64,000 nucleotides of DNA from Candidatus Nanopelagicales bacterium. GTDB lineage: Bacteria; Actinomycetota; Actinomycetes; S36-B12. The translations under genes and the position numbers were made by a program. The DNA lies in assembly GCA_021741645.1 (NCBI GenBank), contig JAIOXK010000003.1, positions 3,504 through 67,503 of the forward strand, read 5' to 3'. The notes under the pieces were generated by a model. That model was not told the origin of the DNA and did no database searches. It saw nothing but the letters and a program-made list of their open reading frames with translations. Below are positions 1 through 64,000 of this stretch, piece after piece (position 1 is the first letter of the stretch; each line of letters opens with the position of its first letter).

Positions 1-625
1 ACGTCTTCTTGTGCCGGATGATCGTGATGCCGCCTGGTTCGAAGCCTGCCTGCGCCGTGGTGATCACGGGCCCTTCGTCCGTGAAGGTCTGACCGCCATC
101 GCGCGAGACGGCCGCATTGATGCTTCCGCCCGCGGTGTAGAAGAGTCGCATTGACTTTCCACCGAGGGACACGACTCTGGGTTGTCCCGCGGCGATTCCG
201 GGAAGCGGGTCGCCGCCGTCATTTACGAAGGTGGTGCCCCCCCTGTTCGTTGAAGTTGCTGACCTGACGCCCGGAAGCGAGGTTGATGAGTTCACGAAGG
301 CGAAGAGGCGAATCTTTCCGCTCGGCAGTCGAATGGCGGTGGCGTCCGCCACCTGGCTGCCGTCTGATGAGAATGTTGCTGCATCCAGCGCCACCCCTAG
401 CGTCCGAAAATTTCCGGCAGCCTTCAACGAGGAACTCTGCTGAGATGGGGGCGGTCCTTCCAGCACCCACTTTCCGCCTTGGCAGTTCATGGGCGCACCC
501 TCGAAGGGTGCCTTGTTTCCCTCGGGGCTGCACGAGTCGCCCGGCCTGATGTCTGCTGCCGCAGGGGTGCCGCCCACGACAACCAGGATCGATGCGATTA
601 CACCCACCAAGAGCGACCTCAGCAT
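1..625 (-). CDS. Secreted BNR/Asp-box repeat protein (sialidase-like fold), N-terminal part; 3' end outside window
   Basis: Absent from ORF track because it runs off the left edge. Manual reverse translation from ATG at 625 gives MLRSLLVGVIASILVVVGGTPAAADIRPGDSCSPEG (signal peptide). The frame stays open to position 1. Canonical Asp-box SRDGGQTF is encoded at 83..106. Confidence 0.6.
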   Translation of the reverse strand, partial: MLRSLLVGVIASILVVVGGTPAAADIRPGDSCSPEGNKAPFEGAPMNCQGGKWVLEGPPPSQQSSSLKAAGNFRTLGVALDAATFSSDGSQVADATAIRLPSGKIRLFAFVNSSTSLPGVRSATSTNRGGTTFVNDGGDPLPGIAAGQPRVVSLGGKSMRLFYTAGGSINAAVSRDGGQTFTDEGPVITTAQAGFEPGGITIIRHKKT

Positions 626-716
626 GCGAAGCAAGGTACTCTCTCCCGCTCTGTGCGGGAGGAAAATCAGGGAATCGTCGTTACGGCACTGGGGCGGGCC
701 CACCCCTGCCTGCCAC

Positions 717-2594
717 CTACTCCGCTGAGCGCGCGAGTTTGTAGAGCTTGGGATCGGTGGACGTCAGTCCCGTCACCATCGATGTGATGGCCAGGCGGGC
801 CGAGTCCACGGCGCCCTCCTGCCAGCCGGGAGTCTGGCTGTACGTGTCGCCGGCGAAGTAGATCCGACCTCGAGGCAGTGTCGTGATCTTCTTGTAGACC
901 TTCGACTGCGTCAGGTAGGTCTCGTTGGCCCAGCCGCCCACCTGGCCTGGCATGTACTGCCACGCAATCGTCAGCGCCTTGTCGGCGTAGACCTTGGCGA
1001 CGAACTGAGGGTGCAGGGATTCCCCGCCGAGCAGGGCCTGACGGATCCGGGCACGTTGATTGAGCTCCCCGTACTTCCAGCCGTCCACACCACGGTTGTA
1101 GGCCGCCGTGAGGATGCCGGTGGGAGCATTGAAGTCCTCCGAGGGGTACCAGATCTGACTTGAGGGCAGAGTCGTCCAGCTGATTCCGCCGTAGATAGAG
1201 TCCTCGTCCTCCCAGAAGCGGTAGCGGCCCTGCAGGCCAACTTTGATTGCCGGCACCATCTCGACTTCAGCGAGCAGGGACTTGACCTTCGGGGAGAGGT
1301 TTGACGTGATGCGCATCTCTGGGGGAATGGGAATGCGAAAGTCGGTGCCGTCCGGCCCGGGGGCCGAACTCTTCCCACCTAGGAGGGCCGGAGCTGCTGT
1401 GACGATGCAGAAGTCCACCTCGAGAGGCTCGGCAAGGCCATCGACCCCGATCGACACCCCGGAGTCGGTGTTGTTGATGAAGCGCACATTGCTCTCAAGG
1501 CGCACGAGGTCTCCTACGAACCGCTGACCGGCCAACTCGCCGGTGTCGCGATCTGCGAAATCTGGCGCTGGGATGCCTGTGCCCTCATATCCCAAGCTCT
1601 GCGCGGGGACTTGCTGAAGCAGCAACTGCTGCCAGATCCTGTCCATCCCGCCGATGGGCTGCATCAGGGTGGGCTGCCAGTTGATGTAGTTCGGATTGAA
1701 CAGGAACGATCCTGCTGAGGTCTCGAGGTCTCCGACGCCCGTGAAGTCGGAATCGAGGATCTCCTCCAGAGACACGGGAGTGCCTGTCTCGATTGTCGAT
1801 TGCCACCCGCCAGGCTCCTGCACATAGCCCACGGTGTCCGAGCCGTTGACAGTGCCATTGGACTGAAGGTTTCCGAACTGCGTGAGCATGGCCTGGACCT
1901 TCTTCTCCTCGTAACCCTTGAGGATGAGGCCGTCGCTCACTGCCTGGGACATGACTGTTGCCAGTTCGCCCATCAGGCTGTAGTTGATGGCACGCCACTG
2001 CACGGGCTTGCCGTCCTTGTAGGTCTCGCTCGAGAGCAGGTTCGAACCCGAAAGGAAGACGTAGGGCTCCAACCGCACGCCCACCTCACCGCAGAGGTCC
2101 AGAAGGGCTGTGTGGTTGCTCGGGATTCGGCCGGGCCCGGCATTGAGAAACAGCTCGACCGGCTCATCGGTGCCCGGCCAGTTCTCGACGACGAAGTCTG
2201 CGGTCTGTTCTTGGGGAACAGGCGAGTCCGAACGCTCGTGGTAGCCCGAGACGTACATGCGCGAGAAGAGGCGGTGAGGGTTGTACTGGTCGAACCACCA
2301 GTTCCGATACTCCGGGTCGGCAGGACGGACGGTGAGGCTGCGACCGCCATAGCGATCGTCGCTCTCGAGGACGACAACTCGAAAGCCTGCCCGCGCGGCA
2401 ACGTAGGCGGCAGTGAGTCCGGACACGCCTGATCCGACGATGGCGACTGAGCGGGTCTCGTCTGGGTTGAACGGCAGGTCCGAGAAGTCTGGCGTTCGCG
2501 CCTGAGCGGGGGAACCCTTCGGCAGGGCCAGGAATGCTCCGAGGATGGCTGCGGCTGCAAGGACGCTTCGTCTGCTCAGGGCGATGTCAGGCAT
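717..2594 (-). CDS. Tat-exported flavin-containing amine oxidase / L-amino-acid-oxidase family protein
   Basis: 625-aa ORF. N-terminus SRRSVLAAAAILGAFLALP is a twin-arginine-type signal. VAIVGSGVSGLTAAYVAARAGFRVVVLESDDRYGGR is the GxGxxG-E-x-RxGGR FAD fold of amine oxidases. Confidence 0.8.
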   Translation of the reverse strand: MPDIALSRRSVLAAAAILGAFLALPKGSPAQARTPDFSDLPFNPDETRSVAIVGSGVSGLTAAYVAARAGFRVVVLESDDRYGGRSLTVRPADPEYRNWWFDQYNPHRLFSRMYVSGYHERSDSPVPQEQTADFVVENWPGTDEPVELFLNAGPGRIPSNHTALLDLCGEVGVRLEPYVFLSGSNLLSSETYKDGKPVQWRAINYSLMGELATVMSQAVSDGLILKGYEEKKVQAMLTQFGNLQSNGTVNGSDTVGYVQEPGGWQSTIETGTPVSLEEILDSDFTGVGDLETSAGSFLFNPNYINWQPTLMQPIGGMDRIWQQLLLQQVPAQSLGYEGTGIPAPDFADRDTGELAGQRFVGDLVRLESNVRFINNTDSGVSIGVDGLAEPLEVDFCIVTAAPALLGGKSSAPGPDGTDFRIPIPPEMRITSNLSPKVKSLLAEVEMVPAIKVGLQGRYRFWEDEDSIYGGISWTTLPSSQIWYPSEDFNAPTGILTAAYNRGVDGWKYGELNQRARIRQALLGGESLHPQFVAKVYADKALTIAWQYMPGQVGGWANETYLTQSKVYKKITTLPRGRIYFAGDTYSQTPGWQEGAVDSARLAITSMVTGLTSTDPKLYKLARSAE

Positions 2595-2808
2595 GGGGGC
2601 ACTCCAGGGGCAGGTGGTGGGTGGTGTGCGAGCGACCGCTCCGTGAAGGTGGTCTTGCTTTGGAACCTAGCGCCGTGCGAGGGAAAGCCCAGCGCACGCT
2701 TGCCGTGTTCGTGTGTTTCCCGAACGTCCTGCCTTCGTCCGCGTGTGGTCTCCATTTCTCGTGCGTAGTTTCGCGATAGCGAACGTGCGATGCAGCAGAG
2801 GAGATGAC

Positions 2809-4332
2809 ATGGGCCTGACACGGCGTGACCTCATGCTTGCTGCAGGAGTGGGCACCGCCGGTCTGGTCGCGACCAGCGCCGGTGGGGCCGCGGCATGGAG
2901 CGTGGCTGGTCCGCCCGAGTCGGCGGCAGACGGGCCGGTACTGCGAAGCCGCAATGGCCGTCTGCGAGTAGACCTCAGTGCGGGGCCCGGCAATGTCAAG
3001 GTCAACGGTTCGTCGACCGGGGGGTTGTTGACCTACAACGGTCGGTTCCCCGCTCCGACCATGGTCGTGAAGCCGGGGGATCGCCTCCAGATCCGCCTGA
3101 CGAACAAGACTCCCACGTGGACCAACCTGCACTTCCACGGGCTCCACGTGTCACCCCGGGGCCTTCAGGACAACGTCTTTGCGCAAATTGAGCCGGGTGA
3201 CACTCGGGCATATGACGTCCGTATTCCGAAGGACCATCCAAGTGGCCTGTTCTGGTACCACCCGCACTTCCACACGGAGACCGGACCTCAAGTCTGGGCC
3301 GGCATGTCCGGACTCCTCATTGTTGAAGGCGGCGCCGCCGACCTCCCAGGCGTCAAGGGGCTGCGTAGACACGCCTTCGGCATTCGCGAAGGGGGGCTCG
3401 GCCCTGATGGCGGATGGGCGGACTACACGTCGCTGACGCCGGCCACGTCGCCGTTGTTTGTCAATGGGCGAATCAACCCGAGAATCACCATGCGCCCGGG
3501 GGAGACACAGTTCTGGCAGCTGGGCAATATCGGTGTCGCCGCGTACTACCAGGTTGCGCTGGATGGCCATGAGTTCACGGTTGTCGAGGAGGACGGCGCC
3601 ATGGTCTGGCGGACGTGGACTTCGGACACCCTGTTCTTCCCACCCGGCAAGCGGTACGGAGTTCTGGTGACGGCACGCAAGCGTGCCGGCGTGGTGCTGC
3701 TTCGACAGCTGGGATACGACCAAGGCAAGGATCAATGGCCGGCAGCGCCACTCGTTCGAGTTCAGATCGAGGGCGAACGTGCGCAGAGTGTCACCGTCCC
3801 GGAGCAGATTGGCGACCCACCCTCATGGCTGACGGATGACATCGCCCAGCGGCGGGTGCTCACGCTCACTCAGGCCATTGTTGACGGGGCATCTGAGTTC
3901 TACATCGACGGCATGCTCTTCGACAACCTGACCTTTGCTGACGTGATCCAGGTGAAGCTCGGCACCACTGAGGACTGGGTGATTCGCAATGCCACGTCCG
4001 TATATGCAGGTGCACCCCGGAATGAGCAGCATCCCTTCCACATCCACGTCAACGACTTCGCCGTGGTGGAGACCGGGGATTGGGATCCACTCACGAACGA
4101 GACGAGCAATCGCGTTCGAGTCACGCCGCAGAGCGTGGCCGACACCGTCAACGTCCCGTGGAACGCCTATGTGCGCTTTCGGACGCACTTCGCGGACTTC
4201 GTCGGCAGGAGCGTCTTCCACTGCCATCTGCTGTTCCACGAGGATCACGGGATGATGGGGGTCTTCGACATCGTCGACGCCCAGGGTAAAGGGGCGGGCC
4301 CAGACCAGCGCCTGCCGACGCACTCGCACTGA
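2809..4332 (+). CDS. Tat-exported multicopper oxidase (laccase/CueO-like)
   Basis: Copper-ligand motifs HFHGLHV, WYHPHFH, HPFHIHVNDF and HCHLLFHEDHGMMG. Start moved to ATG 2809 (MGLTRRDLMLAAGVGTAG, Tat motif) preceded by GAGGAG. The track ORF begins at 2713. Confidence 0.85.
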   Translation: MGLTRRDLMLAAGVGTAGLVATSAGGAAAWSVAGPPESAADGPVLRSRNGRLRVDLSAGPGNVKVNGSSTGGLLTYNGRFPAPTMVVKPGDRLQIRLTNKTPTWTNLHFHGLHVSPRGLQDNVFAQIEPGDTRAYDVRIPKDHPSGLFWYHPHFHTETGPQVWAGMSGLLIVEGGAADLPGVKGLRRHAFGIREGGLGPDGGWADYTSLTPATSPLFVNGRINPRITMRPGETQFWQLGNIGVAAYYQVALDGHEFTVVEEDGAMVWRTWTSDTLFFPPGKRYGVLVTARKRAGVVLLRQLGYDQGKDQWPAAPLVRVQIEGERAQSVTVPEQIGDPPSWLTDDIAQRRVLTLTQAIVDGASEFYIDGMLFDNLTFADVIQVKLGTTEDWVIRNATSVYAGAPRNEQHPFHIHVNDFAVVETGDWDPLTNETSNRVRVTPQSVADTVNVPWNAYVRFRTHFADFVGRSVFHCHLLFHEDHGMMGVFDIVDAQGKGAGPDQRLPTHSH

Positions 4333-4349
4333 GGTCTGGGCCCGGCCCC

Positions 4350-6419
4350 TCACAGGCTGCTCACCCGCGCGTCGACCGACTCCCAGACACCGGAGGCGCA
4401 GAAGCCGAAGTCGGCGGATTCCCCACCGGCGGGAACGGACGTCAACCAGGTCGGTGGTGTCACAGTCATGGCGCCGTCGCTTGAGCTGACGGTCCCGTTC
4501 CAGTGGGTGGTGATCTGCGACCCGGCAGGCAGGGTGAAGCGCAGGGACCACGGCCCTGATGCGGTGCTGCCCGCGTTGGTGACCACGGCAGTGCGGCAGT
4601 ACCCGCCGTCCCAGGTGGAGTCCGCTCGCCATGTGATCGCCAGCGTCGTGTCAGGAGTCGTGGGTGTGGGACTCGTGGGCGTGGGTGCTGGCGCTGGAGT
4701 TGGCGTCGGCAGCGGAGCAGGCGCCAGGCCGACATTGCCTGCAGCGTCCTCGCCAGAGTCCACCGCGCCGGCCGGAGTCGTGACTGCGAGAGCGCTGGGG
4801 GCTCCGGTGCCATTGATGCAGAAGCCGGTGTCGGAGTAGCTGCCGCCGGCGGGTGCCGTGGCCCATGCCGGCGCTGTGATCGAGAGCACCCGTCCATTGA
4901 CGGTGGCCTCGCCATTCCACACAGAGCCCAAGGTCTGCCCTGATCGCAGAGTTACCGACATGCTCACGATGTCCGCAGCTGAACGTCCGGTGTTGTTGAC
5001 AACGACGTGTCCGCACCAGCCGCTGTTCCAGGTGGAGTCAGTCACGACCGACATCGTCAGCGCGCCTGAGCCCACCTCGGTGGTGCTCGTGTCTTCGCCG
5101 GACGAATCTTCGGCGAACGAATCGTCCGTATCGGGCAGCTCTGGCTTCGCAGTCGCCGGCGGTGATGAGATCGCGCCGAAGTCCATCGGTCGACGATCCA
5201 TCAGGTCAGACAGCAGGCCCATCTTGTCTGCGTGAACGGTCTGCCAGTCGTCCTTGAGGATTCCGCCGGTGTCGCCGGAATTGGGATTCCAGGACCAGAA
5301 GGTCCAGCTGATCCCCTTGCGGCCGAGGTAGTCCGCGAACTGGCGGATCCAGTGTCCCTCGGTGGTGTCCGTGCCGACGTTCTTGGCGCCGAATTCCCCA
5401 ACGAGCAGTGGAGCGATGTCGTTGTCATGGATGTATCCGAAGCCGGCATCCCAGCGGCTCTCAAGGATGTCCGCCATGTTCGGATCACTGAACCACGGCT
5501 GGGCAAAGACGCCCGGTCCGTACTCGTGCGGGGAGTACACGAGCTTGTCGGCCACGTTCAGTCGAACGGGATTGCGTCGGACGCCTTCGAGATTGCCGCC
5601 CCACCAGTGCCGATCAAGCTGGCCGCCGGCCACGGGCTGCTCGATGCCCTCGACGAGGATGAGGAGATCGGGGTTCTGGCCGAGCACGATGTTGCCGGCA
5701 CGCTCGGCTGCTCGCCGCCAGTCTGTTGCTCCGCCCGTTCCCCAGGTCGCGCTGCCGTGCGGCTCGTTCTTGAGATCCGCTGCGATGACGTGCGGGGAGT
5801 CCGCGTAGCGCTCGGCAAGACGGCTCCATGCTTGGACCCAGTCGTTCTCTGTGTAGCCGTCCTGCCCGAACCACAGGTCGTACATGAATCCGTCATCGGA
5901 CTGCGAGTGGTTGTCCAAGATCACCATCAGGCCCTGGCGACCGGCCTCATCGATGATCACGTCCATGGCCTGCTGAGGGGTCTTGCCCTTGAGCGCGGCA
6001 TTGCGGCCACTCCCGTAGTCGATCCCGCTCGTCGTGGCGGACTCCAAAGCCTCGAGCGAGAAGGGCATGCGAATGGTGTTGAAGCCCTGCTGCTTGATCT
6101 GCCGGAGCATGTCCTTGTAGTCACGCGACCACAGTCCGTGCGGAGCATGGTTGGCCGTCTCGAACCCGAACCAGTTGACGCCTTGCAGGACCACCTCGTT
6201 GCCGCGGGCATCTACGATCTCGTTGCCGTCAGTGGACAGCGGTAGGGCAGGAAGTCCGCTCGCTGCCGTGGCCGGCGGTGTCCCCGTCAGGAGAATCGCG
6301 CAGGAGGTGGCGACCGCAGCCGTGACGGCCAGCCATCGACGAGACCTCGCTCTGGTCGACGGCTCTGGGTGGCGACTCACCAACGTGTCGGCGGTGGCTC
6401 TGCTCGGTGATGGATGCAT
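4350..6419 (-). CDS. Secreted GH5 endoglucanase (cellulase) with two C-terminal CBM2-like modules
   Basis: Signal peptide, then GH5 signature VNWFGFETANHAPHGLWSRDYKDMLRQIKQQGFNTIRMPF and DLKNEPHG. Two W/N-rich modules (TWNSGWCGHVVVNNTG..WNGE..GFC and TWDGGYCRTAVVTNAG..WNGT..GFC) are separated by a PT-rich linker. Confidence 0.85.
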   Translation of the reverse strand: MHPSPSRATADTLVSRHPEPSTRARSRRWLAVTAAVATSCAILLTGTPPATAASGLPALPLSTDGNEIVDARGNEVVLQGVNWFGFETANHAPHGLWSRDYKDMLRQIKQQGFNTIRMPFSLEALESATTSGIDYGSGRNAALKGKTPQQAMDVIIDEAGRQGLMVILDNHSQSDDGFMYDLWFGQDGYTENDWVQAWSRLAERYADSPHVIAADLKNEPHGSATWGTGGATDWRRAAERAGNIVLGQNPDLLILVEGIEQPVAGGQLDRHWWGGNLEGVRRNPVRLNVADKLVYSPHEYGPGVFAQPWFSDPNMADILESRWDAGFGYIHDNDIAPLLVGEFGAKNVGTDTTEGHWIRQFADYLGRKGISWTFWSWNPNSGDTGGILKDDWQTVHADKMGLLSDLMDRRPMDFGAISSPPATAKPELPDTDDSFAEDSSGEDTSTTEVGSGALTMSVVTDSTWNSGWCGHVVVNNTGRSAADIVSMSVTLRSGQTLGSVWNGEATVNGRVLSITAPAWATAPAGGSYSDTGFCINGTGAPSALAVTTPAGAVDSGEDAAGNVGLAPAPLPTPTPAPAPTPTSPTPTTPDTTLAITWRADSTWDGGYCRTAVVTNAGSTASGPWSLRFTLPAGSQITTHWNGTVSSSDGAMTVTPPTWLTSVPAGGESADFGFCASGVWESVDARVSSL

Positions 6420-6560
6420 GGGCTGGCTCCTCTTCGTGATCGCGAAACGATGTCCATCACGGTGCGCCAGATGTCTGGGAGTTTCCTGTGAGACCAGAGG
6501 GCAGCGTTCGGTTATTCGCGCATGCCGTGGACGGATTCCCGCGTCGTGGAGGGGGTTTCG

Positions 6561-8348
6561 TTATGCAGGGGATTTCGCACTGACGGGCCACGTGGCTGTC
6601 AGGAGCGCCCCGCCACCGGTGCTGTTGCCGAGGTGCCAGGTGGCGCCCGACTCGGTGATGCACTGCAGGCCCAGCCCCTCGTTCGGATGGGTGCTGGCGC
6701 CGATCCCGTCGTCCTCGACGGTCATGGTCACTTCACGATCGCCTAGTGAAGAGACACCAATCTGCGCATGTCGGGCCTGGCCATGGCGGCTGGCGTTCGT
6801 CAGTGCCTCCTCGGCGCAGCTCACGAGGCGGGCGATGGCGTCAGGATGATCCTTGAGCACGCTCACCGCCTCGGCGCTGACATCGAGCGTGACGTCGACG
6901 AGACCTGCCCAGGGCAGGATGAGTGCCTCGAGTTGCTCCACCACTGATGCCGATGGCGCTTCCTGCCAGCGTGCAAGCCGATCGAGGTCGTTGGCTGCCT
7001 GTTCCAGAAGGGAATCGATCCGCACCTGGAGGTCGGTGACCGAGGGCTCATGACCCCGGGCAAGTTCGTCGAGGTGAATACGCAGGGCGAAGGAGACAGC
7101 AGCGAGGCGACCTTGCACAGGGCCATGGAGGATCTCAGGGATCTGCTCGCGGGTTCGGTTCCCTTGGACGTTGAATTCCTCGGTGGCAGTGGTGAGTGCG
7201 TCGTTGGTGACTTGGAGCTCCTGGATCGATGATGATGCCTGGAGGGCGCCCTCGACGACGGTGGTGATGACCAGGAGCAGAATCACCGAGACGACGTTTG
7301 CCGCGACTGTCTCCGGCCCGGGCTCCGCCCACAGGCACCGGGGAGAGGCCGTATCGAGGATGAGCCGGTAGACCCAGAAGCCTGCCACGGTCGCGGCCAC
7401 GAGCCACATGAGTCCCCATGGGCGCATCCGTAATGGCCTCCACTGCCCGACGAGGCCAAGGGTCAATGTCACGGCCAGGAATCCCATGACGGCCATAGCC
7501 GGAACGCCGGTGCAGCCGAGGTTGAACTGCGCGATGAACAGCAGGGCTGCGGCCACTCCCATGATGGGAAGATTGATGCGAGCCGAGAGCGTGAGATCGA
7601 TGATCTGGCTGAGCGTGGAGGTTCGGGCGGGTCGATCCGTGGTCACTGCCGATGGCGGCTCAGATATCTCATGGCTGATCGATCGGACGACGCGTGATGT
7701 GTAGTCGCTGACCTCGGCATGAAGGTGAGTGAGGAGATCGGCGGAGGGGGAGGCACCTATGGCGGCCACCTGGCGGCGAAGCCGATCGATCTCGGGGGCG
7801 ACGGTGGTGGCGATCGCGAGGGCGAGGTCCTTCGACTGCTGCTCGGCATAGCCCTCGGCTCTGGACCTCAGCTCGAGGAGTCGGCGTTGCTGACGGCGCA
7901 GGAGGCGCTGTTGCCGACGGCGATCCGCCAGGGTGGCCATTCCCGAACTCGCCAGCGCCAGAATGATCGTCGTGAATACCGCCGCCAGAGCGACATTGGC
8001 GGCGGAGATGATCGGTTCTCCTGACACAAGTGACCTGAGCGTCGCTGCGGTCAGAGCCGATGTTGCTCCTGCAGCCGCCCACGTGAGGAGAATGCCGACG
8101 ATTCCGGTGCGAGTACGCCGAACCTGCGCGGAGAGGGAGACAAGGGCGAAGAGCAGGAAGCCGGAGAGAGGGGCTGACAAGGAGATGATCAGTCGAGTGG
8201 TGGCGGTGAATTCTTCGAAGCCGATCCCCGAGCGAGAGTAGGTCCCGAGCATGAACAGCGGCAGGAGGCACGCATAGAGGGGAATGGACAGGGGCCACTC
8301 GCTGCGCAGTGTGCGCGAGACGACCTCGTTGTCAGCGAACGGTGACAT
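6561..8348 (-). CDS. Polytopic sensor histidine kinase (HisKA_3-like H-box, HATPase_c)
   Basis: H-box EILHGPVQGRLAAV, N-box EEALTNASRHG, G1 VEDDGIG. Many hydrophobic helices. Start uncertain: ATG 8348 (MSPFADNEVV) or 8381. Either overlaps the upstream regulator gene. Confidence 0.75.
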   Translation of the reverse strand: MSPFADNEVVSRTLRSEWPLSIPLYACLLPLFMLGTYSRSGIGFEEFTATTRLIISLSAPLSGFLLFALVSLSAQVRRTRTGIVGILLTWAAAGATSALTAATLRSLVSGEPIISAANVALAAVFTTIILALASSGMATLADRRRQQRLLRRQQRRLLELRSRAEGYAEQQSKDLALAIATTVAPEIDRLRRQVAAIGASPSADLLTHLHAEVSDYTSRVVRSISHEISEPPSAVTTDRPARTSTLSQIIDLTLSARINLPIMGVAAALLFIAQFNLGCTGVPAMAVMGFLAVTLTLGLVGQWRPLRMRPWGLMWLVAATVAGFWVYRLILDTASPRCLWAEPGPETVAANVVSVILLLVITTVVEGALQASSSIQELQVTNDALTTATEEFNVQGNRTREQIPEILHGPVQGRLAAVSFALRIHLDELARGHEPSVTDLQVRIDSLLEQAANDLDRLARWQEAPSASVVEQLEALILPWAGLVDVTLDVSAEAVSVLKDHPDAIARLVSCAEEALTNASRHGQARHAQIGVSSLGDREVTMTVEDDGIGASTHPNEGLGLQCITESGATWHLGNSTGGGALLTATWPVSAKSPA

Positions 8349-9009
8349 GCCCGGACTGCCACCTGCGCACGGCGAGGACACGAGAGTTGTACTCAGGCGA
8401 AGGTGCGATTCCCAAGGCCTGCATTGTGCGCTGAACCGCTGCCTCGGCCGCTCTCAGTGACGTGCCGCGGCGCGAGGCGATGCCCGCATTCGACAGACCC
8501 TCAGCCATGAGATGCAGGATCTCCGCCTGCACGGAGCTGATGATGATCTCGTCGGCCACTCCCGATGTGTCGGGGCGATGGACTCCCACCTGAGTGATGG
8601 CCTGTTCGATGGCCGCCGGAATGTCATCCATCGAGTCGAGTGCGGACTTGACCAGCATGACGGCATCGGCAGGAAGCTGATCGGAGCTGCCCACGGCAAG
8701 TTCAACCGATCGGTGTGCAGTCAGGACGACCAAGCCGATCCATGGAAAGTCCGCGGATATGCGCTGGAGCAGGTCGACCCCAGACGGACCTGGGCCCAGA
8801 TCCAAGTCGGTGATGACCGCGTGCGGCTCGAACTCCTCGAGGGATGAAATCGCCTCGGCCACACTCGTCACCGCTCGCACATCAAGCCCTGCACCCGCGA
8901 GGCTGTCCGATACGGCCTGACGGGTGAAGTCCTCATCCTCGACGAGGATGATGCGTCGCGGGGGCGTCTCTGAGGAGCCATCAGGCGCCATTGCCGCGTC
9001 ATATGACAT
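8332..9009 (-). CDS. Response regulator, NarL/LuxR family
   Basis: Receiver motifs RIILVEDEDF and AVITDLDLGP. C-terminal LuxR HTH (AEILHLMAEGLSNAGIASRRGTSLRAAE). Start ATG 9009 is preceded by GGAGG. The track ORF extends to 9096. Confidence 0.8.
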   Translation of the reverse strand: MSYDAAMAPDGSSETPPRRIILVEDEDFTRQAVSDSLAGAGLDVRAVTSVAEAISSLEEFEPHAVITDLDLGPGPSGVDLLQRISADFPWIGLVVLTAHRSVELAVGSSDQLPADAVMLVKSALDSMDDIPAAIEQAITQVGVHRPDTSGVADEIIISSVQAEILHLMAEGLSNAGIASRRGTSLRAAEAAVQRTMQALGIAPSPEYNSRVLAVRRWQSGHVTVR

Positions 9010-9136
9010 GGTGCCTCCTCTCCCGCCTGAACTAGCCTGCCGACGGCTCTCGTGGTTGAGAACCGCACCTGACGGTAACGAGTCCGTCTGCCCCATGAGG
9101 AGGATGCCGCAGGAGACGTTCGGTTTTTCGCTGCGA

Positions 9137-9538
9137 TCAGTCCTCGGGCGGAGGCAGGATTCGGAAACCGCAATGCGGGCACACGCGCGCGTCCTTGGAG
9201 ATCTGCTCGGCGCAATCCGGGCACGTCTGCTTGCGCCTCCAGCCGAAGATCACGGAGACGACGGAGTTCGCCTTCGCCCCGTTCCCGACCCCGGCCAGGC
9301 AGTGCCGGCAGTAGGTGGCCAATTGGGCGGCATCCTTGGCGGGGCGGCCCTGGGCTTCTGCGGCGATCGTGTCGGCGAGATCGGCCGCCTGCTCAAGGAC
9401 ACCTCGGGACCCGGAGTCCATCGCATGGTTGACCCCCTCCCACGCCTGCCGAACCGCCTGCCTTGCTCGTCCGCGCTCCCACTCCGCACGGGCGAAGTCG
9501 ACGAGCTGCTCGGGGGTCACAGGACGATTCAACCCCAT
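9137..9538 (-). CDS. Hypothetical protein with C-terminal zinc-ribbon (CPDC..x12..CPHC)
   Basis: 133-aa ORF ending CPDCAEQISKDARVCPHCGF. The codon pattern is consistent with neighbouring genes. Confidence 0.5.
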   Translation of the reverse strand: MGLNRPVTPEQLVDFARAEWERGRARQAVRQAWEGVNHAMDSGSRGVLEQAADLADTIAAEAQGRPAKDAAQLATYCRHCLAGVGNGAKANSVVSVIFGWRRKQTCPDCAEQISKDARVCPHCGFRILPPPED

Positions 9539-9553
9539 GCGGTGGGGCCACCC

Positions 9554-10207
9554 TCACGGGGCGAAGTGCAGAGCCTCGTCCAAGGGCTTGCGCTCGAGGT
9601 CTGGAACCTCGCACGTCTCGGCTGGGTACCCGACGGGAAAGAGGATGTACGGCCGCTCGGTGGCGGGGCGCTCGAAGATCTCGGTGAGAAAGCCCATCGG
9701 ATTCGGCGTGTGCGTCAGCGTCGCCAAGCCCATGGTGTGCAGCGCGGTGATGAACAGGCCGCACGCAATGCCCACTGACTCGTTCACGTAGTAGTTCTTG
9801 CGAAGCGAGCCGTCCTCCAGGGGCGTTGACTTCTGCGCGAAGGCGACGACGATCCACGGCACGACGTCCAGGAAGCCCTTGTCGGACGATGTTCCGAGGG
9901 GGGCGATCGCATCACGCCAGGCTGGGGGAAGGCGTCCGCCTTCGTAGTTCTCCCGCTCCTCCTCCTCTGCCGCCATTCGGATGCGGTGCTTCACCTGCGG
10001 ATCGCAGGTGGCCACGAAGGTCCACGGCTGCTGGTGGGCACCGGATGGAGCCGTGTTCGCGGCAGCGACGGCCAGTTCTATCGCCTCGCGTGGGACGGGC
10101 CGGTCCGAGAAGTCCCGAACACTGCGCCTGAGAGACATGTGGTTCAGGAAGGCCTGACCGCGGTGCAGGGATTCCTGCTCAGGGACGAGCTCTGGGGAGT
10201 AGCGCAT
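9554..10207 (-). CDS. Nitroreductase family protein
   Basis: SLRRSVRDFSDRPVPREAIELAVAAANTAPSGAHQQPWTF is the typical nitroreductase/FMN-reductase N-terminal signature. Confidence 0.8.
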   Translation of the reverse strand: MRYSPELVPEQESLHRGQAFLNHMSLRRSVRDFSDRPVPREAIELAVAAANTAPSGAHQQPWTFVATCDPQVKHRIRMAAEEEERENYEGGRLPPAWRDAIAPLGTSSDKGFLDVVPWIVVAFAQKSTPLEDGSLRKNYYVNESVGIACGLFITALHTMGLATLTHTPNPMGFLTEIFERPATERPYILFPVGYPAETCEVPDLERKPLDEALHFAP

Positions 10208-10216
10208 CCGCCGACT

Positions 10217-10432
10217 CTAGGTCGCAGGTGGCGTCCGTTGGGGGCGGACGGCCACATGGTCGAAGGGGCAGTGCCGGCAGCCGTTCCCACAGCACCACCC
10301 ACGATTGGCGAGGTAGGTGCGCGTGAACACGAACAGCCCGGTGGTGGGGTCCGTGTAGCCGGAGTCCCCCCGAGCGCAGGCCCGATCGTGAGCCTCGCGC
10401 GCCCTCGGATCCAGAGCGGGCTCGACAGGCAT
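10217..10432 (-). CDS. Small Cys-rich protein (DUF5522-like, CCGNGCRHCP motif)
   Basis: 71-aa ORF with RGWCCGNGCRHCPF, recalled from DUF5522 family proteins. Confidence 0.55.
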   Translation of the reverse strand: MPVEPALDPRAREAHDRACARGDSGYTDPTTGLFVFTRTYLANRGWCCGNGCRHCPFDHVAVRPQRTPPAT

Positions 10433-10502
10433 GCCCTGATCGTAGGCGTCCGTGGCGCTGCCCGCTGTCCGCCTGCGTCCCGGCTGTTAATCTGACGCCC
10501 CC

Positions 10503-11351
10503 ATGCCCGCTTACATCCTCACGATCACCTGCCCAGACGGCCCGGGCATCATCCATGCCGTCAGCGGAGCGCTGCTCGAGATCAAGGCGAATGTCCTGGA
10601 GCAAGAGCAGTACTCGGATCTGGAGACCGGACTCTTCTTCGCCCGCACCAAGTTCGAGAGCGAACTGACCGATGTCGAGGCTGTGCGTTCACTCGTCGTC
10701 GATCGAACATCGGGGTTCGGCACTGAGGTGGGGCTGCGGCTGGAGGCCGCTCATCGTCGCGCGCTGATTCTCGTGTCGCAGTACGACCACTGCCTGCTTG
10801 ACCTCATCTACCGGCGTGAGGCAGGAGAGCTGCCCCTCGACATCGTGGGCATCGTCTCGAATCACGAGACGTGCCGCGACATCGCTGATCGTTCGGGGAT
10901 CCCCTTCCATCACCTGCCGGTGACCCCAGACACGAAGGCTGCGCAGGAGGAGCGCGTGCTCGAGCTCGTCGAACAGGAGCGGGTCGATCTCGTGGTGCTC
11001 GCCCGCTACATGCAGATCCTCTCCGATCGGGCGTGCCAGGAGTTGAGCGGACGCGTCATCAACATTCACCATTCCTTCCTTCCGGGTTTCAAGGGGGCTC
11101 GCCCTTACCACCAGGCGCATGCGCGCGGCGTCAAGCTGATTGGCGCGACGGCGCACTTCGTTACCTCCGACCTCGACGAGGGCCCGATCATTGAGCAGGA
11201 GGTCGAGCGGGTGAATCACACCTTCACGGCCGAGGCGCTGTCCGAGATCGGGCGAGACGTCGAGCGGCTTGCTCTCTCGCGGGCGGTCAAGCTGTTCGCC
11301 CAGGATCGGGTCTTCCTGAACAGAGACCGAACGGTCGTCTTCGGCGCCTGA
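10503..11351 (+). CDS. purU: Formyltetrahydrofolate deformylase
   Basis: N-terminal ACT domain (YILTITCPDGPGIIHAVSGALLE) plus formyltransferase core (INIHHSFLPGFKGARPYHQA). Confidence 0.9.
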   Translation: MPAYILTITCPDGPGIIHAVSGALLEIKANVLEQEQYSDLETGLFFARTKFESELTDVEAVRSLVVDRTSGFGTEVGLRLEAAHRRALILVSQYDHCLLDLIYRREAGELPLDIVGIVSNHETCRDIADRSGIPFHHLPVTPDTKAAQEERVLELVEQERVDLVVLARYMQILSDRACQELSGRVINIHHSFLPGFKGARPYHQAHARGVKLIGATAHFVTSDLDEGPIIEQEVERVNHTFTAEALSEIGRDVERLALSRAVKLFAQDRVFLNRDRTVVFGA

Positions 11352-11448
11352 CCTGTTGGCGGCGGCCTTCCCGTCGTCCCGTCCCACCCCATAGACTCGT
11401 GGCTCAATCGAGTCTCCTTTTTTCTGCTCCCATCACTCTGGAGGATCC

Positions 11449-11718
11449 ATGGCTGACGACGACATCGAGATCGGCGAGGACATCGAGGTGGACGTTGTCG
11501 TGGATGCCGATGGCAAGGTCGTCGGCTCCGTGGTCGATGACCTCGTGGTGGCATCTGGTCCCCAGGGCTCGCTGGTCGACGAGACCATCGATGTGCTCGA
11601 TGCCGATGGCAATCTCCTGATGGAGGACGAGAAGGTCAGCGTCTACAACGAGAACTCCGAGCTCGTTGCCGAGGAGGAGACGGTCACCATCGCCCTCGAC
11701 AGTTCCGCCAAGGACTGA
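11449..11718 (+). CDS. Highly acidic small hypothetical protein (89 aa)
   Basis: ORF rich in D/E/V (MADDDIEIGEDIEVDVVVDADGKVVG...). Its stop lies 3 nt before the next gene start, suggesting co-transcription. Confidence 0.45.
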   Translation: MADDDIEIGEDIEVDVVVDADGKVVGSVVDDLVVASGPQGSLVDETIDVLDADGNLLMEDEKVSVYNENSELVAEEETVTIALDSSAKD

Positions 11719-11721
11719 CCG

Positions 11722-12153
11722 GTGCTCAAGGGCGTCGACCCCCTGCTCAGCGGGGAGCTGCTGAAGATCCTCGACGACATGGGTCACGGTGACCAATTGG
11801 CGCTGGTGGACCGCAATTTCCCCGCGCATTCCTCGGGTCGCCCGGTTGTGCGGCTGGGTGAGGTGTCGATCATCCGCGCCGCTCGCGCGATCCTGAGTGT
11901 CTTTCCGTTGGACTCGTTCCAGTCCCATCCCCTCGAGCGCATGGAGGTGGAGGACGACCCGCACAGGACGACGGACGTGCAGGATGAACTGCTCGCCCTC
12001 GCGTCATCGCAGGAGGGTCGCCCGCTGGAGTACGGCGTCATCCCTCGTCTGGACTTCTATGAGCGCGTGCGTGGGACCTATGCCGTCGTGCACACCCTGG
12101 ACTCCGTTCCCTACGGCTGCTTCGTGATGCACAAGGGCGTCGTCTTCGACTGA
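11722..12153 (+). CDS. RbsD/FucU family sugar mutarotase
   Basis: GVDPLLSGELLKILDDMGHGDQLALVDRNFP matches the FucU/RbsD N-terminal motif. GTG start. Confidence 0.75.
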   Translation: MLKGVDPLLSGELLKILDDMGHGDQLALVDRNFPAHSSGRPVVRLGEVSIIRAARAILSVFPLDSFQSHPLERMEVEDDPHRTTDVQDELLALASSQEGRPLEYGVIPRLDFYERVRGTYAVVHTLDSVPYGCFVMHKGVVFD

Positions 12154-12216
12154 GCGGCATGCACGTCAGTGGCTCCGCCGATGCGTGATGCCCCAGAACG
12201 CGAGTAGTTTGCGGGT

Positions 12217-13608
12217 ATGGCTCTCGTGGCAGGGGTCGACTCCTCGACCCAATCGGTGAAGATCGTTGTTCGTGACGCTGATTCAGGCGCACTGGTGCGC
12301 GAGGCGCGTGCCTCTCATCCCGACGGCACCGAGGTTGATCCTGCGGCATGGGTGAGCGCGCTCGCGGCGGCCTCTGACGGTCTCCTCGATGGCGTCTCGG
12401 CCATGGCCATCGGTGGTCAGCAGCACGGCATGGTGGCCCTGGACGATGAGGGCGAGGTCGTCCGCGATGCCCTGCTGTGGAACGACACACGGTCCGCACC
12501 GGATGCTGACGACCTCATTGCCGAACTCGGCGGCCCCCAGGCGTGGGCGGATGCCGTCGGCAGTGTGCCCGTCGCTGCGTTCACGGTCACGAAGGTGCGC
12601 TGGATGGCGCGCGTGGAGCCCGAGAATGCTGCGCGCACGTCGCGTGTGCTGCTGCCGCACGACTACCTGACCTGGCTTCTGGCCGGGCGCCCTGACGAGG
12701 CCGCGACGGATCGTGGCGAGGCATCGGGAACGGGCTACTGGTCGCCCATCACGGGGGAGTACCGAACAGACCTGCTGGAGATGGCCCTTGGCCACGATGC
12801 ACGCCTGCCGCACGTGCATGGTCCGGCCTCGGCTATCGGAGAGACGAAGGCAGGGATCCTCCTCGGTCCTGGCACGGGTGACAACATGGCCGCGGCGCTG
12901 GGCATCGGTGCTGGCCCGGGAGATGTGGTCGTGTCCTTGGGCACGTCGGGAACGGCATTCGCCGTCTCGGATGTGCCTGCGAAGGATCCCAGCGGTCTCG
13001 TCGCGGGATTCGCCGATGCGACAGGGCACTTCCTCCCGCTCGTCTGCACGCTCAATGCCGCGCGGGTGCTGTCGTCAACGGCGGCGATGCTCAACGTGGA
13101 CCTTGACCAGTTGGCGACGCTCGCGATGGCGGCCGCACCCGGTGCCGGGGGACTGTCCCTGCTTCCCTATCTGGACGGGGAGCGGACCCCCAACCTGCCG
13201 ACGGCTCAGGGGTCGCTGCATGGCCTGACGCGAGACAACATGACGCCGGAGAACCTTGCCCGGGCGGCAGTCGAAGGAATGCTGGGCGGGCTGGCTGATG
13301 CGGTGGATGCACTGGTAGAGGTGGGTGTCGAACCACGTCGGGTCATCCTTGTCGGCGGTGCGGCAGCGAACCCTGCTGTGGGTGCGGTGGCCTCGACGCT
13401 GTTCACGGTGCCGGTGGTCGTGCCCCCGGCTGGCGAGTACGTCGCCGACGGTGCCGCTCGACAAGCCGCCTGGGTGCTCGCGGGCGGGGGTGAGCCGCCG
13501 GTCTGGGATGACGTTCGCGAGGGGGAGACGCGCATGTATCAGCCGGACCCCGTGGCCGCGGTGCGGCAGGCCTATGGCCGGGCTCGAGGTGCGCTCTACC
13601 CCGCCTAG
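12217..13608 (+). CDS. xylB: Xylulokinase
   Basis: FGGY kinase N-terminus [16 protein letters not shown], 463 aa, immediately upstream of xylA. Confidence 0.85.
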
Positions 13609-13721
13609 GCGCGGGGGAGTTCCGTCAACGCCCGGCTCTGTGGCTTCTGCGTGACGTGTGCGTGACCAAATCGTTACGCCAGAACGGCACTTTCGCCTTG
13701 TCAGCACTCGGATCCCGACTT

Positions 13722-13761
13722 ATGTTTGCGCAGACAACATACATTGTTGGTGACTCCAACA
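13722..13761. promoter_or_regulatory. Two adjacent TGTT..AACA inverted repeats in an AT-rich patch upstream of xylA (candidate ROK/XylR operator)
   Basis: ATGTT-n9-AACAT at 13722..13740 and TGTTGG-tgact-CCAACA at 13745..13761. They lie about 80-120 nt upstream of the xylA start in a locally AT-rich stretch. Confidence 0.45.
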
Positions 13762-13839
13762 TATTCCGGCCGCGCCCCCAGGGTGGCGGACGTGAGCGGT
13801 GTGCGGGGGAGTCCCACCGAACGACATGGAGGGCGACTC

Positions 13840-15006
13840 GTGAGCAGGGAGTTCGTTGCGCAGCCGGAGAACCGCTTCTCGTTCGGGCTGTGGACGGTCG
13901 GCAACCGCGGCCGCGATCCCTTCGGCGAGGCGGTTCGCCCCAAGATCGAGATCGACGACATGCTCCGCGGTCTTGCGGACATCGGTGTCTATGGCGTGAG
14001 CTTCCACGACGACGACCTCATGACCTTCGGGGCCCCCGAGTCCCAGCGTCGCGCTGAGCTGGATGCCTTCAAGAAGACTCTTGAGGAGACCGGGCTCGTG
14101 TGCACGATGGCCACGACCAATCTCTTCTACCACCCCATCTTCAAGGACGGTGCGTTCACGTCGAACGACCGTGATGTGCGTCGATACGCGATCCAGAAGT
14201 CGATGCGAAATATCGACGTCGCCGCCGAGCTGGGGGCGCCGACGTACGTGTTCTGGGGTGGACGAGAGGGAGTCGAGTCGGCCGCGGCAAAGGACACCCG
14301 CGACGCCCTGTCCCGCTACGCAGAGGCGCTGGACTTCCTCGGCGGCTACGTCAAGGACAAGGGCTACGACATCCGATTCGCCATCGAGCCGAAGCCGAAT
14401 GAGCCGCGGGGCGACATCTTCCTCCCCACGGTTGGGCACGCGCTCGCCTTCATCGAGAGGCTGGAGCACAGCGAGATGGTGGGCCTCAACCCGGAGGTCG
14501 CGCACGAGACGATGTCAGGCCTGTCGTTCTATCAGGGAGTGGCCCAGACCCTGTGGCAGGACAAGCTCTTCCACATCGATCTGAACGATCAGCGCATCGG
14601 CCGCTTCGACCAGGACTTCCGTTTCGGATCGGAGGGGTTGAAGGATCACTTCTTCCTCGTTCGACTGCTGGAGAACAGCGGATACGCGGGCGTCAAGCAC
14701 TTCGATGCGCACGCCTATCGCACCGAGGATGTTGCCGGTGTGTGGGACTTCGCCCGCGGCTGCATCCGCAATTACCTCGCATTCGCGGAGAAGGCCCGCG
14801 AATTCGACTCAGATCCCCGCGTTGCTGCGGCCATGGCCTACACGGGCGTGACTGACCTCGCGGAGCCGTCCATCGGTGCGTACTCCTCGGAGGCGGCTGC
14901 TGGACTCATGGCGGAGACGTTTGACGTCGAGGCCTTGGCACAACGGGGGTATGGCATTGAGGCCCTCGACCAACTCGTCGTCGATCACATTCTCGGCATC
15001 GCCTGA
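13840..15006 (+). CDS. xylA: Xylose isomerase (actinobacterial class I)
   Basis: [18 protein letters not shown] and the rest of the 388-aa protein match class I XylA. GTG 13840 is preceded by GGAGGG. The track ORF starts at 13726. Confidence 0.9.
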
Positions 15007-15074
15007 CGCCGCGGATGACGACGTAATCACCCACCACACAGGCAGCCTTGGCTGCAAGGAAGGGACACATCCAT

Positions 15075-16241
15075 ATGTCCAGGAAACTGATCGGAGCAGT
15101 CGCGAGCCTCGCCGCCGCGTCTTTGCTCGTTGCTGCGTGCAGCTCCTCCAGCGAGGAGTCCACGGACGCTGCCGTCACCGAGGAGACCGCTGCTGCTGAG
15201 GTCACCGAGGATGCAGCCGAAGAGGTTGCCGAGGAGGCTGTCGCCGCAGGCGGCAAGGCCTGCGTGATCCTGCCCGACGCGGCGTCGTCGGCTCGCTGGG
15301 AGACCGCGGACCGTCCGTTCCTCGAGCAGGCATTCACCGCGGCTGGCGTCGAGTACGACATCCAGAACGCGAATGGCGACAAGGCCAAGTTCCAGACCAT
15401 CGCCGACGGCATGCTCGCCAGCGGCTGTGGCGTCATGGCTGTCGTCAACCTCGACAGCGAGACCGGCTCAGCCGTCATCGCCAAGGCCACCGCTGCCGGT
15501 GTGCCCGTCATCGACTACGACCGTCTCACCCTCGGTGGCGGCGCTCAGTACTACGTCTCCTTCGACAACGTCGCAGTCGGCACCGCGATCGGCGAGGGCC
15601 TCATCAAGTGCCTCGGCGACGCTGGTGTGACCGAGGGCCCGGTGGCCCTGCTCAACGGTTCGCCCACGGACAACAACGCGACGCTCTTCAAGCAGGGCTA
15701 CCAGGCCGCGCTTGAGGGTGCAGGCTTCACCGTTGCTGCCGATCAGGCCGTTCCGGACTGGGACAACACCAAGGCCGGCACCATCTTCGAGCAGATGTAC
15801 ACCGAGGCGAATGGTGACTTCGTCGCCGTCGCAGCGGCCAACGACGGACTCGGTGGCGCAGCCATCGCCGTGCTCGATCGCAACGGCCAGGCTGGCGCCA
15901 TCCCGGTGTCGGGCCAGGACGCGACCGATGAGGGTCTCCAGCGCGTGCTCATGGGCACCCAGTGCGTGACCGTCTACAAGGCCGTGAAGAAGGAGGCCGA
16001 GGCAGCTGCTGCTCTCGCGGTCGCCCTGCTCAACGGTGACTCCGCCGCGGCTGACGCGCTGGCGACCGGCTCCACGACCGACAGCGAGGCTGGCACCGAG
16101 GTGCCGTCCGTGCTGCTCGAGCCGCAGCCGATCTACGCCGACACCGTGATCGACGTCATCAACGACGGCTTCACCACGGCCGAGAACGTCTGCGCGACGG
16201 ACGAGCTCATGGAGAAGTGCGTCGAGTACGGCATTCAGTAG
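15075..16241 (+). CDS. xylF: Sugar (xylose-type) ABC transporter substrate-binding lipoprotein
   Basis: Lipobox LLVAAC, then an acidic linker and a periplasmic-binding-protein type I fold. Start ATG 15075 follows AAGGAAGGGA. Confidence 0.8.
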   Translation: MSRKLIGAVASLAAASLLVAACSSSSEESTDAAVTEETAAAEVTEDAAEEVAEEAVAAGGKACVILPDAASSARWETADRPFLEQAFTAAGVEYDIQNANGDKAKFQTIADGMLASGCGVMAVVNLDSETGSAVIAKATAAGVPVIDYDRLTLGGGAQYYVSFDNVAVGTAIGEGLIKCLGDAGVTEGPVALLNGSPTDNNATLFKQGYQAALEGAGFTVAADQAVPDWDNTKAGTIFEQMYTEANGDFVAVAAANDGLGGAAIAVLDRNGQAGAIPVSGQDATDEGLQRVLMGTQCVTVYKAVKKEAEAAAALAVALLNGDSAAADALATGSTTDSEAGTEVPSVLLEPQPIYADTVIDVINDGFTTAENVCATDELMEKCVEYGIQ

Positions 16242-16248
16242 CACACTG

Positions 16249-16308
16249 CCGGCCTAGGCCGGTCCGAACGGAACCGGTGGGGACGGGTGCCATGCCCGTC
16301 CCCACCGG
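16249..16308 (+). terminator. Two strong intercistronic stem-loops after xylF (attenuator / mRNA-stabilising hairpins)
   Basis: Perfect palindrome CCGGCCTAGGCCGG at 16249..16262. Perfect 14-bp stem CCGGTGGGGACGGG (16274..16287) pairs with CCCGTCCCCACCGG (16295..16308), 7-nt loop. No U-tract. Confidence 0.5.
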
Positions 16309-16406
16309 CCGTCTGGGGGAACTGCGGTTGGTTGCGGAGTTCCCTCCGACCGAGGAACTCCCGGAAAAACCACCCACCCCACTCATCCCTACGAGAAGGT
16401 TGCTCC

Positions 16407-17195
16407 ATGACGGCTGACTCACCGATTCTGGAACTCAAGGGCATCAACAAGAGCTTCGGCGCCGTGCACGTCCTGCACGATGTGGATCTCACCGTGATGC
16501 CAGGGCAGGTCACCGCGCTCGTGGGAGACAACGGCGCCGGTAAGAGCACCCTGATCAAGGGCATCGCGGGTATCTACTCTTTCGACAGCGGTGACTACTT
16601 CTTTGAGGGCAAGCGAGCCCAGGTGCATGACCCCAAGGACGCCAACGCTCTCGGCATCGAGGTCGTGTACCAGGACCTGGCGCTGTGCGACAACCTCGAC
16701 GTGGTCCACAACATGTTCCTGGGCCGCGAGGAGACGAAAGCGGGAACGCTGGACGAGATCGACATGGAGAAGCGGGCCACGGACACCCTCAAGGGCCTGT
16801 CCGTCCGCACGCTGAAGTCGGTGCGTCAGCAGGTATCGAGCCTCTCCGGCGGTCAGAGGCAGACGGTCGCCATCGCCCGCGCAGTCTTGTGGAACTCCAA
16901 GATGGTCATCCTCGATGAGCCGACGGCCGCCCTCGGCGTCGCCCAGACGGAGCAGGTGCTCAATCTCGTCCGACGGCTAGCGGACAACGGCCTGGGAGTC
17001 ATCCTCATCTCGCACAACATGAACGACGTCATGCAGGTCGCCGACAGCGTCGCCTGCCTCTATCTCGGCCAGATGGCCGCACAGGTCCAGATCTCTGAGG
17101 TCGATCACAGCAGCATCGTGGAGCTCATCACGATGGGGCGGTCAGGTGACATCGGCATCCAGCTCGATGATGCGTTGACGGGAGACGTGGCGTGA
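16407..17195 (+). CDS. Sugar ABC transporter ATP-binding protein (single NBD, 262 aa)
   Basis: Walker A GDNGAGKST, signature LSGGQRQ, Walker B VILDEPT. ATG 16407 follows GAGAAGG. The track ORF starts at 16287. Confidence 0.85.
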   Translation: MTADSPILELKGINKSFGAVHVLHDVDLTVMPGQVTALVGDNGAGKSTLIKGIAGIYSFDSGDYFFEGKRAQVHDPKDANALGIEVVYQDLALCDNLDVVHNMFLGREETKAGTLDEIDMEKRATDTLKGLSVRTLKSVRQQVSSLSGGQRQTVAIARAVLWNSKMVILDEPTAALGVAQTEQVLNLVRRLADNGLGVILISHNMNDVMQVADSVACLYLGQMAAQVQISEVDHSSIVELITMGRSGDIGIQLDDALTGDVA

Positions 17196-18490
17196 GCAAT
17201 CATCAGACGACCGACGTGGACATTCCCGAGGCTGGTGACCGCGGGGGCATCGGCATGGCGGTGGGGGACTACTTCTCCCGCGTCAAGGGAGGCGACGTCG
17301 GTTCGCTCCCGGCCGTCCTCGGCCTCGTCGTCCTGTTCCTGCTGTTCACGGCCCTGAAGCCGGACACCTTCTTCTCCTTCTTCAACTTCGCCAACCTGCT
17401 CAACCAGTCGGCCGCCATCATCGTCCTGGCCATGGGCCTGGTGTTCGTCCTGCTGCTGGGCGAGATCGACCTCTCCGCGGGCTTCACGGCCGGCACGGCG
17501 GCGGCGGTGCTGGCCGTGGCACTGTCGAACTGGGGGCTGGCGTGGCCCCTTGCCCTGCTCGTCGGCCTGCTGACCGGAACGGTGATCGGCCTGTTTATCG
17601 GCTCCCTTGTCGCCAGGCTCGGAATTCCGTCCTTCGTCGTGACGTTGGCGATGTTCCTCGCCCTTCAGGGCGTCATGCTGCTGATCATCGGTGAAGGCGG
17701 AACCATTCGCCTCCGCAGTGATGTCCTCCTCGCCATCATGAACCAGAACATGCCGCTGTGGGCCGGGTGGCTCATGTGGGCACTGGTGATCGGCGGCTAC
17801 CTCCTTGTGTCCTGGCGGGCGATTGCCGGGCGTCGCAAGGCGGGCCTGCGGTCCACGGCCACGTCGGTGTGGATCGCCAAGGTCCTGAGCCTTGCTGTGC
17901 TGCTCGGCGTGCTCGTCTTCGTTCTCAATCAGCAGCGGCAGATTGTTCGACCGGGCAAGGAGTCGTGCCCCTCGGTGGGCGAGGCGCCGGTCGGGTGCAT
18001 CCCGGTCATCGAGGGTGTCCCCTGGGCCGTGCTCGTCGTGCTGGTCCTCGTCGTCGGTCTCACTTTCGTGCTGGGACGCACGCCCTTCGGCCGTCACGTC
18101 TACGCAGTGGGCGGCAACGCTGAGGCGTCGCGTCGAGCCGGAATCAACGTGAAGATGATCAAGATCTACTGCTTCATGATCGGGTCGACACTTGCGGCAG
18201 TCGCCGGTGTTCTCCTGGCCTCACGCGACAACTCTGTCTCGCCGACGACGGGTGGCGCGCAGACGCTGCTGTTCGCCGTCGGTGCGGCGGTTATCGGCGG
18301 CACCAGCCTCTTCGGCGGTAAGGGCAAGGTCATGGATGCCGTCGTCGGCGGTCTCGTGATTGCGGTCATCGCCAATGGGCTGCCACTGATCACCCAGCAG
18401 TCGGGCATTCAGTTCGTCGTGACAGGTTTCGTCCTTCTGGTTGCAGCGGGCGTCGATGCGATCTCTCGCAAACGTGCCTCAGCGACCTAG
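17192..18490 (+). CDS. Sugar ABC transporter permease (XylH/RbsC-like)
   Basis: 432-aa polytopic protein. GTG start overlaps the ATPase stop (GTGA). Confidence 0.8.
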   Translation: MSNHQTTDVDIPEAGDRGGIGMAVGDYFSRVKGGDVGSLPAVLGLVVLFLLFTALKPDTFFSFFNFANLLNQSAAIIVLAMGLVFVLLLGEIDLSAGFTAGTAAAVLAVALSNWGLAWPLALLVGLLTGTVIGLFIGSLVARLGIPSFVVTLAMFLALQGVMLLIIGEGGTIRLRSDVLLAIMNQNMPLWAGWLMWALVIGGYLLVSWRAIAGRRKAGLRSTATSVWIAKVLSLAVLLGVLVFVLNQQRQIVRPGKESCPSVGEAPVGCIPVIEGVPWAVLVVLVLVVGLTFVLGRTPFGRHVYAVGGNAEASRRAGINVKMIKIYCFMIGSTLAAVAGVLLASRDNSVSPTTGGAQTLLFAVGAAVIGGTSLFGGKGKVMDAVVGGLVIAVIANGLPLITQQSGIQFVVTGFVLLVAAGVDAISRKRASAT

Positions 18491-18509
18491 AAGGACTCCT
18501 TCCCCTCTC

Positions 18510-19727
18510 ATGTCAACGCATTCGGCCTCTACTCAGGATGATCTCCGGCGGATCAATCGTGCCCGCCTGCTGAGGCGGCTGCACGAGGCCGGACCTGCCC
18601 GTAGATCCGACCTCGTGGCGTTCTCGGGTCTGAACCGCAGCACGGTAGGAGCGGTGATGGCCGATCTCGCCGAGTCCGGTGTCGTGCGAGAGGTGGCTGG
18701 TCGCCCCGGGCAGGTGGGGCGTCCCTCACTTCGTGTTGAGCCGGTGAGCGAATCTGCTGTCGTGGTCGCGTTCGACCTCCGCGTGGAGTCGACCGTGGTT
18801 GCACTGGTGGGGCTCGGTGGTGAGGAGCTGTGGCGACGGGAGCAGGAGCACGCGAGAGCGAAGTACACCGCGAAGGTTGCGGTGAAGAACCTGCTCTCCC
18901 TGACTCGTCAGGCACTTCGGCGTGCGCCGGAGGATGCGGCTTGGGTGGGCATCGGGATTGCTGTTCCTGGCATCGTCGACCACGCGGACGGTCTGGTTCG
19001 GTTCGCTCCCAACCTGGGATGGGTTGACGTACCGCTGGGTGCCTTGCTCAGGGAGGCGATCAGTGCGGAGTACGGCTTCGTGCCGCATCTTGCCATCAGC
19101 AACGACGCGGACCTCGGAGCGTTGGCCGAGCACGTGCGTGGCGTGGGTGCGGACAATCGGAACCTCATCTACCTCTCCGGAGAGGTCGGTATCGGCGGCG
19201 GCGTGATCATCGATGGTCGGCCCATGCTGGGAGCTGGAGGCTTCGGCGGCGAGGTCGGCCACATGGTCGTCAATCCGGCTGGAGTCGAGTGTCGCTGCGG
19301 TGCGACCGGCTGCTGGGAGACGGTGATCGGTCGCGACGCTCTCGTCAGGGCAGCAGGGCTCAAGAAGGACCATGCCACGGTGGAGGATGTCATCGCGGCG
19401 GCCGCGTCGGGAAGCGAACGCGCGCGTCGCGCTCTCGAGGAGGCCGGTGACTGGCTGGGCATAGGTCTGGCGAATCTGGTCAACGTCTTCAATCCCGAGG
19501 TCATCGTGCTGGGAGGCCACCTGCGCCTCCTGCATCCGTTCGCCTCGGACGCAGTCGATCGTCATGTACTCACGGCGGTGCCGGCGGCTCGGGAGCAGGT
19601 GCGCATCGAAGTGCCAGCACTCTCAGGGGACAGCCCGCTCCTCGGTGCAGCAGAGGCTGCCTTTGATGCGCTGCTGGCGGATCCGATCAGCGTGATCGCC
19701 GACGTGGCTCATGCCTCCGCATCCTGA
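18510..19727 (+). CDS. ROK family transcriptional regulator (XylR-like)
   Basis: N-terminal wHTH LRRINRARLLRRLHEAGPARRSDLVAFSGLNRSTV, then a ROK sugar-kinase-like domain with a CxCGxxGC zinc motif (CRCGATGC). Confidence 0.8.
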   Translation: MSTHSASTQDDLRRINRARLLRRLHEAGPARRSDLVAFSGLNRSTVGAVMADLAESGVVREVAGRPGQVGRPSLRVEPVSESAVVVAFDLRVESTVVALVGLGGEELWRREQEHARAKYTAKVAVKNLLSLTRQALRRAPEDAAWVGIGIAVPGIVDHADGLVRFAPNLGWVDVPLGALLREAISAEYGFVPHLAISNDADLGALAEHVRGVGADNRNLIYLSGEVGIGGGVIIDGRPMLGAGGFGGEVGHMVVNPAGVECRCGATGCWETVIGRDALVRAAGLKKDHATVEDVIAAAASGSERARRALEEAGDWLGIGLANLVNVFNPEVIVLGGHLRLLHPFASDAVDRHVLTAVPAAREQVRIEVPALSGDSPLLGAAEAAFDALLADPISVIADVAHASAS

Positions 19728-20562
19728 CGCTGCCGGACTCTCCGTGATCACGCTGTCGGTCGGATCCATGTCGGTCGTCGTCGATCCGAGTGATGGCGGC
19801 AGGGCGGTGTCCTGGACGGTGGCGGGGCGTCAGCTTCTGATGCAGCACGGAGGCGATCCCATCGAGTACGGCATGTATCCCATGGCGCCATGGGCGGGCC
19901 GCATCCGAGGCAACACGGTGCCTACTGGGTCGGGCACGCATCCGCTCCCGGCGACCTATGGCCCCTGGGCGCTCCACGGCACGGTCGTGACGAAGCCCAT
20001 GCAGGTGGTCAGCCTGACGATCACCGATGATCGTGCAGACCTTGAATTGGTCAGCGACTCGCATCCGGAGTGGCCGTGGCCGATGGTGGTGCGCACAAGG
20101 TGGACGCTGCACGGTCAGGCTCTGACGACGCAGATCGAGGTCGAGGCGCCCGATGAACCGTTCCCTGCCGTGGTGGGCTGGCATCCGTGGTTCGCCAAGA
20201 TGCTCGACGGTGTCGCGGCTCAGTGGCAAGCGGAGATCGACGGCATGCTCGTGCGTGACGGGTCGGCCCTGCCTGCGGCATACGCGGCCGACGTCACGCC
20301 TGGGCCTCACGACGATGCCTTCTCAGTGCCCTCGGGTGAGTGCAGGGTGACGTGGCCCGGGGTGCTGACCCTCGAGATTGTCGCGGACTCTGGTTGGTAT
20401 GTGGTGTTCGACGAACTGCCAGACGCGCTGTGCGTGGAGCCGCAGACCGGACCGCCTGACGGACTCGTCGATCATGAGTGGAGCCCAGTGCAGGTGGCGA
20501 GCCCTGGGCGTCCGGTGCGCCAGACCGTCAGTTGGCAGGTGCGTGACCTGCAGGCGGGTTGA
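19711..20562 (+). CDS. Aldose 1-epimerase family protein
   Basis: 283-aa ORF with mutarotase-like motifs (YGMYPMAPWAGRIRGN, GWHPWF). It overlaps the ROK gene end by 17 nt. Confidence 0.65.
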   Translation: MPPHPDAAGLSVITLSVGSMSVVVDPSDGGRAVSWTVAGRQLLMQHGGDPIEYGMYPMAPWAGRIRGNTVPTGSGTHPLPATYGPWALHGTVVTKPMQVVSLTITDDRADLELVSDSHPEWPWPMVVRTRWTLHGQALTTQIEVEAPDEPFPAVVGWHPWFAKMLDGVAAQWQAEIDGMLVRDGSALPAAYAADVTPGPHDDAFSVPSGECRVTWPGVLTLEIVADSGWYVVFDELPDALCVEPQTGPPDGLVDHEWSPVQVASPGRPVRQTVSWQVRDLQAG

Positions 20563-21640
20563 GACCGACGGTCGTACCCGTGGCGCCCGAAACCCTTGCC
20601 GCATCAAGGACCCGGAGCGTGGCCACCGCATCTGTCATCGACACGGGGGCGGCACTCTCGCCGGACATTGCGGCAGCAAGGCAGCGGTAGAAGTTCGGCC
20701 AGTTGCCGTGTTCCAGCGGCACCCGTGACTCCGTGGCCCTGTTGTCGTCGTCAAAGGTGCGCAGCGTGGCCGCCGAAGTCTCGGGTTCCACTCCCCAGTC
20801 CAGCGACGGAACGATTCCGGTGCGAAGGATGTCCTCTTGAGTGTCGGACGCATCGATGCGCAGTCCACCGTGAGTGCCGAGCACGGTCATGCGGGGTCCG
20901 GGAAAGGCTGAGATCTGGCTGGCCGTGAGGACGCTGATGGCCCCAGACTCATGGGTGAGGAGAAGCGTGACGTCATCATCGGTGGGGTCGAGCGGCCGGA
21001 CGGAGCGCACCGTGGCTGCGACCTGCACCGCTGGTCCCATCAGGGCGAGGGACTGGTCGACCAGGTGTGAGCCGAGGTCGTAGAGCATGCCGCCGAGATC
21101 AGCGGGATCAGGAGATCCGCGCCACCCCTGCTTGGGCACCACGCGCATGCGGTCGATGCGCGACTCGAAGCGGTGCACGAATCCGAGAGCCCCGGATTCG
21201 ACGACCCTGCGAGCGGTCAGAAAGTCGCTGTCCCAGCGCCGGTTCTGGAACGGAACGGCAAGCAGACCTCGTGACGCCGCAAGATCGGCCAGAGCCTGGG
21301 CCTGATCGGCATCAGCAGCTACGGGCTTGTCGACGACCACGTGGGCTCCAGCGGACAAGGCGAGCTCTGCGAACGGCACATGCGTGACATTGGCGGTGGC
21401 GATAACGACGAGGTCGAATGACGTGGTCATCGCCTCGTCCAGGCTGGAGTAGATCTCGGCATTCGGATGGTCCTGATGAGCCTGAACGGAGCGCTCGGCA
21501 TTCGATGTCACGATGCCGCGAAGATCCAAGGCGGGCACGGCAGAGATCAAAGGCGCGTGGAAGACCCGGCCTGCCAGGCCGTAGCCCACGAGAAGGACTG
21601 ACATCGTCATGAGGGCAGTCAACCACTCATGAGTCGGCAT
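20528..21640 (-). CDS. Gfo/Idh/MocA family oxidoreductase
   Basis: Rossmann N-terminus LLVGYGLAGRVFHAPLI. Start ambiguous (21640, 21610 or 21604). Confidence 0.75.
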   Translation of the reverse strand: MPTHEWLTALMTMSVLLVGYGLAGRVFHAPLISAVPALDLRGIVTSNAERSVQAHQDHPNAEIYSSLDEAMTTSFDLVVIATANVTHVPFAELALSAGAHVVVDKPVAADADQAQALADLAASRGLLAVPFQNRRWDSDFLTARRVVESGALGFVHRFESRIDRMRVVPKQGWRGSPDPADLGGMLYDLGSHLVDQSLALMGPAVQVAATVRSVRPLDPTDDDVTLLLTHESGAISVLTASQISAFPGPRMTVLGTHGGLRIDASDTQEDILRTGIVPSLDWGVEPETSAATLRTFDDDNRATESRVPLEHGNWPNFYRCLAAAMSGESAAPVSMTDAVATLRVLDAARVSGATGTTVGLNPPAGHAPAN

Positions 21641-21748
21641 CGGCTTGGCGGCTCTTACCTTCCTCGTACGTGCAATGAGGTTTGAGCCGGGCGAACTCGG
21701 GGGATACCCCTGCCAAGGAAGAACTCAGCTAGAGCATGTGGAGGCACG

Positions 21749-23086
21749 ATGAAGAAGCTCACATCAATTGCTGCGGCCGGGGGCATCATGGTTGTGGGGG
21801 TCGCCAGTGCGACGCCCGCAATGGCGCACGGATATGTCAATGGCCCCGAGTCCCGTTCGATGCTGTGCAAGGCAGGCGTGAACACGGACTGTGGCGGCGT
21901 GCAATATGAGCCGCAGAGCCTTGAGGGGCTGAAGGGATTCCCTGCCGCTGGGCCCGCGGACGGACAGATCGCCTCGGCTGGGGGACTGTTCGGCGGCAAG
22001 CTCGACGAGCAGTCCGCTGATCGCTGGGCGAAGACGGATGTCACCACCGGTCCGATGCAGTTCGACTGGACATTCACCGCTCCCCACAAGACGAGTGGGT
22101 GGCACTACTACATGACCGAGCAGGGCTGGGACCCCAATGCGCCGCTGAACCGAGCGGAGTTGCAGGAGATCGGGGCGGTCGCTCATGACGGGTCCGCAGC
22201 CTCGAACAACCCGTCGCACCTCATCACGGTGCCGTCCGATCGCTCGGGGTATCACGTGATTCTGGCCGTGTGGGACATCGCAGACACGGTCAATGCGTTC
22301 TATCAGGTGATCGATGTGAACGTGGTCGGTGAGGGTTCCCCGGATGTCGTTCCGCCGTCGAGCCCGACCGGCCTCGAGGCTGTCGATATCGAATCGGGTC
22401 AGGCCACGCTCCGCTGGAGCCCCTCGCGTGACGACGTCGGCGTCAAGGGCTACACCGTGTATCGCGACGGTAGTCGCGTCGGATTCACGGCGGACACCAC
22501 GTTCATCGACACGGGTGTGCTGCCGGGCCGGTCCTACACATACTCGGTGGTGGCGGCCGATGCTGCAGGAAACCGCTCGGCTCAGAGCTCCGCGCTGAGT
22601 GTGACGACACCGCAGGCACCGGATGTTGATGAGTCCGCGCCCTCCGCGCCGACCTACCTGCACTCCATGGGTGTCACGCCATCGTCCGTCGACCTGATGT
22701 GGGGCGCGTCCAACGATGACGTCGCCGTCGCTGACTACCTGGTGTTCCGAGACGGCATCGCCATCGGATCCACCACCATGCCTCGTCTGATGGACGATGG
22801 GCTGGCGCCTGACCGCAGCTATGCGTACGTGGTCAAGGCCCGCGACGCAGCAGGAAATGTCTCGGAGGCCAGCAACACGCTGGTGATCCGCACGGAGGGG
22901 GTGCCTGCTCCGGACCCCACGCCGGAGCCGACACCGGGTGCTGAACCGTGGAGTGACCGTGGTGCCTACGCCAAGGGCGATCGGGTGACCTTCAATGGCG
23001 CGACGTACGAGTGCATTCAGGGGTACCAGGGCTGGGGTGATCCGAACTGGATCAACGCACCATCCCTGTGGACCCAGGTCTCCTGA
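21749..23086 (+). CDS. Secreted AA10 lytic polysaccharide monooxygenase with 2 FN3 modules and a C-terminal CBM5/12-like module
   Basis: The signal peptide ends AMA, followed by HGYVNGPESRSMLCK..GGVQYEPQSLEG (N-terminal His of AA10). Two ~90-aa FN3-like repeats (PTGLEAV..YTYSVVAADAAGNRS and PTYLHSM..YAYVVKARDAAGNVS). C-terminus WSDRGAYAKGDRVTFNGATYECIQGYQGWGDPNW. Confidence 0.85.
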   Translation: MKKLTSIAAAGGIMVVGVASATPAMAHGYVNGPESRSMLCKAGVNTDCGGVQYEPQSLEGLKGFPAAGPADGQIASAGGLFGGKLDEQSADRWAKTDVTTGPMQFDWTFTAPHKTSGWHYYMTEQGWDPNAPLNRAELQEIGAVAHDGSAASNNPSHLITVPSDRSGYHVILAVWDIADTVNAFYQVIDVNVVGEGSPDVVPPSSPTGLEAVDIESGQATLRWSPSRDDVGVKGYTVYRDGSRVGFTADTTFIDTGVLPGRSYTYSVVAADAAGNRSAQSSALSVTTPQAPDVDESAPSAPTYLHSMGVTPSSVDLMWGASNDDVAVADYLVFRDGIAIGSTTMPRLMDDGLAPDRSYAYVVKARDAAGNVSEASNTLVIRTEGVPAPDPTPEPTPGAEPWSDRGAYAKGDRVTFNGATYECIQGYQGWGDPNWINAPSLWTQVS

Positions 23087-23117
23087 CCCACCCGCAGGTA
23101 CGCACGTCTGATGTGAA

Positions 23118-23156
23118 CGTGATGGTCGAGCGCCGAATCGGCGCTCGACCATCACG
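23118..23156. terminator. Bidirectional stem-loop terminator between convergent LPMO and TPP-enzyme genes
   Basis: Perfect 18-bp stem (23118..23135 pairs with 23139..23156) with loop AAT, verified base by base. Confidence 0.7.
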
Positions 23157-23164
23157 CATCTGAA

Positions 23165-24802
23165 TCAGTCCTCGAACCACCGCGGAGACGTCGTGCGCGG
23201 CGGGTGGAATGGCTCCCGAAGCACCACGATGCGCGGCTCGCCACGGGTATTGGCCTCGTGCGACCGCGACAGTGCCGCGCCGATGCCGGCGACGTTCGCG
23301 ACCTCCTCCGTCGCAATGCCGAACGCCTTGCCGAGAGCGGTCCAGTCGGGAGTCAGCAGGTCGACCCCGCGCTCCGGGTGGCCGAACACCTGCTGGTCGA
23401 ATCGGAGCATGCCGTAGCCACCGTCGTCGACGACCAGCAGCGTGATCGGAAGTGACTCCTGCGCGTACGTCGCCAGCTCCCCGAGGGCGAACATCGGGCC
23501 GCCATCACCGCAGACGGCCAGGGTGGGGATACCCACCGATGCCGGGCCGATGGCGGCGGGGAGGGCGTAGCCGAGGGTCCCCCACCCGACCGGATACTGA
23601 AGGCGGCGGGGGCGCGGCTGGGAGCTGTAGCCGCCGTACCAGTAGGCGCCCACCGCCATGTCGCACACGATCGCACTGGACGCCGGCCACGCGCCATCGA
23701 TCTGATGCACCCAGGCGACTCCCGCGGAGCCGCGGGGGTCCTTGGCCAGACGAGCCATGATGGTCGGCCGGATTCCCGTGACGGCGACCCACGCAGCGCG
23801 CTCGCGCACCCCGGTGTCCTCGAGTGTCTCGTCCAGAGCCGCAAGAGTGAGCCCCACATCAGCGCGGATGACCGAGTTCCAGTCGATGGTCCTGGTGACC
23901 ACATCGCCGAGGGTCACCACCGCTCGTCGATCCGGGAGCGGGATCCGCCAGTTCTTGGTGTTCATCCCGTCGAAGGACGATCCGAGGACCAGAAGCAGGT
24001 CCGATTGCGCCAGCAGTTCTGACACCTCAGGCTCGTGGACGGGCGCATCGACCAGATGAGCATCGCCCGCTAGCAGGCCGCGGCCTGCGTAGCTCGTGAG
24101 CACGGGTGCACCGATGCGATGCGCGAGCGCGCGCAGGGACTCCTCTGCATCGGCTGCCACGACTCCGCCCCCGGCCCAGATGACCGGCCGTTGGCTGACG
24201 CTGATGAGCTCGGCCAGTACCGACACGTCATGCGGGTCCGGGGCGAGTGCAGGCAGGTGCGGGATGTGGGGGATGGCAGACGTCCAGGCCTCGCCAAGGA
24301 CGTCGGTGGGGATCCCGACGTAGCTGCCTGCGGCGGGTGGCCCCCACGCTTCACGGAGGGCGAGCACTGTGGAGGCGATGGCGTCCTGCCGCGTCCGTGC
24401 TCGCCTGGCCGTGGCTCCGAAGGCCTCGAACAGCGCCCCCTGATCGGCCATCTCGTGCAGGATGCCGCGGGGCCCCTCGGGTGATCGCAGCGACGCGTTC
24501 ACCTCGCTGGCGAAGGTGAGGACAGGTGAGCCGCTGACGAAGGCCTCCCCGAAGGCGGCAACCATGTTGGCCGCCCCGGGTCCACTCGTGAGCAGTGCTG
24601 CGGCGATCTCGCCGGTCGCCCTATGCAGGGCATCGCTTGCATAGCCGGCCGCCTGCTCATGCCGCACGCCGATGATTCGCGGGATGTCCGGGCCCTCGGC
24701 ATCCCAGAAGGGGAGGTTGTGGACACCGGGAATGCCGAACGCGCGCCGAACTCCGTGTCGCCCCAACAGGGTCAAGATGGCAGAGGCGACGGACGTGCTC
24801 AT
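23165..24802 (-). CDS. Thiamine-pyrophosphate-dependent enzyme (acetolactate-synthase-like family; substrate unknown)
   Basis: N-terminal PYR domain (FGIPGVHNLPFWDA, HEQAAGYASDA, TSGPGAANM). TPP-binding motif CGDGGPMF..x..VVDDGGYG. Confidence 0.8.
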   Translation of the reverse strand: MSTSVASAILTLLGRHGVRRAFGIPGVHNLPFWDAEGPDIPRIIGVRHEQAAGYASDALHRATGEIAAALLTSGPGAANMVAAFGEAFVSGSPVLTFASEVNASLRSPEGPRGILHEMADQGALFEAFGATARRARTRQDAIASTVLALREAWGPPAAGSYVGIPTDVLGEAWTSAIPHIPHLPALAPDPHDVSVLAELISVSQRPVIWAGGGVVAADAEESLRALAHRIGAPVLTSYAGRGLLAGDAHLVDAPVHEPEVSELLAQSDLLLVLGSSFDGMNTKNWRIPLPDRRAVVTLGDVVTRTIDWNSVIRADVGLTLAALDETLEDTGVRERAAWVAVTGIRPTIMARLAKDPRGSAGVAWVHQIDGAWPASSAIVCDMAVGAYWYGGYSSQPRPRRLQYPVGWGTLGYALPAAIGPASVGIPTLAVCGDGGPMFALGELATYAQESLPITLLVVDDGGYGMLRFDQQVFGHPERGVDLLTPDWTALGKAFGIATEEVANVAGIGAALSRSHEANTRGEPRIVVLREPFHPPRTTSPRWFED

Positions 24803-24804
24803 CC

Positions 24805-26352
24805 CTAGGCCCGAGAGTCGAACATGCCGAGGAGGGCGGCGATGCCCAGCACACTTCGTGGCGAGTAGGCCGCCCGCCAGAGACCTCCGTGGTTGGCCCC
24901 CTGTGCGAACAGGTCCATGGGGTTGGCCAAGGGTGTGCTCGGCTGAGCCGCTGCAGACGGATTGCGGAGGTCATGCACCAGGAGTGCAGCCATGAGCGTC
25001 GTCGTCGTCGGTGGGTCGAAGACCTCGACGCCAAAGCGCCCGGCACCGGCGTACGCGGCTGCTAGCGCCCGATTCTTGACGACGGAATTGGTGCGAGTGG
25101 CCGGGGCAAGATTCAAGGAGACAGGGACGCCGTCAGCCCGGGCGACGAGAGCACGCCAGCGCTGAAGGCGCTTGGCGAGGGCGTAGTTGGGTCCCTGCTG
25201 GGGCACCAGTGAGTCGTTGATGCCGAACACGTTGCCGTTGTCTGCGGTGTAGGTGCGCGTGTAGTTCGGCTCGAACTGCTTCAGCAGGCGCAGCGGCGTC
25301 TGGAGCAGACCGCCGATCCCTCGCGACTCCCATCTGCGCCGTGACTCCTCGACCGCCGCGAGGGGAACCATGAACACGTCCGTCGGCGTTGCGAGGTAGG
25401 CGAGGGTGACGTCCGTGCGAGTGGACGTGAGCTCGGTGACGATGGCGTCTGCGGCCATCGACAGCAGCACGTGGGCGGAGCCGTCCGCGTAGGCGTACAT
25501 GCCCATGACGAAGGGATTCTCGATCTGGCGCAGCCACGTCAGGAGTTCGGGAGTCTGGCGCAGGAGGTCTGCACCCGCATGAGTCGCGACGGCGTCGTCG
25601 TCCTCTGGATGCACGTGCCCGCCCACGACGAACGGGGGCTGGCCGTGGTCGTCCAGGGCCACCGGGATGCGGAGCGACCCTGCGGTGCTCCGAGTAGTGG
25701 AGATCAGGCGCTGCCAGATGTCCGGGCGCGGCAGGTCCACCGCATGGACGCGCGCTCCCCAGCGCAGCAGGGATCGAGTCGGGGCGAGTTCGGCCCCCGC
25801 TCCGAGCACGGCGATGTCGATATCCCGCAGGTCCATCCACTCCGGGTTGGCCACGATCAGGTCGATCGCCTCCGCGAAGCCGGGCTCGGCGATGCCCGTG
25901 CCAACCCAGGAGTCGATCTGCCGGCGCAGGTCGTCACCGAAGAGGCGACGTCCCTTGTAGGGAAGGGTGAGCCGCGTCTCGCGATCGGCGATGCCCTGCA
26001 CGGTGACGGATCCGAAGCCGGGCGCGGACCAGCGGCGCATCGCCTCCCAGAGCGGCAGCTGCTCGCCAGATCGGGAGAACACGAATCTGCGGTGAGCGGA
26101 CTCGAGGCCGTCACGCGAGACGGTGAGGGCAGCTTCACTGTTCATGGCAGAGGCGAGGGAGATGTCGCGCAGGGGGCCGATGTAGCCGCCGCGCCAGTCT
26201 GATGTGTGCTCGATCTGCGCTGCGATTCCGGGGTCCACTCTGCGGGCGCAGTCCGCGAACACCGCGCGTCCGGTCGCACTCGTGCTGCGCTGGCCGTCAC
26301 CGCCCGTGGGGAAGGCGACGCCTTCCATCTCGGTGCGGGGAACGTCAGCCAT
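24805..26352 (-). CDS. Conserved-looking 515-aa protein of unknown function with a central Rossmann-like segment
   Basis: Long ORF tightly packed between the ferredoxin-reductase and TPP-enzyme genes (2-nt and 9-nt gaps). IAVLGAGAELAPTRSLLRWGARVHAVD resembles a beta-alpha-beta dinucleotide-binding unit. I recognise no family. Confidence 0.6.
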   Translation of the reverse strand: MADVPRTEMEGVAFPTGGDGQRSTSATGRAVFADCARRVDPGIAAQIEHTSDWRGGYIGPLRDISLASAMNSEAALTVSRDGLESAHRRFVFSRSGEQLPLWEAMRRWSAPGFGSVTVQGIADRETRLTLPYKGRRLFGDDLRRQIDSWVGTGIAEPGFAEAIDLIVANPEWMDLRDIDIAVLGAGAELAPTRSLLRWGARVHAVDLPRPDIWQRLISTTRSTAGSLRIPVALDDHGQPPFVVGGHVHPEDDDAVATHAGADLLRQTPELLTWLRQIENPFVMGMYAYADGSAHVLLSMAADAIVTELTSTRTDVTLAYLATPTDVFMVPLAAVEESRRRWESRGIGGLLQTPLRLLKQFEPNYTRTYTADNGNVFGINDSLVPQQGPNYALAKRLQRWRALVARADGVPVSLNLAPATRTNSVVKNRALAAAYAGAGRFGVEVFDPPTTTTLMAALLVHDLRNPSAAAQPSTPLANPMDLFAQGANHGGLWRAAYSPRSVLGIAALLGMFDSRA

Positions 26353-26361
26353 GGTCGGAGA

Positions 26362-27546
26362 TTAGCAATGTGATCGGGCCGCGATTTCTTTGCGATAGGG
26401 GATGAGGTCAGAGGTGCGATCAATGCCCACCACGCCCACGAGTCCCAAGGGATCCCGGTACTCGACGATGCAGGGACCATTCAGGTCGCCGTCGACGAGA
26501 CTGATGTCCGTGGCCAGGCCCGGCATTCCGAATGACTGGATCCTAAGGGCGTACTGATCGGACCAGAAAGAGGGCATGGCGGTGAAGGGGGCCTCGCTAG
26601 GCGATTCCCCGCGGAGGATCTGTGCCAGTGTCTGTCCTGCTCGCCGTCCAGTCTCGGTGGGGATGCTCCAATGTTCGACTCGTCGCGGCGCTGAGCCGAA
26701 GAGGGCATTGGGGTGGCGAGCGATGTCTCCCACCGCGACCACGGGCGCCAGCTCGGTTGGCACCCGCATGGCGCTATCAGTCTCGACTCCGTCGCTCAGG
26801 TCGAGTCCGTTGCCCTCGAGCCACTCAACATTGGGCACGCTACCCACGGCTTCGATGAGCACATCGGCCAGAAGCTCCGTCCCGTCATCCAAGGTCACAC
26901 TTCGAACTTGGTCACCGCCATTGGTTGCTTCAATGGTGTGCCCGAGTCGAAAGTGCACCCCCTGAGCCTCATGGCGACGCCGCAACGCTGAACTCAACTC
27001 GTCACCAAGCGGCCGGACCATCGGCTCATGATCAGCGGCGATGACGGTCACGTGCGCGCCAAGTGCGCGTGCCGTGGCTGCAACCTCACACCCGAGGAAG
27101 CCGGATCCGAGAATGACCAGATTCAGTTCACGTCGAAGCCTTGCTCGGACTGCTGCAGCATCGGCAGCGGTGCGCAGCACGAATCGTCCTTGGGTCGGGC
27201 CGGGAAACGGTAGCCGTCGTGGTCTGATGCCTGTTGCGATGACGAGCGCGTCGAAGGGCACGGCCTCACCGGTATCGAGGGTGAGAAGGCGGTCGGTCAG
27301 ATCAGTTTTCGTGATCGTGGAGTTGACCATCCAGTCGACATCGTCGACGGAGGACTTTCGTGGAAACTCCAGAGCCTCAACGTCGACGCCGTTGAGCAGG
27401 GCCCCCTTCGAAAGGGGAGGTCGGTTGTACGGCATGGAGTCCTCGTTGCCGATGACCGTGAGGGGACCCGCGAAACCGCTCGCACGCAATGACTCTGCGG
27501 TCCGAAGCGCTCCGAGTCCGCCGCCTGCTACGACCACACCATTCAT
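26362..27546 (-). CDS. NAD(P)H-dependent ferredoxin reductase (FAD, pyridine-nucleotide disulfide oxidoreductase fold)
   Basis: VVVAGGGLGALRTAESLR..YNRPPLSK and a second GSGFLGCEVA motif. Start set to ATG 27546 (MNGVVVAGGG). The track ORF extends to 27585. Confidence 0.8.
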   Translation of the reverse strand: MNGVVVAGGGLGALRTAESLRASGFAGPLTVIGNEDSMPYNRPPLSKGALLNGVDVEALEFPRKSSVDDVDWMVNSTITKTDLTDRLLTLDTGEAVPFDALVIATGIRPRRLPFPGPTQGRFVLRTAADAAAVRARLRRELNLVILGSGFLGCEVAATARALGAHVTVIAADHEPMVRPLGDELSSALRRRHEAQGVHFRLGHTIEATNGGDQVRSVTLDDGTELLADVLIEAVGSVPNVEWLEGNGLDLSDGVETDSAMRVPTELAPVVAVGDIARHPNALFGSAPRRVEHWSIPTETGRRAGQTLAQILRGESPSEAPFTAMPSFWSDQYALRIQSFGMPGLATDISLVDGDLNGPCIVEYRDPLGLVGVVGIDRTSDLIPYRKEIAARSHC

Positions 27547-27554
27547 TTTCAGAC

Positions 27555-27743
27555 CTAGGAAACGGTGATCGCCTGCATGGGACACATGTCGGCAGCCCGT
27601 TCCGCGTCGTCCCGCCGTTCGTCTCCGACGCCGCTGGTCGGCACGCTGACGCCGTCGTCATCCAGTTCAAACAGGTCCTCAGACTCGAGAACACACTGGC
27701 CATAGCCCTCGCACTTCGCACGATCCACCACGATGGTGAGCAT
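27555..27743 (-). CDS. Small [3Fe-4S]/[4Fe-4S]-type ferredoxin (P450 redox partner type)
   Basis: 62-aa protein with MLTIVVDRAKCEGYGQCV....CPMQAI. ATG 27743 follows AGGAGG. Confidence 0.8.
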   Translation of the reverse strand: MLTIVVDRAKCEGYGQCVLESEDLFELDDDGVSVPTSGVGDERRDDAERAADMCPMQAITVS

Positions 27744-27784
27744 CACGCGGAACCTCCTCTGTGAATAGGGTAGGCACAAGACAT

Positions 27785-27800
27785 TGTTCGGACCCTAATG
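27785..27800. promoter_or_regulatory. Operator-like palindrome, copy 1 (TGTTCGGACCCTAATG; reverse complement CATTAGGGTCCGAACA)
   Basis: One of four near-identical 16-mers in island promoters. It sits 42 nt upstream of the ferredoxin ATG, in the divergent region shared with the PuuD-like gene. Confidence 0.6.
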
Positions 27801-27891
27801 GACAATGGGGCAGCGGTTTGTCTTCGCCACCAGTTCAGGCGCGTGAGGCGATCTGCTGGCGAAGGGTCAACGACCGAGAACGGAGTAGTAC

Positions 27892-28590
27892 ATGGCTGCG
27901 CGACCGCGGATTGCGATTCTTGGACGCTTCACCGAGTCCGCGAGTGCGCTGCGCTACCGGGGTGTGATCTCGGCTCGAGCGCTTCTCGACGCCGTATGGG
28001 CGGCCGGAGGTGATCCTGTGACGCTGCTTCCCGGCGACGACCCCGAGGCGCTTGACTGGAGCGCACGACTGGCCGGTTTCGGTGCGGTTCTCCTGGCCGG
28101 CGGAGGTGACATCGATCCTCGACACTATGGGGGTGACCACCAGCACCACTCCGTGTACGACGTGGATCAGGTGCAGGACACGGCTGATCTGTCCCTAGCC
28201 TCTTACTGCCTGACATGGGGCATGCCGACGCTTGCGGTATGCCGTGGGATGCACATCGTGAACGTTGTGCGCGGCGGATCTCTTATCGTGGACATGCCGA
28301 AGAATCATCGGAACGTCGTTCAGGAAATCCGACTTGGCGAAGGCTCCGCACCCTTGGGAATCGGAGATGATCGCGTCACCATAAGTTGCTACCACCATCA
28401 GGCGATCGACCGACTGGGTGCTGGAATGAAGGTCGTTTCGCGATCCGATGACGGCACTGTCGAAGCGGTCGTCATTGACGCACCGGCGTGGGCAGTGGGC
28501 GTTCAGTGGCACCCTGAGGACACGTGGTCAACGGACCCAGCGCAGGTTCGATTGCTGAGAACTCTGGTGGAACACGCTCGCGGGCGTTGA
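27892..28590 (+). CDS. Gamma-glutamyl-gamma-aminobutyrate hydrolase family protein (PuuD-like, peptidase C26, class I GATase)
   Basis: Nucleophile elbow LAVCRGMHIVNVVRGG and GVQWHPE. Confidence 0.8.
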   Translation: MAARPRIAILGRFTESASALRYRGVISARALLDAVWAAGGDPVTLLPGDDPEALDWSARLAGFGAVLLAGGGDIDPRHYGGDHQHHSVYDVDQVQDTADLSLASYCLTWGMPTLAVCRGMHIVNVVRGGSLIVDMPKNHRNVVQEIRLGEGSAPLGIGDDRVTISCYHHQAIDRLGAGMKVVSRSDDGTVEAVVIDAPAWAVGVQWHPEDTWSTDPAQVRLLRTLVEHARGR

Positions 28591-28626
28591 ACGCTCGTCG
28601 GTCGGCAGTGGATGACCGGTGAAGGA

Positions 28627-29436
28627 CTAGAGGGGTCGAGAGGAGTCTGCCAGCAGAGTGCCGCCTGCAAAGGTGGTGCCAACCTCACAGTAGTAGCCGC
28701 CGATGACCTCGTCCACGGGAAGCAGGCGTGCGGGCTCGTCCCACGGTGAGTTGAAGAGGGAGAGCTCAGCATCGCCCTTCCACGGTTGTCCGAGGTCCAC
28801 GTCAATGCCGCCCATGGTCACGATCTGCTCCATCGACATGCCTGCGCCAGGGACCAGAGATGGCATGTAGCGGTGGTGGAGCATCTTGTGCGCATTGACA
28901 AAGCCGTTCGACTCGGCCGGCTCACGCAAGGTGACTCTTGCCTGCGCGATCCGGTGGTCGTAGGCGGCAAGTGAGGCACCGAAGGTGCCGCCTTCGCCGA
29001 TCCGAGGGGCGGCGATTCCGCGGTTGTACGGGCGGGTGACATAGATGCTGCCGAGCTTCTTGGGATAACCCTGGAACCAGCCGCGACCAATCGCAAAGTC
29101 CGTGGTCACCCAGATCAGGACGCAGCGGCTGTAGGTGACCCCTTGGTACTTTGTGCGGACCACGACGAATGCCTCGAGGTATTGCGAGCGGGCCGGGTCG
29201 AGGAGTTCCTCCCCACCAGTGCTGCAGGACTGCCAGTCGGCCCAGATAAAGGCGACTGCGCCCGGGTCCTCATCGGCCAGATCCAGGTCCGGAGGCAGGA
29301 TCGCGCGAACGTTCGCGGGATCCGTCCGGTACTCGACCGTCAGGAGGGTTCCGGAGTAGTGCCAGGGCATCTCCGGGATGAGGGCGGTGCGGCCGGAATC
29401 GGTGTAGGGCGGCAGAAATCCTCGGGAGTGGGTCAT
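28627..29436 (-). CDS. Acetoacetate decarboxylase-like superfamily protein
   Basis: 269-aa ORF with PPYTDSGRTALIPEMPWHYSGTLLTVEYRTDPANVRAILPP, typical of the ADC family N-terminus. Last gene of the meta-cleavage operon. Confidence 0.65.
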   Translation of the reverse strand: MTHSRGFLPPYTDSGRTALIPEMPWHYSGTLLTVEYRTDPANVRAILPPDLDLADEDPGAVAFIWADWQSCSTGGEELLDPARSQYLEAFVVVRTKYQGVTYSRCVLIWVTTDFAIGRGWFQGYPKKLGSIYVTRPYNRGIAAPRIGEGGTFGASLAAYDHRIAQARVTLREPAESNGFVNAHKMLHHRYMPSLVPGAGMSMEQIVTMGGIDVDLGQPWKGDAELSLFNSPWDEPARLLPVDEVIGGYYCEVGTTFAGGTLLADSSRPL

Positions 29437-30332
29437 GGGCGGTTGTTCACCTGATCCTTTGCCTCGGTGACCGTGGACGGATACAGGTCCTTGGACGGTG
29501 TGCGAATCCCGCGGAACTCCCAGTCGCCACCCATGGCAGTGGAGACGACCTCTTCACTCTCGGTGGGCTGGGCACCGCAGTCATCACGGATGGGGGCTGG
29601 GCCCTGAACAATCGTGTTGGAGAGGGTTCCGATCCCTTCGACCTCGACCTCGACGACATCGCCGGGGTAGACGGTCCGCGAGAAGGCGGGTGTTCCGGAG
29701 AACAGGACATCTCCGGGAACGAGGGTGATGGTTCGCGCGATGTCGGCGACGAGGTAGTTCATGTCCCACTCCATCTCGGCCGTGGTGGAGTCCTGCTTGA
29801 CGACTCCGTTGACGCGCGTCTGGATCCCCTTGTTGCGGAAGTCCCAGTCCGTGACGAGCCCGGGACCGATGGGGGCCAGAGTGTCGGAGCCCTTCACCCG
29901 GAGCATCGATCCGGCGTCGGTGTCGCGGAAGTCGTGCAGCCCGTAGTCGTTTCCGACCGTGTAGCCAGCGATGTAGTCCCCGGCCTCGTCAGGCGAGATA
30001 TTGCGGCAGGTCCGGCCGATGACGATGACGATCTCGCCCTCGTAGTTCAGCCACTTGCAGCGCTCGGGACGGACCACGTCCCCTCTGTGCGAGTTGAGTG
30101 CGGTGATCGGCTTGTGGAAGTAGGTGGGGGCGGCGGGGAGCTTCGTCATGAACTCCTCGGTGCGGGAGGCGTAGTTCAAGTGCACCGCAATGATCTTTGT
30201 CGGCTCCACTGGGGGCAGGTGGACGGCTTCTTCGACTCCGACGGTGCGCCCGTCTGGTGCTGCGAGCTCGTCACCGTGTCGGACGACCTGAACGGGAGCT
30301 CCCTCGAGGAGGATGCGCCGGTACTCCGTCAT
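29433..30332 (-). CDS. Fumarylacetoacetate hydrolase family protein (HpaG/OPET-decarboxylase-like)
   Basis: FAH-fold motifs (KIIAVHLNYASR, YEGEIVIVIG, GDVLFSGTP). ATGA overlaps on both sides. Confidence 0.8.
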   Translation of the reverse strand: MTEYRRILLEGAPVQVVRHGDELAAPDGRTVGVEEAVHLPPVEPTKIIAVHLNYASRTEEFMTKLPAAPTYFHKPITALNSHRGDVVRPERCKWLNYEGEIVIVIGRTCRNISPDEAGDYIAGYTVGNDYGLHDFRDTDAGSMLRVKGSDTLAPIGPGLVTDWDFRNKGIQTRVNGVVKQDSTTAEMEWDMNYLVADIARTITLVPGDVLFSGTPAFSRTVYPGDVVEVEVEGIGTLSNTIVQGPAPIRDDCGAQPTESEEVVSTAMGGDWEFRGIRTPSKDLYPSTVTEAKDQVNNRP

Positions 30333-31234
30333 GCCATAGCTCCCTTACCTGTCCATCCCGATTCCGGGCGGTCGAACCACACATGCACCTGACTTGTTCC
30401 AATTGAGTTCTCATAGTCGGAGATCTGGCGACCGGATGCCACAAAGTCACGCTCGCCCAGGGCGGCGGCCATCATCAGGTAGTGCGCGAACTTGGCCTCC
30501 GGCCGCACGGTGAGGAACTCGTCCATCGTGTCGAGCACCGTGTCGTGTCGCCCCTCGGACATCCATGCCAGACGCTCGTAGTCCATTTCGCGAGCCTTGT
30601 CACTGAAGAGGTACTTGGGGTCTGAGCGCTCCACCTCGGGGTTCGTGCGGATCTCGCGCAGGGGGTAGAAGGTGTGCGACATCGATCCGGTCGCGATGAC
30701 GATGACCTTGCGGTCGACGTCGGCGATGGCCTGCCCGATCGCACGTCCGACGCGCAGGTAGTCCTCGGTATCAGCTGTCTGGCAAACGCTCATCGACAGC
30801 CACTGCTTGTCGAGTCCTCTTCCGAGGTACGACCAGATGTTGATGCTGGGGTAGTACAGCGGGAGGTACTCATCGTCATTCGGGGTGATCCAGGTGCCCT
30901 GCTCGTCAGCATGGGAGGCGATCGCATGAGCGAACTCCGGGTCCCCGCGCCACTCGTAGGGGATTCGGCACATTCCCCGGGGGAGTTCCTCGGCCGTGAA
31001 GAGCCCGGCTCGTCTATTGTGCGCGGTGACGACGAACTCGACCGTGGTGAACCAGTGGGAGTCGAGGACGAGGACGGTGTCGTAATCCATGGCCTCGAAG
31101 ACGTCCTTGCGGAGCTTCTCGAGCGCTGGGACAAGGGATATCTCCTTGCCGTCGTTCAACTCCAGTCGAGTCTCACGCGGGAGCATGATCGTCGGAACGT
31201 GAGACAGCAACCCTGCGGCGACGAACTCACCCAT
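30329..31234 (-). CDS. Class III (LigB-type) extradiol dioxygenase, homoprotocatechuate 2,3-dioxygenase-like
   Basis: SHVPTIML, VLDSHWF and ATGSMSHTF parallel E. coli HpcB/HpaD motifs (THVPSMYL, DTHWL, ASGSLSHRF; recalled). Start ATG 31234 lies 2 nt after the ALDH stop. The first 73 codons of the track ORF overlap the ALDH gene and are rejected. Confidence 0.75.
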   Translation of the reverse strand: MGEFVAAGLLSHVPTIMLPRETRLELNDGKEISLVPALEKLRKDVFEAMDYDTVLVLDSHWFTTVEFVVTAHNRRAGLFTAEELPRGMCRIPYEWRGDPEFAHAIASHADEQGTWITPNDDEYLPLYYPSINIWSYLGRGLDKQWLSMSVCQTADTEDYLRVGRAIGQAIADVDRKVIVIATGSMSHTFYPLREIRTNPEVERSDPKYLFSDKAREMDYERLAWMSEGRHDTVLDTMDEFLTVRPEAKFAHYLMMAAALGERDFVASGRQISDYENSIGTSQVHVWFDRPESGWTGKGAMA

Positions 31235-31236
31235 GC

Positions 31237-32700
31237 CTAGCCCTTCCATCCGTTCGGTGCGTAGACCGTGTTCTTGACATCGGCGTAGAAGTCGAAGGAC
31301 CACAGGCCGCCCTCGCGCCCGATTCCTGACTTCTTCGATCCGCCGAAGGGTGCGGAGAGATCGCGGACGAAGAAGCAGTTCACCCAGATGGTCCCGGCGA
31401 CGAGGAACCGGCAGAAGTCCTCCGCCCTCATCCGGCTGCCGCTGACGACGCACGCCGCGAGGCCGAACTCGGTGCCGTTGGCAAGATCAAGGCCCTCCTC
31501 GTCGGTATCGAAGACCTGCATGGTGAGGACCGGCCCGAAGACCTCCTGGGTCAGGATCTCACTGCCCTGGGGAGCATCGACGATGAGCGTGGGTCTGAAG
31601 TAGTGCGATCCCAATTCGGTGTTGACTTCGCCGCCGTAGGCGAGGGTCGCGCCGTCGGAAACCGCGCGATCGACGAAGGCCTGCACCCGCTCGATGTGCG
31701 TAAGGTGGATGTTCGGCCCGATCTGAGTCTCCTCATTGCGCGGGTCGCCCTGCGTGATCTGGCCCGCGCGCTCACGGAATCGCTCGATGAAGGCGTCGGC
31801 GACACCACGTTGAACGAGCAGCCGGGTGCCCGCCAGGCACACCTGGCCCGCGTTGTCGTACTGCTCGATGGCTAGATCGACGGCAAGGTCCAGATCAGCA
31901 TCGTCCAGGATGACGGTGGGACTCTTGCCACCCAGCTCGAACGAGCACGGAGTCAGATTGTCAGCGGCCGCATGAGCGATGACCTTCGCGGTGGGCACTG
32001 ACCCGGTGAAGCAGATGCGCGAAACGTCGGGGTTGGAGGTCAGGGGTGCTCCGGCTTCCGCGCCGAACCCCTGCACGACGTTGAAGACGCCCGCGGGCAG
32101 GCCGGCCCTATGGGCCAGGTCAGCGAAGTAGGAAGCGGTGAGAGGTGCCCACTCCGGTGGCTTCAGGACGACTGTGTCGCCGGAGGCAAGAGCAGGTCCG
32201 ATCCGCCAGGTGGCGAGCATGAGGGGCGCGTTCCAGGGCGTGATGATGACGGCGACTCCGGAGGGATCCCACGACACGTGGTTGGTATGCCCACGAGTCT
32301 CGAACTCTGGGTGGCTGAGGCGATTCATCGCGTAGTCAGCGAAGAAGCGGATGTTCATTGCGACGCGAGGCATGACTCCTCGGCGATGGGATCGCAGGAG
32401 CGAGCCGTTGTCGAGCGTCTCGATCTGGGCTAGCTCTTCAACGTGCTCGTCGATCGAGTCGGCCAGACGGAGAAGGATCTCGCCGCGCTCGGCGGGCGAC
32501 ATGCGCGACCACGTGAGGAAAGCCTCCCTGGCGGCGGCCACGGCGGCATCCGCCTCGAGCTTCCCACCGCGCGAGATCTGACCGAGGACGGATCCGTCCA
32601 CCGGAGAGACGGTGTCGAAGGTGCTGTCGGACGCGACGCGTGTGCCACCGATCCAATGCCGGGTGTCGATGTCGACCCCGGCGATGGTGATCGAGGTCAT
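31237..32700 (-). CDS. Aldehyde dehydrogenase (5-carboxymethyl-2-hydroxymuconate semialdehyde dehydrogenase-like)
   Basis: ALDH catalytic motifs (ELGGKSP, FFVRDLSAPFGG region) and Cys region CLAGTR. First gene of the operon with the LigB dioxygenase. Confidence 0.8.
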   Translation of the reverse strand: MTSITIAGVDIDTRHWIGGTRVASDSTFDTVSPVDGSVLGQISRGGKLEADAAVAAAREAFLTWSRMSPAERGEILLRLADSIDEHVEELAQIETLDNGSLLRSHRRGVMPRVAMNIRFFADYAMNRLSHPEFETRGHTNHVSWDPSGVAVIITPWNAPLMLATWRIGPALASGDTVVLKPPEWAPLTASYFADLAHRAGLPAGVFNVVQGFGAEAGAPLTSNPDVSRICFTGSVPTAKVIAHAAADNLTPCSFELGGKSPTVILDDADLDLAVDLAIEQYDNAGQVCLAGTRLLVQRGVADAFIERFRERAGQITQGDPRNEETQIGPNIHLTHIERVQAFVDRAVSDGATLAYGGEVNTELGSHYFRPTLIVDAPQGSEILTQEVFGPVLTMQVFDTDEEGLDLANGTEFGLAACVVSGSRMRAEDFCRFLVAGTIWVNCFFVRDLSAPFGGSKKSGIGREGGLWSFDFYADVKNTVYAPNGWKG

Positions 32701-32740
32701 GGGTCTCCTCTGATGGGCCTACGGACGCCCTATCCTAGAT

Positions 32741-32756
32741 CGTTCGGACCCAAACG
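32741..32756. promoter_or_regulatory. Operator-like palindrome, copy 2 (CGTTCGGACCCAAACG)
   Basis: 41 nt upstream of the ALDH start codon (32700). Preceded by GAT, as in copies 3 and 4. Confidence 0.6.
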
Positions 32757-32786
32757 GAAAGTGCTTTGTCGGATCCGACGAAGAGG

Positions 32787-33284
32787 TCACTTCGTGTTGA
32801 CGGCCTTGACGAGCAGTCGCAGCGTCTCAGCCGTGTCCTCCTTGCTGCCGACTGGCAGCAGGCGACTTGAGTAGGTCTCCTGCTCATTGATTTGCGGGAA
32901 GAGGCTGGTGATCAAGCGGGTGCCTGACTTGGTGAGGGTCACCCTGACCAACCGGCCATCGTCCACACTCTTGGTGCGTCGAACGAGCTTCCGCTTCTCA
33001 AGAGTGGTGAGCACGCCGCTGAGAGTGGCCTTCGAGACGCCTGCCTCATCGGCGATGACTCGCGTTTCCGCACCATCCCAGATCCAGACGACCCAGAGGA
33101 CCACGAATGCCGTCCAGGTCAGATCCACCGGCGTGAGGACGTGACGCTCCATGTGGTTGCGGACGGCATTTGCGGCGCGAAAGAGGTTGGAGATCACGCG
33201 CATGGACTCGAAATCCATGGCCAGGCCGGCAATCTTTGATTCAGCGGCACGCTCTGTCTCCAGAAGGGTATGCGGTCCCGCCAC
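32787..33284 (-). CDS. MarR family transcriptional regulator
   Basis: wHTH core (LTWTAFVVLWVVWIWDGAETRVIADEAGVSKATLSGVLTTLEKRKLVRR). GTG 33284 follows GGGAGG. Confidence 0.8.
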   Translation of the reverse strand: MAGPHTLLETERAAESKIAGLAMDFESMRVISNLFRAANAVRNHMERHVLTPVDLTWTAFVVLWVVWIWDGAETRVIADEAGVSKATLSGVLTTLEKRKLVRRTKSVDDGRLVRVTLTKSGTRLITSLFPQINEQETYSSRLLPVGSKEDTAETLRLLVKAVNTK

Positions 33285-33383
33285 GCTGCCTCCCTTGTCC
33301 GGTCATCGAACCCTAGACGATGGGTGGCGGACCGGCCTGTCGGGTCCGTTCGTGGACCCGGGTCGATGCGCGAGGTGGTCGGC

Positions 33384-34376
33384 TCACAGGTCGATCGACA
33401 GGTGGCCGGACTTCCAGCGGGAGACGCAGATCATCATCGTCTCGTTGCTGGCGCGTTCCTCGTCATTCAGGATGGAATCGCGATGGTCGACCTCGCCGCT
33501 GAGAACGACGGTCTCGCAGGTGCCGCAGATGCCCTCGTGGCACGAGCCGAGCACGCTCACCCCGTTATCCTGTGCGGTGTCGAAGATGGACCTGTCTGCG
33601 GGCACGGTGATGGTGATCCCGGTGCGCGCGAGTTCGACCTCGAACTCGGAGTCGACAGCCCCGTCGATCACCTTGGGCGAGAACCGCTCGACATGGAGTG
33701 CACCTGCGGGCCAGGCGGCGCAGCGCGCTTCCACGGCGGTCAGGAGCCCCTCTGGGCCGCAGGCATAGACCAGAGTGTCGGGGCGTACGGTGCCCAGCCG
33801 CTCATCGAGGGCAGCGGACATGGCAGAGATGTCGTCGCCGGGCAGCAGGGTGATGCGGTCGCCGTAGGCCGTGAGCTCGTCAGTGAATCCCATCGACGAT
33901 GCGCTGCGACCGCCGTAGGCCAGTGTCCAGTCCGATCCCGCCTCGTTGGCCTCGGCGATCATGGGCAGGATCGGGGTGATCCCCACACCTCCGGCGATGA
34001 ATACGTAGCGCGGCGAGGGGACCAGCGGAAAGTGGTTTCGGGGTCCGCGAACATGCATCGTGCTCCCGCGCGACGCGTTCTCGTGGACGAAGCGTGACCC
34101 CCCTCGACCGTCAGGGGCGTTGAGCACTCCCACGCGGTAGGCGAAGCGGTCTGCTGGCGAACCGCAGAGTGAGTACTGGCGGGTGATCTCGGGAGTGAGG
34201 TCCATGTCGATGTGGGCACCGGGAGCCCACTCGGGCAGCGGCAGGCCGTCAGGATGGCGCAGGGTCAGGACCAGGAGGTCGTCGGCGACAACATCACGGG
34301 ACTCAACGATCGCATCGCACTCGAACTCCACCGCCGACTCGATCGCTGCAGTGTCGGTCGTTGCCGTGTGAGACAT
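33384..34376 (-). CDS. PDR/VanB-type oxidoreductase (FMN/NAD-binding plus C-terminal plant-type 2Fe-2S)
   Basis: YVFIAGGVGITPILPM and the C-terminal cluster motif CHEGICGTCETVV. Its start lies 3 nt downstream of the P450 gene stop. Confidence 0.85.
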   Translation of the reverse strand: MSHTATTDTAAIESAVEFECDAIVESRDVVADDLLVLTLRHPDGLPLPEWAPGAHIDMDLTPEITRQYSLCGSPADRFAYRVGVLNAPDGRGGSRFVHENASRGSTMHVRGPRNHFPLVPSPRYVFIAGGVGITPILPMIAEANEAGSDWTLAYGGRSASSMGFTDELTAYGDRITLLPGDDISAMSAALDERLGTVRPDTLVYACGPEGLLTAVEARCAAWPAGALHVERFSPKVIDGAVDSEFEVELARTGITITVPADRSIFDTAQDNGVSVLGSCHEGICGTCETVVLSGEVDHRDSILNDEERASNETMMICVSRWKSGHLSIDL

Positions 34377-34379
34377 GGG

Positions 34380-35639
34380 CTACTTGGCCTTGACCCGCAC
34401 GGGGAAGCGCTTGACCCCGTTGACGAAATTGCTGCGGACGCGCTCGATCTCGCCGGTCTGCTCGATGGAGGCGAGGCGGGGGAGCAGCTCCTCGAACAGG
34501 ATCCGAATCTCCAGTCGGGCGAGATTCGCGCCGAGGCAGGTGTGGACGCCCTTGCCGAAGGTCAGATGATCATTGGGGAAGCGAGAGAGATCCAGGTCGT
34601 AGGGGTTGCTGAATCTCTCAGGATCGCGGTTGCCTGCGGCGAACCACGTCACGATCTTGTCGCCCTTCTTGATGGTCTTCCCGTGGAGCTCGACGTCCTT
34701 CGTCGCCGTCCGTCGGAAGTGGTAGACGGGGGAGGCGTAGCGGAGCATCTCCTCCACCATGATCTGCGACTTGTCCATGTTGTCGAGGAAGTACTGCATC
34801 TGGTCGGGGTAGTCCATCAGGGCCTTCATGGACAGCGTCATGGCCTGGCGGGTTGTCTCGTTGCCCGCAACGATGAGCAGCAGGAAGTAGTTGTCGAAGT
34901 CGGTGTCGGTCAGGGGGATGCCGTCGTCGGGCATGCGATTGACCAACTTGCTGATTAGGTCTTCGCCTTCACCACCGCGTCGCTCCTGGGCGAGCTGACG
35001 TCCATACTCGAAGATCTCCATGGACACGGGATTACGGAACGGCAGGTGTGTCCACTTCTGCGCCTCGTCGCTGTCGACCAGCACCTTGGACAGCTCGGGG
35101 TCGGAGAAGCCGATGATGGTGTTGCCCCATTCGATGAGCTGGGGAGTCATCTCGTCGGGAACGTCGAGCAGACGGGCCAAGACGTTGATCGGGAAGTCCG
35201 CGGCGACGGCCTCGACGAAGTCGACGTCCTCTTGCTGCAGCGCCTGTTCGATGGACGTGCGCGCGAGACCTCGCAGGAAGTCCTCGTAGCGCCTGAGCTG
35301 GGCCACGCTGAAGTCGCGTGCGAGGAGCTTCCGCAGCGCAAGATGACGGGAACCGTCACTCTCCAGAATCGAGCGTCGCAGGTCCTGGAACTCCTCTGGC
35401 GGCTCCTCCAAGTTGACGAACTGCGTGGATGTGAACGTCTCGCCGTCCTTGTTGACCCTCTCGATGTCATCGAAGCGCGTCACCGACCAGAAGCCGCGCC
35501 CGTCACTGGTGAGCTCGTCCTGCCAGTGCAGGGGGTCCTCCGACCGGAGCGTCTCGAACATGCCCCACGCCTCGTCGTGCTCGAAGTAGTCGAGGTTCGT
35601 GAGATCGACGTCTGTGAGCGGAATGGGCGTTGGCTGCAT
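34380..35639 (-). CDS. Cytochrome P450 (no. 1)
   Basis: Heme-thiolate loop FGKGVHTCLGANLA, EMLR (ExxR) and AGNETT I-helix motif. GGAGA RBS. Confidence 0.9.
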   Translation of the reverse strand: MQPTPIPLTDVDLTNLDYFEHDEAWGMFETLRSEDPLHWQDELTSDGRGFWSVTRFDDIERVNKDGETFTSTQFVNLEEPPEEFQDLRRSILESDGSRHLALRKLLARDFSVAQLRRYEDFLRGLARTSIEQALQQEDVDFVEAVAADFPINVLARLLDVPDEMTPQLIEWGNTIIGFSDPELSKVLVDSDEAQKWTHLPFRNPVSMEIFEYGRQLAQERRGGEGEDLISKLVNRMPDDGIPLTDTDFDNYFLLLIVAGNETTRQAMTLSMKALMDYPDQMQYFLDNMDKSQIMVEEMLRYASPVYHFRRTATKDVELHGKTIKKGDKIVTWFAAGNRDPERFSNPYDLDLSRFPNDHLTFGKGVHTCLGANLARLEIRILFEELLPRLASIEQTGEIERVRSNFVNGVKRFPVRVKAK

Positions 35640-35664
35640 CGCGTCTCCAGGTGCTGTGGAAGAT

Positions 35665-35680
35665 CGTTAGGGTCCGAACG
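35665..35680. promoter_or_regulatory. Operator-like palindrome, copy 3 (CGTTAGGGTCCGAACG)
   Basis: 26 nt upstream of the P450 no. 1 start codon. Confidence 0.6.
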
Positions 35681-35708
35681 GTAGGCTAGGCAGTAGTCGC
35701 GTGGTTGG

Positions 35709-36443
35709 TCAAGGGGTGGACGCAAGCGTCCGGGCTCCGGGTGCGCCGGCGATACGGTCGATGAAGGCGTCGACGAGGCTCTGTGCACGAAGTGCGGCGT
35801 CCTCCCCCTCGGCAAGGGTGTGCTGGTAGAGGATGTCGGGATCTTGACCGTCGGCCTCCACCTGTGAGCGTCCTCCGTTGTTGAACCACCCCTGAAGTCC
35901 GGCCGCTGTGAGTTCTGGGTGAAATTGGACGGCGAGGTTTCTTCGGAGCGTGAACGCCTGTGAGGCGAGGGAGTCCCGAGCAATCTCATGGGCCCCCGGG
36001 GGTAGCTGCCATCGGTCGAAGTGCCACTGGAACCACGGTCCCGGGCCCACGAGATCGGGCTCCTGCGTCCAGATGGGGGTCCACCCGATCTGGGGGCGCG
36101 GAGACCGAGCCACGGAGCCTCCGTGCGCTCGGGCCAGCAGCTGGCCGCCGAAGCAGATGCCCAGGATGGGTACGTCGAGCTCATCGGCCCGGCGCAGCCA
36201 GTCCATCTCGGGCAGCAGCCAGTTGCCGATCGTCTCGTCGTCCCACGCGCCCCACGGGGCGCCCATCACGACCAGGGCGTCGAAGTCACGAGGATCGGGG
36301 AATTCGAAGGGGATGTTGGGATCGTGGAAGTGCTCGGGCGCTACGACGACCCGATCGACCACCTCGTACCCGCGGTGAGCGAACCTCTCGGCCACTGGGC
36401 CTGCCGGACTCAGATGGTCATGCTGGAGAAACAGCACTCGCAT
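35709..36443 (-). CDS. Class I glutamine amidotransferase-like protein (GMP-synthase-type GATase1, stand-alone)
   Basis: VPILGICFGGQLLARAHGG nucleophile elbow and QFHPE. Divergent from a GS-like gene. Confidence 0.8.
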   Translation of the reverse strand: MRVLFLQHDHLSPAGPVAERFAHRGYEVVDRVVVAPEHFHDPNIPFEFPDPRDFDALVVMGAPWGAWDDETIGNWLLPEMDWLRRADELDVPILGICFGGQLLARAHGGSVARSPRPQIGWTPIWTQEPDLVGPGPWFQWHFDRWQLPPGAHEIARDSLASQAFTLRRNLAVQFHPELTAAGLQGWFNNGGRSQVEADGQDPDILYQHTLAEGEDAALRAQSLVDAFIDRIAGAPGARTLASTP

Positions 36444-36513
36444 GGTCTACCCCCTGCCAGAATCGTCAGAAGTCCTTCCCCGTTCGCCGGGGTCGGTCTA
36501 GTATCCACAAGAT

Positions 36514-36529
36514 CGTTGGGGTCCGAACG
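36514..36529. promoter_or_regulatory. Operator-like palindrome, copy 4 (CGTTGGGGTCCGAACG; extended GATCGTT..AACGAATC)
   Basis: 40 nt upstream of the GS-like start (36569) and 71 nt upstream of the divergent GATase1 start. Confidence 0.6.
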
Positions 36530-36568
36530 AATCTTCTCGGATTCCGTCAGAACTCGTGAGGGAGACCC

Positions 36569-37927
36569 ATGCAGCACGACCTGGCCGAAACCCGCCGCAT
36601 CCTGGAGACGCAGGACATCGACGTCGTTCGTCTGATCTTCGCCGACCTCCTCGGCATCACGCGATCCAAGGACGTCCTGGTCTCCCAGCTGGAGCGCGCG
36701 GCGGAGCACGGTCCGGCGTTCTGCCAGGGCACCTGGGTGACGACCACGCGGGGCGGTGTCCTGGACGCCGGCAGTGGCACCGGCAGCATCGAGGACGGCC
36801 TGCCGGACATGATCTCCAAGCTCGACGTCGACACGATCCGCCCGATCCCGTGGCTCCCCGGCGTCGCCTACGCGATAGCGGACATCGACAACCCGGACGG
36901 CAGTCGCAGCACGATCGCACCGCGGGCCGTGCTCCGCGCAGTTCTCGACGAGTATGCGAAGGACGGGCTGCTCCCCATCTGCGGTCCCGAGCTCGAGTTC
37001 TATCTCGCGCAGCGCACGGACGATGGCTGGGAGCGCCTCCTCAACAAACTCGGCCGTGTCTACACGACAGGGTCAATGGTGGATCCCGATGGTCACTACC
37101 TGCACCTGCTTCGGATGATGGATCAGTTGAACATCGGGGCATTCGCCGGCAACCACGAGTTCTGTCCCTCTCAGTACGAGATCAACCTGTGGCACAGCGA
37201 GGCCATGGATGCCGCTGATCGCACGTTCCTCTTCAAGACGGCAGTCAAGGATGTGAGCGCGTCCAGGGGAATCCTGGGCACGTTCCTTGGCAAGCCTTGG
37301 AACGACGAGGGCGGTAGCGGCTTTCACGTGCACCTTTCCGTCAACGACGATTCCGGTGTCAACCGCATGCACGACGGTGCAGGCGAGCTCTCGCCACTGG
37401 CACTCCAGATGATCGCGGGCATCATCGATCATGCCCCCGCCCTTGCGGCCTTCACCAACCCGACGGTGAACGCCTACAAACGGCTGGGTCCTGACACGCT
37501 GGCGCCGTATCGGTCCAATTGGGGCTACGACAACCGATCCACCATGCTGCGGGTCCCGCCGGATCGAGGCCAGGGCACTCGCCTGGAACTGCGCATCGGA
37601 GATGGAACGGCGAACCCGTATGTCGTCATCGCGGTTGTGCTTGCGGCTGCACTCGACGGCGTGCGTCGTGGCCTCACGCCGCCGGAGGCTGCCGCAGGAT
37701 GGGCCTATGAGGACGAGGCCTTCCCGGTGCTACCGATGACTCTGGCCGAGGCGCTCGATGCCCTTCAGGCTGATGAGACGCTGCGAGAACTGCTGCCGAG
37801 CGACTTCCTCAATGTGTTCGTCACGATGAAGCGTGATGAGGTGGAGCGCTACGAGGCCGAGGTCGAGGACCCGACCACCCGTGAGGTCACCCGCTGGGAG
37901 CTCGAGGAGTACATCGAGGACTTCTAG
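36569..37927 (+). CDS. Glutamine synthetase family protein (gamma-glutamyl-amine ligase candidate), copy A
   Basis: GS catalytic-domain motifs GPELEFYL, NHEFCPSQYEINL and GSGFHVHLS. 452 aa. Confidence 0.8.
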   Translation: MQHDLAETRRILETQDIDVVRLIFADLLGITRSKDVLVSQLERAAEHGPAFCQGTWVTTTRGGVLDAGSGTGSIEDGLPDMISKLDVDTIRPIPWLPGVAYAIADIDNPDGSRSTIAPRAVLRAVLDEYAKDGLLPICGPELEFYLAQRTDDGWERLLNKLGRVYTTGSMVDPDGHYLHLLRMMDQLNIGAFAGNHEFCPSQYEINLWHSEAMDAADRTFLFKTAVKDVSASRGILGTFLGKPWNDEGGSGFHVHLSVNDDSGVNRMHDGAGELSPLALQMIAGIIDHAPALAAFTNPTVNAYKRLGPDTLAPYRSNWGYDNRSTMLRVPPDRGQGTRLELRIGDGTANPYVVIAVVLAAALDGVRRGLTPPEAAAGWAYEDEAFPVLPMTLAEALDALQADETLRELLPSDFLNVFVTMKRDEVERYEAEVEDPTTREVTRWELEEYIEDF

Positions 37928-37972
37928 GGCCTGTGACGGCTGACGTTTCGGTGGCCGCAGCGGACTCCTTAG

Positions 37973-39160
37973 TCACCACCTGACGTGCACTGCCGTGGGA
38001 GCGCGGAACTCCCACCCGCGAAATTCCACCGGCTGTGTCAGCTCGAGGGAGGGCAGCGCCTCCACGAGCGTGCGCAGGGAGATTCGCTCGACGTCCCGGG
38101 CGAACGCGTGACCGGCGCAGAAGTGGGGCCCGTAGCCGAAGGCCGCGTTCGGCGTTCGCGGGCGATGGATGTCGAAGACGTGGGGTGAGTCGAACAGCTC
38201 CTCGTCGTGGCAGGCACTGGACACCACAGCAGAGATGAGCTCCCCCTCGGGAATGGTGACCCCGCCGAGCGTGGTCTGCTGAACCGTCGTGGCCTGCATG
38301 GTGCCGATGGGCGCCATCCACCGCAGTGCCTCATGGATGACGTCGTCCCAAGAGTCCGGGTGCTCCTTGATCCACCTCATCTGCTCGGGGTGGGCGAAGA
38401 GCGCGGCGAGACACGATGCTGCGCCGTGACCCGGCTCCTGCATACCGCCGAGAAGGATCACCTTGATCGACGGAAGGAGATCGTCAACCTCGCGATGCTG
38501 GCCCGCAGGACACCCGTGATGGATCATCGAGGAGATCGCGGAGTCATCCGGCTGGGCCTGCCACTCGGCCATCAGGGGTCGAAGCTCCGACTCGATGTCT
38601 GAACATGCAGTCGCATTGTCGGCGGACTTGGTCGGATCGTCCTCGAAGTTCGTGGCTCCCTGGGACAGGCCGTGGAACCACTCCTGCAGGCGCTGCGGTG
38701 GGACGTGCCCGAGGCCGAGCGTCTGGGCGAGCGCGAGCACGCTGATGGGCTCGAAGTACTCGGTCACGAGTTCGGCCTCGTGGGGCTCCTTGGTCATGAG
38801 GGTGGTGACGTATCGGTCCGCGAGGGGCTGGACGAGATCGTCGATGTACGTGGCGACTCGACGAGGCCGGTACTTCTCGTCAAGCGTCCTTCGCAGTTCC
38901 AGATGCTCGGCACCATCCATGGTCATCAGAGTCCGGCCGCCGAAGAACCGGTCGACGGGCGACGAGGGTGCCTCAGCAGTGAAGATCTCGGTCTGCGTCG
39001 TGACGCGCTCCACCTCCGCGGCGCGTGTCACGAGCCAGCAGCCGATCGACGGTACCCAGGCCACCGGCGCCTCCCGGCGCAGTCGGGCATAGATCGGATA
39101 AGGATCTCGTTCTAGGTCCTCCACCGTGATGGACTCGGCGAAACCGGCGTCAGGTGTCAC
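37973..39160 (-). CDS. Cytochrome P450 (no. 2)
   Basis: FGYGPHFCAGHAFA heme loop, EALR ExxR. 4-nt overlap with the upstream LLM gene. Confidence 0.9.
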   Translation of the reverse strand: MTPDAGFAESITVEDLERDPYPIYARLRREAPVAWVPSIGCWLVTRAAEVERVTTQTEIFTAEAPSSPVDRFFGGRTLMTMDGAEHLELRRTLDEKYRPRRVATYIDDLVQPLADRYVTTLMTKEPHEAELVTEYFEPISVLALAQTLGLGHVPPQRLQEWFHGLSQGATNFEDDPTKSADNATACSDIESELRPLMAEWQAQPDDSAISSMIHHGCPAGQHREVDDLLPSIKVILLGGMQEPGHGAASCLAALFAHPEQMRWIKEHPDSWDDVIHEALRWMAPIGTMQATTVQQTTLGGVTIPEGELISAVVSSACHDEELFDSPHVFDIHRPRTPNAAFGYGPHFCAGHAFARDVERISLRTLVEALPSLELTQPVEFRGWEFRAPTAVHVRW

Positions 39161-40116
39161 GTCGTCAAGGTAGCGACGCGCGCGATGACCTCGGAGCAGA
39201 ATCGGGCATGTTCGTTGCGGTCGTCGATGAAGATCGAAGGCTTGATGGCGAAGGTGGTGAAACCGAGATCCTGTTGCCGAGGAATCTCCTCGAGGGCCTC
39301 GCCCAAGGGCGCCACAGAGTCATTGTCGGGGAACTCGACGCGAGTGCCGCCCACCATCTCGAAGTCGTCTGTCGTCCGGCCGGCGGCCACGAGTGCGGCT
39401 CGCAGATTCGCGACGTCCTCATCCTCGACCCGGCCCACGGGGTGGAATCCGCTTCCGTAGCGCACCAATCGGTCGATCATCTTGTCGTGCACGCGTTCGC
39501 CGCCGAACCACATGGCAGGTCCCTGAGGGCGGAACGGCTTGGGCTCCAGGTAGACATCCTCGAACGTGAAGAACTCCCCCGAGTGGCTCACGGGGGAGTG
39601 GGACCAGGCCTTGGCCCAGATGTCGAGCTGCTCGTCCAGGATCCGGCCGCGTCGGTTGAACGGGACGGCCAGTGCGTCGTACTCGTCCCTGTGCCAGCTG
39701 ACGGTGGGCTGGATGACGAGGCGTCCTTCGCTCAGCAGGTCGAGCGTGGCGAGGTCATGCGCGAGGACGAGCGGGTGCCGCAGGGGTGCGATCAGGGCGA
39801 TGGCACCGATCCGGATTCGCGTGGTCGCGGCCGCGATGGCGCTCAGAAGCACAAGGTTCGACGGCCACGGGGTTGCCGGGTCCTGGTTGCCCGGCATGGC
39901 GTAGTCACGCGGATTGGCCATCCGTCCCTGGCTTCCGGCGCTCGGACCGAGCAGCACGTGGTCACTCACCATGACCATGTCGAAGCCCGCATCCTCCGCC
40001 TCCTGGGCCATTCGCACGAGCCCGCGAATGTCCCGCGGGTCGGTCATCGTCCAGTTCTCGGTCAACACGTTGACCATGCGAGGCGTGGACCGAGTCGAGC
40101 CGTCAGCCGTCTGCAT
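39157..40116 (-). CDS. LLM-class (luciferase-like) flavin/F420-dependent oxidoreductase
   Basis: AQEAEDAGFDMVMVSDHVL is typical of the LLM N-terminal region. Start ambiguous (40116, 40077 or 40047). Confidence 0.7.
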   Translation of the reverse strand: MQTADGSTRSTPRMVNVLTENWTMTDPRDIRGLVRMAQEAEDAGFDMVMVSDHVLLGPSAGSQGRMANPRDYAMPGNQDPATPWPSNLVLLSAIAAATTRIRIGAIALIAPLRHPLVLAHDLATLDLLSEGRLVIQPTVSWHRDEYDALAVPFNRRGRILDEQLDIWAKAWSHSPVSHSGEFFTFEDVYLEPKPFRPQGPAMWFGGERVHDKMIDRLVRYGSGFHPVGRVEDEDVANLRAALVAAGRTTDDFEMVGGTRVEFPDNDSVAPLGEALEEIPRQQDLGFTTFAIKPSIFIDDRNEHARFCSEVIARVATLTT

Positions 40117-40189
40117 GCCGTGAAACTAGCGGCCGTGAGTGCCCATGGAGGCGTAACGGGCCTTCGCATCGGCAATGTCGCAATTTTTC

Positions 40190-40205
40190 TGATATTTGAT
40201 GAAAG
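40190..40205. promoter_or_regulatory. AT-rich box, copy 1 (reverse complement CTTTCATCAAATATCA)
   Basis: Lies in the divergent LLM / APC-permease promoter. Shares the ATCAA(A/G)TATC core with the boxes at 44206 and 48594. Confidence 0.45.
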
Positions 40206-40290
40206 TGCTTGACCGGTCAATGGCGATGCGGGAATGTGAGCCATCGTTTGGTCCCGTATGACTCGACTATCCCGTCCCCGTGGAGGAAGC

Positions 40291-41862
40291 ATGTCCCAAA
40301 GGGAGAATCTCCCCAAGTCCGATCAGAGTCTTGGATCACCTGATCCCGAGACCCCTGACACAACTCTGAAGCGCGGCACGCTGGGACTCGCAGGAATCAT
40401 CTTCTTCGTCGTGGCCGCAGCCGCACCTTTGGCGGGCATGACCGGCGCATTCCCGGTTGCCGTCGGCATCGGCAATGGCGCGGCTGCTGCAGGCATGTAT
40501 CTGGCGGTCGGCGTCATCCTGCTGATCTTCAGCGTTGGCTACGCCACGATGAGCCAGTACGTCACCAACACGGGTGCCTTCTTCGCCTATGTGGGTCGTG
40601 GACTCGGCATCGTTCCCGGTGTCGGCTCGGCCGCAGTATCCGTTCTCGCCTACCTGGCCGTGCAATGGGCGGTCATCGGCTTCATCGCCGCCCAGATGTC
40701 CTTCCAGTTCCAGGCGAAGTTCGGAATCGACCTGCCCTGGTGGCTGTACGCGCTCGTCCTGATCGTCATCGTCTGGGCCCTGTCCGCCCTGTCGGTCGAC
40801 ATCGGCGCCAAGGTCCTCGGCGTCTTCCTGACCGTTGAACTGCTCGCTCTTATCATCGTGGGCATCGCGGCAATGGCCAACGGTGGGCCCGAGGGCCCCG
40901 ATTTCGCTGCATCCTTCAGCCCGACGGAGATCTTCGCCGGAGGGCTTGCCGGTGGTGCGGGTATTGCCTTCTCGTTCGCTCTCGCATCCTTCATCGGCTT
41001 CGAGGCGACCGCGATCTACGGCGAGGAGTCCAAGAACCCGAAGCGCAACGTTCCCCTGGCCACCTACATCTCGGTCGTCCTGATCACCGTGATCTTCGCC
41101 TTCGTCGGCTTCGCGCTGGTGACCGGCCTCGGTGCCTCGGACATCCAGAACAAGGTGTTCGAAGTTACGGCGATCGACGGTGTTCCGCTGGCCGATCCCT
41201 CGGGCATGCTGTTCGGGCTCACCACGCAGTTCGTCGGATCCTGGATGACAGAGTTGTTCGGCTGGGTGGTTCTCACCTCGCTGTTCGCCGCCATGCTGGC
41301 GTTCCAGAACAGCGCGGCTCGCTACCTGTTCTCGATGGGTCGCGCAGGAGTCCTCAGCAAGAAGCTCGATCGCACCAACAGCCGTCAGGCTCCTCAGGTT
41401 GCCACGACGGTCGTGTCGATCCTGGCAGTGGCGATCGTCATCATCGGCATCGTGGCCAACTGGGATCCGATCCTGAACATCTTCTACTGGTTCTCTGCGG
41501 TGGCCGTGCTGGCCATCGTGTTCACCGAGATCCTGGTGAGCATCGCGGTGATTGTGTACTTCCGTCGCACCAAGGAGGACACCCGGCTCTGGCATACCTT
41601 GATCGCTCCGATCCTGGCGGTCCTGGGTCTTGGCACCGGAATGATCATGCTGATGGCGCGTTTCAACCTGTTCGCAGGTACCGCGCCGGATCCGAACATG
41701 TGCCCGGGCGATGCGGGATCAGGCTGTGGACCGTTCGAGCTCAACAGCCTCGGCTGGTTCCTCGTGCTGGCACCCTTCGTCATGTTCATCGTCGGGCTCA
41801 TCCTGGGAGCACTCCGACGCGACAAGGAGAACTACGACGCGGTTCACAACTTCGTCAGCTAG
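40291..41862 (+). CDS. APC superfamily amino acid/amine permease
   Basis: About 12 TM helices with an APC-type N-terminal region. ATG 40291 follows GGAGGA. Confidence 0.8.
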   Translation: MSQRENLPKSDQSLGSPDPETPDTTLKRGTLGLAGIIFFVVAAAAPLAGMTGAFPVAVGIGNGAAAAGMYLAVGVILLIFSVGYATMSQYVTNTGAFFAYVGRGLGIVPGVGSAAVSVLAYLAVQWAVIGFIAAQMSFQFQAKFGIDLPWWLYALVLIVIVWALSALSVDIGAKVLGVFLTVELLALIIVGIAAMANGGPEGPDFAASFSPTEIFAGGLAGGAGIAFSFALASFIGFEATAIYGEESKNPKRNVPLATYISVVLITVIFAFVGFALVTGLGASDIQNKVFEVTAIDGVPLADPSGMLFGLTTQFVGSWMTELFGWVVLTSLFAAMLAFQNSAARYLFSMGRAGVLSKKLDRTNSRQAPQVATTVVSILAVAIVIIGIVANWDPILNIFYWFSAVAVLAIVFTEILVSIAVIVYFRRTKEDTRLWHTLIAPILAVLGLGTGMIMLMARFNLFAGTAPDPNMCPGDAGSGCGPFELNSLGWFLVLAPFVMFIVGLILGALRRDKENYDAVHNFVS

Positions 41863-41868
41863 ATCTGC

Positions 41869-41913
41869 CAACGATGAAGGGCCGTTCCGACTCGGATCGG
41901 CCCTTCATCGTTG
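41869..41913. terminator. Bidirectional stem-loop terminator between convergent permease and P450 genes
   Basis: 16-bp perfect stem CAACGATGAAGGGCCG / CGGCCCTTCATCGTTG, with further pairing inside. Confidence 0.65.
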
Positions 41914-41924
41914 TGCGGCTCGCC

Positions 41925-43166
41925 CTAGCGGGATGCGGTCACCAGTGCCGGGAAGGCCGCAATGCCATTGACGAAGCTGGAATTGGTGCGCGTGATAGGC
42001 CCGGTCTGCTCGAACCGGATCTGCCTCTTGATCATCTCCTCGAGGAGCACCCGGATCTCCATCCGTGCCAGCGGCGCCCCGAGGCAGTGGTGTGGACCCT
42101 TGGCCCCGAAGGACACCTGAGGCGGCTTGATCGGCCTGGTGATGTCGAATCTCAGCGGATCCGTGAACTCCTCCTCGTCGAAGTTAGCTGAGCAGTAGAA
42201 GATCACGACCTTGTCGTGGGCCGCTATCTTCACCCCACCCAATTCCGTGTCGCGAGTGGTGGATCTGCGCATGTGCAGCACGGGTGACGCGTAGCGGATG
42301 ATCTCCTCGACGGCCTGGTCGACGAGTTCGGGGCGCGCGTAGAGAAGGTCCAGTTGGTCCGGGTTGTCGACGAAGGCCTTGATCCCGTTGCTGATGGCGG
42401 TCCGTGTGGTCTCATTGCCCGCGAACACCAGCACGTGGAACATGTTCTTGAAGTCGTAGTCCGACAGGGCCTCGCCTTCGAACCGGGCCTCCACCAAGGT
42501 CGTGACCAGATCGTTCTTTGGACTGCGCTCCCGCTCCTCGCGCATCTTGCGCCCGTACTCGAAGAGAGCATGCGATGCGGGGGCGCTAAAGGGCAGCAGC
42601 TCCAACGGGGTGGTGTTGCCGTATGCGTCGGCCGGGACCCCGCTGGAGTCGATCAGCTCGTCGGACCACTGGACCAGCATGTCGGCATCCTCCTCGGGAA
42701 CTCCAAGGATGTTCACGATCACGCGAATGGGCAGGGGTGCACTGATACTCGTGACGATGTCCAACTCTCCTCGCTCGGCTGCCTCCTCGAGCAGGTGCGT
42801 GGTGATGTCACGGGTCACGTCCTCGTAGCCCTTCACCTTGTGACTCGTGAAGGCCGGCATGCCGAGTCGGCGCAAACGGATGTGCTCCGGCCGGTCGGTG
42901 TCGATGATGGACCGTCGGGCTGTCATCTGATCTTCCGTCAGATCGGGAAGGTTGGTCATGCCCAGGGCACTGGAGTAGGTGTCGACGTCGCGCGTGACAG
43001 TCACCAGGTCGCTGTACCGAGTCACGGCCCAGAAGGGACGTCCCTCGTACAGGCGCTGGGCCACTGGCTCCTCGCGCCTCATCTGGGCGAAGACCTCATG
43101 CGGAATACCGGATGAATACGCTGCGGGATCGGTGATGTCCACGGGTGCTCCTGTCTGGGGACTCAT
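41925..43166 (-). CDS. Cytochrome P450 (no. 3)
   Basis: FGAKGPHHCLGAPLA heme loop, EIIR ExxR, AGNETT I-helix. Confidence 0.9.
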   Translation of the reverse strand: MSPQTGAPVDITDPAAYSSGIPHEVFAQMRREEPVAQRLYEGRPFWAVTRYSDLVTVTRDVDTYSSALGMTNLPDLTEDQMTARRSIIDTDRPEHIRLRRLGMPAFTSHKVKGYEDVTRDITTHLLEEAAERGELDIVTSISAPLPIRVIVNILGVPEEDADMLVQWSDELIDSSGVPADAYGNTTPLELLPFSAPASHALFEYGRKMREERERSPKNDLVTTLVEARFEGEALSDYDFKNMFHVLVFAGNETTRTAISNGIKAFVDNPDQLDLLYARPELVDQAVEEIIRYASPVLHMRRSTTRDTELGGVKIAAHDKVVIFYCSANFDEEEFTDPLRFDITRPIKPPQVSFGAKGPHHCLGAPLARMEIRVLLEEMIKRQIRFEQTGPITRTNSSFVNGIAAFPALVTASR

Positions 43167-44137
43167 GCCGTTACTCCGGGAACGATGACGAAGCGACCCG
43201 AGACGTCACCGCTGTGAAGTCGCTCGTGGGCCGCTGGGACATCGTCGAGCCCGATGACTTCGATGGGCGAGTGCAGGCGATGCTCCTGTGCGAGAGCGAC
43301 CATGTCGTGCATCTGATCGAGGGATCCCCAGATTGAGGTCATGAAACGGGCCTCGTGCGGGACGGTACCGAAGCCGAAGGGGATGGTCCCCCCATAGAGA
43401 CCGACGACAACCACGACGCCCTGCCGATGCACGTGATCGCGTGCTGTCACCAGAGTTGCCTCAGCGCCGACGAAGTCGATCACCGCGGTAAACGTCCCTT
43501 CGACCTCGCCTGGGGCGGCAACGGCATCGGCGCCGAGTTGCAGCGCGACCTCCCGCTTCTCTGCGGATGCATCCACCACCGTGACGGCAGCGTCGGAGCG
43601 CATCTTGAGCCACTGGAGCCCGAACTGGCCGAGCCCGCCGGCCCCGATCACCAGTGCTCTGGGTGAGGCAGCGTCATGAAGGGTGCTCAGGGTGTGGTCG
43701 ACGGCCCGGTAGGCGGTCAGCCCGCCGCATGCCAGGGGCGCTGCGTGGGCGGGATCCAGATTGCCGAGTGGGACGAGATACCTGTCATCCGGCACTGCCA
43801 GCCGCTCGGCGTAGCCACCGTCGCGGAACAGTCCTGCCTCGGTGGCATTCGGGCAGATCATCTCCTGGCCGGACTCGCACGCCCAGCACCCGGGCTGGCG
43901 ACAGCCCCAGCACGCATAGACGAGGACCGGCCCGAGCAGGGGGTGCATCGCCGCCACCTCGTGACCGAGGATGACCGGGAGGGTCGTCGGGTAGTCGCCT
44001 GCGGCGGCGTGGAGGTCGGAGTGGCAGATCCCGCAGGCCAGAACGTCGACGACGCTCCCTCCCGACGGCGCTGTCGGTTCGGAGGCGTCGCGGACCTCCA
44101 GCGGCTGCCCTGGTGCGGAGAGGACTACGGCGCGCAT
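43163..44137 (-). CDS. Zinc-dependent alcohol dehydrogenase (MDR family)
   Basis: CGICHSDLH, GHEVAA and a GAGGLG Rossmann motif. 4-nt overlap with P450 no. 3. Confidence 0.85.
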   Translation of the reverse strand: MRAVVLSAPGQPLEVRDASEPTAPSGGSVVDVLACGICHSDLHAAAGDYPTTLPVILGHEVAAMHPLLGPVLVYACWGCRQPGCWACESGQEMICPNATEAGLFRDGGYAERLAVPDDRYLVPLGNLDPAHAAPLACGGLTAYRAVDHTLSTLHDAASPRALVIGAGGLGQFGLQWLKMRSDAAVTVVDASAEKREVALQLGADAVAAPGEVEGTFTAVIDFVGAEATLVTARDHVHRQGVVVVVGLYGGTIPFGFGTVPHEARFMTSIWGSLDQMHDMVALAQEHRLHSPIEVIGLDDVPAAHERLHSGDVSGRFVIVPGVTA

Positions 44138-44205
44138 GGGGAGGCCTTTCGATTGGGTGCGGACGGTTATGCCGATTTACGCTCACGATAGCCGCTCGGA
44201 CACTA

Positions 44206-44220
44206 CATTTATCAAGTATC
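44206..44220. promoter_or_regulatory. AT-rich box, copy 2 (CATTTATCAAGTATC)
   Basis: Lies in the divergent ADH / GS-like promoter. The 10-mer CATTTATCAA is identical to 48594..48603. Confidence 0.45.
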
Positions 44221-44241
44221 CGAGGTGATCTGGGAGGTTCA

Positions 44242-45588
44242 ATGCAGTCGTGGGACCCGGCCGAGCGTGAGCAAGTGGCGGCCCTGTGCGAGGAGCACGG
44301 CATTCACACGGTCGAATGCGTCATCGTGGACACCTGGGGGATGCCCCGAGGCAAGCGCATCCCGGTGCGACAGTTCCTCCGGGGTGGCGGATTCCACATC
44401 GCCAACGTCGTCTACACGTGGGATCCGACGTGCTTCATCTTCTCCACTCCATGGGTCAACGAGGAGCACGGCTTCCCGGACATGCACGCGGTGCCCGATC
44501 TCGCCAGCTTCCGGGTCGCGGGCTGGACCGAGGGTGTGGCCATCGTCATGTGCGACACGTATGACGAGCAGACCCGCGATCCCGTCGAGATGGACTCGCG
44601 AGCGATGCTCAAGAGGCAGGTGCGGCGGGCCGCTGACCTGGGCTTGGGCATCGACGCGGCGACTGAGCTTGAGTGCCATTTCTTCACCGACGACTGGCAG
44701 CCGTTGTACTCCGACATCGACTGCTACTCGATCTACCGGGGCTTCGAGATGGAGCCCTTCATGCTCGACATCCGCGAGTCGCTGCGCAAGACCGGAATAG
44801 AGGTCGAGGCCGCGAATGTCGAGTACGGACCCGGCCAGACAGAGATCAACCTGCGCTACGGGCCGATCATGGACATGGCAGACCACACGGTCTACTTCAA
44901 GTACATCGTCCGGCTCGTTGCGCGCCGGCACGGACTTCGGGTGACCTTCATGGCAAAGCCGTACCTCCTGGAGGCAGGCAACGGCATGCACATCCACCAG
45001 TCGCTCACACGCGACGGCGTCAACGTGTTCGCTGAGACCGACGAGGAGAGCATCCTCGGGAACAGCACCATGCGGCGGTACCTCACCGGGCTGCTTGCCC
45101 ATCACCGTGACCTGCAGTTGATCATGACGCCGACCATTAGCGGCTACAAGCGCGTTCAGGACTACTCGTTTTCACCCACCCAGGTGACCTGGGGCCTGGA
45201 TCACCGGCTCGTTGGTGTCCGGTCGATCGTGGGTGCCGGAAGCGCCAACCGCCTTGAGGCCAGATGGGCGGCGGCGGATGCCAACCCGTATCTCGTGCTC
45301 GCCGGCTGTATCGCGGCCGGGCTCGATGGCCTCGAACGAGATGACGAGCTCATGCCCCAGGTGACGGGTGATCCGCACGCCGATGAGCGTTGGGAGCGGC
45401 TGCCCACTTCGATCGACGGCGCCATCGAGAATTTCGATACCCCGTTCACCCGGTCCGTGTTCGGAGATACGTTCGTCGACACGTTCACCATCATGCAACG
45501 GCGTGAGGCCCAGGAGTTCCTGGAGAACGCCGACCAAGGCGAGGACGTGTCCGACTGGGAGATCCGCAGGTATCGGGCGGTCATGTAG
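44242..45588 (+). CDS. Glutamine synthetase family protein (gamma-glutamyl-amine ligase candidate), copy B
   Basis: ELECHFF, GPGQTEINLRY and GNGMHIHQSL. ATG 44242 follows GGGAGG. The track ORF starts at 44113. Confidence 0.8.
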   Translation: MQSWDPAEREQVAALCEEHGIHTVECVIVDTWGMPRGKRIPVRQFLRGGGFHIANVVYTWDPTCFIFSTPWVNEEHGFPDMHAVPDLASFRVAGWTEGVAIVMCDTYDEQTRDPVEMDSRAMLKRQVRRAADLGLGIDAATELECHFFTDDWQPLYSDIDCYSIYRGFEMEPFMLDIRESLRKTGIEVEAANVEYGPGQTEINLRYGPIMDMADHTVYFKYIVRLVARRHGLRVTFMAKPYLLEAGNGMHIHQSLTRDGVNVFAETDEESILGNSTMRRYLTGLLAHHRDLQLIMTPTISGYKRVQDYSFSPTQVTWGLDHRLVGVRSIVGAGSANRLEARWAAADANPYLVLAGCIAAGLDGLERDDELMPQVTGDPHADERWERLPTSIDGAIENFDTPFTRSVFGDTFVDTFTIMQRREAQEFLENADQGEDVSDWEIRRYRAVM

Positions 45589-46284
45589 ATGGCGCGCATC
45601 CTGCTCATCAGCCATGAACCGGAAGCCGCCCCGGCGGTGGTCGGACAGATCCTGGAGGAGCGCGGCCATGACGTGGATCTGCACGTCGTCCTTGCCGACC
45701 CTGCCAGTCCTGACACGGTGTTCCCCTCCCCAGACGCCTACGACGCGGTCGTTGCCTTCGGCTCGTTCGCCAATGCCTACGACTCGGCGGCTCGAGTTTG
45801 GGTCGAGCCGGAGATCGACTTCATCAAAGGGCTGGTGACCGAGGACATTCCGTACCTCGGAGTCTGCTTCGGAGGCCAGCTCCTTGCTGAAAGCATGGGC
45901 GGCTCTGTGGAGCGCGCCCCGGCCTCCGAGCAGGAGATCGGGCTCGTGTCGTTCCCTCACACTGGCGAACGCCCGGTTCCTGCTGGCCCCTGGTTCACCT
46001 GGCACGAGGATCGAGTTGTCGTCCCGGATTCCATGGACGTCCTTGTCCGAAACTCGAATGCACCTCAGCTGTTCCGTCAGGGGCGCGCGGTGGGGACCCA
46101 GTTTCATCCAGAGGTGAACGTCGAACTTGTGCAGTCATGGCTCAGGATCGGAGGGGATCACGTGCCGTCGCACACCACGGGCGATGCCCTCATCGCTGAT
46201 CTGCAGGCCCATGAAGGGGACCTCCGTCGCAATTGCGCGGCTCTGGTTGACTGGTTCCTCCATGACATCGCGGACCTCGCATGA
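45589..46284 (+). CDS. Class I glutamine amidotransferase-like protein, copy B
   Basis: IPYLGVCFGGQLLAESMGG and QFHPE. It starts at the nucleotide immediately after the GS-like stop. Confidence 0.8.
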   Translation: MARILLISHEPEAAPAVVGQILEERGHDVDLHVVLADPASPDTVFPSPDAYDAVVAFGSFANAYDSAARVWVEPEIDFIKGLVTEDIPYLGVCFGGQLLAESMGGSVERAPASEQEIGLVSFPHTGERPVPAGPWFTWHEDRVVVPDSMDVLVRNSNAPQLFRQGRAVGTQFHPEVNVELVQSWLRIGGDHVPSHTTGDALIADLQAHEGDLRRNCAALVDWFLHDIADLA

Positions 46285-47432
46285 CTGCTCCTCTTGATGG
46301 CGTGATCGTCGTCGCCTTGGAGCAGGCGATCTCCGCCCCCTTCGCCACTCGGCAGCTCGCCGATCTCGGGGCGACGGTGATCAAGATCGAGCGGCCGGAG
46401 GGCGACTTCGCCCGGCACTACGACTCCGTTGTCCAAGGCGAGTCGGCCTTCTTCGTCTGGGCCAACCGGGGCAAGCAGTCGATCGCCCTGGACGTGAAGG
46501 AGCCTGAGGGCGCCGCTACTCTGATGAGCCTGATTGCCGGATGCGATGTCTTCCTGCACAACCTGTCACCTCGCGCAGCAACGTCACTGGGAATCGATGC
46601 CACTACGCTCCACGAGCGCTATCCGCATCTCATCGCTGCGGAGATCTCGGGCTACGGGCTCGACGGTCCCCGCACCGATGACAAGGCTTACGACCTCGCG
46701 ATTCAGGCGGAGGCAGGCGTCTTCTCGGTGACGGGCACCGGCGAGATGAGCAAGGTGGGCTTCTCCGTCGCCGACATCTGCTCCGGTATGTATGCGATGT
46801 CCGGCATCCTTGCCGCTCTCGTGCGCCGGGAGCGGACGGGAGAAGGTGCTGCCATCCACGTCTCCATGCTGGACAGCCTCGTGGAGTGGATGTCGGCTCC
46901 GCTCTACGGCGCGGTGTACGGGGGTGGACAGGGTCCGCGAGCAGGGCGTAGGCACCATGCCATCGCGCCCTACGGGACCTTCGAGCTGGCAGACGGGTCC
47001 GTGGTGCTCATCGCTGTGCAGAGTGACGGTGAATGGCGCAGCATGGCCGAGCACCTCATGGGCGACCCCGACCTCGGCGTGGACGAGCGCTTCGACACGA
47101 ATGCGCATCGGATCGCAGCGGTTGACGACCTGGAGGACGCGATCCGGACTCGCCTGGCCGCACTGAAGGCATCCGAGGCCCTGGCTCTTCTGGAGGAGGG
47201 CCGTATCGCCCACGCACGTGTGAATGACCTCGCGGGTGTTTGGCAGCACGAGCAGTTGCGGGCGCGTGGTCGTTTCGGTCCCGTGTCGACGCCCAGCGGT
47301 GATGTCGAACTGCTCGCGTCGCCCTTCGACATCTCAGGGCTGCCGGCTGCGCAGCAGCGCGTGCCGGCACTGGACGAGCATCAGGCCGAGGTGATCGAGG
47401 AGATCACTCGGCGTGGCCGCGAGCGTCAATAG
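46281..47432 (+). CDS. CaiB/BaiF family (class III) CoA-transferase
   Basis: LDGVIVVALEQAISAPFATRQLADLGATVIKIERPEGD is the family N-terminal signature. Confidence 0.85.
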   Translation: MTAPLDGVIVVALEQAISAPFATRQLADLGATVIKIERPEGDFARHYDSVVQGESAFFVWANRGKQSIALDVKEPEGAATLMSLIAGCDVFLHNLSPRAATSLGIDATTLHERYPHLIAAEISGYGLDGPRTDDKAYDLAIQAEAGVFSVTGTGEMSKVGFSVADICSGMYAMSGILAALVRRERTGEGAAIHVSMLDSLVEWMSAPLYGAVYGGGQGPRAGRRHHAIAPYGTFELADGSVVLIAVQSDGEWRSMAEHLMGDPDLGVDERFDTNAHRIAAVDDLEDAIRTRLAALKASEALALLEEGRIAHARVNDLAGVWQHEQLRARGRFGPVSTPSGDVELLASPFDISGLPAAQQRVPALDEHQAEVIEEITRRGRERQ

Positions 47433-48580
47433 GACTTGGGCAGGCCCAGGACATGCTGACCGAGATACGCGAGCACGAGATTGTTGTTGATGGGAGCCAC
47501 TTGGTACAGGCGCGTCTCGCGGAACTTGCGCTCGATGTCGTACTCGACCGCGAAGCCGAAGCCACCGTGCGCGTCGAGCGCCGCATTGGCTGCAGCCCAC
47601 GAGGCCTCGGACGCGAGGTACTTGGCCATGTTCGCCTCCGTGGCGCAGGCCTCGCCCGCATCGAACTTCGCGGCGGCCTCGAAGCGCACGAGGTTCGCGG
47701 CGCTCAACTGGGCGTACGCGCGGGCCAGCGGAAACTGCACTCCCTGGTTGGCGCCGATCGCCCTTCCGAACACCTCACGCCCGTTGGCGTAGGCGACAGC
47801 GCGATCCAGGACGAACCTGCCATCGCCGATGCACTCTGCGGCGATCAGGATTCGTTCGGCGTTCATCCCGTCGAGGATGTAGCGGAAGCCGTTGCCCTCC
47901 TCACCGATGAGGGCGTCGGCGGGAATGAGGACGTCGTCGAAGAAGACCTCGGTCGAGTTGTGGTTGATCATCGTCGGAATCGGCTTGATCGTCAGGCCGT
48001 GCAAGTCCCGCATGTCGAAGATGAAGACGGACAAGCCACCGGTCTTCTTCTCGACCTCGTCGTAGGGGGTTGTGCGGGCGAGAAGGATCATCAGATCGGA
48101 GTAGAGGGCGCGCGATGTCCAGATCTTCTGGCCGTTGATGCGCCAGCCCTCGGGCACTCGCTCCGCCTTGGTGCGGATGCGAGTCGTCTCGGATCCCGCC
48201 TCGGGTTCGGTGACGCCGAAGGCCTGGAGCCGCAGACTCCCGTCGGCGATGCCGGGGAGATAGCGCTGCTTCTGCTCCTCGCTGCCGTGCCGCAGGAGGG
48301 TCCCCATGATGTACATCTGGGCGTGACAGGCACTCGGGTTGCCACCGGAGGCGGAGATTTCCTCGAGGATGATCGACGCCTCCGTGATGGTGGCACCGCC
48401 GCCGCCGTATTCCTCCGGGACAAGGGCACCCAGGAAGCCCGCGTCGGTCAGGGCTCTCACGAACTCCTCGGGATAGCGATCCGGCTCAAGGGCGCGCCAG
48501 TAGGGGCCGTCGAACCGCTCGACCACCTCGCGTACGCCGCTGCGAAGATCGTCATAGTCGTTGCTCTGAAGAAGATCCAC
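47426..48580 (-). CDS. Acyl-CoA dehydrogenase
   Basis: 384-aa ACAD fold (TEPEAGSETT, catalytic-region GGFGFAVEYDIERKFRE). GTG start. Confidence 0.8.
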   Translation of the reverse strand: MDLLQSNDYDDLRSGVREVVERFDGPYWRALEPDRYPEEFVRALTDAGFLGALVPEEYGGGGATITEASIILEEISASGGNPSACHAQMYIMGTLLRHGSEEQKQRYLPGIADGSLRLQAFGVTEPEAGSETTRIRTKAERVPEGWRINGQKIWTSRALYSDLMILLARTTPYDEVEKKTGGLSVFIFDMRDLHGLTIKPIPTMINHNSTEVFFDDVLIPADALIGEEGNGFRYILDGMNAERILIAAECIGDGRFVLDRAVAYANGREVFGRAIGANQGVQFPLARAYAQLSAANLVRFEAAAKFDAGEACATEANMAKYLASEASWAAANAALDAHGGFGFAVEYDIERKFRETRLYQVAPINNNLVLAYLGQHVLGLPKSY

Positions 48581-48593
48581 AGGATGTTTGTAT

Positions 48594-48609
48594 CATTTAT
48601 CAAATCAAT
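48594..48609. promoter_or_regulatory. AT-rich box, copy 3 (CATTTATCAAATCAAT)
   Basis: Lies in the 44-bp divergent ACAD / ALDH region, inside TGTTTGTATCATTTATCAAATCAATGTG, the most AT-rich stretch nearby. Confidence 0.45.
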
Positions 48610-48624
48610 GTGCAGGAGAGATGC

Positions 48625-50109
48625 ATGACGAACCCGCCTCCGGACTGGCACGTACTGGCTGCCACTGTCGAGTACCCGACCGATCTGCTCATCGATGGAG
48701 GCTGGGTGCCGGGCGAGCATCGATCAGATGTCGTCAGCCCGATTGACGGTCGGGTGATCACCGATGTCGCGTATGCCGATGCTGCGTCCGTCGACCGGGC
48801 TGTCGCCTCGGCACGCCGAGCCTTCGAGGACCGTCGATGGTCGGGCATGGCGCCGGCCGATCGCAAGGATGTCCTCATCCGCTGGTCGCATCTGGTGAAC
48901 GAGCACGCTGAGCAACTCGCAGTCCTCACATCTCTGGAGATGGGGAAACCAGCCCGAGAGGCCCAGGCGATCGATGTGCGTGCCTGCCATCGCACACTGC
49001 GCTGGTACGGCGAAGCCATCGACAAGGTGCTGGACGAGATGCCCAGCGTCCCGGATTCCTCCTGGGCCTTGATCGAACGCGAGCCGGCCGGGGTGGTCGG
49101 CGCCATCACTCCGTGGAACTTCCCCCTGACGCTAGAGACCTGGAAGGTCGCCCCGGCGCTCGCGGTCGGCTGCTCGGTGGTGCTCAAGCCCGCAGAGCTA
49201 TCTCCGCTGACTGCGCTCTACGTTGCGCGACTCGGGCTCGAGGCCGGGCTCCCGGACGGCGTCCTCAATGTCGTCAACGGCAGTGGAGCGGTGGCGGGAG
49301 CGGCTCTGGCCGGGCACATGGATGTGGATGTGATCACCTTCACCGGGTCGACGGCGACCGGGCGAGCCATCATGGCCGCTGCTGCGCAGTCGAACATGAA
49401 GCGCCCCTATCTTGAGCTTGGCGGAAAGGGCGCGAACATCGTCTTCCCTGATGCCGATCTGGACAAAGCGGCAGCCGCCACGGCCTGGGCCGTGACCTAC
49501 AACGCCGGGCAGATGTGCACGGCTGGGTCGCGGCTCATCGTGCACGAGTCGATCAAGGACGAGGTCGTTGGCAAGGTTCTGGAGGCGATGGCGGCCTTGC
49601 AGCCGAACGACCCACTTCGCCATGACGCCCCCCTCGGTGCGATTGCCAGTGCACGCCAGCTCGAGACGATCCACAGCATCGTGACGGAGGGCCTGGCCGA
49701 GGGCGGACACCTCCTCATGGGCGGCGAGCCCGTACTCACCGAGTCAGGCGGCTCCTACTACCCGCCCACCGTTGTGGAGGGTCTCAATCCGCATTCGTTG
49801 CTGGCCCAGAAGGAGGTGTTCGGTCCAGTCCTGTCCGTGCTCACCTTCGCAACGGATGACGAGGCCATCGCCATCGGCAACGCGACTCCCTACGGCCTTG
49901 CCTCCGCGATATGGACGAACGACCTCAACCGGGCTCGTCGGGCATCCAAGGGATTGCGCATGGGGACGGTATGGGTCAACTGCTTCGAGGAGGGGGATCT
50001 CACGGTGCCTTTCGGCGGCGTCAAGCAGTCCGGCTTCGGAAGCGACAAGTCACTCCACGCCCTCGAGAAGTTCACCAATCTCAAGACGACCTGGATCGAA
50101 CTGTCATGA
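48625..50109 (+). CDS. Aldehyde dehydrogenase
   Basis: ALDH motifs (LELGGKGANIVF, CTAGSRL, EVFGPVL). ATG 48625 follows AGGAGA. The track start is 48610. Confidence 0.85.
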   Translation: MTNPPPDWHVLAATVEYPTDLLIDGGWVPGEHRSDVVSPIDGRVITDVAYADAASVDRAVASARRAFEDRRWSGMAPADRKDVLIRWSHLVNEHAEQLAVLTSLEMGKPAREAQAIDVRACHRTLRWYGEAIDKVLDEMPSVPDSSWALIEREPAGVVGAITPWNFPLTLETWKVAPALAVGCSVVLKPAELSPLTALYVARLGLEAGLPDGVLNVVNGSGAVAGAALAGHMDVDVITFTGSTATGRAIMAAAAQSNMKRPYLELGGKGANIVFPDADLDKAAAATAWAVTYNAGQMCTAGSRLIVHESIKDEVVGKVLEAMAALQPNDPLRHDAPLGAIASARQLETIHSIVTEGLAEGGHLLMGGEPVLTESGGSYYPPTVVEGLNPHSLLAQKEVFGPVLSVLTFATDDEAIAIGNATPYGLASAIWTNDLNRARRASKGLRMGTVWVNCFEEGDLTVPFGGVKQSGFGSDKSLHALEKFTNLKTTWIELS

Positions 50110-50783
50110 GCAGCATCGGACGCGAAACACGCCCGAAGCGGCGAGCGAACCTCGCCGAGGAGGTAGCGACCCACCTGCGGAAGGAGATCCTGTCAGGACG
50201 CCTGCGACCGGGGGTCCGGATCGATCAGGACGGTGTTGCGGACGAGCTCGGAGTCAGCCGCCTGCCAGTCCGCGAGGCGCTCATCTCTCTTGACAGAGAA
50301 GGGCTTGTCCAGACGATCCCGCGCAAGGGCACCTATGTCTCCCGTGTCGATCGCACCGACATCATGGATCACTACCTCATCTTCGGACAGGTTGCCGGAC
50401 TCGCTGCCGCGCGGGCCGTGTCACGACTCGATGACGACGAACTTGCCAATCTGGTCGACCTTCACGACCGGATGCTCGCGGCAGCGAGCCTGAGCGAGCA
50501 GCAGCAGTTGAACCACGAATTCCACCGGAGCATCAACTATGCGGCAGGCAGTCAGCGCATGACGAGCATGCTGCAATTGCTCTCGCGATCCCTGCCCATG
50601 CCCTATCAGGACTTCCCGGCAGAGTGGCTGGACGAGGCCAACCGCCAGCACCGGGAGATCGTCGAGGCTTTCAAGGACCGCGACACCCTGGCCGCTCAAC
50701 GAGCCATGGAACAGCACATCAACGCAAGTGCACGACACGCCATCGAGGTGCTGGAGCGCCTCGACTTCTTTGAGGATGAGTGA
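50106..50783 (+). CDS. GntR family transcriptional regulator (FadR/FCD subfamily)
   Basis: wHTH VADELGVSRLPVREALISLDREGLV plus a helical C-terminal FCD-like domain. ATGA overlap with the upstream ALDH. The track ORF (49911) includes an out-of-gene extension. Confidence 0.85.
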   Translation: MSSIGRETRPKRRANLAEEVATHLRKEILSGRLRPGVRIDQDGVADELGVSRLPVREALISLDREGLVQTIPRKGTYVSRVDRTDIMDHYLIFGQVAGLAAARAVSRLDDDELANLVDLHDRMLAAASLSEQQQLNHEFHRSINYAAGSQRMTSMLQLLSRSLPMPYQDFPAEWLDEANRQHREIVEAFKDRDTLAAQRAMEQHINASARHAIEVLERLDFFEDE

Positions 50784-52255
50784 TGGACCAACACCTGCAC
50801 TGGATCGATGGCGCTCGCACTGCTCCCCTCACGGGAGAGTTCTTGCCGACCTTGGATCCCATGACTGGTGAGCCTTGGGCTCTGATCGCGCGAGGGTCCG
50901 CAGCCGACATAGAGGTCGCTGCTGAGTCGGCGCACCGGGCCTTCGCTTCATGGCGTGCCGTCGGGCCCACTCGTCGTGCTGAAATCATCTGGCGGTTGGG
51001 GGACCTGATCGCTGAGCACGCCGATGAGCTTGCAGCGCTGGAGGCGCGCGACGCGGGAAAGGTGGTGCGTGAAGTTAAGGGCCAGATGCTGTCAATGCGT
51101 GCTTGGTATCACTACTACGCCTCATTGGCGTATCAGACTGAAGGTCGAAGCATTCCCCAGGACAGAGCGAGTCTGACCGTGTTCACGCAGCGGATTCCCT
51201 TTGGCGTGGTTGGTGTCATCCCGGCCTTCAACTCCCCGATGCTGCTGGGCGGCATGGGACTGGCACCGGCTCTTGCCGCTGGCAACACGGTGGTCGTCAA
51301 GCCCCCAGAGGTGAACTCGCTGTCACTGCTGCGCCTGGGTGAGCTCGCACAGCAGGCAGGACTCCCAGACGGGTGCCTGAACGTGGTCTCGGGCTACGGT
51401 CATGAGGCGGGCGATGCGTTGGTGGCACACCCGTCTGTCCGAAAGATCTGGTTCACCGGTGGCCCGGACAGTGCACGTTTCGTCGCGGCTCGCGCTGCTG
51501 AGAACCTGAAGCCACTGGTGCTGGAGTTGGGTGGCAAAAGCGCGAACATCTTCTTCGACGACGTACGGGTCGACGATGTGGTCAACGGCGTGATCGCTGG
51601 CATCTTTGCCGCGGCAGGCCAGACATGCGTGGCGGGATCGCGACTTCTGGTTCAGGAGGGTGTTGCGGATGAACTGGTGGCGCGCATTGCTGAGCGCGCT
51701 GGGAGTATCCGGCTCGGGGATCCGGTCGCCGAGGAAACCGATATGGGCCCCATCTCTCAGGAGAAGATCCTCGATGGTGTTCAGAGCCGGGTGCTGGAGG
51801 CAATAGCCGAGGGCGCAAATCTTGTCTGTGGCGGTGACGACGCGGATCGTCCTGACCATGGCTGGTTCTACGCCCCTACCGTTCTCGACAATGTCACGAA
51901 CGACATGTCCGTCGCCCGCAATGAGCTCTTTGGCCCTGTGCTCTCTGTTATTCGGTTCTCGACGGAGGAGGAGGCTGTAGCCATCGCCAACGACTCGCCG
52001 TTTGCACTTGCGGCGGGGGTCTGGACTCGCGACCTCGGTCGGGCGCACAGAATGGCAGGGCGATTGGACACGGGGACGGTTTGGGTGAACATGTACCGAG
52101 CTCTTCAGTTTGCTACTCCATTCGGAGGCAACAAGCTCTCCGGATACGGGCGCGAGAACGGCATGGATGGGTTCGCTGAATTCACTCAGCCCAAGGGTGT
52201 GTGGGTGGAGTCAAGCGACGACCCTGTCGGAGACCCTTTCGTGCTTCGGGCCTGA
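50780..52255 (+). CDS. Aldehyde dehydrogenase
   Basis: ALDH motifs (LELGGKSANIFF, CVAGSRLL, ELFGPVL). GTGA-type overlap with the GntR gene. Confidence 0.85.
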   Translation: MMDQHLHWIDGARTAPLTGEFLPTLDPMTGEPWALIARGSAADIEVAAESAHRAFASWRAVGPTRRAEIIWRLGDLIAEHADELAALEARDAGKVVREVKGQMLSMRAWYHYYASLAYQTEGRSIPQDRASLTVFTQRIPFGVVGVIPAFNSPMLLGGMGLAPALAAGNTVVVKPPEVNSLSLLRLGELAQQAGLPDGCLNVVSGYGHEAGDALVAHPSVRKIWFTGGPDSARFVAARAAENLKPLVLELGGKSANIFFDDVRVDDVVNGVIAGIFAAAGQTCVAGSRLLVQEGVADELVARIAERAGSIRLGDPVAEETDMGPISQEKILDGVQSRVLEAIAEGANLVCGGDDADRPDHGWFYAPTVLDNVTNDMSVARNELFGPVLSVIRFSTEEEAVAIANDSPFALAAGVWTRDLGRAHRMAGRLDTGTVWVNMYRALQFATPFGGNKLSGYGRENGMDGFAEFTQPKGVWVESSDDPVGDPFVLRA

Positions 52256-52276
52256 CTGGGTAGCGAACCGGGCTGG

Positions 52277-53239
52277 TCATTGGCGGTAGCGCTCGGCGAG
52301 GTAGACGCCCACCAGCACCACCAACGCACCAACGACCTGCACGGGGGCGAGGATCTCACCGAGGGCTACCCACGCAATGAACGTCGCGAGCAGCGGTTCG
52401 GTCATCCCGATGACCGATGCCCTGGACGCACGGATGTGGTGCAGCGACATGACGATCAGCCAGAACGGGACGACGGTGCCCAGAACCACCATGGACGTGA
52501 CCAGCATCCAGATCGGTACTCCTGATGAGTCCGCGCCCAGCGGGTAGCCCGTTCCTGCGAGCTCACCCCAGGGGAACAGCCACCACGGCTTGACGATCAC
52601 CCAGAACAAGGTGGCCGCGCCGAATCCCCACATCGTCATGGAGACGGCGTCGCGGGGCTCTGGCCTGCGCACCTGCGCATCGCCGAGCAGGAAGAAGATC
52701 GCGAGCGCGGCCGCAGCGCCGAAGGCGGCAGTGACTCCCATCGGGTCGAGCGTGAACCCCTTCCAGACCTCGGCCACCATGGCGAGGCCGGCGAGAGCGA
52801 CGAAGAGGCCCAACCACACGATCCGGGGGGTCGGATGACGCAAGCCGAAGTGGAACCAGAGCGCCACCATGATGGGAGCGGTGAACTCGATGAGCAGCGC
52901 GATGCCGACCGGGAGGGTCTCCAAGGCGAGGAAGTACAGGTACTGCGTCATGGCGACGCCGAGGACGCCGTAGGCGAGGAGGATCCCGATCTCGTCCCGC
53001 CGGATGCGCAGGGATCGCGGTCGAGTGATCGCGACGAAGGCGAAGAGGATCAAAAATGCAAGGGTGACGCGAAGCTGTGACAGGTAGGTCGAATCGATGC
53101 CCGTCAGGAGAAGGGCCTTGGAGACCGTCCCGTTGATCGCGAAGAGGGTTGCGGCAAGCAGGTAGAGCGCGTAGCCGAGAAGCGGTCGTGTGGAACGGAC
53201 TTGCGCGATGCCGGGAATCGGCTCGGCAACGTCACTCAT
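52277..53239 (-). CDS. EamA/DMT family transporter
   Basis: 10 predicted TM helices in two repeats, 320 aa. Confidence 0.75.
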   Translation of the reverse strand: MSDVAEPIPGIAQVRSTRPLLGYALYLLAATLFAINGTVSKALLLTGIDSTYLSQLRVTLAFLILFAFVAITRPRSLRIRRDEIGILLAYGVLGVAMTQYLYFLALETLPVGIALLIEFTAPIMVALWFHFGLRHPTPRIVWLGLFVALAGLAMVAEVWKGFTLDPMGVTAAFGAAAALAIFFLLGDAQVRRPEPRDAVSMTMWGFGAATLFWVIVKPWWLFPWGELAGTGYPLGADSSGVPIWMLVTSMVVLGTVVPFWLIVMSLHHIRASRASVIGMTEPLLATFIAWVALGEILAPVQVVGALVVLVGVYLAERYRQ

Positions 53240-54393
53240 GTACGTATCGCCGCGTCGTAGACGGCGATCGTCTGGTCAGCGATGGTGTCCCAGCTGAAGT
53301 TGCTCACTGCGCGTGCCCGACCTGCGGCGCCCATGGCGCGTGCCCGCGGCTCGTCGGCGGCGAGGGTGTTGATGGCGTCGGCGAAGGCATGCTCGAATGC
53401 GCGTGGTTCATCGACGTCGTAGGGAACGAGAAGTCCGGTCTCCCCATCGACGACGACCTCGGGGATGCCGCCGACGGCTGATGCCACGACGGCTGTCTCG
53501 CAGGCCATGGCCTCGAGATTGACGATGCCCAGGGGCTCGTAGATGGAGGGGCAGGCGAACGCCAGGGCATGCGTGAACAGCTGGATGAGGCGGGTGCGGT
53601 CCACCTGCTCCTGAATCCAGACCACAGAGTCCTCGCCGCGCTCCTGGCGGAGTTGGTTCACGGCCGTCGCGGTCTCCACGCCCATCTCAGGGGTGTCGGG
53701 CGACGATGCGCAGAGGACGAGCTGTACGCCTTCGTCGAAACGGCGGGCCGCCTGGATGAGATGGAGGATGCCCTTCTGTCGCGTGATGCGACCGACGAAG
53801 AGTACGTAGGGCCGAGAGATGCCCAGCTGAACCAGCACCGTCTCGTCGTAATCGGGGACGTAGACCGTCGTGTCGATCCCGTTGTGGACGACATCGACGC
53901 GATCTGGGTCGACCTCGGGGTACGCATGAAGCACATCGGCGCGCATTCCATGGCTCACCGCGATGATGCGGTCCGCCGCCTCGTAGGCCGTGCGTTCGAC
54001 CCAGGACGAGACGCGGTAGCCACCACCGAGCTGCTCCTCCTTCCAGGGACGGAGCGGCTCGAGGGAGTGCGCCGTCAGCACATGAGGAACGCCGTGCAGC
54101 AGGCCTCCGATGTGGCCACCGAGGTTCGTGTACCACGTGTGCGAGTGGAGTAGGTCCACTCCATCGGTCGCCTCCACCATCTCGAGGTCGACGCCAAGAG
54201 TCTGGATCGCGGCATTGGCTCTCCGGAGGGACGGCGGGACCTGGTGCGCGTCGGCATCGGTCCGTCGCTCTCCGAAACAGTGGACATCGACATCGATGCG
54301 CTTGCGCAGCTCGGCCACAAGATGCTCGACATGGACGCCCGCACCCCCGTAGGTGTCTGGCGGCCACTCCTTGGTCAGCATCCCTATCCGCAC
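53236..54393 (-). CDS. glgA: Actinobacterial GT4 glycogen synthase (GlgA; GlgM-type maltose-1-phosphate synthase in mycobacteria)
   Basis: MRIGMLTKEWPPDTYGGAGVHVEHLVAELR matches the actinobacterial GlgA N-terminus (recalled). Divergent from glgC, as in mycobacteria. Confidence 0.85.
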   Translation of the reverse strand: MRIGMLTKEWPPDTYGGAGVHVEHLVAELRKRIDVDVHCFGERRTDADAHQVPPSLRRANAAIQTLGVDLEMVEATDGVDLLHSHTWYTNLGGHIGGLLHGVPHVLTAHSLEPLRPWKEEQLGGGYRVSSWVERTAYEAADRIIAVSHGMRADVLHAYPEVDPDRVDVVHNGIDTTVYVPDYDETVLVQLGISRPYVLFVGRITRQKGILHLIQAARRFDEGVQLVLCASSPDTPEMGVETATAVNQLRQERGEDSVVWIQEQVDRTRLIQLFTHALAFACPSIYEPLGIVNLEAMACETAVVASAVGGIPEVVVDGETGLLVPYDVDEPRAFEHAFADAINTLAADEPRARAMGAAGRARAVSNFSWDTIADQTIAVYDAAIRT

Positions 54394-54461
54394 GTGAGAA
54401 CCCTAGGGGTGTTCACCTCAAGGTCGCATCTGCGCCCCGCATAGGGGCTAGTGTTTAAGGC

Positions 54462-55685
54462 GTGAGCACCGACCCGCATGTGCTGTCGATGGTCCTCGCC
54501 GGGGGAGAAGGAAAGCGCCTGATGCCCCTGACGGCGGACCGCGCCAAGCCGGCCGTCCCGTTCGGTGGCTCCTATCGACTCGTCGACTTCGTGCTCTCCA
54601 ATCTGATCAACGCCGGCCTTCGTCGCGTGTGTGTTCTGACGCAGTACAAGTCGCACAGTCTTGACCGTCACATCACGCAGACGTGGCGGATGCCGACCCT
54701 GCTCGGTGACTACGTGACTCCAGTTCCGGCCCAGCAGAGGCTGGGCCCCCGCTGGTACACGGGGTCGGCGGACGCGATCTTCCAGAGCCTCAACCTCGTG
54801 TACGACGAGGAGCCCGAGTACGTCGTCGTCTTCGGAGCCGATCACGTGTACCGCATGGACCCCATGCAGATGATCCGCGCGCACATCGAGAACGGTGCCG
54901 GTGTGACGGTGGCGGGCATCCGTATGCCCAAGGCGGTGTCGCACCAGTTCGGGGTCATCCAGACGGCCGCGGATGGACTGCACATCTCGCAGTTCCTGGA
55001 GAAGCCCAGCGATCCGCCGACGATTCCTGGCGACGACGACAACTGCTACGTGTCTATGGGCAACTACGTGTTCTCGACGGACGTGCTGCTGGAGGCGCTC
55101 AAGGCTGACGCATCGGATCCGTCATCGGTCCACGACATGGGCGGCAACATCCTCCCGATGCTCACGGCGCAGGGGGCAGCGCAGGTCTATGACTTCGCGA
55201 CCAACATCGTGCCGGGAGCGACGGAGCGCGACCGCGGATACTGGCGCGACGTCGGCACGCTGGACAGCTACCACGATGCGCACATGGATCTGGTTTCCGT
55301 GCACCCCATCTTCAATCTGTACAACCGCCGTTGGCCGATCCTGTCCAACCTGCCTCCGATGCCGCCTGCGAAATTCGTGGAGGGCGGAAATGCGCACGAG
55401 TCCATGGTGGGAGCAGGCACGATCGTGTCGGGTGCGCATGTGCGCACGTCGGTGCTCGCTTCGGGAGTGAATGTGGAGGCCGGGGCATACGTCGAGGGCA
55501 GCGTCGTCATGCCGGGTGTGCGGATTGGCCGGAATGCCGTAGTGCGTCGGGCGATCCTCGACAAGAACGTCGAGATTCCCGACGGGGCGCAGATTGGCGT
55601 TGATCTTGACCGAGATCGCGAGCTGTACACGGTGAGTGACAGCGGCGTCGTCGTCCTCGGCAAGGGTGTCACCGCCGAGCTCTAA
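54462..55685 (+). CDS. glgC: Glucose-1-phosphate adenylyltransferase
   Basis: [37 protein letters not shown], then a C-terminal left-handed beta-helix. GTG start. Confidence 0.9.
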
Positions 55686-55691
55686 CCCCCC

Positions 55692-55796
55692 GCGAGCGGT
55701 GGATCTGCGCGCGAGCGGTGGATCTGCGCGCGAACGGTGGATCTGCGCGCGAACGGTGGATCTGCGCGCGAACGGTGGATCTGCGCGCGAACGGTG
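55692..55796. repeat. Tandem array, 19-bp unit GCGA(G/A)CGGTGGATCTGCGC, 5 full copies plus a 10-bp partial
   Basis: Counted directly. Units start at 55692, 55711, 55730, 55749, 55768 and 55787 (partial). The array starts 6 nt after the glgC stop. Confidence 0.95.
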
Positions 55797-55804
55797 TCAG
55801 TCCG

Positions 55805-56665
55805 TCATGCCTGTCTTGAACGCAGGAGTTGAGCAACGACTGCGGCGAGATCGCCTGGCGTGGCCAAGTCCTCCTTGCGGATGACGACGATTTCCCAGCC
55901 AGCCCTGCGCAGCAGGTCACGTCGTCGAGCATCATGTAGGTGTCTGTCCGGTCCATGGTGTTCAACTCCGTCGTACTCGACGGCAACCTTCTCGGGCAGC
56001 CATGCCAGATCCAGACGGACCCGGCGGTTGCCGATGCGGACCGTTGGATTGCACGCGGGTGGCCGAATTCCGGCTCGGATGAGGTGGGCGCGTACCCAGG
56101 ATTCCGCGGGCGACTCAGCGTGAGGGTCAAGAATCGGTAGAGCCCATCGGGCCGCCCGTATACCCCGACGCCCCTTCCCCCAGGCGACAATCCGACTCAG
56201 GTCGTCTCGAGTGGCCAGCGACGCACGTAGGAGTCCGTCACCCATGGCGACGACGTCCGTCCAGCTTATGAATGCAGCGCAGTCGATCCACGTGCGGGCA
56301 GGCGTCGTAATGGGCGTCCCGTTGAGCAGCGTGACGTGCTCTGGAGGCAACTCGAGGCGGCGCCCGCGCACGCCCCGGGACTGAAGCCGGGTGCCATCGC
56401 GAATAGTCGCCACCGCGCATGCCTGCGCATCCACGTCAAGGCCAAAGCCGCCGGGGACAACCATCGACCACAGGTGCGCGGACGTCAGGTCGCATGCCAC
56501 GGCGAATCGATCAGCTGCGGCGATGAGGCACTGCGTCATGAGTGCATGAGTGACGTCGACGTCGCCTCTGACGCGTGTCCCGCGGACGGGCATCGTCCAG
56601 CCGTCCTGATCTGAGGCAATGCGGCCAATAGCGGAGCCGGACTGGTGCGAGCGAAGAATCTCCAT
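55805..56665 (-). CDS. DUF559 (Vsr-like endonuclease fold) domain protein, AbiEi-N-like degenerate N-terminus
   Basis: C-terminus RLDLAWLPEKVAVEYDGVEHHGPDRHLHDARRRDLLRRAGWEIVVIRKEDL is the DUF559 signature. TTPARTWIDCA motif upstream. Start uncertain (56665 or 56593). The track start at 56764 reads into the repeat array. Confidence 0.65.
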   Translation of the reverse strand: MEILRSHQSGSAIGRIASDQDGWTMPVRGTRVRGDVDVTHALMTQCLIAAADRFAVACDLTSAHLWSMVVPGGFGLDVDAQACAVATIRDGTRLQSRGVRGRRLELPPEHVTLLNGTPITTPARTWIDCAAFISWTDVVAMGDGLLRASLATRDDLSRIVAWGKGRRGIRAARWALPILDPHAESPAESWVRAHLIRAGIRPPACNPTVRIGNRRVRLDLAWLPEKVAVEYDGVEHHGPDRHLHDARRRDLLRRAGWEIVVIRKEDLATPGDLAAVVAQLLRSRQA

Positions 56666-56743
56666 ACGCACATGAGAGTGATCTCCGCAGGCCCGATGTA
56701 GACCCCATTCATGGTCTGTGGATGGCCGCTTCGTTGTCCACAG

Positions 56744-56813
56744 GCCGTTCGAACGCGGATCCACCGTTCGTACGCGGATCCACCGTTCGTGCGCGGATCC
56801 ACCGTTCGCGGAT
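56744..56813. repeat. Tandem array of the same 19-bp unit in inverted orientation (CGCGGATCCACCGTTCGT(A/G)), 3 full copies plus partials
   Basis: Units start at 56754, 56773 and 56792, with a partial at 56744..56753. The 13-mer GATCCACCGTTCG is the exact reverse complement of the left-array core CGAACGGTGGATC. The array ends at the stop codon of the Nudix gene. Confidence 0.95.
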
Positions 56814-57742
56814 TAGGGCTTGGAGAGGGTGTGGCGCTCTATCTCGACGACCTCAACGGATCCATCCTTGCCGAACGCGCGATGGAAGACGATGAAGGAG
56901 CCAGGTGACAGGCGCGGGTCGAGCTCGGCCCGCCACCGCTCATCGCCGGGGTCGACGCCCAGAGCTCGTGCAGCGGCCGTCACGATCGTCGCCAGCACCG
57001 GGCGATGCGAGCAGACGACCATGGGTCGCCGATCACGGACGAGGTGCGCGATGCGGGCGTCCGCTGCAGCGGGGTTGTCCCGGTGCGCCTCCTCGGTCAG
57101 CGCTGGCTCGTGCACGACGCCCATGCTGAGGCTCTTGGCGAACTTCACCACGGTCTGATGGCACCGGCGCGAGGGGCTCGATCGCACGTCGTCGACACCG
57201 AAGGCGTCCAGGATCGGCACGAGCGCCTTGGCCTGCGATCGGCCCTTTCCGCTCAGGGGGCGCTCGGCGTCCACAGCACCATCGAACTTCGCCCGCTTGA
57301 GAGCCTGCGTGTGCCGCAGAAGGATGAAGGGGCTGGTGTCCGGGAGGGCCGCGGCGCGGGAGACGAGGTCGACCTCAGCGGGGTAGGTCAGATGGTCGGC
57401 GGCCTCGCTCACCGGGAGCCAGCGCACCTCGTCCACTTCATCATCGGGTGCGAAGCCGTTCTCCTCGCGAACCGAGGCGCGCCAGTAGTGGACGATCTTG
57501 GGACGGCTCCCGATGCTGTAAGACTGAAGAGGCAGGGGTGCACCCAGGATCGGCCAGTAGCCGGTTTCCTCGTCACACTCGCGGAGTGCCGCGAGCAGCG
57601 CATGCTCCCCCTCATCGAGCTTTCCCTTCGGCAGCGACCAATCCTGACGACCGGGACGGTGCACGACGGCAAACTCCTGGCCCTGCTCGCCGGTGCGCAG
57701 GAGCACGACGCCTGCCGCGCGGATGACCGAGTCGTTGGACAT
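56813..57742 (-). CDS. Nudix hydrolase fused to histidine phosphatase (SixA-like) domain (MutT1-type)
   Basis: Nudix box GKLDEGEHALLAALRECDEETGY and a C-terminal RH motif (FILLRHTQA). ATG 57742 lies 1 nt after the CHAD gene stop. The track ORF extends to 58069. Confidence 0.85.
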   Translation of the reverse strand: MSNDSVIRAAGVVLLRTGEQGQEFAVVHRPGRQDWSLPKGKLDEGEHALLAALRECDEETGYWPILGAPLPLQSYSIGSRPKIVHYWRASVREENGFAPDDEVDEVRWLPVSEAADHLTYPAEVDLVSRAAALPDTSPFILLRHTQALKRAKFDGAVDAERPLSGKGRSQAKALVPILDAFGVDDVRSSPSRRCHQTVVKFAKSLSMGVVHEPALTEEAHRDNPAAADARIAHLVRDRRPMVVCSHRPVLATIVTAAARALGVDPGDERWRAELDPRLSPGSFIVFHRAFGKDGSVEVVEIERHTLSKP

Positions 57743-57743
57743 G

Positions 57744-59282
57744 TCAGGCCAGACCTGCCGATCGGGCGCGCTTCTGCGCGCGTGCCCACTCGTCCTTGAA
57801 CCGGAATCGGTCATGCATTTCCACATGGCACTCGTACTCGAACAGCAGACCCAGAGACATGCCGGTGGCTCCGCTGGTGCTGGGCTGCGCCGCAATGTCG
57901 CGGAGGACGTTCTGGGCGACGTAGGCATCCTGATGGTCCCCGAGCACTTCCGTGACCTCGGCGAGGGCATTGGCGAGTCGGCGCATGGACTTGCCGAACA
58001 CGTCCTCGATGGCCTCCGCGGTGTATCGAGCTTGCTTCGCCTTGATCCGCGCCTCGTGCCACGGGGCACTGGGTCCGTCGATCCTCATGCGGGTGACGGA
58101 TCGGACGAGTCGACGCCAGGTGTCCGTGACCAAGGAGGGCATGACCTCCTCGCATGGGCGGTAGGCGTCGTTCGTGACGGGAGGGGCGACAGCGGCGTCC
58201 ATCAGGTCGTCCACGAGCTGCTGGTGTCGATCACTGCGCAGGGCTGCGAGGGCGCTGGAGCGCGCGGCAGCGAGACGTGGCCCGAGGATCGACGCAACGG
58301 CCTCGCGGCATCGCTCGGAATCGGACGCATCGACGAGGTCCGCCGCATGGCTGCTCAGTCGATCCATCATGACCTCGGTGTCGCGGATGGCGCCGAGCTC
58401 GCTGGCGATCCACTTCAGCTCCTCGCGGAGTCGTGCGGACTGCTCCTGCTGCAGCAGCGGAGCGAAGGCCCCGAGTGTGCTTCGCAGGCGGCGGGCCGAC
58501 ACCCGCATCTGATGAACCGAATCCGGCAGATCGCGGCGGACTCCGACATCAGCGAGCAGAAGGCTGCGTACGTGCTGACTCAGGGTCGACCGGATGGCAT
58601 CGACGGCCAGTCCCGACGGGCCAGGCGCGCGCACTGCCGGCACATCTGGTGGCTCCGCGGTGCGGGGGCCCAGAGCACTGGCGGCCTTGCTGACGGAGCT
58701 GGGCTCGGCGCCGCTTTCAAGCAGGAGTGCCGTCATGCGTCGCATCACGTCGGACGTCGCCGGATCGTCGTCGGCGATGACCTCGACCTCGATCTCGCGA
58801 AAGACGCTCACGGTGCGACCCTCGTGGCGCACCGTCACGATGTCGTCGACGACCTCGACGAGGGGTTGGCCGTCGCTGTTGGCGAGGACAGTGGGTGTGC
58901 GCATCGTGCTGAGCCGCACGACGGGTTCCAGCGGCAATTCATGCAGCAGGGGAGCGACGATCTGCACCAGTGATGCCGGAACGGATCCGATCGCGCCAGC
59001 GTCCAGCGGTAGATGGATCTCGTCGCGGGTCGTGCCGTCCGCGCCGGCCACCGGGAGTTTCATGTGCCATCCGGCGTCCTTGCCGCCCTCGCGTCGGCGC
59101 AAGGTGACACCCCAGCGAAAGAGGGTCAATTCGGGGGTGTCGTGGTAGACGGCCTCCATCTCGAATGGTTCGCCGACGTGCGCCTGAGGGGCCACACCAA
59201 GTTCGACGAGATCAGGCATCTGAAAGAGGCCGTGCACGCGGAACTTGAGTTCCACCTCCCGGTGCGTGACGGGAGGGGTCAC
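57744..59282 (-). CDS. CYTH (triphosphate tunnel) plus CHAD domain protein
   Basis: CYTH N-terminus [19 protein letters not shown] helices [17 protein letters not shown] and [20 protein letters not shown] 59282 overlaps the ppk stop (GTGA). Confidence 0.85.
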
Positions 59283-61438
59283 GGAGCGAAGCCCCGCTTG
59301 AGCTTGATGTCGATGAGGGCTTCCTGAAAGTCCACGAGATGGTCGCCTGCCCGATCGGTGAGGCGACGCACCCACTCGCCGTCGGGCTGCAGGTCCCATG
59401 CGGAGGTGATCGGATCGAAGGCCATGTCGAACAGCGCCTCCAGGTCGGCGATCTGCTCGGGGTCGACCAGGCTCACCAGGGTCTCGACCCGGCGATCCAG
59501 ATTCCGATGCATGAGGTCGGCCGAGCCGATCCATGCTTCACGGTTGCCGCCGTTCTCGAACATGAAAACTCGGGAGTGCTCGAGGAACCGACCGAGGATG
59601 CTGATCGCTCGAATGTTCTCGCTCAGTCCCGGAACTCCCGCTCGGATCGCGCAGATGCCGCGCACCCAGATGTCGACCTTCACGCCGGCCTGAGACGCAC
59701 GGTAGAGCGCGTCGATGATCCCCTCGTCGACGATGGAGTTGCACTTGAAGCGGATCCCCGACGGCCTGCCCGCCAGCTGATTGTCGATCTCACGCTCAAT
59801 CCGCTCAACCAGCCCGGTCCGGACGGAGTGGGGGGCAACCAGGAAGCGCTTGTACTCGGTGTTCATGGAGTAGCCGGAGAGCACGTTGAAGATGTTGGAG
59901 ACGTCCTCGCCGACCTCGGGGTCACAGGTCAGGAGTCCGAGATCCTCGTAGAGCCGTGCCGTCTTCGGGTGGTAGTTGCCGGTGCCGATGTGGCAGTAGC
60001 GCCGGAGTTGGTCACCGTCGTTACGAACGACCATGGACAGCTTGGCGTGCGTCTTGAGGCCGACGAGACCGTAGACGACGTGGACGCCAGCCTCTTCCAG
60101 CTTGCGAGCCCAGTCGATGTTGTTCTGCTCGTCGAATCGTGCCTTGATCTCGACGAGGGCGAGGACCTGCTTGCCTGCCTGGGCCGCCTTGATGAGTGCA
60201 TCGACGATGGGCGAGTCACCGGAGGTGCGGTAGAGAGTCTGCTTGATGGCCAGGACGTGGCGATCGCGCGCTGCCTGCTCCAAGAACAGCTGAACGCTGG
60301 TGGAGAAGGAGTCGTAGGGATGGTGGACCAGCACGTCGTGCTCGCGCACCACGGCCATGATGTCGGGCTCGTTCGCGCTCTCCACCTCGCTGAGCTGCCG
60401 GGAGGTCTTGGAAACGAACTTCCGCTGCTTCAGGTCGTCGCGATCGAGGTTGACGATGGTCCACAGGCCAGTGAGGTCCAGGGGGCCAGGGAGCCGGAAG
60501 ACCTCAGTCTCGCTGACATCGAGTTCGTCGATGAGCAGCTCGAGGACGTGTGGATCGATGGACTCCTCAACCTCGAGGCGTACCGGCGGTCCGAAGCGAC
60601 GTCGGATGAGCTCGCGCTCCAGGGCGAGCAACAGGTTCTCGGCGTCGTCCTCTTCGACCTCCACGTCCTCGTTGCGAGTGACGCGGAAGGTGTGAGTCTG
60701 CTGAATCTCCATACCGGGAAAGAGGGCGTCGAGATGCGCCGCGATGACATCCTCGAGCGGAACGAAGCGCGCAGGCCCAACCTCGACGAATCGGGGAAGC
60801 AGCGGCGGGACCTTCACTCGGGCAAAGAGCTCGTTTCCGGTGGTGGGGTTCCTGACGACGACCGCAAGGTTCAGTGAGAGACCGCTGATGTACGGAAAGG
60901 GGTGGGACGGATCCACGGCCAGCGGTGTCAGTACGGGGAAGACCTTGGTGGTGAAGAACTCCTGGATGGTTTCCTTCTCGACGGGAGTGAGCTCATCCCA
61001 CCGCAGAAGCTGGATGCCCTCTTGCTCCAACGCCGGGAGAACCTCGTGGTGGAAGAGCCGGGCCTGCTCCAGTTGGAGTTCGTACGCGTGTGCCCAGATG
61101 TTCTCGAGCACCTCGCGGGGGGTGAATCCACTTGCAGCCCGCACGGCAATGCCGGTCGCGATGCGTCGTTTGAGCCCGGCAACGCGGACCATGAAGAACT
61201 CGTCGAGGTTGCTTGCGAAGATGGCGAGGAACTTCGCACGGTCCAGGACCGGCAGGTCCTCGTCCTGGGAGAGTTCGAGCACGCGCTGGTTGAACGCCAG
61301 CCAGGAGACCTCCCGATCGAGGAATCGATCGTCGGGCAGGGGCTCGAGCATGGCGGGGGGTCGAGCGGCCATCGTTCCAGCGGGGGGAAGGGAGCCCTCG
61401 GTGGCTGGCCCGGAAGGGGACTCGATCGTGTCGGTCAC
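59279..61438 (-). CDS. ppk: Polyphosphate kinase 1
   Basis: [40 protein letters not shown] and two PLD-like HKD regions. 719 aa. Confidence 0.9.
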
Positions 61439-61526
61439 CCCGAGATGCTCCCACAGTCAGGTTAACGAGGGGCAGCCAACGGGTGACTGAGATCTTGCCC
61501 TGAACGGGGCAACGCATCACCGAAGA

Positions 61527-62447
61527 TCAGCGCCGGTAGAGCACGTCCGTGTCCCAGCGGGCGAAGCCAAGCCCCTCGTACAGGGAGATGGCCGCGGTGT
61601 TGCTGGCATCGACGTAGAGCATGGCCTGATTGAGGTCCAAAGAGCGCAGATGATTCAGCCCGAGCAGAGTCAGTGTTCGACCCAGCCCGGTGCCACGCTC
61701 CTGTGGATCGACGGCCACGACGTACACCTCACCGAAGGGATCATGGTGGTGCCCGTGCCCGCCACCGCCGTGCACCTTGGTCCAGTGGAAGCCGACCAGC
61801 TGCTCGCCCCGCCAGGCCATGAGGAAGCCATCCGCAGAGAACCACGGCTCGTGCAGGCGACGCTCAAGGTCCTTGCGCGTCCATGACCCTTGATCGGGAA
61901 GGTGCGGGAAGGCTCGGGCATTGAGATCAAGCCAGGCCTCCTCATCATGTCCGACACGGAATGCGCGGATCACGATGTCGTCGGGCACGACAGCGCGGGG
62001 GACAGGCGCATAGAGGGATCGACGCATCTGCCAGAGGACCCGGCTGCGGTGGAAGCCCATGCTTTCAGCGAGGGCGGTGGCGCCGGCCTGCTCTCCGTGC
62101 GACCACAGGCGAAGTCGACCGTCGGGCGACAAGCGGAGAAGGGTCTCGATGAGCTGCCTGCCGATGCCGGCCCTGCGCCGCGATGGGCTGACGGTCAGCT
62201 CGGCGCTGGCCCCCTCCACCTCGTCGGTGACGTCGATGTGGGCGTAGCCGACGAGCTGGCCGTCCTCGGCACGGGCGAGGACGTGCAGGCCGTGCTCCTC
62301 GCCGCCCTCCTTGACGTGCAGCCACACGTGCTCGGATAGCGGTCGAAGTCCGTCGTGCTCGGTGACATCCTCAAGCAGGACCGCGAGTTCGGTGACGGTC
62401 GCTCGGTCGAGACGCGGCACGGTCTCGAATCCAGTGGTCGGGGCCAT
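61527..62447 (-). CDS. mshD: Mycothiol synthase (tandem GNAT)
   Basis: Two acetyltransferase domains (RRRAGIGRQLIE and ERGTGLGRTLTL). Conserved synteny next to glnR, as in M. tuberculosis. ATG 62447; the track ORF extends to 62624. Confidence 0.85.
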   Translation of the reverse strand: MAPTTGFETVPRLDRATVTELAVLLEDVTEHDGLRPLSEHVWLHVKEGGEEHGLHVLARAEDGQLVGYAHIDVTDEVEGASAELTVSPSRRRAGIGRQLIETLLRLSPDGRLRLWSHGEQAGATALAESMGFHRSRVLWQMRRSLYAPVPRAVVPDDIVIRAFRVGHDEEAWLDLNARAFPHLPDQGSWTRKDLERRLHEPWFSADGFLMAWRGEQLVGFHWTKVHGGGGHGHHHDPFGEVYVVAVDPQERGTGLGRTLTLLGLNHLRSLDLNQAMLYVDASNTAAISLYEGLGFARWDTDVLYRR

Positions 62448-62457
62448 GCAACGACCC

Positions 62458-63183
62458 TCAGGCGTGGGTGTCGGCGGCGGTGGTCTCGACACTGTCGGAT
62501 TCACTGGTGCCTGCCGGCACGAATCGGTAGCCCACGTTGCGCACGGTGCCGATGAGACTCTCGTGCTCGGCACCGAGTTTCGCCCGCAAACGACGGACGT
62601 GGACGTCGACCGTTCGGGTGCCACCGAAGTAGTCGTAGCCCCAGACCTCCTGCAGCAGCACTGCCCGAGTGAAGACGCGGCCAGGGTGCTGTGCGAGGAA
62701 CTTGAGCAGCTCGAACTCCTTGAAGGTCAGATCCAGAGTGCGGGTGCGCAGTTTGGCTGTGTAGGTCGCCTCGTCGATGTGCAGGTCTCCGCTGTGAATC
62801 TCCTCGGGAGAGTCGTCGCCGACCTCGGCGCCGTTGTTCATGCCAGTCGTGGCCAAGCGCAGACGGGCCTCGACCTCGGCGGGTGACGCGGTGTCGAGGA
62901 GAACGTCGTCCATGCCCCAGTCGTGCTGGATGGCTGCCAGACCGCCCTCGGTGGTGACAAGCATTAGAGGGACGTCGAGCCCGGTCTGGCGGAGGAGTCG
63001 GCACAGGCCGCGGATGGCCGGCAGATCTCGGCGACCGTCGACGAGAAGGGCATCGGCGTCGGGTGCATGGAGGAGGGCGGTGGCCTCCGCGGGCATCGTG
63101 TGAATGTGATGTGCCAGCAGGCCCAGTGCCGGCAACACCTCGAACGAGGGCTCCATGGCACGAGTGAGGAGGATCAGGCGCAC
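62458..63183 (-). CDS. glnR: Orphan OmpR-family response regulator GlnR (global nitrogen regulator of Actinomycetota)
   Basis: Near-identity over long stretches to GlnR as recalled ([83 protein letters not shown]). No kinase gene adjacent. GTG start. Confidence 0.85.
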
Positions 63184-63294
63184 GGTGGCCTCCCCTGCCT
63201 CGACGACGAGCCCATCTGTGATGCGCCCGGGTGTTGCGGTCGTTCCATCTGGGCCCCAACACTACGGCACTGCTCTCCTTGGCAGGATGGGCGC

Positions 63295-64000
63295 GTGGCT
63301 GCAGGGGAATTGCATGGAGACGCTGGCGAGGAGCGCACGCTCCGCAGTGCCGACGGTGTATCCATCAGTGCGGTGCACGTTCCTGCGAGGGAATCGGCGT
63401 CGAAATCCCGGGGCATGTGCTTCATCGTGGTGCACGGCTTCACCGGGCACTGGCGGCAGGAGCGCGTTCAGCGCGTGATCACGCGGTTCACCGCATTCGG
63501 TGCAGTCGTGGCGCTGGACATGCGGGGACATGGGGCCTCGGGTGGTGCGACCACGGTGGGTGACGAGGAGGTATTGGACGTCGCCGCGGCTGTGGAGTGG
63601 GCCAGAGAGCTGGGGTACACCAAGGTCGTGACGGTCGGCTTCTCGCTGGGAGGCGCGGTCGTCCTGAGGGAGGCAGCCCTGCTGGCGGACGGCCCGGCAA
63701 GGGTCGATGCGGTGGTGAGCGTCAGTGCCCCGGCGTTCTGGTTCTATCGAGGCACGCGCATCATGCGGGTGGCGCACTGGATGGTGGAGACGGCGCCCGG
63801 ACGCGCGGTGATGCGACTGCGACGCACTCGCATCAGCAGCCAGCCGTGGCAGCAGCCTTACCCGGTGCAGCCCTTCGAGGCTGCGGCCCAGCTGGCGGGA
63901 ATGCCGTTGCTCGTCGTCCATGGCGATGCCGATCACTACTTCCCGCTGGAGCACCCGGAGACGATCATCACCGCGGCCACAGGAGTGGCGTCTCGGGCGG
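63295..64000 (+). CDS. Alpha/beta hydrolase, N-terminal part; 3' end outside window
   Basis: Absent from the track because it runs off the right edge. Manual translation gives ..RSADGVSISAVHVPARE..GMCFIVVHGFTGHW..VTVGFSLGGAVVL (GxSxG nucleophile elbow) ..LLVVHGDADHYFP. Start uncertain (GTG 63295 or TTG 63310). Confidence 0.6.
   Translation, partial: MAAGELHGDAGEERTLRSADGVSISAVHVPARESASKSRGMCFIVVHGFTGHWRQERVQRVITRFTAFGAVVALDMRGHGASGGATTVGDEEVLDVAAAVEWARELGYTKVVTVGFSLGGAVVLREAALLADGPARVDAVVSVSAPAFWFYRGTRIMRVAHWMVETAPGRAVMRLRRTRISSQPWQQPYPVQPFEAAAQLAGMPLLVVHGDADHYFPLEHPETIITAATGVASRA

Follow-up and report, generated by a model that had tools for sequence, protein, structure and literature searches.

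Conserved A+T-rich boxes as candidate operators of a GntR-type regulator in an amine-catabolic gene cluster of an uncultured Nanopelagicales bacterium

The gamma-glutamylation/P450 amine-catabolic cluster studied here raises the question of what is read at three A+T-rich boxes located in its intergenic regions, and whether the GntR-type protein encoded in the same cluster is the reader. The window analyzed is the whole stretch of 64,000 nt from Candidatus Nanopelagicales bacterium (GCA_021741645.1, contig JAIOXK010000003.1, positions 3,504-67,503 of the forward strand). It was compared with 80 related loci (1.41 Mb) mapped by synteny, all from metagenome-assembled genomes of uncultured organisms, with inspection of each related locus covering +/-10 kb. 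A preliminary description had placed the boxes at 40190-40205 (reverse complement CTTTCATCAAATATCA), 44206-44220 (CATTTATCAAGTATC) and 48594-48609 (CATTTATCAAATCAAT). All these coordinates are correct, and the flanking genes named at the three sites were confirmed by Pfam, but the G+C content is 0.62-0.69, mostly 0.64-0.65, and not about 70% as had been given. The sites (also called A, B and C) and the genes around them are the following:

40186..40204, minus strand: site 1 (A), TTTCATCAAATATCAGAAA, core ATCAAATATC at 40191-40200, 25.4 bits, between the LLM and APC permease genes
44202..44225, plus strand: site 2 (B), ACTACATTTATCAAGTATCCGAGG, 26.6 bits, between the Zn-ADH-P450 and GS-like-GATase1-CoA-transferase III genes
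48585..48609, plus strand: site 3 (C), TGTTTGTATCATTTATCAAATCAAT, 31.5 bits, between the ACAD and ALDH-GntR/FCD-ALDH genes
37973..40116, minus strand: F420-type LLM-P450 operon, faced by site 1
40291..41862, plus strand: APC-family permease, whose promoter has the box of another regulon (40245-40256) besides site 1
41925..44137, minus strand: Zn-ADH-P450 operon, divergent, on the other side of site 2
44242..47432, plus strand: GS-like (gamma-glutamyl-amine synthetase type)-GATase1-CoA-transferase III operon, candidate target downstream of site 2
47426..48580, minus strand: acyl-CoA dehydrogenase (ACAD) gene, assigned by Pfam, candidate target
48625..52255, plus strand: ALDH1-GntR-ALDH2 operon, candidate target downstream of site 3
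50106..50783, plus strand: GntR/FCD gene (225 aa), candidate regulator

The boxes are real and more than a chance pattern. Within the 64-kb window, 16-mers with at most 4 G/C (at least 75% A+T) and 12-mers with at most 2 G/C are found only at the three sites. The 10-mer CATTTATCAA is shared exactly by positions 44206 and 48594, as had been claimed; TTTATCAA occurs twice in the window (0.08 expected), and ATCANNTATC exactly three times (0.59 expected), once at each of the three sites. A 10-mer common to blocks of this composition arose in 0.075% of composition-preserving shuffles (p ~0.00075). The scores listed above were obtained with a 19-nt matrix whose training set held orthologous copies of site 2 and site 3 only; apart from the three sites, it reaches 8 bits or more in the window at one place, site 3 read on the reverse strand.

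A search for the motif in orthologous loci, as the preliminary description had suggested, found sites 2 and 3 near-invariant in ~30 genomes. Among the 80 related loci the sequences ACTACATTTATCAAGTATC (site 2) and ATTTGTATCATTnATCA (site 3) stand out from spacers that are scrambled around them, and the information profile of site 2 has ~20 near-invariant columns with scrambled flanks. Allowing at most 2 mismatches, ACTACATTTATCAAGTAT was found in 34 loci, window included, and TTGTATCATT is present exactly, once per locus, at 35 sites. In 34 of these 35 the box is preceded, at a distance of exactly 7 nt, by a CAC/CAT triplet, and the intervening 7-mer takes 28 different forms; the spacing from the ACAD start codon to site 3 is an invariant 7 nt, and the 7-mers hold no Shine-Dalgarno sequence. 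ACAD is probably transcribed as a leaderless mRNA from the 44-bp spacer that site 3 fills between ACAD and ALDH1. Sequence comparison shows sites 2 and 3 to be ancient elements, near-invariant over 18-24 bp, that always accompany the GntR orthologue.

Site 1 is another matter. Comparative genomics supports the claim that the boxes form a second, cluster-specific set of cis-elements, distinct from G+C-rich GTTCGGnCCC boxes, but the sites cannot be treated alike: site 1 is lineage-specific, since the closest relatives lack it (L044, L081, L002 and L006 have the G+C-rich GGGACATTTGCCGAAAG or similar at the homologous position), although the window copy scores as a full match. With the LLM start (40116, minus strand) on one side and the -35-like TTGACC (40209-40214) on the other, it is placed upstream of the -35 of the permease promoter, the two -10-like overlaps belonging to sites 2 and 3. 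It reads towards the LLM-P450 operon, making this operon a possible lineage-specific member of the regulon. Its 11-mer TGATATTTGAT recurs, in the opposite orientation, upstream of GntR in L040, and the permease is preceded by weaker matches to the motif in L016, L017, L018, L028 and L035. By eye, the -10 region of the permease promoter differs among relatives in the same loci.

All three window sites contain two tandem heptads, TATCAnn-TATCnnA, and the register that fits them and their orthologues is TATCAnnTATCnnA (48591-48604 at site 3). In profile-to-profile comparison of sites 2 and 3, the best-fitting register is shifted 7 nt from the one in which site 3 had originally been aligned. A third copy of the heptad is only degenerate, and the tandem-repeat reading is descriptive, not proven. 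Comparing each profile with its own reverse complement gave no positive score for dyad symmetry at site 2 or at the window-type site 3; partly palindromic variants of site 3 (TATCAtTGATA) are confined to some distant loci (L016, L026, L028, L031, L035, L040, L041 and L082). The operator consensus of the FadR subfamily is an A/T-rich palindrome, TKGT-N3-ACMA (PMC4494728), although non-palindromic operators are known within it, those of NanR and BioR (PMC4494728; PMC8012715). The motif does not match TKGT-N(2-3)-ACMA and has no GT-N3-AC core.

The heptads of site 2 (TATCAAG/TATCCGA, 44210-44223) follow a -10-like TACATT (44204-44209), and 17 nt separate the end of the block from the GS-like ATG (44242). 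At site 3, the heptads TATCATT/TATCAAA (48591-48604) include the plus-strand -10-like TATCAT (48591-48596), while the minus strand reads TGATACAAA (48595-48587), extended -10-like and located at -15..-7 of the ACAD GTG; TACAAA, the proposed ACAD -10, lacks the usual final T. Since a -10-like hexamer falls within both site 2 and site 3, operator and promoter would be superimposed. The earlier alternative that the boxes are -10 elements is therefore partly right, but the conservation, over 18-24 nt, goes beyond the hexamers.

The candidate regulator has a GntR winged helix-turn-helix (wHTH; PF00392, residues 16-78, E = 2.4e-18) preceded by 15 residues, and an FCD domain (PF07729, residues 98-206, E = 3.9e-20). 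No NCBIfam equivalog was found for it; its nearest solved relatives are FCD-type regulators, the closest structure being 7xp0 (E = 2e-19). It is the sole regulator conserved in the cluster. The gene overlaps both flanking ALDH genes (ATGA at 50106-50109, GTGA at 50780-50783), which points to translational coupling with them, and the ALDH1-GntR-ALDH2 arrangement is kept in L001-L018 and others. Its position inside the operon downstream of site 3 implies negative autoregulation.

The preliminary description had proposed this GntR as the controller. Counting matches of at least 19 bits as strong, 28 of the 80 related loci have both a GntR orthologue and the motif, none has GntR without the motif, and 46 have neither. 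The remaining 6 have the motif without a detected GntR; in 5 the contig ends before the GntR position, and in L012 GntR is frameshifted. Phylogeny confounds this co-occurrence, as the GntR-negative loci are mostly distant Acidimicrobiia with a different gene order. Relocated copies of GntR (L040, L064) are preceded at 25-45 nt by a TATCA-type site, and where ALDH1 is missing (L013, L018), site C stands directly before GntR; in L064 the ADH/CoA-transferase spacer also holds a 26.9-bit site. In sister loci that have only a 28%-identical FCD regulator (L020-L024, L027 and L080), site 2 is degenerate and site 3 absent. Matches of at least 14 bits in the 1.41 Mb are at B/C positions or in other promoter regions of rearranged clusters, with two weak exceptions. 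The proposed controller thus gains from the co-occurrence (28/28) and from the motif before the relocated gene; the dissimilarity of the motif to the GntR/FadR palindrome counts against it.

Taken together, these data make it fairly probable that the autoregulated FCD-type GntR repressor encoded in the cluster has its operators in the boxes, which overlap core promoters. Site 2 would cover the -10 (TACATT) and start region of the GS-like-GATase-CoA-transferase promoter, and the divergent Zn-ADH-P450 operon is possibly co-regulated through it. Site 3 would cover two face-to-face -10 elements, TATCAT for ALDH-GntR-ALDH and TGATACAAA on the other strand for the leaderless ACAD mRNA. We propose that a repressor bound over both -10 elements excludes RNA polymerase from both directions, and that GntR would repress its own gene through site 3. 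By analogy with other FCD domains, the repressor might be released by a metabolite of the pathway, probably a carboxylate. Site 1 would be a recent gain of the lineage that extended GntR control to the LLM-P450 operon and perhaps to the permease.

A different possibility is that the boxes are promoter elements only, that is, -10, extended -10 and start regions for a housekeeping sigma factor, face to face in site 3 and served by no dedicated regulator; their conservation would then follow from the use of the same few bases by two promoters. At sites 2 and 3, respectively, TACATT and TATCAT agree with TANNNT, the actinobacterial -10, TGATACAAA falls exactly at -15..-7 of the ACAD start codon at invariant 7-nt spacing, the orientation of sites 2 and 3 is fixed relative to the downstream operons, and the -10-like hexamers alone could account for 6-9 conserved positions. 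In many loci TACATT is also preceded, 17 nt away, by a -35 of the GGAC(G) type (NGGAC(G/A) in 15 of the 34 site-B loci; the window has GCTCAC there). An E. coli-type two-hexamer promoter scan gave no match. The left half of site 2 (ACACTACATTTA) is kept, together with AAGTAT, in loci without an orthologous GntR, so that part of the conservation of site 2 is independent of GntR and probably due to its promoter role. However, the conserved span of 18-24 nt is much longer than a hexamer and takes in CAAGTATC, which at site 2 follows both candidate -10 elements, and a 10-16 nt core is present at three promoters of one cluster and nowhere else in the 64 kb, whereas the permease -10 region varies, by eye, among the same loci. 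In addition, the motif is found ahead of a -35 at site 1 and reversed before GntR in L040, and its co-occurrence with GntR is perfect. We therefore find an exclusively promoter-based origin of the boxes unlikely.

Next in rank, and likewise improbable, is that the boxes serve as operators for a different transcription factor with its gene outside the cluster, such as a global regulator of nitrogen or carbon, with GntR binding elsewhere or having another role. This would fit a motif unlike the canonical GntR/FadR operator, the degenerate site 2 of loci without a GntR orthologue could serve such a factor, and the view around each locus was limited to +/-10 kb. However, the motif stays within the cluster both in the window and across 1.4 Mb of related loci, it tracks the GntR gene through rearrangements, and no other regulator is conserved in the cluster. 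The GlnR box is GTnAC-n6-GaAAC and the AmtR box CTAT-N6-ATAG; to our knowledge, the motif resembles neither, which also speaks against an outside factor. Finally, non-specific A+T-rich patches, whether due to chance or to nucleation of an Lsr2-like nucleoid protein on acquired DNA, are very improbable even if no part of the window is richer in A+T than the boxes, and are effectively refuted for sites 2 and 3 by a sequence conserved base for base in ~30 genomes, some of 57-72% G+C, and by a shared core far beyond chance.

Control by the cluster's own GntR thus remains the favored model, and a more detailed version of it can be put forward only tentatively. Here an FCD-type GntR would read tandem TATCA heptads and not the palindrome usual in its family; one operator would shut two face-to-face promoters within 44 bp, one of them leaderless; and a third promoter (LLM-P450/permease) would just have been captured in this lineage through about six G/C-to-A/T substitutions while the older G+C-rich operator of the permease decays. 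If true, the heptad reading and the capture of the third promoter would represent the rewiring of a regulon caught in the act.

The type of switch is ordinary: this would be a new instance of a known repressor-operator arrangement with an unusual, non-palindromic operator sequence. Like the local FadR-subfamily (FCD) repressors DgoR, LldR, PdhR and B. subtilis GntR, the protein combines a wHTH with an all-helical FCD effector domain, its gene is embedded in a catabolic cluster, the operon containing it has a promoter that overlaps the candidate operator, and two divergent genes share one site, an arrangement already treated for such divergons (PMC4494728). It differs from them in that the window sites do not match the TKGT-N3-ACMA palindrome and read as tandem heptads. 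With heptads in tandem and no palindrome, the layout suggests binding more like that at NanR-type repeat operators than that at the FadR-type palindrome. E. coli NanR, also an FCD-type GntR, binds (GGTATA)3 direct repeats over the promoter and not a palindrome (PMC8012715; PMC4494728); read as short tandem direct repeats, the heptads would be comparable, and the NanR unit read on the other strand, TATACC, resembles TATCA. The repeats differ, GGTATA being present three times and TATCAnn in two clear copies with a 7-nt period. Cooperativity of NanR needs a 32-residue N-terminal extension (PMC8012715), whereas the GntR described here has no extension of ~32 residues, its wHTH starting at residue 16, and NanR is only a weak sequence relative (45.8 bits in NCBIfam against a cut-off of 260). 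A further comparison is with PipR (MSMEG_6700) of Mycobacterium smegmatis, which regulates the P450 PipA and piperidine/pyrrolidine use (PMC2018728; cited in PMC9477822). It is likewise an actinobacterial FadR-like GntR regulator tied to an amine-attacking P450; the cluster analyzed here differs by its additional GS-like, GATase1, CoA-transferase, ACAD and two ALDH genes. The specialized regulators EpuRI/EpuRII of the GS-like glnA4/glnA3 in Streptomyces coelicolor (PMC11356490) are comparable by role, as local regulators at gamma-glutamyl-amine synthetase promoters of Actinobacteria, but they belong to ethanolamine/polyamine pathways with no P450.

Three AT-rich boxes stand out from the rest of the window by composition, as 16-mers with at most four G/C or 12-mers with at most two were found nowhere else in the 64 kb. 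Their coordinates had been given exactly in the preliminary description, and the flanking genes named there were recovered with Pfam; the G+C content of the window is 64-65%, not the ~70% it had assumed. The boxes and the candidate regulator are as follows.

Site 1, 40186-40204, minus strand: heptads cATCAAA-TATCAGA, between P450 and F420-type LLM genes (minus strand) and an APC permease gene (plus strand)
Site 2, 44202-44225, plus strand: heptads TATCAAG-TATCCGA, between Zn-ADH-P450 and GS-like-GATase1-CoA-transferase III genes
Site 3, 48585-48609, plus strand: heptads TATCATT-TATCAAA, between ACAD and ALDH-GntR/FCD-ALDH genes
GntR gene, 50106-50783, plus strand: candidate regulator of the GntR/FCD type, between the two ALDH genes downstream of site 3

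The 8-mer TTTATCAA occurs twice in the window (0.08 expected), and a 10-mer common to two blocks of such composition was obtained in 0.075% of composition-preserving shuffles. Site 3 had previously been aligned on the shared 10-mer. When orthologous copies of sites 2 and 3 were turned into position profiles and these were compared, the best long alignment was shifted by 7 nt, because each site is made of two tandem heptads, TATCAnn-TATCnnA. This internal repeat explains why both registers of site 3 work, but the profile comparison and the three-way fit prefer the shifted one. The profiles of sites 2 and 3 lacked dyad symmetry, so a palindromic reading was rejected; TTGTAT..ATACAA and TATCAtTGATA symmetry was confined to distant site-3 variants. 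Searching the window with the pattern ATCANNTATC recovered the three sites and nothing more (three matches, 0.59 expected). Copies of sites 2 and 3 alone, taken from many genomes, were used to train a 19-nt matrix, which gave 31.5 bits for site 3, 26.6 for site 2 and 25.4 for site 1, and elsewhere in the 128 kb of both strands only the reverse strand of site 3 reached at least 8 bits. As site 1 was not part of the training set, its score makes it a full match independent of these data. No Rfam family matched anywhere in the window, so the boxes are not accounted for by any known RNA element.

A motif search in orthologous loci had been proposed, and in that search sites 2 and 3 recurred near-invariant. 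A CoA-transferase scan keeping one genome per species yielded 80 loci, none identical to the window and all from metagenome-assembled Actinomycetota (Nanopelagicales, “Actinomycetales,” one Nocardioides, and many Acidimicrobiia); three additional look-ups with GntR homologues gave the same picture. The gene order permease, P450, ADH | GS-like, GATase, CoA-transferase, ACAD | ALDH, GntR, ALDH, EamA was found in ~35 loci. The ADH|GS spacers of 34 loci share a near-invariant ACTACATTTATCAAGTAT(C), and their other 70-100 nt are unalignable. The ACAD|ALDH spacers of 35 loci each contain a single copy of TTGTATCATT, with no mismatch, followed by (T/G/A)AT(C/A)A. This conservation spans G+C contents of 57-72% and protein identities of 58-90%, which argues for strong selection on sites 2 and 3 as functional elements. 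Judged by these comparisons, they are ancient cis-elements. Downstream of the cluster, genes for EamA, a GT4 glycosyltransferase and a GlgC-like protein follow in the same order in the window (52277-55685) and in the related locus L081 (12236-15683; from a 3.68-Mb contig), placing the cluster in a conserved chromosomal neighborhood in these relatives rather than on an obviously mobile island. In three long-read MAG contigs (L012, L044, L008), tblastn uncovered frameshifts or indels breaking the ALDH1, GntR, ACAD and permease frames, defects of assembly that can pass for gene loss.

The occurrence of the motif, counted as present at ≥19 bits across the 80 loci, followed that of GntR. Both were present in 28 loci and both absent in 46, no locus had a GntR orthologue without a motif match, and six had a match with no GntR orthologue detected. 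Five of these six lie on contigs that stop short of where GntR would be; in the sixth, L012, the GntR gene is frameshifted. In L013 and L018, where ALDH1 is missing, site 3 is directly before GntR. The rearranged locus L040 carries CTTTGATATTTGATAGGG, containing the same 11-mer as site 1 of the window, ~45 nt before the GntR ATG, and the Nocardioides locus L064 carries TTTGATTCTTTATCAAGAA ~25 nt before GntR, with more sites before the CoA-transferase and GS-like genes. Additional strong or palindromic TATCA-type sites in these two loci (L040 15162-15180, minus strand; L064 18509-18529), namely ATCTATCAAGTATCAGAGC at 24.9 bits and TGATAAATTATCA, adjoin genes outside the core cluster and may be further regulon members in rearranged genomes. 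A sister group (L020-L024, L027, L080) has kept ADH|GS and has ALDH1-GntR replaced by a puu-like module with a different FCD regulator, only 28% identical; there site 2 is found only as the degenerate ACACTACATTTAGCCAAGTATG, and site 3 is absent. In this group, whose G+C content is 56-59%, the replacement (L024 11166-17148; also in L020, L021, L023, L027 and L080) consists of a bestrophin-like gene and the module with its FCD GntR, Peptidase_C26, SDR, second GS-like gene and ALDH. Translational coupling links the window's GntR gene to the ALDH genes on either side, so site 3 would autoregulate GntR. Taken together, the autoregulated local GntR most likely has its operators in sites 2 and 3, predicted to overlap core promoters.

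Site 2 contains TACATT, and 15 of 34 loci have an NGGAC(G/A) hexamer 17 nt ahead of it; if TACATT is the -10 element, the heptads would cover ~ -7 to +8. The 44-bp spacer of site 3 is filled by the box, whose plus-strand TATCAT is a -10 candidate ~28 nt ahead of the ATG of ALDH. In 34 of 35 loci, precisely 7 nt separate TTGTATCATT from the ACAD start codon, a GTG or ATG (48578-48597, minus strand, in the window); these 7-mers come in 28 versions and hold no ribosome-binding site, as a leaderless ACAD mRNA predicts. Such an mRNA would put TGATACAAA at -15..-7 as an extended -10 element, minus the usual final T. The sequence of this spacer thus points to a leaderless ACAD mRNA and two face-to-face -10 elements. 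A scan of the three spacers for E. coli-type promoters and terminators gave no match, this model being uninformative for Actinobacteria.

These -10 candidates could suggest that the boxes serve as promoters only, and the left half of site 2 is conserved also in loci without a GntR orthologue, so part of that block is regulator-independent. Promoter function alone, however, does not explain the 18-24 conserved columns, the restriction of the core to this cluster, its occurrence upstream of a -35 element (site 1) and in inverted orientation (L040), or its co-occurrence with GntR. Since the boxes contain -10 candidates, operator and promoter would be superimposed, and the operator and -10/promoter readings first offered as alternatives are each partly right.

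Site 1 has a different history. Its ancestral membership was ruled out because the closest relatives have GGGACATTTGCCGAAAG at the homologous place. In these loci (L044, L081, L002, L006, L008, L042), the G+C-rich (C)GGGACAYTTGnCGAAAG, directly upstream of a conserved -35-like TTGAC, is ~6 G/C-to-A/T changes apart from the CTGATATTTGATGAAAG of the window. Five more distant loci (L016, L017, L018, L028, L035) have medium matches elsewhere upstream of the permease gene, at 7.8-17.5 bits, values reached by ~1-2% of 250-nt windows, most of which are true sites. From these alignments we conclude that site 1 is a lineage-specific gain or strengthening; it would be a recent third member in this lineage. 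The place of site 1 is taken in L008, L042, L044 and L004 (TTTCGGGACATATCCCGAAA at ~3225-3250) by a G+C-rich inverted repeat that adjoins the permease -35 on its upstream side. Yet another factor may use this repeat as its operator, or the repeat may be a degenerate relative of the TATCA box (CAAGTGTCC vs CAAGTATCC).

The permease promoter of the window and nearly all relatives also carries another box, ATCGTTCGGCCCCGCACGAT in the relatives and CGTTTGGTCCCG at 40245 in the window. This G+C-rich near-palindrome, CGTTCGGACCCnAACG, the box of the other regulon, is found in the window at 32741-32756, 35665-35680, 36514-36529 and 40245-40256, in promoters that serve the upstream P450/GATase/GS-like module and the APC permease. 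The relatives' permease copy is very conserved, just after a TTGAC-N17-nAnnnT promoter; that of the window (CGTTTGGTCCCGTATG) is more degenerate. A second, paralogous gamma-glutamylation module (33384-37927; ferredoxin reductase, P450, GATase1, GS-like) lacks TATCA boxes; its control seems to rest with the G+C-rich box.

Coordinates, statistics and related loci confirmed and strengthened the original observation. No regulator or enzyme of the cluster scored above a curated NCBIfam cut-off. The best hints below it were a PuuC-like ALDH, a gamma-glutamylputrescine-synthetase-like GS, and succinate-glutarate CoA-transferase-like and glutaryl-CoA-dehydrogenase-like proteins. These matches point to a putative Puu-like gamma-glutamylation route with P450 hydroxylation, leading to a dicarboxylate, CoA-transferase and ACAD branch; as all fall below the cut-offs, substrate and effector are guesses. 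Literature searches returned only unrelated primers and similar matches for the motif strings and no description of this regulon for the cluster type. Operator sequence, target promoters and candidate repressor make up a testable regulon for an uncharacterized regulator, in a gamma-glutamylation/P450 amine-catabolic cluster with a wide distribution among uncultured Actinomycetota of fresh water and soil (Nanopelagicales and relatives). Its near-invariant boxes of 19-24 nt make handy markers of this cluster in metagenomes and, with the effector in hand, could be turned into an inducible promoter or a biosensor.

GntR is a standard wHTH + FCD protein by Pfam, with no NCBIfam equivalog and only distant solved relatives (7xp0, E = 2e-19). 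Operators of the FadR subfamily follow a consensus in which TKGT and ACMA boxes, separated by 3 nt, form an A/T-rich palindrome, and recorded exceptions include NanR, with direct repeats of TGGTATAW, and BioR (PMC4494728). Lacking dyad symmetry, the TATCA motif fails the palindrome feature; if the non-palindromic heptad reading is true, it would be a second well-defined exception after NanR, which, unlike the GntR of the cluster, has a long N-terminal extension. The system would be a new member of a familiar kind of switch with an atypical operator architecture and predicted binding, leaving the accepted view of how such switches work unchanged. By function, its nearest described analogue would be PipR, the FadR-like GntR that controls the P450 PipA and the use of piperidine and pyrrolidine in M. 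smegmatis (PMC2018728).
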